DNA of 64,000 nt from Azolla caroliniana. Its lineage: Eukaryota > Plantae > Polypodiophyta. Location: positions 186,001 to 250,000 of the forward strand of contig JBHGNT010000034.1 of NCBI GenBank assembly GCA_043228905.1. Reading direction: 5' to 3'. Position 1 is the stretch's first letter, and the number at the start of each line of letters is the position of its first letter. Position numbers and translations under genes: made by a program. This document shows positions 1-64,000 of this stretch, piece after piece. Below the pieces are notes generated by a model, which was not told the origin of the DNA, ran no database searches, and saw only the letters and a list, made by a program, of their open reading frames with translations.

Positions 1-363
1 CATGCATTTATTCCATAAAAATGTCAGAATGAAGGCCCAAATTTTCCTATAGTTATAAATATTCCCATATTTATTTAAAACTCTCATGGGAAATTCCTTT
101 TGGTGCAAATATGAAGAGAAGAGCCCTCTCTTATCAATCTATGTATCTACTTTTTATAAATATAGTCTCTCTTTTTTTCTTTTTTATCGTAATTAGCTTA
201 CCCAAGTGGTAAGTTGTTACACTACAATTACTACGTCTTGGGTTCAAAACCAATTTTCTCACCTCTCTTATGTTACTTCATACATATCTCTCAATTCACT
301 AGATACCACCCTAGAATTTAGGGGTTCAATCCACCACCTCCTGGCCATTAGGCAACCTTACTA

Positions 364-366
<3 letters not shown>

Positions 367-416
<50 letters not shown>
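367..416. repeat. (CT)n microsatellite
   Basis: About 25 uninterrupted TC units; explains the SLSLSL ORF at 364. Confidence 0.95.
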
Positions 417-419
<3 letters not shown>

Positions 420-1340
420 GGCATCTCTTTCTCTTCATTTCCCATCCTTTTTCATGCATAATTGCTCTAAATTCCCCTTTGCTTGGTTAGCTACTTTTTC
501 GTTGATTTTTGACACCACTTTGCCACCAAAATTTCGATTTCCGACATTGGTTTGTTGCATATGGTATTCTATTATGAATATTGCGGAATATGAAGCCGGC
601 CACAACCGGTCAACACGTGCAAATGAGAGACGCAGAGATCAAGACAATCAGACACAAGAAAAGAAAGTATAGAGACACAAGATCTTTTCATGTGGAAAAC
701 CCTAAAAGGGAAAAACTATGGGAGTCCACAAACTCCGAGTAATTACTATAGTGGGAGGAATATACAACAAGAAACTCCAAGGCAACAACCTTGAGTTCGT
801 CTTCATCCACAGACGGCTACAAGAGTTACAACTCTCTTTCTCTCTCTCCTACACACTAGTTACACTCACTAATCCTACTACAACTCTCTCATAATGATTT
901 GCCCTAGATGTATTTATACTAATACATACTATGGACTATTTACAAATATAACGAGTTGTAGGCGCACCAAAACATATTTACAAATATGATCACTTTCAGA
1001 TACCTCTCCATATCCGACCAAATGTCTTCCAGCCAGTCCTGCTCCGGATCTGGTCTCTTGTCCAGGTCTCTCCTTCAAACCCATCTGATCCAGTTCTCGT
1101 TTTACACCAGGTTCTCATTCTTCAAACTCCAATCCAGCTCGTACTCTCTTCCCATCCAGAGGGACCTATTTCCTAATAAACCCCCCTTTCACTCTAGTAT
1201 GGGGTACTTTGTTAGTCTGACCCTTTGCCAACACGTGTTCAACTTCTCTACCAACAACACATTCGTTAGCATATCCGATCCGTTTTCCTCCGTGTGGATC
1301 TTTACCAGAGCAAAATCTTTTTCTTCTACCCTCTCCTTAA

Positions 1341-1641
1341 TGTTGTAGAGACAAGGCCGTCAATGCGGAAGATCTAGAAGCATTCGATTCTGGTTGAAAC
1401 CTGCGTATGACAGTTTCCAAGATCGTGCACAGAGAGAGAGAGAGAGAGACACACACACAAAAGAGTCTTTCTATTCAATAGAAACAATAATACAACCAAC
1501 CTTTCAAAAGAGGTTACAATGTCACTTTATATAGTGACCGACTTAGGGCAACTACCATTTATGCTAATTACACAAATGGCCCAAACTTAAGCTATACAAA
1601 GGGATAGTGTGAATACGTCCATTATACACTTGTATTCGACA
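1341..1641 (-). repeat. 3' LTR of young copia (301 bp)
   Basis: Direct repeat of 6555-6857; adjacent to PPT; (AG)9 tract. Confidence 0.97.
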
Positions 1642-1834
1642 CTCCCCCGTAATGGGCGTATACATGGGTTATCTAAGATTACAGGTATAAACCTATGTTC
1701 TCGGACATATCAGTTTTGTTCGAGTCGGCAGGGTCCGAAGGCAGAAGACCGGACTAGTCGGGTCGGAAGAGTTGAAGCCGATCATTAAGGAACTGATGTC
1801 GGTTGTCGGAAACCATCCTGCGCTGTGTCCGGCT

Positions 1835-4800
1835 CTAACCGGACTGGTTTGTCGTTACGCCCATCTGATGCCGAAGAGACCGAAAGCGGTCTGCCGAAAG
1901 ACACTTGGTCATTCCATCTGCGACATTGTCGGTTGTGGATATTTTCTCTAGACCGATTTTCCCTGAAATGACGCAGTCCCGAACGAAGTGATATCGAACG
2001 TCGATATGTTTGGAGGCGTTGTGGTGAACCGGATTTTTCGACAGGGCAACAGCACCTTGACTGTCGCTATAGACAACTGGGGCCGAGTCATGGTCGACTT
2101 GCGGAAACGTGTGCGCCAGCCGGCCGAGCCACAAAGCTTCTTTTGCAGCGTCGGACGCAGCTACATATTTTGCTTCGGTCGTTGAGGTCGCTGTGCACTC
2201 CTGAAGTTTCGACTTCCACGAAATTGCTCCATTGCCGAATTTGAAGCAGTATCCAGTTGTTGATTTCCGACTGTCTATACAGCCGGCGAAATCCGAGTCG
2301 GTGTAACCGACTACGCCTGAGGTTCGGTTCGGACCGAAAAGAATGTCGTGGTCTTTTGTGCCAGCCAGATATCTGAACACATGCTTGACTGCGTTCCAAT
2401 GCGATCGGCCAGGATTGTGCATAAATCTGCTAACGACTCCTACGGCATGAGAGATATCAGGCCGTGTCGCGACCATCAGGTACATAAGGGAGCCGACTGC
2501 CGGTGCATACGGTACCGACTTCATATCATCCCCCTCCGGGCCGGATGTCGGGCAGTCTCGCTGAGAGAGCCGAAGATTCATGGGGAGCGGGGTTGAAGCA
2601 GATTTGGCTGATTGCATGTTGAAGCGTTCCAAGACACGTCCGATATAGTCGGTCTGAGACAAAAAAAGATGTCTTTTATCGCGGTGCCGAATAATCTTCA
2701 TGCCAAGTATGTGTCGTGCCGGACCGAGGTCCTTCATGGCAAACTTCAACCGCAGTTGCCGAATGAGATCGGCAAGTTCGCCCGCGTGGCGTCCAGAAAT
2801 TAGCATGTCGTCCACGTAAATGATGAGGAAGATGGGTGATCCATCTTGAGCTGTGGTGGTAAAGAGACAATGGTCCTCATCGCTTTTTGAGAAGCCGATC
2901 GATTGGATGAAGTCATCGAACTTCTTGTACCATTGTCGCGGTGCCTGTTTGAGGCCGTATAGACTCTTCCTGAGCCGGCAGACTAGATGTTCTTGGCCAG
3001 TTGCCACGAAGCCTTTTGGCTGCTCCATATAAATTTCCTCTTCAAGATCACCATGGAGGAAGGTTGTTTTGACATCTAGCTGAATCAGCTCCAAGTTGTC
3101 GGCTGCCACTACGCCGAGTAGAAAATGAAGGGTTGTCATTTTCACCACTGGTGAAAAAATCTCGTCGAAGTCGACGCCATATTCTTGTCGGAAGCCCTTC
3201 GCAACTAATCTGGCCTTGTACTTTGGGGTGGTCGAATCAGACGTCTCTTTTAGTCGATAAACCCACTTGCAAGGAAGAGCACGTCGATTCTTAGGTAATT
3301 CGACCAGGTCCCAAGTCTTGTTTGCCCGAATGGAGTGCATTTCCGACTCCATCGCCAGATGCCAGGTGGCTGAATCGACAGATGTCGATGCTTCTTCGTA
3401 AGACGTCGGTTCGCCGGCGTCGGTGAAGAAAATTCCCGGAGAATACCTCTCCGGAGGTTGCGACAGTCTCTCGGATCGTCGAGGTATGATTGGACTGGTC
3501 GCATCGGGTATCGAGGTCGGATGGTCCGAAAGCGAATTATTCTGCTGTGCCGAGTCGGAGTTGTTCGAGTCGGTAGTGCAAGGTTCAGCTACCCGTGAAG
3601 CTGACCGTGTGTTAAGAGCGGGGCCTTCTTGAAGGGTCGGCACATCGGAAAATGTTACCCTTCGGACTTCGATCGGTGTTTTGACTGATGGATTCATAGC
3701 CGACTCGTTGAACACAACGTCCGAACTTCGAACGATTTGTCTGCGTTCGGGGTCCCAGAGTCGGTATCCCATTTCGCCGTCTGATCCATATCCAAGGAAA
3801 ATGCATTTCCTGGACCGAGGTGCAAGTTTTCGGCGATCATCTTTCGGAATGAGGGCGTACGCCTCGCATCCGAAGATCCTCAGCTTGTCGTAATTCGGCT
3901 TACTGCCGATCCATAGTTCCTGAGGAATTTGAAGTCCTAGAGGTCTGCTTGGCGACATATTGATTATGTGTACTGCCGTGAGTAGAGCCTCTGCCCAGAA
4001 GCCATCCGACAGTCCGGAGTGTTGGAGCATGGAAACTATCCGGTCTTGGATTGTCCGATTCATGCGTTCTGCAATCCCGTTTTGCTCCGGACTGTATGGT
4101 GCCGTAAATTCACGTCGGATGCCGCGTTGTCGGCAGAATTTGACGAATTCTTCTGATTTGAACTCTCCCCCATTGTAGGTCCGAAAGCATTTCAGTTTTC
4201 GGTCAGTTTGATTTTCTACCATAGCGAGCCAATCGGAGAAGATCGAGAAGACACGATCTTTGGTGCGAATTGGATAAGCCCACACCTTTCGAGTCGAATC
4301 GTCAATAAAACTGACGAAGTAAGAGGCACCGCCGAGAGACTGATGCGGCATTGGGCCACAGACGTCCGAGTGGACTAAATCGAGAGGTCTCGTTTCTCTT
4401 GGTGCTGATGTCGGGTGTGATGCGGCTGCTTGTTTGCCATACTGGCAATGTTCGCAGAATTGATGGTCCGAGAAGGAGAGTTTAGGGATGTATCCGGCTC
4501 TAGATAGATGCGTAATGCCGGCCTTGCTGAGGTGTCCTAATCTTCTGTGCCATAGTGATGACACAGGAATATCCACCAAAAACAGGTTACCCTCTCTGAG
4601 CGTAACATGTAACGGATACAGTGAGTGTATCTTGGGTCCTCTAGCAAGCAGGAGGTTCCCCCTGTGGAGTGTCCACCCTCCCGAAGAAAAACCGGCACGA
4701 ATGCCGTCTTCATCTAGTTGTCCGACTGAGATCAATGGCCTTGAGAGCTCGGGTACATGTCGGACATTGTGAAGTACAAGTGTAGAGCCACCTGCAAGAT

Positions 4801-5869
4801 TGAGCTCTACTGTGCCGATTCCAATGATGTCGCAGTGTTGCGAGTTGCCGACTCGAACTGAGTCGGAGTGACGGATCATATATTGCCGAAATTGGGATCG
4901 ATGAGGAGTCACGTGAAATGACGCGCCCGAATCTAAGAGCCATGTGCTCGATTCTTCAGTCGTGAGCAGAACTTCTGATCCGACTGGATTTTCGATTGAT
5001 AGTATATTCGGGTCGTTTGGTAGCACATCAGCTGAGAAGCTGACGTAATTGATCTCCTCATGCCGGCCACTCTTCTTGTCTGATTTCTGAGACTTGTCGT
5101 TCTTGTTCTTGAGTGCGCGGCAGTCGGCTTTGATGTGTCCGGGTTTCTTGCAATAGTTGCAGATTCGATTATCCCGTGACTGGCTCCGTCTTCGCTGATT
5201 GTTCGGCTGCCGTGAGGAATCTCTTCCTCGTATGTTCGATCGGTCTGTCGAACCTTGTACTACATAAGCGTCGTCTGTTGAGTCTTTGGCGAAAGACTTT
5301 CTCCGAGCTGCTTCTGTCAGGATTGCGCTCGTGACTTCGGAGTATTTAACAGCCGTGGTTGACGCATTGCACACGGTTGTGACGAAAGTTTCCCATGATG
5401 AGGGAAGGCTGCTCATGAGTATCATCGCTCTGAGTTCATCCTCGATTGCCGTCCCCTGAGATGAGATTTGGGAGCTTATGCTTTCGTACTCATTGAGATG
5501 TGCTTGAACCGAATCTGATTCTTTCATCCGCAAGTTGTAGAGGCGCCGGATCAGAAACATCTTTGTTGCAGCGACCTTCTTTTCGTAGGTGTCCGACAGT
5601 GTTTTCCACAGTTCGAATGTTGTCGTACACGATTGCACCGTAAAGTATACCGATTCCGATAGGTGCATCCGAATCGTGGCGCGGACGATTCTGTCCAGCT
5701 TCTGCCACTCAATTGGTTTGTATCCTTCTGGAGGTTCTTCATTTTCGATGGGATCGATTTGCCCCTTGACTATGAGATAGTCCTGCATCTGCTCCTTCCA
5801 GAAGTTGAAGTTCGATCCATCGAACTTTCGTAGACTCATTTCTGACGAGCCGGATGTTGATGCCATCAA
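1835..5869 (-). CDS. Copia Gag-Pol polyprotein (gag, zinc knuckle, protease, integrase, RT, RNase H), 1344 aa
   Basis: CNYCKKPGHIKADC knuckle; WLLDSGAS protease; LVHSDVCGP...PEQNGIAERMNRT integrase; YKARLVAKG, SLYGLKQAPRQW and IIYVDDML RT; YTDSD...KHIDVRYHF RNase H; copia domain order. Confidence 0.97.
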   Translation of the reverse strand: MMASTSGSSEMSLRKFDGSNFNFWKEQMQDYLIVKGQIDPIENEEPPEGYKPIEWQKLDRIVRATIRMHLSESVYFTVQSCTTTFELWKTLSDTYEKKVAATKMFLIRRLYNLRMKESDSVQAHLNEYESISSQISSQGTAIEDELRAMILMSSLPSSWETFVTTVCNASTTAVKYSEVTSAILTEAARRKSFAKDSTDDAYVVQGSTDRSNIRGRDSSRQPNNQRRRSQSRDNRICNYCKKPGHIKADCRALKNKNDKSQKSDKKSGRHEEINYVSFSADVLPNDPNILSIENPVGSEVLLTTEESSTWLLDSGASFHVTPHRSQFRQYMIRHSDSVRVGNSQHCDIIGIGTVELNLAGGSTLVLHNVRHVPELSRPLISVGQLDEDGIRAGFSSGGWTLHRGNLLLARGPKIHSLYPLHVTLREGNLFLVDIPVSSLWHRRLGHLSKAGITHLSRAGYIPKLSFSDHQFCEHCQYGKQAAASHPTSAPRETRPLDLVHSDVCGPMPHQSLGGASYFVSFIDDSTRKVWAYPIRTKDRVFSIFSDWLAMVENQTDRKLKCFRTYNGGEFKSEEFVKFCRQRGIRREFTAPYSPEQNGIAERMNRTIQDRIVSMLQHSGLSDGFWAEALLTAVHIINMSPSRPLGLQIPQELWIGSKPNYDKLRIFGCEAYALIPKDDRRKLAPRSRKCIFLGYGSDGEMGYRLWDPERRQIVRSSDVVFNESAMNPSVKTPIEVRRVTFSDVPTLQEGPALNTRSASRVAEPCTTDSNNSDSAQQNNSLSDHPTSIPDATSPIIPRRSERLSQPPERYSPGIFFTDAGEPTSYEEASTSVDSATWHLAMESEMHSIRANKTWDLVELPKNRRALPCKWVYRLKETSDSTTPKYKARLVAKGFRQEYGVDFDEIFSPVVKMTTLHFLLGVVAADNLELIQLDVKTTFLHGDLEEEIYMEQPKGFVATGQEHLVCRLRKSLYGLKQAPRQWYKKFDDFIQSIGFSKSDEDHCLFTTTAQDGSPIFLIIYVDDMLISGRHAGELADLIRQLRLKFAMKDLGPARHILGMKIIRHRDKRHLFLSQTDYIGRVLERFNMQSAKSASTPLPMNLRLSQRDCPTSGPEGDDMKSVPYAPAVGSLMYLMVATRPDISHAVGVVSRFMHNPGRSHWNAVKHVFRYLAGTKDHDILFGPNRTSGVVGYTDSDFAGCIDSRKSTTGYCFKFGNGAISWKSKLQECTATSTTEAKYVAASDAAKEALWLGRLAHTFPQVDHDSAPVVYSDSQGAVALSKNPVHHNASKHIDVRYHFVRDCVISGKIGLEKISTTDNVADGMTKCLSADRFRSLRHQMGVTTNQSG

Positions 5870-6554
5870 ATTTGGTTTCGGTTGACGAAGCTCGGTTCGG
5901 AGTTGACTACGAACCTTGTTGGAGTGCAGCCGGTTGGCTCACCCGATATCGTTCTAGTCGGATTTGAACCCGAGTCGGTTCGGCTTCGGATATATGTATT
6001 GTTGAACTTGCTCGAATTGACTCCGGTAACTTGAGGGACAGAACTGACTGGTCTTCCCGAATGTTGCCGAGTCGGAGTGAGCCCGGTTCGCTTCCGAATA
6101 TATATGCCAAATACCGATTATTGAAACCGATTGTCTGGACCGATTCTGCTTCGGGTGACTGCAGCGACGAGAGAGACGGATCCAACTGATCCTCCCGAAT
6201 GTCAATCAGCCAGATGAAGCACGAATTGGGGTTGTTGTCTTGAGACCGATCTGCACCGAGTGGTTACAATGAGCGGTGAGCAGCGTTTGATGACCTCTTC
6301 GGATGCCGTTTAACCGAGTGGAGCACGATCGTGTCAATGTTGCACAAGGGGATTTCACCTCGAGCGGTTACGATCACAAGGAACAGAGTACAACCGGCTG
6401 GCTTACTCCAAGCGAAGATGATCTAACGCGATGAGATGCAAGCCTCGTTTTTCTTCTTCTTCTCCCTTCTTCGAATGACGCAAGAAACCGAACGCTGTGC
6501 AGGCTGGGACGACGGCCGACAGCGGGTTGAGGAACGCTGTGCTCTGATACCAAA

Positions 6555-6857
6555 TGTTGTAGAGACAAGGCCGTCAATGCGGAAGATCTAGAAGCATTCG
6601 ATTCTGGTTGAAACCTGCGTATGACAGTTTCCAAGATCGTGCACAGAGAGAGAGAGAGAGAGAGACACACACACAAAAGAGTCTTTCTATTCAATAGAAA
6701 CAATAATACAACCAACCTTTCAAAAGAGGTTACAATGTCACTTTATATAGTGACCGACTTAGGGCAACTACCATTTATGCTAATTACACAAATGGCCCAA
6801 ACTTAAGCTATACAAAGGGATAGTGTGAATACGTCCATTATACACTTGTATTCGACA
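6555..6857 (-). repeat. 5' LTR of young copia (303 bp)
   Basis: Direct repeat of 1341-1641; followed on the minus strand by the iMet PBS; (AG)10 tract. Confidence 0.97.
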
Positions 6858-7059
6858 CTTAAGCCAATGGTATCTCCTCTATATGTGCTTAGTCCTTGAG
6901 TGGTAGGTGTTAACCGGTGGGACAAGTGGGACACTGTGTCAAACGAGCAAAGGGAGTCGAGCACTAATAGTCGAACAAAGGGAGCCGAGTATTAAGGAGA
7001 AACAGTTGTAAAGCGCCGAGCATAGAGGACCATATATATACTGAGTGTTAGAACAGGGG

Positions 7060-9115
7060 GGAAACTATTTTGGAACTATATTACCTCTTCTCAAGCCGAT
7101 GTAATTTGTGTTCAAGAACATAAACAAGTTGAATTCAATGGTCAAGTTGGTTCATTTGGAGGTTTTGACATATTCTATAAAGATCAAGGTACAACATTTG
7201 GAGTGCTTATCGTCATAAAACATGAGCTAAATCCTACGGTTGCCTATAATGATCAACGTGGGAGGTGGATGGTTGTGCAATGAATGATAAATGGCGAGAC
7301 ATATGATTTTGTTGGAATATATGCCCCGAATGCCACAAGGGATAGAGCTTTACTTTGGCAAGACATTTGTGCTTATCCATGGCCACAACATGCATTTATA
7401 TGTGGAGATTTCAACAACTCTCCAAATGCAGGTGATAACACTAGTGGGCACTCACATATGTTGAGAGAGGAACAAGGTCAGTGGTGTAATATGCAAAGCT
7501 CATTGGATTGGGTTGATTTATGGAAAATGGCACACCCACATGTTCATGGGTTTACCTTTCATCACACCACCAACTCCTCATACTATGCAAGGCTTGATAG
7601 ATGGTATTTGTTGCATGCTAGTTAGTATGAAAATTTCACATATACAATGCATATAGACCATGCTTTGTAGTTGTCAGATGATGTGGTTGTCTGTCTAGAC
7701 CTTCATTTTGGGAATCATTCCTATGAAGTGCATCTCCAAAGGAAGAGATTTATGCTCATTATCAACAACTACCTCAAGCATGATCTCTTCAAGAGGATGG
7801 TCTATGACATAATACATCCTCTTTAAGTAGAAGTCAACATAGATGTTGATATAGAGTGGGTACATTTTATACATAGATTACAAACAATAATACAAGAGTA
7901 TGGGAAGTGGTATGTTTGAAGACAGAGAGATTGCACTCAACAAGCCAAATTTACTTGTCAAGCCCTAACAGGGTTAGCACATAGAAGATCTTTGACTTTA
8001 CATGAAGAGGATGCATTGTGTATGGCCAAACACACATTGATGCTACGTGACAAAAATAAATTAGAAAAATGGCAAGTTAGGTCAAGACAGTTTCCATTGA
8101 AAGACAAAGGATGCTCTTCTAAATCCTTCTTCAAAAGGTTGCATCTTATACGCCAAAAGGAATTATCCATTAAATTCATCAAAATTGGTGATGGTTTGTG
8201 GACTACAAACTGACTTGACATAGCCAAGGAATGTGTAACTCACTTCTCGCACATCTTTGAGAACAATGTAGTTGTTATAGATGTAGTTAAATAGGACAAA
8301 GATACATTCTTGTCACTAGTTCAACCCACTATTTGTGTTGATAAAGCTATTGCTTTGGATGCAACATTCACAATGGAGGAGCTTTTGGAGTCTTGGAAGG
8401 GCCTCAGGAAAGGCAAAGCGTCTGGTTGGCATGGTATTATATTAGAGTTCATTGCAGAATTTTGGGATGTCCTTAAGGATTTAATCCTATCCATGGCAAA
8501 TAATGCTTGGCAACAATGGGATATGCCCGTCCCATGGTAAGAAGGTTTGGTCAAATTAATACCCAAAAAGAAACTGTGTGAATCTTTTTTGTATTGGCGA
8601 CCAATCACTCTCATGCCAATGATCTATAAACTTATTGCAAAGATAATTGATAATCGTATTAAGGACACTTTGTTGGGAGGCGTCCACGTAAACCAGTATG
8701 GATTCATTCCTCGAGGGCAGATTATAGATAATATTGCTAATGCCTATATTGGAATAGAGGATGCCAAATACACGAAACAAGATGTATTGCTCATGCAAAT
8801 TGACATTGAAAAGGCCTTTGACACCATCCAATGGGATTTTGTGGCAACCACAATGGTCAACCTAGGATTTGATCCGAAATGTCTCAAGTAATCTATTGGC
8901 TTTATGAGTCTAGCACATCTTCATGCAGTATCGAGGGTGAATCATGGAGCTTAGCCAAATCATTATGGCAAGGTTGTCCTGTAACTGCATTGTTGTATGC
9001 AATCACAACTCATCCACTACTATTGTACATGGATCATCCAGTAGTATCAATTGGTCAACTTCACTGTTTGCAAATGCTCAGTGACCATTGCTTCTAGGCT
9101 AAGCTCTTTGGCCAC
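7060..9115 (+). mobile_element. Degenerate L1-type LINE ORF2 (APE endonuclease plus N-terminal RT)
   Basis: ADVICVQEHK, GIYAPN, FICGDFNN, YARLDRWY (APE); WRPITLM, QYGFIPRGQIIDN, DIEKAFDTIQW, LWQGCP (RT); multiple stops and frameshifts. Confidence 0.9.
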
Positions 9116-9364
9116 GACCTGTGACAAAATAGACACAAGTAGTTGCTCATCCTTAATTCCTTGCATCGTTCTCCATAGAGACAACTTCATGTCATCTGTT
9201 GCTTCCTCAATGGTTAGGTTTGTCACGGACGAGTATAATAGAGTAGAATCTAGATGAGACTAAGAACTAGGAGAGAGAGAAAGAACAAGAGCTCGACTTA
9301 TGATTCTATAACTGACCTTAATTAGAATCAAGGTGCACCTGAGTATTTATGCAAGAAGGTAGAG

Positions 9365-9492
9365 ATATGTATGCTAGCTAGGAATAGAGAATGCATGTAT
9401 GCAAGCTAGCAATAAAGAATGCATGTATGCAAGCTAGGAAAAGAGAATGCATGTAAGCAAGCTAGGAATAGAGAATGCATGCAAGCTAGGAA
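9365..9492. repeat. ~28-bp tandem repeat (GCATGTATGCAAGCTAGGAATAGAGAAT) x4-5 inside gypsy LTR
   Basis: Directly visible imperfect tandem units. Confidence 0.85.
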
Positions 9493-9538
9493 CTTCCAAT
9501 GTTCAATCTACCATACATGAAGTTGGATTTTAATACAA

Positions 9539-9608
9539 GGATGTAGCTTAGTTGGTAGGGTTGCCCAATGGAGACCAGGAGGTCTTGGTTCAATTCATAC
9601 CTTCCACC
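9539..9608 (+). other. tRNA-like segment (Pol III A and B boxes) inside gypsy LTR
   Basis: TAGCTTAGTTGGTAG (A box) and GGTTCAATTC (B box) at tRNA-like spacing; stems imperfect. Confidence 0.45.
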
Positions 9609-11408
9609 GTGGTGTGGCATATGTCTATGGCATTATCCTCCCCCTTAGGCCGCCTCCGAAGATCCGTGACCGGGTTCTATGGGTACAATTGATGAAAAGC
9701 TCGAATTGTCACGTGAGCATTTTGTAAATGTGTAACGGGTTTCCACGTGGCATCCGAAATGGGGTAACCTTTCCATAAGGCCAAATATTGAAGTCGTCGT
9801 CACCACAAGCGGGAGTCGAGGATCTTGTCAACCTCGTACTCCTCCCCTGTCGATAATTCCACGGGTGGCAGTGGAGGAGGTTGTCGTTACGGAATTCCAT
9901 AAGGATGGTATAAGGATGGTATAGTTCAAGGAGAGAGACATGGAAAACATTGTGAATCCTAAATGTTGGGGGTAGCGCTAACCGGAATGCAACTGGGTTG
10001 ATTCACTCTATGATACGGAAGGGGCTTAGCTTTTTGTAGTCTAGCTTTGTGTAGGGACAAGTGGTGGAGATGTGGCAGCGTAGCAACCAAACCATGCCAC
10101 TGAGTGCAAAGGGTGGTGCGGCCAAGCGATGACGGTTAGCGTGATCCTGATATTGTTTTCCAGCAACACATAACTCAAGGGAGAGGTCACAATGGACATC
10201 TTGTAAACTGCGGGCACATATCTCTGCTGACAGATTGACGAAAATTGCAGGAATGGAAGTGCTGAAACGAGGGTGGAACCCATAGTTTGCAAAGAATGGG
10301 GAAACCTTAGTGGATGCATGGATACTATTATTGTAGGCAAATTCAGCCATGGCAAGGAAGTCCACCCAATCCTCTTATTGGTAGCTTATTGTACACCAGA
10401 GGTATTGTTCAAGGATTTGGTTGACTCTTTCGGTTTGGCTGTTGTCAAGTTCACATAAGTCCCAAATGTTTGCAAAAGTCGTCGCCAAAAGTGGGAGATA
10501 AATTGAGGACCTCGATCAAAGGTGACATCCTCAGGTAAGCCGTGTAGACGAACAACATTTTTCCGAAAAAGATCCGTCCTCTCCTCCCCCGAAGTGGTTT
10601 TTGAGCATGGGACAAAGTGAGCCATCTTCGAAAACCGATCGACGATCACTAACGCCATGTCATGGCCACCGACCTGAGAGAGGTCGGTTATAAAGGCCAT
10701 CGAGAGAGACGCCCATGGTCGACTAGGAAGTGGAAGCGGGTGGAGAAGGCCATATGGACGATGGTGAGCCGTGTTGGAGCAGGCACAAACGTCACACGTC
10801 TTGATAAATTCTTTGACAAATTTCAGGGGTTGGGGCCACCAAAACCCCCAAGATAACAACTGCAGTGTTTTCGCGGTGTCATGAAGATTTTCGGCAATAG
10901 TGTGAAAATCCCATAAAACGTACAAAATCGAGTATGAATCACATAATACAATAATTGTGAAGATAACATTTTAAATAAATTTAGTATCTAAGTACAAAAT
11001 GATGGAGGTTTCGAATGCACTTTATTACACGAGAAACGAACAACTAAATGTCAAGAAATAAGGGTATAAAGTTTGTGAAAGGAAAAGAGAAAATTGTGAG
11101 ATATCCCACATAGGCATGACAAATACGGCTGTCACCATATATAAGGCAGAGCAAAAGCTATTATCTTTGTGTCTATGTGTGGAGCATAGTGAGTTCAAGG
11201 TAACTTGAACTAAGAGTGGGGGTGGGCTAGCTACTCGTAAAGGGTTTTGGCCAACCAAAACCGGACCGACGATGGAGCCGGTGGCATCCGACGGCATCCG
11301 GCAAGGCACCAGTAACCGACGACATCCGACGCCGGTGAGGTGACGACATCCGTTGGTGGCACCGGTATCCGACGGCAACCGGCGACGGCATCCGACGAAC
11401 CGACGACT

Positions 11409-11516
11409 ATATAAATAAATATATAAATATATATACATATACAAGGAGGGCAAGTAAGGATTCAAACCTTGCACCTCCGAGTTAGGAGTCAATTGGCTTA
11501 CCATTAAACCATGCCA
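11409..11516 (-). pseudogene. tRNA-derived (SINE-like) sequence with AT-rich tail
   Basis: Minus strand TGGTTTAATGGTA (A box), CTCCTAA anticodon-like loop, AAGG-TTTGAAT-CCTT T-arm, then TA-rich tail. Confidence 0.45.
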
Positions 11517-12019
11517 TTTAGTTGAATTTATATTTCTATCATTGTACTTTTATATGTAAATTCTCATACATGAGAGCTAAAATGAGTGACATGGTTATCA
11601 TGCACCACATGTAATACATAAGCGCCAAATGGCAAACATGCAATTTATGCATGTCTTGTACCCTCACATGCATCATATGCATGAGAGCATCTATAAAAGA
11701 AGGAAGGGGGAGGAGAAAAAACACGTTTTTTTTTGTTATGAAATTAAGAAGAAGAAATTCGTTATCAAATTGATCGTGTAACTTGTTTCTTTAATCCAAA
11801 GATAAAAGTTCAATCAATCTCTCTCAATCGTTTAATCTCAACTTCTCTCTTTCCCAATCTATCTTAAGTACTTTCTCGCCAAAACTTGCGCCAAAGCTTG
11901 TACCGACTTTGAATCCTTCCGGTCCAGAACCCCGGCGGTTCCGCCTCACGATCCGCGCGTAGTGACGGATCTTCACGACAACGGCCCACCAAATTTCCAA
12001 GGTTGGGCCCATTGGTTGC

Positions 12020-13978
12020 ATCTTTCATATAATTACACACGAAGAGAAGTATATGATGCCTACAGATCGGATATGTTAACATCAAGTGATAAATATGTCA
12101 CTTACAATCAATTCACCAGATTGTGATCAACACAATTCACTAATGTTGTTATACTTCGGAAAGTACACATGGGGTCTATTTGTGCAAACCTGAAGAGCAT
12201 GGCTAAAGGTGCCAAAACAACAAAGGAGAAGGACATCAATAAAAAGTTATTGTAGGACCATTGAGAAGCGCAAGCCCTAGAGCGGAAAAAAGTGATGCAT
12301 CACAAAGAGAAGTCGTTGAAGAAACCAGAGAAATATATGTGTCTCATGATTGATGGTATGGACCAGAAGAAGACGTGTTTTGCCTCACCTTAGGAGGCTT
12401 CCGAAAGATGTCAACGACGAATCTCCAATTCAAATGCACTTGGTGGGTTGTTTGGGTTATAATGGGACAATTAAACCTCACATCTTCATTACTTACCCAA
12501 ATGTCCACAACAACCCCAACCTAACAATTATTGTGATTCAAAGGGTTTTGATGAATTGGGGACACCCATTGCCCCCTGTTCTCTGCATTCAATTGGACAA
12601 CACTACTAGGGAGAACAAGAATTCAACTGTCTTCGGATATTTGAGCATGTTGGTGAAACAAGGAGTTTTTAAGAAAGTTAACGTTAACTTCGTTCTGCTT
12701 GGTCACACACATGACCATATTGATCAAATTTTCAGTACATTCTGTAGATAATTGTCTCGATATGATGCTCTCACATTACCGAAGTTATTTGATGTCATTT
12801 GTGATGCATATACGCCATATCCGAATGTGATTCACTTAAAGGAGATATACGACTTTAAGAGATACATAGCAGATGGCGGGGATAAGAATGTGAAAGTGTT
12901 AGCCCAACTAAACAATATTAGCTTCAATAATGTATTCTTGATAAAGAAAAATGATATAAGTGGTTGTACATTGTTGCATGCAAAGCAATATTCATCTTCC
13001 CCATAGTGGGAGCCAGAAGGTGGTTGCCAGTTGCTGCTTCATATGCCATCTGTAACTATTGTTTATGGTGCAAAACAAATGCCGATTGAGACTAAAAAGG
13101 AAATGCACAGTGACTTGGTAGATGGACAAAGGAACTTTGGGATGCAAGTCTTACAGGACAAAAGGAAGCACATTGATATTGCAAAGAAGTATGTTGTACC
13201 ACAATCTACCTCAAGGTGGGACATGTTCTTTAGTGATCAACAAGAAATTATTGATAATTCCTTCAATGGTATTTGGCCCTTGCAAATACTATTTACGTGG
13301 TCCATACAACACATGCCTAATTCTCAAACGCCACCTCGTGCACCTAATGCGGATCTTGACAACTTGCTCCATCAACAATAGCGAGACATTTATGTGGGAC
13401 CAAGGATGACAAAAGTAGCTAAAGCTCATTGGCAAGGAAACACACAAGAAATAAAGGTTGGAATATTAATTGCCATACCTACAAATGACAATGACATGGG
13501 GCACCAAGTTTAGATTGGTAAAGTATTGGACGTGGTGATGCATGAAAACCAAAATCAGATGAAGTCTACAAAGGTGCATTGGTACAACACTAAAAGCAAT
13601 AATGCATTTACAGGCAAGTATACATTGGAGATGATAGAATGCCCAATGTCAAGAGGAAATAGAAAGCGGAAGAGAAATATTCATTACACATAGACCCTTG
13701 ACATGCAAGAGGTGGATATCATTGTGTACGACTTTACATTGACAAAAGTTGGATGTTTAAGGAAGTAAATAATAGACATAATAAATTTGAAATTGCCAAG
13801 TCTACAAGGCTTTTTAGATCGAAGGCGTACCAGATCTTCTACACATGATTTGGAGATACAACATTTGCTTTTAGATGAAGACAATGCTTTGATTAGTACA
13901 TCTGATGAGGAGGAGGATGAGTCACCATTGTATACTAGGCTCTATAGTAGTGATTGTTATGAGAGGAATAACTCTTGA
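12020..13978 (+). pseudogene. Decayed DNA transposase, Sola-like DDD family
   Basis: Reading across frameshifts and stops: YMCLMIDGMDQKK...LPPVLCIQLDNTTRENKN...FVLLGHTHDHIDQIFS...IYDFK. I associate this motif set with Sola-type (DUF7869-like) transposases. No TIRs confirmed. Confidence 0.7.
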
Positions 13979-14464
13979 TTGTATTTTTGGCATGAATGGT
14001 TAATAATATAAGCTTGTAAGAACTCGAATGATATAAAAGTTAATTGTTTTAAATCAATTGCTCCTTGTGAATATTGATTGTTATAACTTATAAACAACAT
14101 GAGTTGTTAATTTTACGGTAAAAAATATGACGTAAATTTGTGACATTTGCCTAATTTTGTGAATTTTCAATTTTATGACATGGGGAGATTTTAAGCTTTT
14201 CCATTGAGTCTTTGAGGACATGTGATACAGGTATCACATGCTTTGTGAGATGGTTAAAAAAGCCCTGAAATCAAACGGAATATTCCTTATCCTTCCAATT
14301 GATCGTGATCCTTCCACTTCTGAACGCGAACATGTTTCAATGAATATATATGACCATGAGTTTAGAGTTTTGGTAAATGTTCATAAATTTATCCCCTTTC
14401 TTTGTCGACGAGTTCCACGAGTCGCAATGCACGAACTAGGACTTGGCTTATTTAGATATCGACG

Positions 14465-15050
14465 ATGAAATTAAGCTACAAGTTTTGTGGCATTAGTGGG
14501 ATTCTCAACAAGTTTCCATGTTTGCCCCACAAGCATATAACCCTACCAATCAACAAAATAATACAATTTGTTATGCACAACTTGGAGTCCCAAATGGTCT
14601 CCACCTCATGTTTTGGACCTTCATCAAGCTCAATAAAAAGTGGACAAGGAACAACACAACATGGAATAGAGTTCGAAGCATAAGGTTCCCAGAGTGATAC
14701 ATCAAACATTGGATGAAGAAGCATATGGGGAGGGATATCAAGACGAAAAACGTCATTGATCTAGTTAGTGATTACATATGGACCGAGACATTGATAATCC
14801 AACTTGTTGCAAGACCTAGTGGTCTTTACATTACATCATAAAAGTCATATCTCCAACTCGAAATTTGGGTCTTTCTGGTGATGAGTCAAGACGATGACAA
14901 TTTGCAAATGTTGAGCACATGAATTTCTGGGAGATGACATAGACGATCCTCCACATCAAGGTTTCTGGATTCTCGCGCACTATTCAACGAGGCTAGATAC
15001 GGGTGTTGGCAAAGAAGGGAGAAAATTTGCCCGAGCTAGTTCACTTTGTT
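14465..15050 (-). mobile_element. Gypsy integrase C-terminus/chromodomain remnant
   Basis: HPMFDVSLWEPY...EGPKHEVETIWDSK and upstream KLDYQCLGPY-like motif. Confidence 0.75.
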
Positions 15051-15885
15051 GGAATGCTTCAAAGTGATTGACATCCTCTCTTGCATCTCGGCAATAAAAT
15101 GGTGTTTGGAAATGTGACCCTTGTAATCGCAAAGTGACAAGGTATATTACCATCACATGTTAACTACTAAGTGCCACTAATTAAATGAATATATGCTTAG
15201 TGGGTTTGCTTCCAATTGGGTTGAATCTTCAAAAGAGAAAGATCGCTTTATTGTGTTGTGCGCAATGTGGTGGAGAATAAAAAACAACATTACACTTATT
15301 ATGGAGCTACCTACTAAACAAAACATTCATAGATAAAATATGCACAACAATTTAAACCCAAATTTCCTTGCAAAGGTTTTGGAAAATCTTTGGGCTGGTT
15401 ATGTAGATTTTGCATGACTAGCTTAAGCAATGTTGATTTCCTCCGCAACAAAAGAACTTGAGCACCTGAACCGTTAGATAGCTCACAATTGTCTGATCTT
15501 TGGTCAAGGCCAAATTCAAGGATTTAGCTTCTTCAAACAATCTCCATTCAATTGTCTACATCTTCGGAATATCTCAACATTACATTCTTTGCTTTCACCT
15601 CGCATTGAGGTTTAGTCTCACAAGAAAAATGACATGATACCTTTTTTTCTTTTTCCTGTATACTAGTGGAGAATTTATTTTCCATCTTCTTTATGTTTTA
15701 CTAAAGCACTCGCTTATCTTTTTTGACAAATGTATTTTGCGTTAAGATTGGAATTCTTATTATTCATTGAATCGGCTAATCTAGTCTATAACTTAAATAT
15801 GTGATGCAAAAGAATGGTGTAGAAATGAGTTTTTTGAGCTAATCCTATATAATGTGTAGAGTTTGATTAGCAATCAACAATAGTT

Positions 15886-16082
15886 CAGTCCGAAAGTGTC
15901 AAACTCAACCGTTTAGAAAAATTGAAACATAAACCGAATCACAAAACTGTTTAAACCGAAACCATTACAAAAAATCCAAGCCCAAACCAAACAGTTTTAG
16001 AAACTTCCAAACATTTAAACCATTAAAACTGTAGTTTCACAATTCAGTTTTGGTTTTCAAGTGTTTTCGGTTTTGGTTTTTT
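15886..16082. repeat. Cluster of AAACCG/CGGTTT-like motifs in inverted arrangement (MITE/DNA-transposon remnant)
   Basis: AAACCG(A)-type motifs on the left, TTCGGTTTTGGTTT on the right; termini not resolved. Confidence 0.4.
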
Positions 16083-17265
16083 TGTGCATGAACATTTCTA
16101 CACAGTGTTTTCTTATGATTATGCTTACCCCACCTCTATAGTACAAGGCGAAGCTCCACCTTGTAACAAGGTTTCACACTCTTATCTTTCGATTTTGTAA
16201 GGTAAGTTTGCATACAATATTTTTTTATCTTGATCATCCTTAAATGCCAATGTGCCGTCACTATTATTATTGAAAGTGTTTCCGTTAAGTTCTGAGTTCA
16301 TGTGCATGGAAAATATTACAAAGTATTTCAATTAAACCTGCTTCTTGAAGAGATAATTTCTTTCACGATCATTATCTTGGAATTTCAGGCCTCTTTCAAA
16401 TGGATGTTCAATATTTTGTCTACTGCTGCTTCTGGTTGGGATCATTGGTCATGATGGAGCCTTCAAGCACGGTCTAATTAATAGAATCCAATCTCCCTCA
16501 ATCTGTTAGTTATGGGCACATGCTGTATGACAAAGCTTCACTGGTCCCACCCAAATGGGTGATTGAAACATAGTTTTCACTATCATTGAGAGGTCGCTCG
16601 ATGACAGGTAATATAAATAAATCTGCTTAGGTAGTCTCTGTAAGTAATCTTGCAGATGCATTCCATTTTTCTTTGCTTTTAATCCACGTTAGTTTTTCAT
16701 TACAGGCATATCTAATTTTCATTGAAATCATTGACCAGATCTCGTACTACACTGGAACATGAAATCGACAACATGTCTATTTGAAATACTTATATCTCAA
16801 CCCTGTAGATCTGAATCAGGCCACTTCATCACATATAATCTGCAGCAACAACCAGATCAGTGTTACGAGACACTTCCGTTGGGCAATAGCCTTAATGCGA
16901 TTTCTACTTCATTGAAGTGAGCTTTCACTAGAATCATTCATGTGTCCAATTCTATGCTGGCACTTTCAAGTCTTGAATCAATGTAGAGAATCCACTTATA
17001 GACAATATTCCATTCACAACACCTTAATTGGAAGATTCATTCATCTCTCAAAAGTGACCTCCACTACTTCGCCACTTCTGAACTGATAAACATTCAAGGT
17101 TCATCCGGCATATATACAACAATAGCATTGCATACACCAGCAATGTTAGTGTCACACATGACTAGTTCATCCAAGAGTAACCAATTTGTGATGTACCCTG
17201 AAATACATTAGATATGATAATGATGTGCAGACCAAGAGGCTCTTAAAAGACAATGCGCTCCTTAA

Positions 17266-19299
17266 TCAACCCATGCCCCTCATCTCGGCTTCAGCAAAAG
17301 TATTATATGCATTTGCTAGAAGTAGGAAGGCTGAAGTGTTCTTTGGATCCAACTTCCAAATGCATTCTGACACGTGTTCCGCTAGCTTCAGGTTGCCATT
17401 TATTCTGCAAGACCCAAGTAAAACCAACCATGTCTCAGCCATCGGTCTATAGGCCATTTCATCCACCATACATGATCCTTCCTCCAAGCGACCAGCTCTA
17501 CCAAGCATATCAACCATGCAAGTGTAGTGTTCTAATCGCGGCCTTATCTCATAGAGCCTAGACATGGAAGAAAACAAAGAATATCCTTCATCGACATATC
17601 CTTCATGGCTACATGCAGAGATGAGCTCAAGAAAACATACATCATTCATTTGCAAGCCCTCAGATTGCATTTTATCAATGGTTTGACGGGCTTCTTTGTA
17701 CATTCCATGTTGAGCATACCCACTTACAAGTGCGGCCCAAAGAACCATATCCCTATGGTGACAGGTATTGAATACCTTTCGTGCATTCGACAAGTCACCA
17801 CATTTACAATACATGTCAATCAATGCAGTTCCAACACAAAGATCTGAAAGGAACCCCCTGCTGGCAATGAGTACATGAAATTCTTTGCCTTTGTCTAGGG
17901 AAGCTAAGTTCATGCAAACACAAAGAGCATTGAGGAAAGTACCAATATCTGACTCTAGGCCTTCCTCGGCCATTCGACAAAAAACTTTGTATGCTTCATC
18001 CATCGACCCATTGTGAATGTGTCCCCATAGCATTGCATTTGAAGACACAGAATCTCTCACTCTTGATTTATCAAAGACATCCCGTGCACTCCCCATACAT
18101 CCACACTTAGCATACAAGTCTACTAATGCGCTCTCCATTTGTAGATTTGACTGAATACCAGCTTTCAGAATTAATGCATGAATCATTTCACCCCTTTCCA
18201 AGTCTGGAAAGCCTGCACATGCATTCAGAACGCTTAGAAAGGTGACCTCATTTGGCATGACACCCTCTCGGCACATCCTGTCATAAACATCGAGTGCTTC
18301 TGTAAAGCTCTTGTGTTTCACATACCCAACAATTATGGCTGTCCAACTAATCACATCCTTTTGACTCATCTCATTGAAAACTTCTAGGGCATGCCCCATG
18401 CTTCCGCACTTTGCATACATGTCAATCAAAGCATTGCAGATTGACATAGTTTTCTTGATCTTACTCCGTCCCATGATATCAGCATGCACTCGTTTGCCTT
18501 CCCCAAGGTCCCGAACCATAGCACAAGCTTGAAGAGCAGTTAAAAAGGTCACTTCATCTGGCTGCACACGCGTGCTTTCCTTCATGTCGTGGAAGAAGAA
18601 AAGTGCTTCTTCACCCTTGCCGAGCTTTGCATAGCCAGAGATGATGATTGTCCATGAAACAACAGAGTGAAATGGAGCCATACACAAGAAGACTCCACAA
18701 GCATCGCACATGCTGCCGCACATGGCATACACATGGATGAGCGTGTTACATACCCTGACATCCTGATTGACGCCTGTCCCGATCATGTGTGAATGCACAT
18801 CATAAGCATGTTTTAAGTTCCCAAGATGGCCACATGCTTTGAGAACACTCACAAATGTACCTTCATCGGGAACAAAGCCATTCTTTTGCATGTGGGAGAA
18901 CATGACCAATGCATATTGAGTAGTTGCATAATCATGGCTTGAAGCATATCCAGCAATCAGTGCATTCCATGCCACTACGTCCCATTCTGGCATGCATCTG
19001 AACACGTCCCATGCCATCCACAATCGCCCCTCCTTCGCGTGCATGCACAGGAGCCTCGTCTCAGCAAACATACACCTTCCTTTTCCGTTATCATTAGTGG
19101 TGGTGGTGGTGGTGGTGGTGGAGGTAGAAGTGGCTGCCATTCTTCTTGTATTCCTAGTCATCTTCCTCTCTGGATCATCTTTACGTTCCCCTCTCTCTGC
19201 TTTCTTTTCTTCCCTTGCTTTTCTGTTTTGTTCAAGCGTGACCCTGTTTGCCTTCGGACTAAGACAATCTCCGACGCACACACACCTGTATACATACAT
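17266..19299 (-). CDS. PLS-class pentatricopeptide repeat protein with E domain, no DYW (organellar RNA-editing factor type)
   Basis: Intronless ORF with repeated P-L-S motifs (WNALIAGY, NALIDMYAKCG, PNEVTFLSVLNAC) and HYTCMVDMLGRAGRLEE...WLVLLGSCRING...LLLANAY E region. True start uncertain (ATGs at 19299, 19161, 19140). Confidence 0.93.
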   Translation of the reverse strand: MYVYRCVCVGDCLSPKANRVTLEQNRKAREEKKAERGERKDDPERKMTRNTRRMAATSTSTTTTTTTTNDNGKGRCMFAETRLLCMHAKEGRLWMAWDVFRCMPEWDVVAWNALIAGYASSHDYATTQYALVMFSHMQKNGFVPDEGTFVSVLKACGHLGNLKHAYDVHSHMIGTGVNQDVRVCNTLIHVYAMCGSMCDACGVFLCMAPFHSVVSWTIIISGYAKLGKGEEALFFFHDMKESTRVQPDEVTFLTALQACAMVRDLGEGKRVHADIMGRSKIKKTMSICNALIDMYAKCGSMGHALEVFNEMSQKDVISWTAIIVGYVKHKSFTEALDVYDRMCREGVMPNEVTFLSVLNACAGFPDLERGEMIHALILKAGIQSNLQMESALVDLYAKCGCMGSARDVFDKSRVRDSVSSNAMLWGHIHNGSMDEAYKVFCRMAEEGLESDIGTFLNALCVCMNLASLDKGKEFHVLIASRGFLSDLCVGTALIDMYCKCGDLSNARKVFNTCHHRDMVLWAALVSGYAQHGMYKEARQTIDKMQSEGLQMNDVCFLELISACSHEGYVDEGYSLFSSMSRLYEIRPRLEHYTCMVDMLGRAGRLEEGSCMVDEMAYRPMAETWLVLLGSCRINGNLKLAEHVSECIWKLDPKNTSAFLLLANAYNTFAEAEMRGMG

Positions 19300-20189
19300 A
19301 TATAATAAAGAAGGCTAGTAGAGTGAGTCTGATTTGTCTTGGGTGATTGATCTTCATGCATAAAGTTCTGAGGGATCTTCTTCATTTGTGCCTACATTTC
19401 CTCCCTTTCATCGGGTTTAGGTTCTTCCTCATAGTGTCTTTTGTCCCGCATGCTTTAAGAAGGTTCTATCATTAGGAATTGTTTCAAGAATCAACTACAT
19501 GACATGCCTTCACCTTGCAAAGTTGCACTCTTCCATTGCAAACATTCTCAAGGAATGTCTCTTTTCTCTTGTTAATGTCTTTCATTCCTTAACCCATGCA
19601 ACCTATATGGTGGGGTTACACCAATCGGTAGAAACACCCATTCTTCCGATTTTTTTCCAACCACACATAGAACATATGCAAGAGAATGCTTTGGCCATGT
19701 CTCTAAAGTAGATCGGAGAGTGTCAAGCTTTACTTCAATGTCGAGTAAATATTCCAACATGTGTGTGGAGAAAGATGCAAGCCTAGGGTAGGAGATTGAG
19801 TTTCAAGTTTTCATGGAAGAAACTCAGAGTAGCATGGGTAGAAAGAAACTAAAAATAATGAGCTTCAAAGGTTGTGACATTTCAAAGTCATAGATAGTTA
19901 TAATCTTTATTTTGTTCTTGTCCTCTTTACTGAAGGGATACCATTCAAAGGAAACTTCGAATCCGCACAAGCATGAAAGATAATCAAGAAGAACTAGTTT
20001 TTTTGTGCTAGATAATACCTTCACACTTCTGGCTATCATGGACTTTGTTTCTTTGAAGATTTTCACAAAGCCTAGGTTCAATAACATGTATAATAGCTTT
20101 TGCATGACATTATCATGTATTGTGGGAGATTACTACACTATACTCTCTAGCTTAATAAGAGCTCATATGACAATACTTGAATAATATTA

Positions 20190-20916
20190 GAAACAAGGGT
20201 GAAACAAGGCTACCAAATTCTCTTCTTTCTCTATTGCCACTTTAATGAAATGGAGGACTATGTTGCATAAGTTTTCTTTATGCTTAAGGAAATGTGTTTG
20301 GCAATACCTCTAAAAATACAAATGAGTTTTTCAAGTCTGGTGTTGTGAATCATGATAACACATTGGAATAATTGTATGCACGAGTATGTAGTTTTGTACA
20401 ACGTAGAACCACCTATGAGAAAGGCATAGTGTGAAACAAGGGTGAAACAAGGCTACCAAATTCTCTTCTTTCTCTATTGCCACTTTAATGAAATGGAGGA
20501 CTATGTTGCATAAGTTTTCTTTATGCTCAAGGAAATGTGTTTGGCAATACCTCTAAAAATACAAATGAGTTTTTCAAGTCTGGTGTTGTGAATCATGATA
20601 ACACATTGGAATAATTGTATGCACAAGTATGTAGTTTTGTACAACGTAGAACCACCTATGAGAAAGGCATAGTGTGAAACAAGGGTGAAACAAGGCTACC
20701 AAATTCTCTTCTTTCTCTATTGCCACTTTAATGAAATGGAGGACTATGTTGCATAAGTTTTCTTTATGCTTAAGGAAATGTGTTTGGCAATACCTCTAAA
20801 AATACAAATGAGTTTTTCAAGTCTGGTGTTGTGAATCATGATAACACATTGGAATAATTGTATGCACGAGTATGTAGTTTTGTACAACGTAGAACCACCT
20901 ATGAGAAAGGCATAGT
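20190..20916. repeat. 243-bp tandem triplication
   Basis: Units start at 20190, 20433 and 20676 and differ at only a couple of positions. Confidence 0.97.
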
Positions 20917-23900
20917 CTGCCAGGGATACAATGGTTGAAATTTTAACCAACACAAAACACAGAACATGGGAACACAATGACATAATTATGCAGTGCCACA
21001 CATGAAAACTTACAACGTATGCAAACCGTGTAGTAATTTTAGTTGCGGTGGAGCATACTGTGTAGTAATTTCAGTCGCGGTGGATCATTCTTTTGTTTGC
21101 TCTCTATCAATGATAGATATAACCATGAGCCTTCGAGGTATCATGCAAGCATCAGGTGGTTATAAAAATCAGTGCTATCACACTTGAATGAATACATGCA
21201 AGGCTTCAACTTCATCTGGCATACATAATCCTCTGAGAAACTAATAAAATTGAACCACATTAGAATTTGCAACACCACTTAAAACTCCCATCTACAGAGG
21301 TTGTTTGCACGTGTGGTCTTGCATACATATGGATCTTTGTTATTGCTTAAAGCATGTTAAGATAGAAATGCGCATAAACTCCAGTATTCCTGAGAACACA
21401 ACATTATTAACAGTTTTCTGCAACACCACTATACTTGATATATTTTCCATTTGTATTTCATCCCATTATTAACGTATTTTACATGAATAAGACAAGTCAA
21501 AGAAAAGAAAAATATGAAGTCATGAAGTGACCCACCTGGGGGGGGAGGGGGAGAAGGTGGATATTACAGAACTTGACACCACATTTTTAGTGCCTGTAAT
21601 TCCAACTACATGAAATAGACACTGATGGGATCATAATTTGCTGGAAAATAGTGGCCACCATTAGAAGCGATTTATCATCTCCATCAACATAGCCTAGAAT
21701 GACAAAACTCTCAATGAGCCAGGGTTAGCTACGAAACTGTCTTCCTTGCTAGTATTGCTCCAAGACTCTGCCTTTGGATGCCTGTTAATATGAAAGGGAA
21801 AGCTCTTTCTTTTCTCTCTTAACGAGCCTATTGATACAAGGTCATGGGTTCAAATCGAAACATTCACAAATCATTGTAAAACCATTAACGTATTGGGATA
21901 ATGAACTCATAGTCTTGAAACAGTTGACACAGCATCTCACGTATGGGCTAATTGTGTCTCTGTTGGAGCCTGGCTAAACCTAATTAAGTTTACTGATGGG
22001 TACTCACAGATATCTCACTCAAATATTGTTGAAAATTTGAGGTACTGGTACTGGTATGAGTGAGATAGCTGAACTTGTTGGTTTCTCTGGATTGTGATGT
22101 TGGATCCCAACGAGCGGAATCTAAATATAAAATTGAGCGTACGCATAGCTGTAGAATTTAATGGCGGTGAACTAGACAAGCTAGTCACGTTGAGGGATCC
22201 AAGTACCAAGAGACAAGCTATTTGAGTTCAGGGTTTTACTGTTTTATCTGAGAGAATGGATCTAGTCTCATTGCTCGCCATATTTGATCCAGTATATATA
22301 CATGGAGAGAGTCACATTTACACGATGTCTTCTCATTGGAGGATATGCAGCTCTAGCCATGCTAGAACGATGTGATGTGTCAACAGGCACACTTCTATGA
22401 GCCCCATATCATGGTCACCCTTTCCTTATGTACGGTGCATCAATATGGGCTCCAGGCCTCACCATGTGAATGTTACACAAATAAAGTGTCCAATCGTCAT
22501 GATGCGGTCACAGGTGATAAGCAGCCAAGCATTCACCACACACGAGATCATCCAGGCTAAAGTGGCGATCGAAACATCAAAGCAAATGGCGAAATCAGAC
22601 CAGCAAACAAAATGATCACGGTTCAACAACAATGGCCTTGACATTGACAACTTGCCACCCTTTCCACATTGTACACCTCTCCAAACTGATGAAAGAAACA
22701 AGGTATTGAGGCAAGAACAGGGTATTGAGGCAAGATCTATGACAGCTCTATTATACCCAAAAATCTTGGCTCGCATCAATGGAGCCACTTTCACTGATAT
22801 GGCATACTAAAAAGATCATTAATTACATGAACTTTACTAGATTCATATAGAGATCAAGGTACTTGGACAGGTACATATCCACAGTGCTCGCATATCAATA
22901 TGCCATCTCAGAATTTCTTCCAATGAAGTAGAGATCAAGGTAGGATGAACATACCTAGTGCTAAAAGACTTTGCATATTATGTGAAGGAGAGATTGAAAG
23001 CAAGGAACACTTCTTGTGAAGGTGTGCCTAGCTTTCAACCACATCAGAGAGAAGTATACATCTCACATCAGCCCTTACATTAGCATGCAGGATGCAATGA
23101 AATCACACATCACTGATTCTTCAAAGTCTCCTTACCTCCAAAATGCCAAGGAGATGAAAGCGGACAATGGAGACCGTGAGTATCAGGATCGAAGGAGCAT
23201 GGGCCATACCAGCACCAGATCGTGGAGATCATTACTCACCATTTCAAATCCGCACAAGGATACAAAGATGAACTTGTTGCATAGATGAAGTCATCTTAAA
23301 ATAAGATGTTTAAGATGTGGATCCACCGCCCTGACATGCATCTTATACCAGATACATTTGACTTATGACGGTAATTGTTTTGCCCCAAATACTTCACTTT
23401 TATCCTGAAATATATCTGCTGGGCCAAAAATGCATCTCAAAGCTCAGGATTCCTGGCAGCAACACATCAGGAAATAGTAATCAGATAGGGAAGGGCAGTG
23501 ATTACACAGGCAGAATGGCAGGCAGCACGGTCAATGGTTTATGGTTTCAAGGAAATGGTTTTAGATGATTAATGGTTTCAATTCCGTAGAGGGAAGAGAG
23601 TGGGATATAGATAGAATAATAGGAATTTTTCGTCATGGGAATGCAGCAGAACAGAAAAGCAGCTGGACTCATTTATTGGAGCTTGGACGATCATCTACAA
23701 CTATAGGTTTGCCATCAGTTGCCTCTGTCCCTCATCCACAGACACAAAAGAGAAAGAGAGGACAAAGATCACCTGATGTTTATCTCGTTGCACTATTCAT
23801 GGTGAATTGGCTTACAAAATCTCAAAATCTCACCTACGCACTTGACCATGAGGCAAACGACCCTCACCAAATCTCAAAATGGATGGTAAAACAAGTGGAT

Positions 23901-25779
23901 ATGTACAAGTGTTGAATTGGAAGTTTGTAAGTTGCATATTAAATGTATTCTTCTGTGTCGAATTTAGAATGGTTGGCATTGTTGGAAATAGGTTAAAGGA
24001 CCTTGGCTTCACCAATAACAATAATTAATTAACATCCCTCAAATAAGTTAGCAAGGTTTTCATAATATTATTGATTTAACCTGCATTTGTAACATTCTTT
24101 CACATGAGTGGTGCAGGTGTGAGTGCTGAGGAGAGATATCAAAAAGATGAGTGAAATTATCATGGGCTTTAGGAAACATAGACCTTTTGTTTCAAAATGG
24201 ATAGCATGAATTCATTGATATCACGATTCGTCTCCTTGGCACATTTTGGCTCGCAATCCTGATTTATCCCCTAGGCACTCTTATGCAGAAATCTTGTATC
24301 ATGTCCCTCACCAACCCAGGTTTGGAACATAGATTGCAAGGTACAAGAAAATAATAAGCAGAAAACCCTCACCTGGCTAGGTGCCTGACACTATGACATG
24401 GTTTAAACAATGGTGAATAAAATATCTATAGGAGCTCTCACGTGATGCTATGAACTGTATGGAAATCGAGGATAGATTACTAGAGGTGCTAAGGGTGACG
24501 TGGCAAGATGCTGAAGTGCAAATTTTGGAATATAACACTGCAAGTGTTAATCAACAATATCAGCCCCAATATGCGATAAGAACACCAAAACGTATCCCAC
24601 CGCATCTAACCACCCACCCCATGAGGCTTGGCCCTCGGAGAGCTTCAACACTCAAGTTGCAGGACTTCATGGCATCATCACTCAAGTACGAGCATATGCA
24701 ATGAAAACATAGTGGAGGATGAATATAATTCATTTCTTCCATGCTGAGCATATAAGGTAATTCGTCAGAAGTATAATGGCTTGTTAAATGGGCATGATAA
24801 TTGAAGTGTAATAATCAAATCTTCCACAAGAATGAGAAGAATGTGCATGCATTAATTTCACATAGAGAGTTTTTACTACAGAGTAGTTAACCCGCATCTT
24901 AGAGGAGTCACGTCCATGGTCATATGTTTAACTGGTCTGTAATGTCACAATTGGCCTACTCGTGGACGATAAAAAAATTCCCCCATTCCAATATAGTGCA
25001 GATTATTCCAATCTGAAAATGACCAAAGTGGAAAAGAATACAGTTTTGGATAAATTGGATAATAAAAGAGCATAGATCAGTACCACGACATCTCTTGGTC
25101 AGAACCTGGCCCACTATAAGGCATAGTTTTGGCACACATTGGAGATGGATTCATGACGAAGCCTTCTTATGTGCATATGCATCTATTCCATGCGCACTGC
25201 ACTGTTAGGGTAGTTATGGTCCTTTTCATATGAGTTAGCGATTGCGGTAGGCAGATATGCATCCACAACTCTGGAAGAAAGAATCTGCCAATTGCACCAG
25301 CTGGAAGTAAAATTTTAAGAATGCTATGTTTGCCAATGTACTATTATTTACGAAATAAAAGGGAGATAATGCTGCCTCTTTAACCACGGCTTTGACCCAC
25401 TGACCAAGGTAATGTAGAATGAGGACCAATCATGCTCAGGGATAATTCTTGCTAGACATGTGGGATCCTGACTAATAGGGGTTATAATATCACACAATAG
25501 ACCTCATTCCTGTGAATCGTATAGAGATGAGGTAAAAAATGGGTGGGGAAAAGCCATTAGAAATGAGGTAATGGTAAAACTCCCCCACCAAAAAAGTTGA
25601 AGTCAACAAACTATAAAACATCAAAAGCTAAACTAAAGAAAGGTTGGGCTAAAATAAACAATGAAGACAAAAATGAAAATCAAAGAAAAAAAGTTTTGAT
25701 GGGAGGGGATAGCTTTGAAACAAGCACAATGACAAATAATCAAACTTCTACAAAGTATGATTGAAGAACTCAGGCGAAC

Positions 25780-26950
25780 GCGAACATGTAGGAGTTCAGC
25801 TGATTAATGACCAAACAAAAGAGGATATGCAAAACCCCGTTAGAGCAATCGTCTCAATGCCACCTCGGCATGAACTCATGGTCAGATTCTAATGGTCTTA
25901 CATGTTTCCATTAGGAAACAGTAGGAGCTCAGTTGATTATATTCTTGGGACAAGAGAAAACTCCCAAACAATCAAAATCTTAACTGTCCTACCCCACCCA
26001 AATAGCTCCTTTCCATAATCCTTGCCAGCAAAATACCATCACAGGCACCTTCGCTCTTGTTACCAACCTTGCCCTTAAGCACAATTTCCACTTTGCCCAT
26101 GACCTGGCAAAAACTTATAATGAGGCACATGACCTCAACATTCATAGAAAATATTCCCATAATTGTTGATGTGATGAGGACTGTCAAAAGCTTTCCCAAT
26201 AACTTTGTACAAATGAAAGCCTTGCAGAGGTTACACAAACAATAGTTCGCAAGCAAATACAAACTCTTACATGCCAAAAAAGGTGCACTTAGGACGAAGC
26301 ACAATATTGGGATTTATACCATCTCTTCATGACCAAAGACTAGTGTCTGGCAACATATAAGACAATCCCAAAACCTAACCCCAATCATTAATTCCACAGC
26401 AATGGCATTCTCATGTAGAACGCTTGTATTATGTCACCACCAACCAATTTTATAACCATCAAAGACTCAGCCTCTACTTCATTTGAGAAACGGTTGAAAA
26501 GGTTGAGAAGTCCTCCGCCTTAAGGGCTTTGTGCAGCAAACTCCTCTGGCCGACGATCTGAAGAATAGTAGGTCCTGCTTAACCTCAGACATAGTTGAGA
26601 ATGCTATACAGCACCTTTTAAGATGGATGATCCTCTGACACTTGACTACCAAACACACTTGACAAAGTTGAGAATGCAAACACCTCATAGCAGTAAGCAC
26701 CTTTGCCGCTATCCAGAAAACTGCCCATCCAGACCAAAAGAGATACCAGAATCTTATGGCACAACAGTCTTTACATGCCATCCAAGCAGCTGAAACCCAT
26801 CAAGAGGACACTACTCAGAGCCAACCATAATTAAGGAACTGGAGTTTGAGACTGGTGCATTGAAATAGCTGATGAGCCAACCATTCATCACCATAAGATG
26901 AATGTATAAGCATTAATAATTTTCGGCATAAACAATCTCAAGTCCATTCA
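25780..26950 (-). mobile_element. Highly degenerate LINE ORF2 remnant
   Basis: Weak post-RT motifs (…SYLGGVGQLRF resembling PKxxGGLGI); heavily decayed. Confidence 0.35.
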
Positions 26951-28624
26951 TAGTATGAAATAGCAAGTCACCAGCACCCTGCCCGAGGACCTCAAGACAA
27001 TCAATATGAAAGGTATGCCGACCAGTACACGGCGTAAAAGAGTTTTTGATCTTTGATTTTGGAGATTTTTGGTCTATGAAATCAACATGGATAGCTTGTG
27101 AAACTTTTCGTCGCTAGCAATTTGTGTAATTTGAAGTTTCTAGTATGTTCAAAACACACTTTGGAATTTCTAGTGGCTGAAATTTTCAGTTGCTGAAATT
27201 TTCATGGTGGCCCAAATCTGAGATGGAACGATGTTTGGAATGATCTGACTTTTTGTTTTACATTGGGAAGACGATTTGTGTGTGCTTTAATTTTAATGGT
27301 GGAAAATGTTAATGCCAGCTTTAGAGAGAGGAAGAAAAAGACAAACAACACAAAAAGCATGTGCAGAGATTGGAGAATACAGGGAATGTGAGATGAGAAG
27401 AGAGGCCTATCGCATGGTTAATGATGACAATCATGCAAGAGAGCGTAAAGGTAGGGTAGTCCTTGGGGGTGAAGTTACAGCCTAATGTAAGGTAATAACA
27501 CTTTTCGCACTGCATAATTAAAATCCAAGGGCTCGGTCTTTGGTGCTATGTGAGGTTTTAATCCTCCTAGATTAAATGCTGAGCGAGATTAAGTTGGGTT
27601 TAGAGTTTAGGGCTTAGGGAGTTCCATCTTCTGTTCTGGTTTCATGGTGGCCAACTGCTAAGCTTGGTCCAATATAATTATAGAAACAAAAAGCCTTTAT
27701 ATAGAGACTAATTATGGGCATTGATGATCCATAGCGTTAAAGTTCAACCAAGTTATAGGGAGGCATTTATCCTACAGTGTGAGATGTGATTGGCCTGCCC
27801 ATACAACATCCCATTAACTTCAGGTGGAGACTGCTTGACAATTTGTCAATGGCATGTGCTAGTTGACTGTGTTCCTCGTAAGCAATGGTGAGCCTTGATG
27901 TCTCAGACATAAAGCATTACACATGCAGAGCTAAGCTAGCCTACCAAGGCATCAAAACAGAAATGCTATCCAGTTCTATAAGTCCGGCTCTGTAGTGTTT
28001 ATGAGAGCCCCAGACCACGAATAGTTATGAATCTTCCTACAATCCCATGTCCCATCCTCAGGAAATATGGTGTGGGCTTGCCTTTCTTTTCATATGCCGA
28101 CTTGAACACAGGCTATCTTTCATGGGAAGCTGTATTTTCACTATGGCAAAGACTGGTGTTCATCCATCCCCCACGAGGGAGACTGCTTGCACCCTGCCTT
28201 AGATTGCAACTTTCATATATTCATGAGGGGGAATCACTATTTTGCTGAGATTCAATGAAAGACTTTTTCTGTTCATTGGATTTTCGGTAAGTTCTTTCCT
28301 CAGAAAAAGCGAAAATAATTGATAAAATATATAATAATTCAAACAACGAAATAACTCTATAAAGATGACAATGCCTATATGTTTGCATATTTCAATTTAG
28401 ACACATGAGTCTAAATTTTACTTTGCACATGTCACATTGTGGTTACTAAAAACTTCACACACTTTCATATTTGCTTCAAATATGATAATATAGAAAAAAA
28501 GATAATAATTTCAATGACCCTAAAATATTACACCTTCTTTATGTGATTGTAGTACAAAGAAAAAAACACAACCAAAATAGTCAAAAATTAAGCTTAATAT
28601 CATAAAAAAGTAAGCATTAAAAAC

Positions 28625-30532
28625 CTACATCTTCGCAAGTTTTTCTTTATATTCAATAATTTGACCACGGAGAATGTGGTTTGGGCGTAAAGTCTTGTCC
28701 ACACCTGCACCTCCAGGAGGTGGAGGTAGCACCTCTCCAGTCTTGGGACTCGTATCATGACTCCTGAGAATCAAAGAGAAATTGCAAATAGTTTCGTAAA
28801 AGTGCAACATGAAACCCTTAAAAAGCCAAACATATTAGAATTGTGATTATTCTTGTCTATTACATAATTGCAAGTAGTTTTGGAAAGTTAAAGAAACAAA
28901 TAATGGAATTTTGGAGTCTCCAACGTACTTCAAAGCAAATTTTCTTCGGTTTTTAACATATTAAAATCTTTGTACTATGAAACCGTGAACCATTCCTTCA
29001 TGGAATTAAAAGCAATGTTCCGTAGACTACAAAATTTCATAAATTTAAATAACTAAAGAGGTTTCTACTGCGCTAAAACATGGGTATACATGCAGTATAG
29101 AAGACCATAAACATTTGACTGTCTGCAAACTATAAACTATTATTCTTGTTTGATCTTATAGTACATTTTGGTCTCTTCAAATCGTTAATATACCTTTCTT
29201 TCTTTCTACTACCCTATGCATTCAAATGGTAATCCTCATAAGCAATCATGGAGTTCACATGGAATATTTTACACAGCAATCCCTTTCTTTTAAGTTCCAT
29301 GCAGAACGCAGACATTACTTACCTATTCGAAGCTGTATGAACATTATTTTTTATCGTATCGAAAATTCACTCTAAGTACTTATATGTAAAAAGGACTGTT
29401 ATGCAATAGGCTTGACTGAGGCAAAAACATTGCTACATTCCAACTACGATAGAAGCATCTGCCTATCCAGAAGCAGTTATTAAATACACACCGCATCTCA
29501 CCAAAAATTGCATTAACACAAACCACCATACAAAGCAAGAAAATTCTAGATAAGGTTCAGAAAATATTGTTAAAAAAACAGTAGCTAAAGAACAATCTCA
29601 TAGACACTTACTTCAGCCATTTTTCAATCGCTGATCGTTCATATGAATGGCCATCAGCTGTAATTACAGGATCTTGCATTATTTCCTGCGTAATACAATC
29701 AACAAATTCTGGAGGCACTTTGTGAAGATTATCTGCATCATCCCATATTTGAACTGCAGATTTTAACACGTGATAAAAGTAGCCTTCAGAAGGATTCTCT
29801 TTCTTCTGCGGAGAAAGTGAAAGAGACTCTGGTGATATTATTTCAGAATCGAACAGAGATTGAACTGTGCTTATATGTGATAATTGCAATCGCTCAAAAT
29901 GGTCTTCATGTTCAATCGACTCATGAAGCTTTGTATCATGGAATGCCATATTCCAAGGCTGTTGCTCATTTGACATACTATTCAATCCGTCCACTGCAAC
30001 TGTCGAAAAATCCCAAATGAAATTTTCATCCTTCTCATTAATAAAGTCTAGACTACCCATCTTCACAGCATCAGATGTTGGAGATATGATTGGCATATCT
30101 GATGCAGTATCACAAACAGATAATGAAATAGGGGAGACAGGATTGCATTTCACTGCACCATTTTCAACAGCTTCTGAGAGACATGTAGATCCCATCGACA
30201 TACTATTGTATAATGAGTGTCCATCCTGTGAAATTGACCTTGGCTGCAGGGGAGAACCTGATGAATTTTGAGCATAGAAAGGTGGAGGAGAAGACGTTAT
30301 ACACAATCCTGAGATAGGACACGTTTGGAACGTGGCATGTCGAGCAGATTCAAAATAGGTACAGTCAGGCAGAAACGAAGACTTGATCTCAGACTGTGGA
30401 ATCTGTTCTAGCTGATTCGGATAATCCAAGGGCGGAAAAATTGTTGGAGTTGAAAATAGTTGATGAAGAGATGCTGCATGCTCTGTTGGTGGGGGTGCTA
30501 TTGGTGGCTGAATGGCAGAACCCCTTGCCTGC

Positions 30533-30611
<79 letters not shown>

Positions 30612-33600
30612 AACATATGAAAATATTTGAGTGCGAGTTCATTGAAGACATCAAACAACCATATGTGAGCATAGACCTTACACAAGCACCCATGTACTTT
30701 AAGATGCTTGAGGATTTGGTAGAAATGACAAAGTTACAACATGGTGCAACACTAGAATTCGAACAAGTTGCCTAAGTTCATAAAGAAAGTAGGCATTGAA
30801 GGAATTGTCATCAATGATGTAGTCATCATGCTTTTGTTATATGCAAATGATGTGAGTCTTTTTGCAAATAGTTTACAAGATGCCCAAAAGCTTAACGGAA
30901 TATTAGGCATACTAAGCTACATGACGATAGCTTTAAAACAAAGATTAGGCCAAAATAAGGATAAACCATGCTTTATGTACAATAATACGCCACTTGAAAT
31001 TGTGGAAAGCTTTTAATATCTTGTCCTTGGAGTTCCCTCAAACATAGATGGAATGAATATGCTACCCACCACTTAAGAGGCAAGAAAGAGAGCATATTAT
31101 GCAATTGAGAATACATGTAGCTGTTGAAAAATTAGGTCCTCAAGAGATCCCTTTTCAACACTTTGCTAACATTGAGCTTTCCTATGGGATGAAAGTATGG
31201 GGCATTGGCATCCCTAAGTCCACTTGGAAAGAGTTTGAAAATGTCCAAAAGCATTTTCTTAGAGTGTTTATATAAGTCAAGTTACAAACGTGACATGCCC
31301 TCCTGTTTCTTGAGAAGGGTTGTTACGTATTTGGTTAAGGTTCAAAAAAGTCCCGTATGCCGACCTCCTAGAATCACATTGGAAGTAACCAAAAAGATCC
31401 AAAAGACACATAAAAACGAAACTTTGTATTCTATTTTGGTACAAGGTTGGGAAGATGGGATGCAGCCAATTGCTTCATGATACATCAATAGATTCTTTGT
31501 GAATGAGGCCTATCGCAAGACCAAAGTATCATGATATATGGGAAAAATACAAAAGCTCACACTTCACACATTATACTACATATGTTGCACCTATCTGCAA
31601 AAGCATATTCTTTGCCTAGGGAAACTCTACCTCCTTAAAGAATGTGCTTGATGTACCCCTTAATTTCTATGTTACTTGATCATATGGTAGAGATTCAAGA
31701 TCTCTGGGTTGTGTCTTACTTGTGGATTGCAGGTGGATTGAGCTTGTTGGCCATGGTTTGGCAAATTTACTAATAGTCTAGGGTAGCCTTTTATTTGAAT
31801 GCTCTAGGATTATGCTCAGTCGAGCAACTCATAACCATAATAAGTAAGAATGATTCCATGTGAACCTCATCATTTTGGAATCCAAGGGGAATTATTATTT
31901 CAAAATCTAGAAGTCTACCTAGCATCAGCAGTCTACTAGTTCATTCAAGAATGAACGAAATATAGAAAGAAGAGAAATGGACAATGATAAATATTACTTT
32001 GTAACAAGTGGAGATAATATCAACAGCTAGGTCAACATCTACACCTAGATTTAAAGCTACCCCCATCATCCCCTTCACTTTAACTTTCAATAGTTTACTG
32101 TGTTAAAAGAAGCACAAAACTTTGTTGCTAATCCTTTCCATACAAAGGTCATAACATTGCTATAAAGTTCACTTACAGGGGGTGGTGATTGATTTATGCC
32201 CACTGCTTTGTTATTGAAAATATTTGATCCTGACTTTGTGGTTTGATTCAGCCTTTCATCATTACCAACCATCATTTGTGACGACATTGTCACATTGTCA
32301 TCCTTAACAACTTCAGTTGGTTTTGTCCAAGCATTGGACTTTGACCATGGTGAATTTTTCCAGACAGACTCCTGACCAATCTTGGAGCTGAACCGTGACT
32401 TTTCAGGAGAAGTGGATGCACTTACTCCATAGACATCAGAATGTATCCGCCCTACAGGCTTCTCTGTTATGGAGATACCATTTTTCCCAACAAATGAACC
32501 ACCAGCTTTTAAGGATGGATTAGACCCATGCTTAGCAGCCTTCGTGAAATCAAACCTTGCCAAATAATCACTTGCAGACTTGGGTTTCAGTCCTTGATGC
32601 CTGAGGGTCTTTGAAACCTTCGCACTCTTCAACGATTCTGAAAGTTTTATCGACATACTTGTAAAATTGGTTTTTGAAGGAATTGATTCTTCACAGTCCT
32701 GTGCACCTACCCCAGAAACAGGGCAGGTTCCTTGATCTGCAGTTATTGGTTCAGTTTTCCCAACAATTCTTTCCTTCAACTTTTCTTTCCTTCGTCTTTC
32801 GGTCTCTCTAACCCTCCTCATTTCCCTCTCCTTTTCAGCTGCAGCTTCCTTTTCACTTTCTTTCTCAGTTTGTAATTTTTCCTCTCTCTGCCTTCTCCTT
32901 TCCTCGACCAGCCTTGTCACATCTTCCCGCTGCTTTCTCTCTTCTGCTTCTAGAAGCTCTTTCTCCAACCTTGCTTGCCTCTTTTCATCAGCCTTTCTGC
33001 GAGCTTTTTCACCCTTATCGGTGTGAATACTGCCCATCACATCCTTCAGTTTTTGGGAATGCTGAGAGCCATCACAGTTGTGCCTTCTTGACCCCCGAAC
33101 ATGATCCCATACAAATGCTATGCAGGAGAATATAGAACCTATCAGTGAAAATACTGCCAGAACACATTTCCACGCTCTGCAATGTTCAGATAGGTGAGTG
33201 TTTTCACCAAACCAAACACATCCTCTTCTCTCAGAAGCTTTGGACCAACAGCTCATTTCCCGTTTCAATGGGCCTCTGATCAAGATTGTTCCTGGACCAT
33301 GTATGACCTGTGCGGTAGAATAAATCGCAGATTGAGGCAGTCCTTGACCTGCCAAATGCGGAACCTCTAAGACTGGTCGTTTAGAAACATGCCCACAGAC
33401 AGTGCACGTGAATTTCCCACCACCAGGTGTCTGAACCTTATAGGCCGTGAAACAGTTTCTGCATCGGCGGGTCGCTTCTTTCCTCCATTTCGCTGCTTCT
33501 TGGGCCTCAATGAGCTTTCTCTCTCTCAACAGAGCATTTCTCCGTGCTCTCCAAGAAGACAACCATGGCATGAGCAGTTCATACCAAGCAAGGCTGCTTA

Positions 33601-33763
33601 GGAGTACCCCTAGGCAAGCCAATCGGGTTGAAGTTACCTCTAATCGGTATCCCGGAGGTAGTAACTGCGAGAAAGCCCAAGTGATGATGAAAGGGATGAC
33701 TAGCCATGGCAACATGGTCACAAATCGCCGTGACCACCTTGAAAGTACACAAAGTATGCACAT
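28625..33763 (-). CDS. Conserved plant TM/zinc-ribbon/coiled-coil protein (AT3G51640-like, 'NST1-like') with C-terminal U-box; 3 coding exons, ~880 aa
   Basis: Exons 33763-32177, 30528-29612, 28763-28625 join in frame with GT-AG introns. N-terminus MCILCV...MLPWLVIP...RRCRNC...GGGKFTCTVCGHVSKRP. U-box VPPEFVDCITQEIMQDPVITADGHSYERSAIEKWLK|SHDTSPKTGE...LRPNHILRGQI. Confidence 0.82.
30538..30611. repeat. (CT)n(CA)n microsatellite at intron 3' end
   Basis: About 30 CT units; source of the RERERE/SLSLSL ORF artefacts. Confidence 0.95.
30740..31500 (+). mobile_element. Intronic LINE RT remnant (RTE-like)
   Basis: LLLYANDVSLFA (YADD-like) and YNNTPLEIVESF*YL motifs. Confidence 0.65.
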
Positions 33764-34869
33764 TCTTCGGCCTTCTCTCGTACTGATCACCTACCGACCA
33801 ATCAATCGGAGGAGAGGAGATCGCTATACTGCTCACCCAAGCCAAACTCCAAACCTTCGGAAGTTCATTGCGCAGAAGATTTCCTGTGTTTCCTCGGAAT
33901 GGAAGAAAGACGCGATCAGGGGAAAAAAACAATGGAAGGAAGGAAGAACGAGAAATGGCGTAAGAAAAAACAATAGAAGAAAGCGCAGAGATAGAGATTG
34001 ACTGGCGAAACAGAGAAGAAGAAAACAGAAAGATAAAGAACCTGAAGCGATATTCGCTCCTTATTGTGTGCCCGAGGGATCGATTACCGGCCTCAATGCA
34101 GGAAATGGCGAGCTCTCTGATGCGGAAATGGAATTAGGGTTAAACCGTGCACAGAAAGAAAGGGGTGCTTTTTAAAGGGGATAGGTAGATAGTGTTGTAT
34201 CTGACGAAGATGATTTATTTGTGTGTTACATTATTTATGTATGTACATACATATACATACATACATATATGCTACCTTGATGGAGGAAACCATTTCGTTG
34301 TATCATTCTTAAGGTTGGTATCCGCTCCACTTGGATAAGTATGGCCGACCTTCGAAGAATTGTTCTTTTCTTCCCCCCCCCCCCCCCCCCCTAGGATAGT
34401 TTTCTTTACTGGTTATGGCAACCATCTAGTGCGGATTGGTCGTCAACTGTTCGCACTAGGCTTTGAGCTTGACTCAGAGCTTTGAGGTATTGTTTTTTCC
34501 GTTTCCTCTCGACAAGGATTTGATTACAACTTTTGAGAATCTAAGGGTAGGTGCGGAACTTGAAATCCAAATATGTTAATTTTAAAGCAATAGTCTGTTG
34601 ATATGTTGGGTTTTGCTTCCGCTCATTGCATCCTTAAATGTTTCACAACTATCAATGCTTCAATTCAAGCCCATTGCTCTAATTTCTCACAAAATGAAAT
34701 ATTGTCCACACCACATCACGACAGTGTACAAATCGAACATTGGAGCAATATCTACGATGTTTCATCAATTATCGACAAGATGATTGAGTTGATATATTAC
34801 ATTTTGCTGAATTTGAATATAATAATTCTATATATTTTTTATTCCTCTAGAAGGATTACACCATTTTAT

Positions 34870-35600
34870 GCATGAAGGTTACCATCCTCAATTGTGTTTA
34901 TTCGAAGCTCCCAATTTACCAATGAATCTTAGTGCTCGGAATCATTTAGATTCACTACAACAATTCAAGTAGAAGTTTCCAATCATCTACGTGAAGCTCA
35001 AAGGACACAAAAAGATAATGTAGATTGGCATCGACTTTCCATCTACTTTTGAATTTGGAGATCCAGTATGGTTATTACGACGTCATATAAAGACTATCAG
35101 ACCACATGCCAAATTGGATTATCAAAGGTTAGGCCCATTTGTCATTAGCTATGTGATAAAAAACTGTTACTGCATTTGTGAGACCGAATAGCATAATTGT
35201 ATACAAATATTGTGCATATCGAGTGTGGAAAGTTGTCTTCCACTCATCTTCTGATAGAATCCATACAAGGTTATATGTACCTCATAAATCGGTGCATACC
35301 TAATCTTGATAGTAACTTTATTCAAGACCCGGTAATCCACGACTAAACAAAGTGAATTGTCTTTTTTCTTTGCAAAGAAAATGGGTCCACCACATGGAGA
35401 TTTTGACTGTTGAATGAAACCACTTGTCAAGTTTTCCTCAATGTAAGATCGAAAAACCTCAAGCTCGATTGGTGACAAATTGTAGATTGGTCCCCATGGT
35501 GACTTATTTCCTGATTGTAAATCAACGGGACAATCACATGTTGGATGCTCTAGAAGCATATTAGCTTTCATAATCTTGATACTTTTTCGGAAATTGAATT
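34870..35600. mobile_element. Gypsy fragments in opposite orientations (integrase end on +, RT start on -)
   Basis: + strand KLDYQRLGPF (to ~35165); - strand PWGPIYNLS...SKSPCGGPIFFAKKKDNSLCLVVDYRVLNK (35167-35571). Confidence 0.8.
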
Positions 35601-35682
35601 TCTAATTTTACTTCAGCGACATTGGAAGGTTTCACTAATATTGCAACTAAGAACATTCTTTCCTTTCATCATTTTTGCGTAA

Positions 35683-38600
35683 TGTTGTAGCGAAATAATT
35701 GAAATCCTACGAGTAAATGCTCAAGATCGTGGTCGAGGGGATATGGAGGACATGGAGAGACTAGAGGATCGTGGTCGAGGGGGCCAAAGAGGTGGAAGAG
35801 GAGGTCACCAAGCAAACCTAATGGTAGCAAAAGAAGAGGAAGGAACTAAGGTGGTGTTCACCAAAGAGGATCAAGCTCTCTTAGATATACTTAGGAGGAA
35901 GCAAAAAGCCACAGATGATACTTCGTTCATGTCATGAGGTAACATTGCCATCTATGCTTATTCGGCCACAAGTACTAGAAACACAAATACTCTTGCCTCT
36001 ATACCAAAATGGACAATTGATTTCGGTGCATCTAGGCATGTGATGGGTAATGCTAGTGAATTCTCCTCGTATACTAACTTAGCAATGCCAAAAAGCATTC
36101 AAATTGCTGACGGTACAACACAACCTGTAGTGGGTACAGGTACAGTAAAATGTACTGACACTATGACATTGTCTAATGTGTTGCATGCTCCTTCTTTCCC
36201 AGTAAACCTATTATCCATACGTTTTATCATACACCAACTAAAATGTGTTGTTTCTTTTGATATTCCTAAGATGATATTCCAGGAGAAAGGGATAGGTCGG
36301 AGACTTGGGACTAGCACATGACATAGTGGACTATGGTATTTGGATCGTGAAGGGTTGGATTCAGCATTGGCATATCGTAGAGGGAACATATATAAGGGGA
36401 TCTAAAATGAGTTATGAGGAGTTGTTGATACTTTACCACCAACGTATGGAACATACCTCTGATGGCGTTTTGAGTGTGTATCCACACCTTTTTGAAAAGG
36501 TTGATAAAACAAATCTTGTTTGTGATGCATGTGAATTTGGTAAGCTTATTAAAGGCTCATATGCTAGTTCAGGTCACATGAGTTCCCGTGCATTTGATGT
36601 AATACACTCCGATGTTTGGGGACCATGTTCCATAAGTTCTATTAATGGATATCGATATTTTGTCTCTTTCATTGACTGCTTCTCTCGTGTGACTTGGTTA
36701 TATTTGATGAGGAAAAAGAATGAAGTGTTTGCTTGTTTTAAAAGATTTTCATAGAGTAGTTCAAACTCAATATGGTGTAGTAGTAAGAGTGTTGAGGTCT
36801 GATAATGGAACAGAGTATGTTAACATCACATTTAGGGCATATCTCTCAGATCAAGGAATACAACATCAAACTACATGCCCATATACACCAGAACAAAATG
36901 GAGTAGCGGAGAGGAAGAATAAACATCTTCTAGAGGTAACAAGAAGCATGATGATTTCTATGAATGTCCCAAAACAATTGTGGGGACAAACAATTTTGAC
37001 GATTGCTGCATTGATCAATAGAATGGCCTCTAGAGTATTGGAGTGGAAGTTTCCATGTGAGTTTTTGCAAGGCAATAACTCTGGAATCCTTCCTTTGAAG
37101 GTGTTTGGATGTGTGTGTTTTGTAAAGGACAGTAGACCATCTATAGGAAAACTTGATCCAAGAGCTGTGAAACGTGTATTTGTGGGATACTCTGCCACAC
37201 AAAAAGGCTATGTTTGTTGGAGTTCAGTAGAGAAAAGATTATTTGTGAGCATGGATGTTCATTTCAGAGAGTCAAAGCCATATTATAAACAAGAGGTAAC
37301 TTCACCCTTTGATGACTTAATTGAGACTAAAAATATGGGGGAAGGAGATAATGGTGAGAGGTTGCTAAAAATAGGATCAATTCTTTGTTGATCCCTACAT
37401 CAGTTGAGAAACAAGTGAGCATAGGAGATAAGGAAGAAGAAGGAAAAGAAGACGTGGAACCTATATGTGTTGGGACTCAAGTTGAGGGGGAGCTAAAGGT
37501 GTATACAAGGAAGAGGGGGCAAAAAGAAGGAAATATGAACACGTATTCAGTGCCACTTGTGCCATCAAGTTCCATGTCCCGACTTGCCTCAATTTCTGAA
37601 ATACCTACAGAACTCCCAAACCCAGAAATCACAGGTGATATGATTTCCTCTCCTTCTCCTATAGAGATTAGGAGGACCTCTCGTAGTAATGCAGGAGTCC
37701 CTCCTAATCGTTATGGTTTTCCTCATGATATTGCTCAGTTTATCTCTTATTCTAACATATCAGTTACACATAGAGCGTTCACTGCATCATTAGACTTTGT
37801 CAGTTTACTGCGCAACTAAAGGGGAAATTGGGTAAAGAGTTTGGCGTGAAGGATCTAGGATTGGTACGATACTTTCTTGGAATTGAGGTAGCTCGTGGAG
37901 CAGAAGGAGTTGTTCTATCTCAACGAAAATATGTATTAGATCTTCTCATAGAAACTGGAATGTTGGGTTGTAGGCCCATAGCTTCTCCAATCGACCAAAA
38001 GATTAAGCTAACTGAACTTGCAGGAGAGAAATTTGATCATGAAAGGTATCAAAGATTGATAGGTTGGCTGATTTATTGGACTCACACCTGTCCAAATATT
38101 TCATTTGTAGTAAGTGTGGTAAGTCGCGACATGCATGATACGAGGAAAGATCATATGGATGTAGAGTACCATATTCTGTGATATCTCAAAGGTGCCCCGG
38201 TGAAGGGGTTGATCTTTAGAAAACATAGTCATTTTAACATTGAGGGCTATTGTGATTTTGATTGGGCCAGTTGTGTTGATGATAGGAAATCCACATCAGG
38301 ATACTGCATGTTTGTTGGGGGCAATCCGGTCTCCTGGAAGAGTAAGAAACAATTAGTAGTAGCAAGGTCAACAGTCGAATTAGAGTATAGAGGTATTGTT
38401 GTAGGAGTTGCAAATATGTTATGGCTAAGAACTCTCCTAGTAGAACTAAAGGTGAATCAAAAAAATCAGATGATGTTGTGGTGTGACAATAAGTCGGCAA
38501 TCAACATTGCCAACAATCCGGTACAACATGATAGGACCAAGCACATCGAAATCGATAGATTCTTTGTCAAGGAGAAGCTTGATAATGGAATATTAAAATT

Positions 38601-38884
38601 GAGTCATGTTTCTACTGAACATCAAGTAGCAGATTGTCTTACAAAGGGACCTGGGCCAGTAAGTCTTACTAGATTGTGCGACAAGATGGGCTTAGTGGAT
38701 ATTTTTCACCCATCTCGAGGGGGAGTGTTGAATGATTAAAAGTTATAACGGTTAGCCCAACAGCCAGATCTTGGCCTTTATAAAGAGGAACTTTCTCCTC
38801 ATGTAAATATGAGCGATCTTTGTATTTTCTCCATCCTGTTGTGACATACCAATGTATATTATATAAACAAATGTGCCTTCTCAT
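35683..38884 (+). mobile_element. Degenerate Ty1/copia element with internal RT deletion and 3' LTR
   Basis: WTIDFGAS protease; IHSDVWGP...RSDNGTEY...EQNGVAERKN integrase; jump at ~37820 straight to VKDLG (N-terminal RT missing); RNase H KHIEIDRFF; PPT GAGGGGGAG then TGTTG at 38726. Confidence 0.9.
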
Positions 38885-39535
38885 TTTTCAATTGTATGAA
38901 GTTGCTACTATTTGTGATTCCAATCTTGTTTGCAACAAGCTATATCATTTGGCGGATTGGTTATGGTATTGTCTGAGTAACCACAATTGGAAATCGAAAG
39001 AGAATGTTGCAAATGCTCGAGCCCTTGTCGAGGAATTTCATTAACAATATCCAGACAAACCAAGTTCTCAACTAAAAACGACTTGTAATACTCGTTGTTC
39101 AAAGCGGGGGATAATTTCATGATATGGCCCCAAACAAGATTTAAACCCGTGACCTTACACAATACATTGGTTAAGGCTTTACTATTAGGATAAATATCGT
39201 AATACCTATGATATTTTATTTATTTGTTATTTCTCGTAAGTTCTAGAACTTTTTGGACTAATGAATAAAATTCCTGAATATTTTGGAACTTTCTACTCTT
39301 TAAGGTCCTATAAATAAAATCATATTGTACTATTCAAACCAATTCGGTTAAACGTTAGTCTTAAGCCTCTAAGTTGTTCCTATCTTTGTACTCCTTTTCT
39401 ATAATAGTTTTTCCTTTTATCATACTCTCTCTCTCTCTCTTGTGTTTCTCTCTCACACTTTCTCTCCTCTTTGTCCCATTAGTTAGAGACTAGTTGTCAT
39501 TACCCGAGATTCCTCTAGTTATATTGTATGTCATA
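38885..39535 (+). mobile_element. Gypsy chromodomain, PPT and probable LTR remnant
   Basis: YEVATICDSNLVCNKLYHLADWLWY chromodomain; AAAGCGGGGGATAA PPT at ~39101; LTR end approximate. Confidence 0.65.
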
Positions 39536-39539
39536 TTGA

Positions 39540-40035
39540 AATTTACATGCCCTTGATTTCCCAACATTGGTCAACCATTGAGAACATGGGTAATGATGAA
39601 GTATTGAATGTTACATGTTTTGCTAACACCCATACCTTGTGTATGACACAAAGGACTTAAGGAAACCACTATTCAAATGTAATGGTAATGACCACACGCT
39701 CATTGTCGTAGACATGTTAGTCGACAATTATTGTGAAGTTCCTTTGGTAGAAGGTGACATGGTGAATGATGCACATGGAATCAAGTTGTGAGAAATATAG
39801 ATCTGAGGACAATGTTGGTGGCATCAATTCCAACAATCTAGGTCGTGTGAGTTTCTAGAGGTACTAATATTAGAATGCTGATGAAGGGTGTGTTTAGTTT
39901 ATCAAAGTCATATCGCATTTTGGTGGTCCAAAGAACAACTACAGAGCGGTTCTTGCACGTTAAATGCGTGAGTGGAGTGGTGATTATACAGTAGTTGTTG
40001 ACAAGGTGCCGATAAAAGTTTTTTTTTACCATAAA
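39540..40035 (-). mobile_element. Gypsy RT-connection/RNase H remnant
   Basis: NFYRHLVNNYCIITTPLTHLTCKN resembles FYRRFIxxYSxIxxPLTxLTxK. Confidence 0.6.
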
Positions 40036-40099
40036 ACATATGCTCCATTGGTATTAATAAAAAGCCCGGAGGCAGTATACAAATAGTACATAATATTGT

Positions 40100-40420
40100 T
40101 TCATCTCCACCAGTATATCTGAAGTGATTCTAGCATTTGTAAAAACTGTTGGGAAAAAAAACAGCCATAAAACACAACATTGATTCCAGTGATCTGCTGC
40201 AGAAAACAAAATTTTGGGCTCTTAGAACAGAACTCCATAGAAAACTTATATTTCACATGATATTCCATGTCCTCCGTCTTTCCAATCATATGTGTCAGGT
40301 GTGGAGTTGTAAGAAGATTCACCATCCCAACAGAAACAGTTGCAAACAGATCTGAACTGATTCCAGCATTTGTAAAAACTGTTGGGGAGAAAAACAGACC
40401 ATGAAAATGAAATGTACTAT
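40100..40420 (-). pseudogene. Duplicated fragment of an MFS sugar-porter (monosaccharide transporter) gene
   Basis: FLQQITGINVVFY (QQxxGIN signature) and, in a second copy, FFSPTVFTNAGISSDLFATVSVGMVNLLT; frameshifted, no other exons seen. Confidence 0.75.
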
Positions 40421-40469
40421 ACTAATCTCCACCTCTCACCCCATTTGCTTCGATCCCCACAACTTATTC

Positions 40470-41088
40470 ACTCTCCCTTCATGATGTGCTTTGGCCCCCT
40501 CACCATCATCACTCCTAAAAACAACCAAATTGCTTCATTCAATCCACCTCCACCATCTCGCCGAATGTCACCAATGTCCTGTGGAATTAACAACAAAATA
40601 AGTAAAAAAATTCCTCATCCCCTCATGAGCTGCTTCGATCCCCCCCACCATCATCACTCCTAAAACAGACACATTGCTTCCTTTAGTCCACATCCACCAT
40701 CTCGCCGAATACCACCAATGTCCTGTGCAATGAATCAACAAAAATGAGAAATTGTTCCTCATCCCCTCATGATTTGCTTCGTTCCCCCGCACCATCGTCA
40801 CTCCTAAAAACAAAGAAATTGCTTCAATCAAACCACATCCACCATCTCGCTGAATACCACCTTTGACCTATACAAATAACAACAAAAACAAGTGAATAAT
40901 GGTTCCTCATCCCCTCATGATTTGCTTCTGTCCCCCCCACCACCATCACTCCTAAAAATAAACAAATTGCTTCAATCAATCCACATCCACCATCTCGCCG
41001 AGTACCACCAATATCCTGTGCAATTAACAACAAAATAAGTGAACAATGATTCCTCTCCCCTCCTGATCTGCTTCAACCCTCACACCAT
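40470..41088. repeat. ~144-148-bp tandem repeat, ~4.2 copies
   Basis: CCCCTCATGA...CACCATCATCACTCCTAAAA...CATCCACCATCTCGCCGA recurs; anchor positions 40481, 40625, 40769, 40917, ~41064. Confidence 0.92.
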
Positions 41089-41175
41089 GACAAAGTTGCT
41101 TCAAATCCCACTACCATCATCCCGCAACATTAAAATAAGCTTCCTACATGCCGCCACCGTCTCCTCCCTGTTATC

Positions 41176-44100
41176 TCATGTTGTTCGCCATAAGAATGGT
41201 ACTGGTGGCGGGAACAACCAAGGAGGTGGCACATAATTCCACCTAACCTCCGTGCCTGCATCTAACATTATAGGAATAGCTGACCAAACTCGTCGTAATC
41301 TCTTTCTTTTTCGAATGGTTGTGTTTCCATAGCCTTTATACCTGTCATACTCACCTTTAACCGAATGTACTAATAAATTCCAAAAAGACTTTACTTGATC
41401 CACAACGTGAATGTCTTCATCATTGTATAACTTGGAGCACCTCGCTTTCCAAAGAACCCATAGAGACAACGAGGAGACAATCTACCAAACATAACTCCGC
41501 GAGAAGAACTTGACTCCCTGCAAGGATCTCGAAGTAGAATATACCTGAAAACTTCTTACATATAAAGACAATGAAGAATGATTATAATGATAAAAAGCCC
41601 TTTGTTGATCCAACATTCCCCAAAAGACTGCACCCCACGTAAAAATAGCAGACCTATACTTACGACCTAGAAGCCTAAGAATTCAACACCAAAAACTTTT
41701 TGCGGAAACACATTCCCAAAATGCATGATGCAATGTCTCATCCGCAAACCCACACATAATACATGACCAATTACTCACTGATCCCCTCAATAAATGACCT
41801 GCATAATGAATCATCAACCACCGAAAATGCAATATCTTATTCATGCATTTAATAGACCAAAGCTGTTTCCAAAACATAACCATATGAGTAGATGAAACAT
41901 TACCTTCCTCCCAATACTTTTTTCCAGCAGGTATCGGCTCGGTCTGCCTCAACATAAAATTCCTGCCAAACGCTACTGAATATTTGAAAAAAGGAAGGAG
42001 TTTAGTCGAAGAGTCAGATATGGATAATTTCCAACCATAATCCGTTGGATCCCACTGCAGGTCATCAATACGTTTAGAGTCTAACACCGAAATATGAGAT
42101 GAAAAATTAACTATTAGTGGACTAGGATCGATACATATATTTTTATCTAATCTAGCAATTACTCGCACTGGCAATTGCTTCACAGCCAACATGATTTGAG
42201 ACTCCTCATCCACTAGTATCAACCTACCATTGTCCAACACTTCATAAAAATAAATGCTACCATTTTGATCATATAACCGAGCTCCTATAAGTATATTAAG
42301 TGTCAAGAACATACCGTACCAACTCTGAAAATGATCGAATTGAAATGTAGGCACTGTGACCTGATACACCCTGGACAATTGTGATAACATGATCTTAGCC
42401 CCTCTTAAGTTAGATAACCTATTACTTTGCTCCAGCGTAGAGGACTGCATAAACCTTATCCAATCCGCAACCGTACGAGCTGGTCCACTATCCATTGCAG
42501 CCCATGATAACCTAGGGCGTAAACCCAAAACACATGCAACTTCATCGGTAAATAAAGGATTCCATATCAATTGTTGACGCATAAATTGATGATAGCTTTT
42601 CGGTGGCAAGAAAACAAGCGCTTGCCGAAGAGTTTCCCATGCCCGAAAAATTCCATTGAAGAAACGCAATGATCCATCATTAGACTTAGGTAGCTGGAAA
42701 TCTGCATTAAAGAACCATCTAAGACTATCCTTCCATTGACCACCTACCGAAGGCTTGACCTTATATAGATGTTGCATCCATAGCTTTTTCCATAACTCCT
42801 CTCATGGCAATAAACTCCTAACAACATGTTTAGTAAGTAAAGCTTTGCTTTGCATAAATGGATCAATCAAACCTAAACCACCTTTTTGTTTAGGTTGTAT
42901 CAGAATAGACCAAGCTACATTTGCTACAGGATTGACTAACCTATTGTTCCCCCAAATAAAATTCCGTACTAAACGTTGAACTTTCAACATTATTGACCTA
43001 GAAAACAGCCATGTAGATGCTATATACCAAATCGAGGACAACAACACCGCATTAGCTACAACTACACGTCCTGCTAAAGATAATTTTTCTTTATTCCAAT
43101 ATACTAATTTATTTCTTAATCTTAACAATAAGGGTGCAATCATATCTTCTGACTTTAATCCCACACCCACTCGACAACCCAAATACCTAATGGACTGACC
43201 TTGAGGTATCCATGTGAATCCTAAAGAGGGTACATTAACTGGCGGATCTCCCGAAGCGACCCAAAAACCTGATGACTTATCCCAATTTATCAATGCACCT
43301 GATGCATCTGAGAAATCATCCACGGCCTTTTGCATATGAAACAAATTACCATGTGAGGCCTGAACATATAAAGCTGTATCATCAGCGAATTCACAATCCA
43401 CATTTGCGTTTGCTACTGGTAGTGCTAAACCTTTAATATTTACATATGGAGAATTTAAATGTATAGATAATGCTTCGGATACTAACAAAAACTGGAAAGG
43501 AGCAAGTGGACATCCCTGGCATACAGATCTTGAAATAAAAAAACGCCTACCAATGTCCCTTGCAAATAATAGAGAACTACTTGCATTACGATATAATGCT
43601 GAAACTCCTCGTATCCAATTACTTGGAAAACCCATCCTAACGAGTGTTCCCTCCATAAAATCCCAGTCCACTCTGTCGTAAGCTTTTTCAAAATCAAGAA
43701 ATAACACCGCCAGATCTTGCTTCTGCACTTCAGCGATGGTCACCATTTCCCAAAAGAGAATAATATTATCAAAAATACTTCGCTCTTGCAAAAAACCTGT
43801 CTCGGTATCATGAATCAACTCCGAAAGATAAGGTTGTAACCGTCTAGCTATCGTTTTTGCTAATATCTTATAAATAACATTCAACAAGGTAATTGGTCTC
43901 CACTGGCTAAGCTCTTCTAACTGTCCACTTGTTTTAGGAATCATATAGATTAAACCCTCCTTCCATTCTTGGGGCATATTTCCAGAATCTAAAATTTGTT
44001 GATAGGCCTTAGTCAGCCCATCACCTATCAAATCCCAATACTGGATATACCATTGAACTCCCAGGCCATCCACACCAGGACAAACATCCTTTGCAAGGGC

Positions 44101-44578
44101 TTTTATTGCTTTAAAAACCTATTGAGTACTTAATGGTTGTAAAAGACAACGTAAAAGATTTCCAGAAACCCTATTCTGAACCCTAGACCATATAATGTCC
44201 CTCTTAACCATATCAACCTCAGAAAATGGTCTAGCTTTTAACAAAGCTTCATAATAATCAGAGGCTATTTGTCGCATCTGGCTAGGATCCGTGGTATAAG
44301 AGCCATCAGGACATCTTATATAAGTAGGTAGGCTGCGTAGGGGATTGAAATCCCTGCAACATTTGCAAGAGAGAAGACCACATTCGAGTTATATAAGTGC
44401 TCGAGTGGTTCAAGTAGGGAATCAAATATTGGACTTACAAAAGATTTCTGTTGATTTTAACTATCACAATACATCATCCACATGGGCAGAATCGGGAGAT
44501 AAAGTCAACAAGTTGTTCTTTGCAGTGCATAATCATCATAAGTCATCAGCTAGGATATCTAGATTGAGGTGCCGATAA
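41176..44578 (-). mobile_element. 5'-truncated L1-type LINE with inverted 5' segment
   Basis: RT WRPITLLNVIYKILAK, LDFEKAYDRVDW, QGCPLAP, EFADDT; C-terminal CIMCGFADETLHHAFWEC knuckle and SLWVLWKAR; 44320-44578 encodes the preceding ORF2 segment on the + strand. Confidence 0.95.
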
Positions 44579-45210
44579 AAGTTCTCAAAACTATGGAAGA
44601 TTTAGAGATTTCTTGATTGTCCTTAGGGTTTGCTGGTGTATGACAGATTCCATCTTCTTATTGTCCATATAAGTTCTGTTGCGAGATATGATGAAGCCAA
44701 CCAATAAATAATACATGCCATGCTTGCAAAGTTTGACAATGAAACATATTGAATTGTATTTGGTAAGGTGATATAAGTAAGGTTCATGAAATATGATAGA
44801 AGGATGCCATCCAGAATATGTCCGCCTTGACATCCTTAATCCTTACCAAGGGAGGGAGGGAGACATAGAACCAACGAACGAACGAACGAACCATTTCTCT
44901 CAGTTAAATCCGTCTCATATTACTCTTCGCCATCGCCATCGCCTCCGCCCGTTTGGGTTTTATATTTAGGCTCTCCGTCCCTCCCTCTCACAGAATCTGC
45001 TCTTCCTCGCTGTCCTGCTTTCATGCGGGGTACTCTTCTGATCTCGATACCTCCATAGCCTTTTTTTCTCTCTTCTTTCCTTCATACCTTCTTCTTTAAC
45101 AGATCCCTGCACTGGCAGCCTTGCAGATCTATATATCAATCGCGAGGAGATGCAGCTTTGATTTCCCACTTCGTCTCTGAATCATCAGTCAAAGTCTTTA
45201 CCTCATCAGC

Positions 45211-48200
45211 ATGGACGCCATCCGCAAACAAGCGAGTAAGCTGAGGGAGCAGGTGGCCAAGCAGCAACAGGTATATTCATCACTCACAGAGAGAAACAGA
45301 GAGCTGATCTCAACAATAGAAGAAATAAAAAAGAATGCCCTTGATCTCCTGTCTTGTTATCATAGATCCAGGACATCTAGGCTTTAAGGACCACTTGTGA
45401 TGGGATTCTTTCTGATTTGATATAAGTATGTGAAAAGCCAAGTAGATCATGGTAGATTCCATTTCTTGAGAGGGCTATCACCTTCATACATGCTGTGTAA
45501 TGTAACCATCACGCGTAACACTGATCTTGACCCATGAATTAAATAGAACTTGCAAGAGCTGCTCTAATTCTGCTATTCCGTTTCCATTTTACGTGGTTGT
45601 GCATGCGGTTTTCTTTCAAAAAAAGGAAGGAAAAGAAAAGTAAAGAAAAGAAAATAATGTGGTTTGAGGGTAGTTGCATCAAGAATGCAGTAACACTATC
45701 TGGTGTTTGACATTTCAGGCTGTGCTGAAGCAATTTGCGGGTTATGGGGGTTCACAAGGAGCAGATGTCATTCCGGGGGAGACTGAAAGCCAAAGACACC
45801 AGCAGCTGGAAAGGCTGTACATTTCTACCCGATCTGGCAAGGTCTTGTTGTTTTAGAATTGTACTGAATACAGCAAAGGCACCCTGGGATCTACGAGATT
45901 ATTGATTTTCTATCCAAGTTAAAAAAATCTGGTTACCATTTCTCTTAATATTATTTATATGTGCAGCACTTTCAAAAAGACATAGTTAGAGGAACTGAAG
46001 GCTTCATATCTGCTGGCTCGAAACAGCTTGAAGCTTGTACGTTCTTAATATTTATCGATATCTGGTTCTTTCTTCTGTTTATCTATATACTACCAGTAAA
46101 GGAGATGCTGCTTTTGCATGCGTGCCTGAGAACATCATGCAAAAACTTTGATTGACCTACTTGACAGTTGAAATTATGAAACTTTAGTTCTGATCACCTG
46201 AGTATTAACACGTGTCATTATGCTTTCAAAGAAGTACTAGACAAATGAGCAAATGCATATTTCATCTTCTTTTTGCGTGAAGTAGAAGAGGTACATAAAG
46301 GCACTTTCTGCTTCTACAAGCTTGGATGTTTGACTACTTGGAATGGCAGGTACAAAATTAGCTGAAGATTGTTGCAAGTATGGGCTAGAAGGACCAAATC
46401 TTACTGGGGCTCTTGCACGGGCTTCCAATGTCTTTGGAAATGCAGTGCTTCAGATGGAGAAGGAGCGCGAGATACTGCACCGGTCCCTTGGAACTCAGGT
46501 TACTTAAGTTATTAGTTCTTTGTTAATCTAAATTTTTTGCCTTATACAGACTGTGGAGGGAGTCCTGGTGCTGAATCTGAGATCTGAGGCTTACATTTAC
46601 ATTGTTATTCTCTGAGCAGATAAATTTTTATATAGAATGGTTTCAGAAATAGCTTTATAGTCTTTTGACCTGCTATTCACATCACTCCTCCCTGTTTCTA
46701 TTGTCCATTCAATTTCTAGTGAGTGCTATTGAGATATGGGATAATGATTGCTGTTTGGCTTTCTCCCATGAATTGACTTTCAATTTTGCAGTGATTTAGC
46801 ACTGTTTGCTTGCAATATCTTTCAATGATGCTTCAAAATAGTTATTTATTTTATTCATGAACTCTAATCTTCTTCTTCCAGGTTGCAGAGCCTCTGCGTG
46901 CCATGGTAATGGGGGCTCCATTGGAGGATGCACGCCACCTTTGTCAACGGTATGATCGCCTACGTCAGGATGCAGAAAATCAGGTTCTGTATCATCCAAC
47001 AGAAAACTAGTTCTCTTACACAGCATGAGACTAATGGTAAATGATATCGGTGGAAATAGGCAATGGAGGTGTCCCGGAGGAAGTCAAAAGAAGCAGGTGG
47101 AAGTATTGAGAATACCTACAAATTGCAAGCAGCAGAGTCGAAGTTAGCAGAACTTACATCAGCTATGATGACAGTGGGAAAGGAGGCAGCAGCAGCCATG
47201 GTTGCAGTTGAGGCTCAGCAGCAACGCCTTACTCTTCAACGGCTAATTGCTATGGTGGGATTTAGAATTCAAAAATTTGTACGAAATATCAATTTAGAAT
47301 TGCAAAGAATTTTATCCGGGGCCATTGTTCTTGCATCTTGTGACCGGCCACTTAAACCCTTGAAATTTAGAATTCAAACTTTTGTGTTTGTTTGCTTTCA
47401 CTTAAGAAGGTATATAGTGCACCTATATATTTTGGGTTTGTATGTACGTTTATCTATATAGGCACGAAAACGTATTCGTGTGCATAGAAACATTTTCTAT
47501 CTCATTAAACCCTAAACCCTAAACCCTAAACCCTAAACCCTAAACCCATATACCTTATTTCTGTGGTTCTTTGTGTCCATATGTTTGTAACCCCACATTT
47601 TACATTCTGAATATATCTACATTCCTAGAACATATTGACCTGAATTGTTGAATCTGGATAGTTTGGGCTAGAATCACGAAGAGCACTTCTTGTGCACTCC
47701 GTCTCTGATATAGAACACATCATATGTGGCAATATTTACATTTTATTCTCGTGTCGATAATGCAAGTTTACCACGATACCACAATGCTTTTGTGTAGGTT
47801 GAAGCTGAACGATTATATCATCAGCGTACTTCGGAAATTCTTGATCAATTACATGTGCAGGTAGTCTTGAACACAGGTTTTCACATCTGTGCCCTTATGA
47901 CTTAAAAGATCTGAGTGCTTATTATTATTTAATTATTATGTAAGCTATGATCCTTCTTAAATAATGCATGTTGAGGAAAGTTATTATGTTGATGGTTCTG
48001 TCATTTCTATTTTACTAACAATATGCAATCCCAAAATGTTCAGATGGTTGCAGAGCGTCAACGTAGTGAAGTAACTCCATCCATTTCTGCATTACCTGAT
48101 TCATATGTGCCACCTCCTTCCTATGATGAAATCAAATCAAATGGCTTTGATCATACTTCTGCAGCAACTGCAACACAGAAAGCAATGTATTTCTTGGCAG

Positions 48201-49559
48201 AGGTACAACATGCTTGAATACTGTTTCTATAAAGTGATATTGTGGGGTCCATGTTTGCGTTTGCAGAAATCAGAAAGAAAGTATGAGAATTTCTTTCTGG
48301 TTTTAATAAAAGTAGTCCATAACATGTATTATGCTTATTTGACCTCAGAGAGTGATACAAAATTTGTCCAACAGCTTGATGATGTGTGCATTGAAATGCA
48401 GGTCATTCACTCTTTTGAAGGTGAGGCACCTGGAGAGCTGTCTCTAGTGGCTGGTGACTATGTTGTCGTTCGCCAGGTGTGACATTCATTCTCTTCTTAA
48501 TTTTGTAGTTACTGAGGATCAAACTTCATGCGTGAAGGAAATGCATTAGGCAGTTTTTTGTGGCAAAGATTAAGCTTGGCACTGCTAGGTATTGATGCCA
48601 ATGTATGCAATAATTTTTTTATTAAAGTTCAAAAGGCTCTAGTATATTGTAACTCTAGAATGAGTCATGGGCTGATGCTTGCGTTCAGATCTCTAAATCT
48701 TGAAGTTAAGAGATGCCATGCAATTGTACAACTCTACACGCGTGTCTATGATTTGGTATACGTGCCATCTATTTTATAGTGGCAAACCATATACTTGCCA
48801 TCAATTTTATATCTCCTTACTCCACTGTACTTCAGAGCAATTACCTTTATTGTGGTGACAGTTATCTGTTGAATATAAATGTTCTCGATTTGAATATCCT
48901 TCTATGTAACTAGATGCTTGCATTGGATGGTTGTGGTCCCTAGCTTGATTTTGTTGAGTAATTGCATTAGGTCAATAAAGTAAAGGGTGAAGGCTATTTA
49001 TTTCCTGCTGATATCCTTTCTCCCTGCAGCTTCCAAACGTGTATATCCATAATCAATATGCCAGCCCAACTGTGTCCAATTGTGTAGAGAGAGAGAGAGA
49101 GCAAGAGAGGCGAAGGCTATTTATTTCCTGCTGAACATGTACATCCATAATCAATATACCAGCCCCTTCACCTATTTATTTCCTGCTGATATCCTTTCTC
49201 CCTGCAGCTTCCAAACGTGTATATCCATAATCAATATGCCAGCCCAACTGTGTCCAATTGTGTAGAGAGAGAGAGAGAGCAAGAGAGGCGAAGGCTATTT
49301 ATTTCCTGCTGAACATGTACATCCATAATCAATATACCAGCCCCTTCACCTATTTATTTCCTGCTGATATCCTTTCTCCCTGCAGCTTCCAAACGTGTAT
49401 ATCCATAATCAATATGCCAGACCAACTGTGTCCAATTGTGTAGAGAGAGAGAGAGCAAGAGAGGCGAAGGCTATTTATTTCCTGCTGAACATGTACAATC
49501 AATATACCAGCCCAACTATCTCCAACTGTGTATAGAGGGAGGGGGAGGGAGAGGAGAGA

Positions 49560-49591
<32 letters not shown>

Positions 49592-49741
49592 AATGTCTGA
49601 GGGTGATTTGAATAGGTTTCCCCAACTGGGTGGTCTGAAGGAGAATGCAAAGCCAGGTGTGGTTGGTTTCCATCATCACATGTGGAACGACGGCAACGAG
49701 CACCAGCAAGTAAAGTAGTCGAGGCTGGTTCAATTTTGTAA
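45211..49741 (+). CDS. SH3P2: BAR-SH3 domain protein (SH3P2/SH3P3 family), 373 aa, 10 exons
   Basis: Exons 45211-45270, 45719-45841, 45967-46036, 46350-46498, 46882-46983, 47060-47254, 47798-47860, 48044-48202, 48402-48476, 49616-49741 splice in frame. MDAIRKQASKLREQVAKQQQAVLKQF...HFQKDIVRG; SH3 ELSLVAGDYVVVRQVSPTGWSEGECK...GWFP. Paralog identity is tentative. Confidence 0.93.
47506..47547 (-). repeat. Interstitial plant-type telomeric tract (CCCTAAA)~6 in intron 6
   Basis: TAAACCC repeated perfectly six times. Confidence 0.95.
48989..49533. repeat. 178-bp tandem repeat (~3 copies) in last SH3P intron, followed by (ATTG)n at 49561-49591
   Basis: Near-identical units 178 bp apart (49080/49258), each made of two related subunits starting TATTTATTTCCTGCTGA. 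Confidence 0.95.
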
Positions 49742-52464
49742 GGCTTCTTGTGGTGTTACATGGGCTTGCAAAGACGAGGTCATGCCGTATTCACTGTCAT
49801 TCGAAGGAATTGCACTCTTTGCATGTAGGATCCTTTTTTCTATTCCATTGTCAAGTTTGATTGTTGATGGATGCAATGCAATTACAAGGCGCTAATTGCT
49901 TTTTTATCGTGCACACATGATGATTCATGGGTGATCGATGGGGCACATTAGATTTTGGTGGGTGCCACTGCCATTTTATGCTCTTAGCATATCCAATAGC
50001 TAAGACGTGAAAGGGGACAACTATCGCTAATCTTGTATTAGTGTCACATTAACTATGACATCATCTTGAAAAATATAGTATTGTTTCTATGTATTGTTAG
50101 CCGCATTCTTACAATTAAAGAACAGAAGTTTGAGTTAGTATATTCCAGGAGGAAATTAAGATCCAGAAGATGGTTCCAACAGAGCTATATATCTCAAATG
50201 GTTTTGTTTGGTTTGCAGCTTCCTCATGCATGTGTACAAATCTTATTTGATCAGCTATTGTTAGTTGCTGTGCTTATTTGCTTCTAGAGACTGAGCCCTG
50301 GCAACTAAATAATTGTCCATTACTGGTTCCTATCAAATGAATTATCAATACTAGGTATTATGTCAGAATGGTAGGCACTGTATTTATGTTTATGGGCTAA
50401 GGCAAGGTGCCATCCTGTTAGTCAATGCTCGGCATAATTCTTCTCTTTGTTTTAGACTCTTAGGAGAAACAATCAAGTCCCATAAAGATAGGGATGTACA
50501 TTACTGTCAGTGAGATTCCACTCATTATTTTGATGTCAGGTTATGAATGTTCAGTTTTAAAGCGTGCGGCAGCATTTGATATGTTTCTTTGGTGTAAGCA
50601 AGCATTTGGCATGCTATGATTATGGTCAAATTTTGTAGGTTTTACGCATCTAAGTTGTTAAATCATCTCTACTGGTTGATGCGTTAGTATTGATTGTCAT
50701 TCGTTTGATGAGGGGTTGATAAGTACCTCCCATCCCCATTCTATCTGATAACTAGCTCCCTTCTCATTCCGTGTGCAGGATTTTTGTAGTTCCTTGTGAT
50801 GTGTTGGTGGGATTCTTCTTTTGCACTAACAACAATTGAGAAGGCCCTCCTAGTCTTCCCCTCTTACTAGAATCATCTAACCACCAACAATTATCGCTAC
50901 CATTATCGTCCTAGATTAGGTGATTGGTAAATAATCTACCAATGTGCTTATCATATTTGCATTACAATACTTCAAAGGGATGGAAGAAGTCTCTATCAAT
51001 TTGTCTCTAGTTGACAGAAAATATTTCTTATTGATGTGGAATTGAGTTTCAACTTGAGCTTTTCCCCCTAAACAGGAATGGCAAAATCTTTCATATGTTA
51101 TCTATTAGTTATCTTACAAAAGGAAGGTTTACAGGTGCTGAAAACAGGGTATATCGATTAAATGAAGGTTTTCCCTCTTTGGGGATCTCCAAGCCCGCGT
51201 GCAAATAGGGATTATTCATGTGGTTAAAGCAAAACTCCTTTGTATAAAAAAGCTTGAACACACACCAAATCCAAACTTATACAGTTAGAGTGATATTGCA
51301 TTTACAAACTAGCCGTTGTGAGAAGCCATTCCTAAAGTGCAAGGTTGTTTGAATGAGTAATCTCATTTTTAGGTGTCTTTGTCTCTTTTGTACATGTACA
51401 TTTATTCATGTGGCTGAAAGTTAATTCTGTACTGTGTACTTCAATGTAACAATGAAGGAAACTTTTTATGGTTAATTGATGGTATATTTCCAAACTTTTA
51501 ATTGTAAAATCCCTCTACCCAACAATGATATCTCTAAAGCTTAGTCATGATGCTATATAACTAAAGGAGTGTTAGTGGTCAAATGGAATGTATGTTATTT
51601 GGTAATAGGTCAAAAATGTAAAATGATAGGGTACATTTAGTGGGTAGTTGGGTAGGAAGTAAACACACCTTTCAAGCATTTGTAAATTGCCCTTTATGGG
51701 TAAGAATTCCATCATTGCCATGGAAGACTTTCATAGAATACGTCTCATGTTCAACAAGTCTCCGAAGAAGTCAATGGTGCGTGACAAATTAAATTGACAT
51801 CCATGGCATAATTATTTGATTGAAACCATATTCATTCCCTGGTTTTTGGGGACTTCAATGGGCTCCTTGTTCATACATCCCTTTTAATGCATGTAATGTA
51901 CCACCTAAAGTTACATGTTTTCAGATCAAGATTGAAACTCTTAACATTATGTACTCAAAGCAATTCGGAAAGCCCAATGCATTCCTCACCATCCATCACC
52001 CACGCCCCCTTCCTCCAAAAACTTTGGATAGTATGATGAGCATATATAGTCAAGGAATTAAATCAGTCATATTAAAACATCCGTGCAACACATGTGAAGT
52101 GTAGCTCGTAGCATGCACACTCACAAAATTTGCTGAATTTACATCATGTGTCCACGGCCATCCCACCCCCTTCCTCTCTTGTTTTGTTATTCGGTGTTTG
52201 TGTTTGAAATCTGTTCCCATCCTATTTTGGTCATGGAAACCAACCGGGACTTTTAACTGCTTCTGCTGCTACTCCAAACCTTCCAAAGTCTCTTTCGTGT
52301 CAATGGAAGGATCTTAATGATAATCTCATACCCAGAAACTAAAACCTGTCGAAGATGTGAAGCGACACAGGAGACAGAGGAAACAGAGGGAGCGAAGATC
52401 GTCGCCCATCGCCACCTGTTTTTTCATTTTCTCTACCAGAAGTTTCCGATACCGCTTAGGCTTC

Positions 52465-54446
52465 ATGTCTGTTAGCCTCACTTGCTCTCAAGGTCTTCTT
52501 GACATCGAGCTTTTCACAGAAGACGCTCCCAGGTACTACATCTACTTCTCTCCCCCTCCCTCTCAGGTTTGTCCTTCAAAATGTCAGAGCTTTCTAAATC
52601 CATGCATGAAAATGGTCTTATTAATGGAGTCCAACTTGAAACATGAAGGGACAAAGTCCCGCACATAGCGTTAAAGCATTCATTTTGTATGAAAACTTGA
52701 AATCCAAAGATCACAATGATTCTGGTATTCTTCAGATTTCAGTGTCTACAGAGACAACGACATTACATGCAAAGAATTAGAGGATCTCAACATAAACTAG
52801 CTGTGCATCCACACAAGCATTCATTTTGTATGAAAACTTGAAATCTGAAGATCACAACGATCCTGGGAATCTTCAGATTTCAGTGGCTACAGAGACAATG
52901 ACATTCCATTTAACGAAGTAGAGGATCCCGACATAAACTAGATGTGCATCCACACAATGATGGCGCATTTCTAATGACAATCTCTTCATCCTGACAAATT
53001 TTCCTCTCTATTTTTTTGTAGAACTTGCAGAAACTTTATCGAGCTTTGTAAATCTGGCTATTATGATGGCATAACCTTCCATGTAAGTGTTTACTGATGT
53101 TTCTTCCTTCTCATCAAATATTCTGTTTATCGAGATGTTATACATTCAGAAATTCTCAGATATCTGCAAGGATATGATTACAATGCAGTTGTCAATGCCT
53201 ACAACCTGTACATTTTTCCAAATTTTAGGTTTAAATATTTATAAATGCAACATATCTGACAATAGAACTTTGCTCTAAACATTCTATACATACTCTGGTG
53301 TCTTCTCATAATGTAATATTATTTCATGCATATTGTTCACATGTATTGCGAATTATCATTTATAAGGATTATGCCTTTATGTGTATATGTGCATATGTGC
53401 ATATGCATAAATATTTGTACTCATGCATGCAAAAAACAGACTTTGAAGCTTTTATGCATATACGTTTTGTAACACATGATCTGTTGATGCTTATAAATTC
53501 CCACATATTGTGCATTTGCAATTATGAGAATGCCTCTATCCAGATGCACATGCATCTATTTTGGTATTCATGAACAAATACTAGCTCTAAAGTTATGCAC
53601 ATGAACCTAATCATAGGCACTCATTCAGTATAACACTAATTTGTGGATTGGGGTTCTTGGAAAGTCAAAGATTAGGCAGAACCGTATGACATTCTACCAA
53701 ATTTCTATAAATGTGTGGTATTTTGCCAATATTTTCTTGCTGTCTTATTCATGAAGAAGAAGTTTGATCTTTTGGTAACATTACGCTTCTTTGAACACTG
53801 TACGATATACACCCAAAATATGACTTGTTTTGTTGTCATGCTAGCAGAGAATAGTTCCTGGTTTTATGTGCCAAAGTGGTGATCCAACAGGCACAGGGAA
53901 AGGTGGATTCTCCATTTATGGTCCAATTTTTGGGGATGAAATCTCTGCGAGACAGAGTCATGACAGGAAAGGAATCGTGTCTATGGCTAATTCGGGAAGG
54001 AATACCAACTCTTCTCAGTTTTTCATAATATTCAATCCTGTAAGACTAGTTGGCATTGCGGCAATAATGTCTTTGTTTTGTTATAGACTATAAGTATCAT
54101 TTCATTTTTGTTTTTGTTTCAGAGCCCACATTTAGATGGAAAGCACACAATTTTTGGCAAAGTGAAGAGGCATTCACTTCATGTTCTAGACAAAATGCAG
54201 CTTGTCACATTGAAGAAATTTCAGCCAGTCCAACCTGTGAAACTGTAAGTTCTCGAATTGAATAGAGAGGATTTAATTCAGTGTTTTTGTGCAGTTTCCT
54301 TTTCTGTATTTAATGATATGTGGATGTGCAGTTATGTTGCAGAGGTTATTGTTGATCCATGGGAAGGCCAACAACTCCCCTACGGTGCTTCAATCCCTGT
54401 AAAGCCCCTCATAACACCCACGACTTGTACATGTACAATTCAATAA
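52465..54446 (+). CDS. Single-domain cyclophilin-type peptidyl-prolyl isomerase (PPIL1/PPIL3-like), 185 aa, 5 exons
   Basis: Exons 52465-52532, 53022-53082, 53848-54039, 54123-54244, 54332-54446 in frame: [43 protein letters not shown]...[16 protein letters not shown]...[12 protein letters not shown]. Confidence 0.92.
52674..52957. repeat. 141-bp tandem duplication in cyclophilin intron 1
   Basis: AAGCATTCATTTTGTATGAAAACTTGAAATC at 52674 and 52815; copies moderately diverged. Confidence 0.9.
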
Positions 54447-55202
54447 GTTTTTAGGACCTGGTACTCTTACATTGTTTATTCAGAGGCCAAACACTGTCTT
54501 CTTCTATGTAAACTTTTAACATATATCATAATATGTTTGCTGACATATATTATGGCTTTCAACCCAATGTTGTGAGTTGTGACAATAGTTATGACTTTGG
54601 TAATGGTGTCTGTGTAAAAATTTCCGTGAGAAACAGCTATCCTTGAATGCCGTTGCATTCATGATTGAAAGTCTCAATATTATTTCTAAATTTATGTGGC
54701 TTTACAAACTCTCTTTCACAAAGTATTCAAAGTGATAGCTAGGCAAGATCCTCTTCACAGCTCACCTTACTACAAGAGGTGCATTTATAAGTCTCTGGAA
54801 TTTAAGTAATACTAGCAGCAATTGAATGTACACCATATGTACCAATTATACGTCTTTTAATTGTAATCATTTTAATTCAGAATTATCCAGGGAATTCAGA
54901 CCATTCAAAATAATTGATGCCCTCCTAATTGTACATGTTTTTATCTTCAACTAGATGGAAACAAATCTTGGCCAACAATCTTCTAGCAAGGTTGCCCTTT
55001 CCTCTAACTGCACTGTGAATTTTGCTTACCAAGCTTTATGGAAAAGCTCACTATTCACATCTTGAATAAAAGTATCATGCGTCTTATTCCTTTTTTATTA
55101 TCTATTCCCATTGAATTTCTATGCTCAAAAAGCAATAAAATAAAAAGGTTAGAAATCATTGAGGTAAATTCACTTTGATACTATTTAAAAGGTATAAGTT
55201 GA

Positions 55203-55230
55203 TTTAGGGTTTAGGGTTTGGTTTGAGTTT
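55203..55230 (+). repeat. Short TTTAGGG tract with degenerate continuation
   Basis: TTTAGGG TTTAGGG TTTGG TTTGAG TTT. Confidence 0.7.
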
Positions 55231-55407
55231 TTGATGTGCGACAATAAGATGATAGACGATAAACTTTGATGACGGTAAGAGAGAGTGGGAAGGTTTTGAA
55301 CCAACAAGTGACTCAAACATATTGAGTTATTTATTAATGCATCAATACAAATCAAATTGAGACAGAGAATTTAAAAATCAAATGATAAATTTGCTAGTGT
55401 GTGTAAT

Positions 55408-55447
55408 TCCAAACTAGTTTCGCTCTATCAAAGAGCCCTTTAATGGA
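55408..55447 (-). ncRNA. Decayed minimal type I hammerhead ribozyme-like motif
   Basis: Minus strand TCCA-ttaaagg-GCTCT-ttgat-AGAGC-GAAAC-TA-GTT-TGGA. Stems I and II are perfect and GAAAC is intact; the CTGANGA box has 3 mismatches. Confidence 0.55.
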
Positions 55448-56246
55448 GGATATTGATTTTGTGAATATAATTTTCAAGTTTTACATCTCTTATATGGGCA
55501 GTCCTACAATTGATTACATTTCCTTTAAAAAATGTTTATAATACATTATTAGGTACCCCTTACAACTTTAAATTCTATTTTTTTAGACATTTAAAAAGGG
55601 TTAAGCATGTCCATTTTTGAGGATCATATATGTGATGTCTCGTATAATCAGACATGTTTTCCGTTTCTTGATTTAATATTAAATTTGTCATTCATACATG
55701 CCACTTTCTTGGTTTGGCCATCTAATCATTCTTGACCATTGTTCTTTGATTAAAGTTGTCTTGAATTGGCGTGGGCAAAGCGAGAAAAGGCAACAAAGGT
55801 AGGTTTCATGATATCTCAAGAATCTTGACAAAGAAATGACTAGATGAAGGAGTGCTAGATAGACTAGTGATAGGTCAAATAGTTTGAGCTAGCTGTTGTT
55901 AATGCAAAGACTTAGGGTTCAACAATGATTGGGGTTTGTTGGAAGATGAAAACGAGGTTACAAAGGGCAAATATGGATAAATGGTCAAACACACTAGTAA
56001 TACTTTAGGTCAAAGCTAGGAGCCCATACATAAAGAAATATCTAATGACATTATCGATCCCAAGCACCCATGTGGAAAGGGAAGTGCATTGACAGAGAAA
56101 ATGAGTGGTACATTTCAGTCACAATATGAGATTCAAGGGTTATGTAATGTGATGTTTTACGATATTTGATGAGGAAGAGAGAAAACTACAAATCAATGAG
56201 TGAGGGAAATTGAAGGGTATGAACATTTTAGTCACAATATGAGATT

Positions 56247-58891
56247 AAAATGTTCATAGCTGCATCGTGTGATATCAGATTTTTGTGTTGAAACATGCGA
56301 ATCCAAGCTAACAACGCTAGCTATAATATGGATTTGAAAAATTATGATTTTGAAACTTAGGTCGAGAGACATGAAGAAAAAAAGCAATTTTGAGGTGGGT
56401 GTAGACAAGAGCGCATAAGTAAATGAAAATGTTCATACCTGGCTCGTGTGATATCAGATTTTTGTGTTCAAACAAATGAATCAAAGCTAACAATGCTAGC
56501 TATGACAAAGAATTGAAAAATCAAGATTTTCAAACTCAGGTCGAGAGACATGAAGAAAAAGCCAAAGTTGAGGAGGGCGTAGACAAGAGCGCGCGAGTAA
56601 ATGAAAATGTTCATACCTAGCTCGTGTGATATCGGATTTTTGTGTTCAAACATGCGAATCGAAGCTACCAATGCTAGCTATGACAGAGAATTGAAAAATC
56701 ATGATTTTGAAACTCAGGTCGAGAGACATGAAGAAAAAAGCAAAGATGAGGAGGGCGTAGACAAGAGCGCGTGAGTAAATGAAAATGTTCATAGCTACAT
56801 CGTGTGATGTCAGATTTTTGTATTGAAACATGCAAATCCAAGCTAACAACGCTAGATATAATATGGATTTGAAAAATTATGATTTTGAAAGTCAAGTCGA
56901 GAGACATGAAGAAAAACCCAAAGTTGAGGAGGGCGTAGGCAAGAGCGTGTGACTACATGAAAATGTTCATACCTGGCTCGTGTGATATCGGATTTTTGTG
57001 TTCAAACATACGAATCGAAGCTAATGACACACTCTATAATATGGAATTAAAAAATAATGATTTTGAAACTTAGGTCGAGAGACATGAAGGAAACATCAAA
57101 GTTGAGGACCGTGTAGACGAGCGTGTGAGTAAATGAAAATGTTCATAGCTGGGTCGTGTGGTATCAGATTTTTGTGTTCAAACATGTGAATCGAAACTAA
57201 TGACACGTTCATAGCTGGCTCGTCTGATATCGAATTTTTGTGTTCGAACCTGCGAATCGAAACTAATGACACTCTATAATATGGAATTAAAAAATAATGA
57301 TTTTGAAACTCAGGTCGAAAGAAATGAAGAAAAAAGCAAAGTTGAGGAGGGCGTAGACAAGAACGTTTGAGTAAATGAAACTGTTCATACATGGCTCGTG
57401 TGATATCCGATTTTTGTGTTCAAACATGCGAATCGAAGCTAATAACAGACTCTATAATATGGAATATAAAATTCATGATTTTGAAACTCAGGTTGAGAGA
57501 CAGGAAGAAAAAAGCAAAGTTAAGGAGTGCGTAGAGAAGAGCGTGTGAGTAAATGAAAATGTTCATACCTGGTTTGTGTGATATCGGATTTTTGTGTTCA
57601 AACATGTGAATCGAAGCTAATGACACACTCTATAATATGGAATAGGAAAATAATGATTTTGAAACTCAGGTCGAGAGATAGGAAGAAAAAAGAAAAGTTG
57701 AGGAGGATGTAGACAAGAGCGTGTGAGTAAAGAAAAATGTTCATAATTGGCCTGTGTGATATTGGATTTTTGTTTTCAAACGTGCGGATGAAAGCTAAGG
57801 ACACACTCTATAATATAGAATTAAAAATTAATGGTTTTGAAACTCAGGTGGAGAGACATGAACAGAAAAACAAAGTTGAGGAGGTCGTAGACAAGAGCCT
57901 GTGAGTAAATGAAAATGTTCATAGCTGGCCTGTGTGATATCAGACTTTTGTGTTCAAATAAGCGAATCGAAGCTAATGACACACTCCATAATATGGAATT
58001 AAAAAATAATGATTTGGAAACCCAAGTCGAGAGACATGAAGAAAAAAGCAAAGTTGAGGAGGGCGTAGACAAGAACGTTTGAGTAAATGAAAATGTTCAT
58101 ACCTGGCTCGTGTGATATCGGATTTTTGTGTTCAAACATGCGAATCGAAGCTAATAACACACTCTATAATATGAAATATAAAAATAATGATTTTAAAACT
58201 TAGGTCGAGAGACATGAACCGAAAAGCAAAGTTGAGGAGGTTGTAGACAAGAGCGTGTGAGTAAATCAAAATGTTCATAGCTGGCCTGTGTGATATCAGA
58301 TTTTTGTGGTCAAACAAGCGAATCGAAGCTAATGACACAGTCTATTATTTTCAATTAAAAAATAATGATTTTGAAACCCAAGTCGAAAGAAATGAAGAAA
58401 GAAGCAAAGTTGAGGAGGGTGTAGACAAGAACGTTTGAGTAAATGAAAATGTTCATACCTGGCTCATGTTATATCGGATTTTTGTGTTCAAACATGAGAA
58501 TTGAAGCTAATAACACACTCTATGATATGGAATTAAAAAATAATGATTTTGAAACCCAAGTCGAGAGACATGAAGAAGAAAACAAAGTTGAAGAGGGCGT
58601 AGACAAGAACGTTTGAGTAAATGAAAATGTTCATACTTGGTTCGTGTGATATCGGATTTGTGTGTTCAAATATGTGAATCGAAGCTAATGACAAACTCTA
58701 TAATATGGAATAGGAAAATTATGAGTTTGAAACTCAGGTTGAGAGACAGGGAGAAAAAAGAAAAGTTGAGGAGGATGTAGACAAGAGCGTGTGAGTAAAG
58801 AAAAATGTTCATAATTTGCTCGTGTGATATCGGATTTTTGTTTTCAAATGTGCGGATCAAAGCTAATGACACACTCTATAATAAAGAATTA
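56247..58891. repeat. 178-bp satellite array, left part (~15 monomers)
   Basis: Monomer AAAATGTTCATAC/GCTGGCTCGTGTGATATCGGATTTTTGTGTTCAAAC...GTAGACAAGAGCGTGTGAGTAAATG recurs every 178 bp. Confidence 0.98.
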
Positions 58892-58982
58892 TTGTCAACT
58901 GTTGGGTCGTTACAAGGAGTGCGAGCGACGTAGTAATAGGGTAGATAATCTAATAGGAAGAAAATATATTGTGAGTACCAAG

Positions 58983-59024
<42 letters not shown>

Positions 59025-59052
59025 CAAGAAAATATCATTAGAATGAAAAGAA

Positions 59053-59109
59053 AGACCTTATGCAGCAAACTAGTTTCGCTCAAGAATGAGCTCATTAGTC
59101 CAAAGGTCT
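59053..59109 (-). ncRNA. Minimal type I hammerhead ribozyme (core variant CTAATGA) in PLE 3' UTR
   Basis: Minus strand AGACCTT-tgga-CTAATGA-GCTCA-ttct-TGAGC-GAAAC-TA-GTT-tgctgcat-AAGGTCT: stem II, GAAAC, palindromic mini stem III (AACTAGTT) and extended stem I. Confidence 0.8.
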
Positions 59110-59393
59110 ATTACAATATGGGTGTAGCTTTATATAAGGTGGGGGAGGTGGGAGAGGGAGAGGGAGAGAGGAGAAATAAGAGTTAGTGATGGGAGAGAGA
59201 AGAAGGGGGTAATGGTAGGTAGTTGAATGATACAAAGTAAGTGGTGGTGGGCTAAGAAGAGTGGAGGGTTATAAGTATGTGTATGCTAAGTAATAAGTGG
59301 GGGTGGGCTATGAAAAGTGGGAGATTATGGTAAGTAATAAGTGGGGGTGTGTTATGCATAAGTGGGGGGTTATAAGTAAGTAAATGTGTAGTG

Positions 59394-60717
59394 TTAAGTA
59401 AGAGATTTTGGGGATGACCTTTTATATTTAGTTTTGACCAAAAAAGAGTGAATGGAGTTGGATTTAGTCCAACACACAAAAGGTCTAGGTATCTGAGATA
59501 GTTTGGGATCTAAGAGTAAATCCTCGTGGAGGTTTTTTAGCATGTCATGAATTCCTATCTTAGGGGTATCTTGTGTATATCTAAGTTTGAAGATAACGGG
59601 TAGAAGAGTACTTTTGGGTTTCCTACTATATATTAGTGATTTCCTAACCCTAAAGGGGACATTTTTATAATTCTCTTTTATGAAAGAAGGGGGATATCCT
59701 CTCGTAATTAGTCTAGTAAAAAATAGTTTTTTCATTCGACGGAAACCTAAAGGAGTGCTTTCTCTAATTAGGTATCGTTTTAGTTCATTAATAATAAAAT
59801 GTCTTTTTAAATGAAGGGGGTGTTCTGACGAGAACGGGAGATATTGGTAAGCATTTTGGGGCTTTTGGTAGCAATTAAAGAAGAATTTAGAGTTTTCTAG
59901 GTTAATCCATAAGTCTAGGAAGGGTAATCTAGAGGGGGAAGTGGTGATGGTAAGTTTGATACAATTATTAGTAGAGGTATTATAGAATTGAAGGTAATTT
60001 TCTAACTCGAGTTTAGTACCCGTCCATATTCCGAAAGCGTCATCTATATATCTAGTGAAAAAGCAAAGATTTGGGTGTGGTGGTTGCGAATTCTCTAAGT
60101 GAGCTAAGAAAAGGCAAGCATATACTACAGAAAAATTACTACCCATGGTTGTACCCTTTACTTGTTAATAAATTACGTTGTCAAAAGAGAGAAAGTGATA
60201 TTCTAATGTGAGTGCGCTAAGTGTATAAATAAGGTTAGTTTTAGAAGTTGAAAAATAGGGGGTAATGATTTTTCGTAAGGCTTCTAGACCTAGCTTAGGA
60301 GGGATGCTAGGATATAAGGATTCAACATCAAAGGTAAAGATAAAGCTATTAGGGGGTGGTTTAAGATGTTCTAGAGTTTGGATAAGGGAGTGTGAGTCTT
60401 TCAAATTCTTTAAGTAGGATAAGTGGTGGAGGTGGGGAAGCTGGGAGGATGTGTTTCAAACCTAGGTTGAGGAGTTGTGTCTCGTGTTTGGAGAGGGTAT
60501 AATCAGAGTGATTGTGTATCCTACTACTAATTACAGGTTTCCTAAGGAGGGGAGTCCAAAATTTGGTTCGTGGTTTTTTAGTATTTGACTTTTTAGTGTG
60601 TGATTTAGTGTAAGGGGAGAAGGGGAAACGAGAGTTTGTTCTACCTAGCCACATGTAGGTATCACAAGTTAAGAGGGGCCTATCTAGTATGTAAAAGAGA
60701 CGCTTACAAGGGTGCAA
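59394..60717 (-). pseudogene. Penelope-like reverse transcriptase (disrupted), no GIY-YIG domain
   Basis: IHNHSDYTLSKHETQLLNLGLKH (PLE N-terminal motif); FTFDVESLYPSIP; Y*QVKGTTMGS; FTRYIDDAFGIW; LPFLDL; YQKP...YLPFSSEHP; RGYP; stop at 59394. Deletion/frameshift at ~60400 and in-frame stop at 60165. Confidence 0.92.
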
Positions 60718-60932
60718 GGCGTGCTTAAAACGTTTACTAATTCGTTTAGCATGCCTCGCTACCTGTTTTTTGGTCTACATGTATATGACCGAGTTTTAGT
60801 TTGGGGGTGAGGGGGGGGGTTTGTAAGAGCTATGGGGGTTTGATTTATTATATGGGTGTGTGGTAGGGGCAAACGAGTTAGAATTAGGAAAAAGGGGAGG
60901 GGTATTATATGTAAATAGGGAGGGGTTATTTT

Positions 60933-63038
60933 TCAAATTATGTGAGAAAAAGGGGGGGGTGCATGTGTGGAATTATTAAGAAAGGAGAGGGAGTGTGTAA
61001 AGATATTAGGGGGGGAGGGGGCTGTGTTAGAAATAGGGGGAGGGGTAAGACCAGAATTATACAAAGTGTTGGGGGGGAAATATGGATGGGGGTCATTACA
61101 AAAAGGGGGAAGGGGGTTAGGTTGGGGAATATTAGAAAGTAATGGAGGGGTATACGAGGAATTTGCAGAAAATGTGGGAGGGTTTTGAGAGTGAAAGGGG
61201 TGTGGGTGTAGTGGCCATGAATAAGGAAAGGGGGATGGGTTATACTGCCCTATTGTAGGAGGAGGGAAAGAAAATTGAGGGGCAAAGGAGGAGGGATGAG
61301 AGGCTTTGAGGGGCTCAGTATACAGAGGAGGGTTGGAGAGCAAGGGGGGAAGGTGAGAATGGGGGAGGTCGACGCCTCTATAGTCGACTGTACGCGCCGA
61401 GTCGAGAACACCGCCGCCCGTCCTTAGCTTTAATCTATCGTGTTGTTGGTGGTTGTGTAGGGCCGACGAGAAACCAACAGGAGCGGCCGATGAGTGGAAA
61501 GTATGGATCAAAGATGGGGGTACTCCGTGTGAGTTGTGTGGCCAAGCTAGCATATGGTGGTTGATGTCACCGCTGCCGCCGCCGTTGTTGCCGTAGCCGT
61601 AGCCGCCTCCACCACCAAAAAGTTGTGATGGTCGATGATGGAGATCCTGTGGTGGATGATGCGATGGACCTGTATAAGGGGAAACATATGTGGTGAAGTT
61701 GGAGTTCGGGAATGTTGGTGTTATCCTCGTGTTATGGTGGAGGTGGGCTGAGTTTGTGTTCGGGCCTATCGAAAGGCCATTGGGTCTATAGAATAATACT
61801 TTTGGGTTTCTATGATTGAGGTTGTTCGGATAAGGGTTCATGCTAACTTCATTATTATTTATGTTGCAGATGAATTGAGGATGGTTGTGGTGGTTGGATG
61901 ATCCACGTTTAATTTGTGGTGGAGGAGGCTTCGGGTTTGTTGTTCGAGGCCAAGGGTTAGGGTTGGGGTCGGTTCTCAAGTTAGGGTTAGGGTTTGTTTT
62001 GAAATTAGTGTTAGGGTTAGGGTTTGTTTTGAAATTAGGGTTAGGGTTAGGGCCAGGGTTTATTCTCGAGTTAGGGTTAGGGTTAGGGTTTATTCTAGAG
62101 TTAGGGTTGGGGTTAGGGTTTGTTCTCGAGTTAGGCTTAGGGTTTTTTTTCGAGTTAGGGTTAGGGTTTGTTCTCAAGTTAAGGTTATTGTGATGAGATG
62201 TAAACTGAAATTTGTCATATTGTGCTTTCTCAAAACTATCTACTACCTTTTCACTATCATCTTCAATATCATCTTCAGATTCCATATCTAGGTCTATCTC
62301 TCTAATATGGTGCTTGGTTGTGCTTTGAGTGTTGTCGTTTATTAATTGTGCTTTATCTCTTCTTTGCATTGCAGCCGTTCTAAAGGCTTCCTTATAAGTG
62401 AATGATAGAGCTATTGTATTACATTCTTTTAAAATATTAGTGGCTAATTCTTCTCTGAAATCTTCAAGTTGTTTGCTAAATGAGTTAGGGTTTGAATCGG
62501 GTTCTATTATGTCAAAACAAGCGGGGGCTTTTAGGAGATTAGCAAGCTTGAGTATATCTGTTCGCATGATTGTGGGAAAGTCATCTACAATTTTAGTATA
62601 ATAATGCACAAGGCTGTCTAAATGCTTAACATATGCGGTAGTGAGATCTTTACTATATTGTGTTGTAATGGAAGCAAACTCTAGCTGTAAACTTTTATTA
62701 ATATCTTCGTGTTTGATAACTAGTCTAGGGGGTTGGATTCTCAAGCCATGAGGGGCTATATTATGCGAATTTAGGTTTGACATATGAGTGTATGTTCTTT
62801 TTGCTTTTTGTGCTTTTTGATAGAGGCTTTTAAACTCTGCTATTATTCTACACTTGTAATCTTCAATGTGTTGGGAAATTAGCGGTGATTCATTGGAGAT
62901 TACCTGGGTACTCGTAGTTTTTGGGGGGGTTGGAGAAGTCGAAATTATTGGAGCTCGTGGTCTTTTGGTTGGACGTTTGTTGGCGCTTCTAGGTTTTGTA
63001 GGAGTAGGTGTGGTGGAAGTAGCTGCCGCAAAAGTCAT
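60933..63038 (-). CDS. PLE ORF1-like protein (~701 aa): basic N-terminus, helical domain, NP-repeat tract, His/Pro-rich low-complexity tail
   Basis: Open frame from ATG 63038 (MTFAAATS...); KRPTKRPR basic motif; APHGLRI (PxGLR-like) motif; directly upstream of the PLE RT on the same strand. Confidence 0.7.
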   Translation of the reverse strand: MTFAAATSTTPTPTKPRSANKRPTKRPRAPIISTSPTPPKTTSTQVISNESPLISQHIEDYKCRIIAEFKSLYQKAQKAKRTYTHMSNLNSHNIAPHGLRIQPPRLVIKHEDINKSLQLEFASITTQYSKDLTTAYVKHLDSLVHYYTKIVDDFPTIMRTDILKLANLLKAPACFDIIEPDSNPNSFSKQLEDFREELATNILKECNTIALSFTYKEAFRTAAMQRRDKAQLINDNTQSTTKHHIREIDLDMESEDDIEDDSEKVVDSFEKAQYDKFQFTSHHNNLNLRTNPNPNSKKNPKPNSRTNPNPNPNSRINPNPNPNSRINPGPNPNPNFKTNPNPNTNFKTNPNPNLRTDPNPNPWPRTTNPKPPPPQIKRGSSNHHNHPQFICNINNNEVSMNPYPNNLNHRNPKVLFYRPNGLSIGPNTNSAHLHHNTRITPTFPNSNFTTYVSPYTGPSHHPPQDLHHRPSQLFGGGGGYGYGNNGGGSGDINHHMLAWPHNSHGVPPSLIHTFHSSAAPVGFSSALHNHQQHDRLKLRTGGGVLDSARTVDYRGVDLPHSHLPPLLSNPPLYTEPLKASHPSSFAPQFSFPPPTIGQYNPSPFPYSWPLHPHPFHSQNPPTFSANSSYTPPLLSNIPQPNPLPPFCNDPHPYFPPNTLYNSGLTPPPISNTAPSPPNIFTHSLSFLNNSTHAPPPFSHII
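61953..62186 (+). repeat. Interrupted (TTAGGG)n telomere-like repeat blocks inside ORF1
   Basis: About 9 blocks of 24-30 bp such as GTTAGGGTTAGGGTTTGTTCTCGA; translated on the minus strand as TNPNPN(PN)SR/FK. Confidence 0.93.
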
Positions 63039-63042
63039 CAAC

Positions 63043-64000
63043 TGTGATATCGGATTTTTGTGTTCAAACAAGAGAATCGAAGCTAATGACACACTCTATT
63101 ATTTGCAATTAAAAAATAATGATTTTGAAACCCAAGTGGAGAGACATGAAGAAAAAAGCAAAGTTGAGGAGGGCGTAGACAAGAACGTTTGAGTAAATGA
63201 AAATGTTCATACCTGGCTCATGTTATATCGGATTTTTGTGTTCAAACATGCGAATCGAAGCTAGCAACACACTCTATAAAATGGAATATAAAAATAATGA
63301 TTTTGAAACTCAGGTTGAGAGACAAGAAGAAAAAAGCAAAGTTAAGGAGTGCTTAGAGAAGAGCGTGTGAGTAAATGAAAATGTTCATACCTGGCTCGTG
63401 TGATATAGGACTTTTGTGTTCAAACATGTGAATCGAAGCTAATGACACACTCTATAATATGAAATTAAAAAATAATGATTTTGAAACCCAAGTCGAGAGA
63501 CATGAAGAAAAAAACAAAGTTGAGGAGGGCGTAGACAAGAACGTTTGAGTAAATGAAAATGTTCATAATTTGCCCGTTGGTTATCGGGTTTTTGTTTTCA
63601 AACGTGCGAATCGAAGCTAATGACACACTCTATAATATAGAATTAAAAAATAATGATTTTAAACTCAGATCGAGAGACATGAACAGAAAAGCAAAGTTGA
63701 GGAGGTTGTAGACAAGAGCGTGTGAGCAAATGAAAATGTTCATAGCTGGCCTATGTGATATCCAATTTTTGTGTTCAAACAAGCGAATCGAAGCTAATGA
63801 CACAATCTATTATGTGCAATTAAAAAATAATGATTTTGAAACCCAAGTCGAGAGACATGAAGAAAAAAGAAAAGTTGAGGAGGGCGTAGACAAGAACGTT
63901 TGAGTAAATGAAAATGTTCATACCTGGCTCATGTCATATCGGATTTTTGTGTTCAAACATGCAAATCGAAGCTAACAACAGACTCTATAATATGGAATAT
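63043..64000. repeat. 178-bp satellite array, right part (runs off the window)
   Basis: Same monomer and orientation as 56247-58891. Confidence 0.98.

What the first reader, a model, noticed from the sequence alone, without database searches (positions are those of the whole stretch)
59053..59109. Minimal type I hammerhead ribozyme in the element's 3' UTR
Seen: a 5-bp stem II (GCTCA/TGAGC), GAAAC, a palindromic two-base-loop stem III (AACTAGTT) and a 7-bp outer stem I (AGACCTT/AAGGTCT). The core reads CTAATGA instead of CTGATGA. Established: PLEs carry minimal hammerheads that can cleave as dimers, and G5A kills catalysis. Inference: this copy was inactivated by a C-to-T change in a CAG (CHG) context on the + strand; active family members should have CTGATGA.
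Basis: partly seen in the sequence, partly recalled or inferred. Interest (0 to 1): 0.8.

Follow-up and report, generated by a model that had tools for sequence, protein, structure and literature searches.

The report
Dead hammerhead in fern Penelope retroelement
This is a twice-mutated, likely dead copy of a conserved and likely self-cutting RNA motif (hammerhead) in a broken jumping gene of a fern-like plant; the kind is already known from a spikemoss, so the locus is mostly ordinary.

Summary
The motif is real and reads on the minus strand (59109-59053). In three public DNA runs every contig covering the core reads CTGATGA, and near-identical sister copies are intact. Across 36 unique family sequences the stems covary. 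G5A fits methylation decay: C>T at CHG 16 of 123 sites against CHH 17 of 1420. 'Minimal' and '3' UTR' are imprecise: it has a 2-bp palindromic helix III, and the region is a pseudo-LTR with a TATA box 36-39 nt before the core, leading into the next unit's ORF1. The host element is a broken two-ORF, endonuclease-less Penelope-like retroelement in a clade with Selaginella, Ginkgo and Cryptomeria RTs. Insertions tend to end just after a second conserved motif downstream of the hammerhead, not at its cut site. Cleavage is untested. The scan found this family before on another piece of this genome (e1-10619883). Verdict: new member of a known kind.

The parts
59053..59109 (-). Type I hammerhead motif, decayed: distal stem I 59109-59103 with 59059-59053; core CTAATGA 59098-59092; stem II 59091-59087 with 59082-59078; GAAA; 2-bp stem III with TA loop 59074-59069; GUU triplet, predicted cut between 59068 and 59067; proximal 3' arm TGC 59067-59065
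59096..59096 (-). Lesion 1: core G5 is A (C>T in CAG on the + strand)
59100..59100 (-). Lesion 2: proximal stem I position 2.2 is G where sisters have C, so the pair is lost
59129..59136 (-). TATA-like box TATATAAA, 38 nt before C3; a TATA-like hexamer lies 36-39 nt before C3 in 58 of 87 matches (background 2.35%); promoter function inferred
58985..59022 (-). (TC)19 tract of the leader, also in sisters L033, L069, L043
58897..58923 (-). Conserved motif CGCACTCCTTG (58923-58913) followed by a small GAC..GTY hairpin (58908-58897); candidate signal for the start of reverse transcription
58889..58889 (-). 3' junction with the satellite, 24 nt after the motif; sisters run on into the next unit's ORF1
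59394..60774 (-). ORF2, Penelope-type reverse transcriptase without a GIY-YIG domain; broken by a 623-nt deletion near 60391-60404 and a premature stop at 60165-60167
60933..63040 (-). ORF1 with Asn-Pro repeats; 5'-truncated by about 36 codons and ends early against sisters
60765..60773 (-). ORF1/ORF2 overlap with a conserved A-run (CCAAAAAAC), a likely -1 frameshift site
56247..58891 (.). 178-bp satellite array, 3' flank; the same satellite resumes at 63043-63999; no target-site duplication seen
55396..55457 (-). Second, more decayed hammerhead of a related family (core TTAAAGG; stems TCCA/TGGA and GCTCT/AGAGC), like L062 and L042
   Evidence: (31.1 bits, E 5.9e-07)

Best explanation
The locus is a twice-mutated, likely dead copy of a conserved type I hammerhead in the pseudo-LTR of a broken two-ORF, endonuclease-less Penelope-like retroelement of a likely fern. 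Shown: intact sisters, covarying stems, head-to-tail tandems, a TATA box at fixed distance before the core, no endonuclease domain. Inferred: intact copies would cut their RNA after GUU, likely as a double hammerhead in which two palindromic ACUAGU stretches pair, and likely with help from the element's protein; the cut would fall about 40 nt after the predicted transcription start and so trim tandem transcripts into units; reverse transcription likely starts inside the RNA, just past a second motif 120-730 nt downstream of the cut, so the cut does not set the 3' end of insertions. This copy likely entered a break in a satellite array and then decayed; G5A likely came from deamination of a methylated CHG cytosine.
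For: Core and stem I intact in all depth of 3 of 3 DNA runs, laid without selecting for the core. L080 differs at 4 of 359 bases, two of them the lesions. In 36 unique sequences (from 62 of 87 matches kept for TATA or same-strand RT): proximal stem I pair 3 is GC 30, CG 2, TA 1, GT 1, unpaired 2; stem II pair 3 is TA 23, CG 13; N7 is T 31, A 3, C 2; distal stem I has 6 or more pairs in 31 of 36, against 30% of non-cognate and 3% of shuffled arm pairs. On 24 sequences 99.5% of cells pair and 0 of 500 shuffles reach the covariation score. Tandems and ORF layout. RT clade with Selaginella, Ginkgo, Cryptomeria, SH-aLRT 99. Ends: 10 of 40 breaks fall 18-39 nt after the motif and none of the 62 kept matches loses its stem I 3' arm at the cut site. 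L004 runs from its own C-rich repeat into (TAAACCC)n to the contig end. Internal RT start downstream of the hammerhead and protein-assisted cleavage are shown for an endonuclease-bearing PLE (PMC11167929, parts 1-2 of 4 read). Mutation spectrum.
Against: No cleavage was measured. Predicted folding does not favour the active form: in 12 of 12 intact sisters the double-hammerhead model lies 3.0-24.2 kcal/mol above the dimer minimum, and the monomers prefer pairings that tie up the core. The proximal stem I is only 3-4 bp and the triplet is GUU. RNA reads from 3 poly(A) libraries give depth near 1 or less at the motif and no pile of ends at the cut site (too thin to count either way). 26 of the 36 informative breaks lie elsewhere, 9 of them between hammerhead and motif. 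Most loci come from one set of assemblies, so they are related, not independent. In the anole PLE, hammerhead mutants did not reduce insertion in vitro. No read or contig showed the window's own two letters (contigs drop rare variants).
Confidence: 0.75

Rival explanations
1. The family motif is kept as a folded signal (promoter-proximal structure or protein-binding site) and cleaves little or not at all in the cell.
For: Active fold is not the predicted minimum in 12 of 12 sisters; low in vitro activity of PLE hammerheads (PMC4209133, parts 1-2 of 4); cleavage not needed for insertion in vitro in another PLE; insertion ends do not map to the cut site.
Against: Unselected contigs keep the catalytic letters while loops and arms vary; variation inside the core is at N7, the free position; all three helices and the NUH register are kept.
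Confidence: 0.13
2. The two differences are errors of the window's assembly and this genomic copy has an intact hammerhead.
For: No laid contig shows the window's letters at 59096 or 59100; 2 of only 4 differences from L080 fall within 5 bases.
Against: The copy has 117 private changes in 4152 positions with a methylation-type spectrum, a stop codon and a 623-nt deletion at a 6-nt microhomology, so about 1.6 changes are expected in 57 bases anyway; single-copy alleles are dropped from contigs.
Confidence: 0.05
3. The two changes arose in one templated event (template switch or conversion), not by separate deamination and transversion.
For: Together they create TTGGACTAA, which also occurs 370 bases away at the end of ORF2 (59464-59472), and they lie 4 bases apart.
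Against: Noticed after the fact, only 9 bases; CHG sites change at 13% in this copy, so G5A needs no special cause; the second relic lost the same site.
Confidence: 0.07

Closest known systems
Telomere-associated endonuclease-less PLEs of Selaginella moellendorffii with type I hammerheads in their pseudo-LTRs (PMC4209133; PMC8557442)
   Same: RT relative at 37% identity over 85% of ORF2, same supported clade, no GIY-YIG, hammerhead in the pseudo-LTR, small palindromic helix III, C-rich telomere-like repeats near the 3' end in several families.
   Different: Host is likely a fern (best named host-gene hit Adiantum); proximal helix I is 3-4 bp plus a distal helix, not 6 bp; no conserved loop letters for a tertiary contact were seen; this copy sits in a satellite among genes.
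Drosophila virilis Penelope hammerhead variant (PMC4209133)
   Same: [quoted passage not shown]
   Different: That variant has a bulge in helix II and an extra base at its 5' end, and the element has an endonuclease.
min-HHR of animal PLEs (PMC4209133)
   Same: Type I, in pseudo-LTRs, dimer-dependent by design.
   Different: min-HHR has no helix III, a 7-8 bp helix II and an unpaired base after A9; none of these holds here.
Poseidon of Anolis carolinensis, PAc (PMC11167929)
   Same: Insertion ends lie downstream of the hammerhead near an AC-rich stem-loop, not at the cut site.
   Different: PAc is a single-ORF element with an endonuclease and was tested in vitro; here the start site is inferred from junctions only.
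Athena/Terminon elements of bdelloid rotifers (seen only through passages of PMC8557442 and PMC12477314)
   Same: Endonuclease-less, ORF1 separated from RT by a frameshift, tandem chains, C-rich repeats plus hammerhead.
   Different: Here the C-rich repeats lie 120-500 nt downstream of the hammerhead and only in some families; the window's own family mostly lacks them.

Membership tests
Type I hammerhead ribozyme | CUGANGA core | tested here: not met
   Window copy reads CTAATGA. Met in the family: all depth in 3 of 3 DNA runs.
Type I hammerhead ribozyme | GAAA and NUH triplet in register with stem III | tested here: met
   GAAAC TA GT T, triplet GUU. The collection search fixed these letters, so their conservation there is not a test.
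Type I hammerhead ribozyme | Stem II with G10.1-C11.1 and covariation | tested here: met
   5 bp in the window; pair 3 TA 23, CG 13 of 36.
Type I hammerhead ribozyme | Stem I closes the core and holds both ends | tested here: not met
   1 proximal pair in the window, 3 in 12 of 12 sisters folded; met in the family, 34 of 36 with three pairs.
Type I hammerhead ribozyme | Self-cleavage at the NUH site | not testable with these tools
   Needs a bench assay; RNA depth at the motif too low.
Type I hammerhead ribozyme | Tertiary contact between loops of stems I and II | tested here: inconclusive
   Both loops vary in length and sequence in alignment A1; no structure computed.
min-HHR of animal PLEs (PMC4209133) | No helix III, helix II 7-8 bp, extra base between positions 9 and 10.1 | tested here: not met
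   2-bp helix III, 4-6 bp helix II, no extra base (definition).
Penelope-like elements | PLE-type RT with the DKG-region motif | tested here: met
   Intact sisters have ADKN and core RT motifs; the window copy has lost that stretch in its deletion. Pfam copy on hand gave no family for the sister ORF2; the precomputed list gives PF00078.
Penelope-like elements | Tandem or partial-tandem units forming pseudo-LTRs that hold the hammerhead | tested here: met
   L033, L043, L056, L060, L069 and others; 27 of 42 motif instances run on into an ORF1 start.
Endonuclease-less PLEs (Coprina/Athena type) | No GIY-YIG endonuclease | tested here: met
   ORF2 ends after the thumb region in window and sisters; no PF01541 in the 30 best relatives other than P0211, which falls outside the clade.
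Endonuclease-less PLEs (Coprina/Athena type) | Attachment to telomeric repeats | tested here: inconclusive
   L004 ends in (TAAACCC)n; C-rich repeats downstream of the hammerhead in L002, L005, L031, L043, L053. The window copy lies in a satellite; no chromosome position is available.
Coprina clade in the strict sense | RT groups with named fungal Coprina sequences | not tested
   No named Coprina or Athena reference was in the tree.

The most novel reading that the evidence does not exclude
Land-plant endonuclease-less PLEs run on a three-part RNA leader: a TATA-positioned hammerhead at the very start of the transcript that removes the cap and cuts tandems into units that can circularise, and a separate motif-plus-hairpin that starts the telomerase-like RT inside the RNA, giving one-turn or longer copies. 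The core's own CTG is a symmetric CHG site, so host methylation would work as a built-in kill switch: the window copy, the relic at 55.4 kb and one loose-end consensus each lost C3 or G5 by a transition there.
Probability: 0.3. Interest if true: 0.55.

Novelty: new member of a known kind. Interest (0 to 1): 0.3.

Why it matters
The locus itself is a dead copy. The family is useful: it extends hammerhead-bearing endonuclease-less PLEs from spikemoss to a likely fern, with RT relatives in Ginkgo and Cryptomeria, and supplies dozens of natural variants with covarying stems and intact two-ORF units. That makes an open question testable in a plant system: what PLE hammerheads do, given that cleavage was dispensable for insertion in the one PLE tested in vitro (PMC11167929).

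Tried and rejected
Rfam at E up to 10 over 50000-64000: no hammerhead family. No whole genome held, so no copy count or chromosome position. Pfam gave nothing for the window's RT pieces or the sister ORF2. No RNA holder listed for the stretch. RNA reads at the motif: 2 reads of one pair and depth near 1 or less; not used as evidence. Searches used a mis-indexed structure; those results and model R1 were discarded and redone. The idea that ACAGTTGA shared by both junctions marks the unit boundary was dropped: sisters have 113 further bases there. The idea that 58889 is a fixed family end was dropped: sisters continue. The first breakpoint count (12 of 15 usable) looked only near the motif and was biased; the wider count replaces it. 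25 of 87 pattern matches were left out of the covariation counts for lacking TATA and same-strand RT nearby; they include other hammerhead-like families and probable chance hits. The careful tree did not finish; the quick tree is reported. Paper searches for fern PLE hammerheads found no description: 'hammerhead, Penelope-like, fern' (8 listed), 'Penelope, fern genome, telomer, Coprina' with 3 of 4 terms (4 listed), 'Penelope, Azolla, retrotransposon'; the library lacks most subscription papers. The Terminon paper was not held.

Full report
Observation. The stretch 59053-59109 reads on the minus strand as a 7-bp outer helix, the core CTAATGA, a 5-bp stem II, GAAAC, a TA loop, GTT and the partner arm. 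By itself the motif is only modestly beyond chance: my descriptor finds 1 hit in the window and at least 1 in 4 of 100 Markov controls. Rfam reports no hammerhead family in 50000-64000. The family evidence below settles it.

Sister copies, unselected. Contigs of three public DNA runs (organisms A, B, C as coded) were laid on 58840-59440 at 80% likeness. At 59096 all depth reads C on the + strand (450.4 of 450.4, 844.4 of 844.4, 325.4 of 325.4; 5, 5 and 2 contigs), which gives CTGATGA. At 59100 all depth reads G on the + strand, which gives GCA before the core and a 3-bp helix with TGC after the cut site. Loose ends show related families with CTGACGA and other loops. The table omitted 17 further rows. 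No contig showed the window's own letters; contigs drop rare variants, so this is not evidence of an error, but it is not a confirmation either.

Sister copies, by pattern. One scan of the metagenome collection with the core and the stem III side fixed, and stem I free, gave 87 matches in 86 loci. L080 matches the window at 355 of 359 bases; two of the four differences are the lesions. I kept 62 of 87 matches that have a TATA-like box 30-42 nt upstream or a same-strand RT nearby (36 unique sequences) and left out 25. In the 36: proximal stem I pairs 1 and 2 pair in 36 of 36, pair 3 in 34 of 36 (GC 30, CG 2, TA 1, GT 1); stem II pair 3 is TA 23 or CG 13; N7 is T 31, A 3, C 2; a distal helix of 6 or more pairs forms in 31 of 36 cognate arm pairs, 30% of non-cognate pairs and 3% of shuffles. 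On an alignment of 24 sequences that excludes the nearest sisters, 99.5% of cells pair, 14 cells change on both sides, and 0 of 500 shuffles reach the covariation score; relatedness inflates this, as most loci come from one set of assemblies. A model from that alignment scores the window motif 46.8 bits and a second relic at 55396-55457 31.1 bits; the next hit is 12.9 bits. The pattern fixed the core, so only one search tests core conservation.

The element. The motif lies about 290 nt after the stop of a reverse transcriptase ORF on the minus strand. Intact sisters have ORF1 of about 740-870 codons (stop to stop) and ORF2 of about 660, overlapping at a conserved A-run, a likely -1 frameshift. 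ORF2 has the ADKN motif and ends without a GIY-YIG domain. Named relatives are from Selaginella, Ginkgo and Cryptomeria, and these form one clade with the window RT in a quick tree of 54 proteins (SH-aLRT 99; no named Coprina or Athena included). A host gene of the window has its best named hit in Adiantum, so the host is likely a fern. The window copy spans about 63040-58889, lacks the first ~36 codons of ORF1, ends ORF1 early, has a 623-nt deletion in ORF2 at a 6-nt microhomology and a premature stop at 60165-60167. It interrupts a 178-bp satellite without a target duplication.

Position of the hammerhead. Sisters are head-to-tail tandems: ORF2, TATA box, hammerhead, pyrimidine tract, a conserved motif with a small hairpin, then the ORF1 start. 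A TATA-like hexamer lies 36-39 nt before C3 in 58 of 87 matches, against 2.35% for random positions. With the usual plant spacing of about 30 nt (recalled), transcription would start at or within the 5' arm of stem I. The '3' UTR' is thus a pseudo-LTR and the leader of the next unit, as described for PLEs in general (PMC8557442 passages; PMC6765202 passages).

Where copies end. None of the 62 kept matches loses its stem I 3' arm at the cut site. Of 63 instances (62 plus the window), 40 leave shared sequence within 1500 nt; 4 of these had no usable partner. Of the other 36, 10 break 18-39 nt after the conserved motif, including the window at +24; 9 break between hammerhead and motif; the rest break further on. 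So the motif marks a preferred, not exclusive, end. L004 leaves its own C-rich repeat and runs into (TAAACCC)n to the contig end, as expected for priming at a telomere. This parallels the anole PLE, where reverse transcription starts inside the RNA in an AC-rich stem-loop downstream of the hammerhead, cleavage needs protein and is not needed for insertion in vitro (PMC11167929, parts 1-2 of 4).

How it decayed. Against close sisters the copy has 117 private changes in 4152 positions: C>T at CG 17 of 188 sites, at CHG 16 of 123, at CHH 17 of 1420 (direction is taken from sister agreement, not from an outgroup). The core's CTG is a symmetric CHG site: the relic at 55.4 kb has both C3T and G5A, and one loose-end consensus of 3 contigs shows C3T. 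The change at 59100 is a transversion and needs another cause. It raises the gap between the active-like monomer and the minimum from 4.9 to 8.3 kcal/mol and weakens the double-hammerhead model from -34.2 to -24.0 kcal/mol against L080. G5A abolishes cleavage in an engineered hammerhead (PMC4027429 passages).

Against activity. In 12 of 12 intact sisters folded, the double-hammerhead model is 3.0-24.2 kcal/mol above the dimer minimum (my model omits extra pairs in the loops). Three poly(A) libraries of organism C, about an eighth of each read, give depth 0.5-3 of apparent sense reads over part of the RT, depth near 1 or less at the motif, and no pile of ends there. Cleavage therefore remains inferred.

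Comparison with what is known. PMC4209133 (parts 1-2 of 4 read; figures and supplements not seen) reports type I hammerheads in the pseudo-LTRs of telomere-associated PLEs of Selaginella, defines canonical animal-type motifs by a 1-2 bp helix III with a palindromic loop that works as a dimer, and defines min-HHR as lacking helix III. The present motif has the 2-bp palindromic helix III and a short proximal helix I, so it works like the canonical dimer type and resembles the D. virilis variant; it is not a min-HHR. The window copy fails two membership features of an active hammerhead; the family meets all that could be tested. Three searches found no paper on fern PLE hammerheads, within a library that lacks most subscription journals. 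The scan's own notes hold the same family on another piece of this genome (e1-10619883), read after my analysis; this is not independent support.

Verdict. A real, twice-broken hammerhead in a dead copy of a fern-like plant's endonuclease-less PLE: new member of a known kind, interest 0.3.

Noticed in passing
window 55396-55457 (-): Second decayed hammerhead of the L062/L042 family with about 125 nt of matching flank; no RT remnant nearby.
   Followed up: partly
window 61299-62300 (+): In 3 of 3 poly(A) libraries of organism C, reads cover the middle of ORF1 with a GT..AG joint 61740-61868 on the + strand (33, 39, 18 reads): a spliced transcript antisense to the element, from some sister copy.
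   Followed up: no
window 60765-60773 (-) and 20 sites in sister loci: Conserved A-run at the ORF1/ORF2 overlap, a likely -1 frameshift site; no downstream structure examined.
   Followed up: partly
L055, L056, L043: Mosaic tandems: the hammerhead and leader of one family are followed by ORF1 of another, and ORF1 and ORF2 of one unit differ in closeness to the window.
   Followed up: no
L075:2809-3076 and L042:1-165: Two of 86 loci also contain the window's 178-bp satellite; in L075 an element ends in it 21-24 nt after the motif. The satellite is very abundant, so no targeting is implied.
   Followed up: partly
window 61953-62187: ORF1 Asn-Pro repeats are encoded by AACCCT-type, telomere-like units.
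   Followed up: no
L001, L011, L018, L036, L071, L082; L006, L015, L066, L079: Two other hammerhead-like families with the same ACTAGT palindrome from other assemblies; the second lies 1.1-1.3 kb from an RT 29% identical to this one.
   Followed up: no
P0197, P0201, P0204 (Cryptomeria), P0010 (Ginkgo): Gymnosperm proteins of the same endonuclease-less RT clade, named only as uncharacterized; their hammerheads could not be checked.
   Followed up: no
window 59464-59472: The 9-mer created by the two hammerhead lesions also occurs here, at the end of ORF2.
   Followed up: partly
window 1835-5938, 17266-19314, 29608-30771, 41683-44118, 53845-54093: Copia polyprotein with an open frame of 1367 codons, PPR gene, U-box gene, LINE-like RT, cyclophilin exon.
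   Followed up: no
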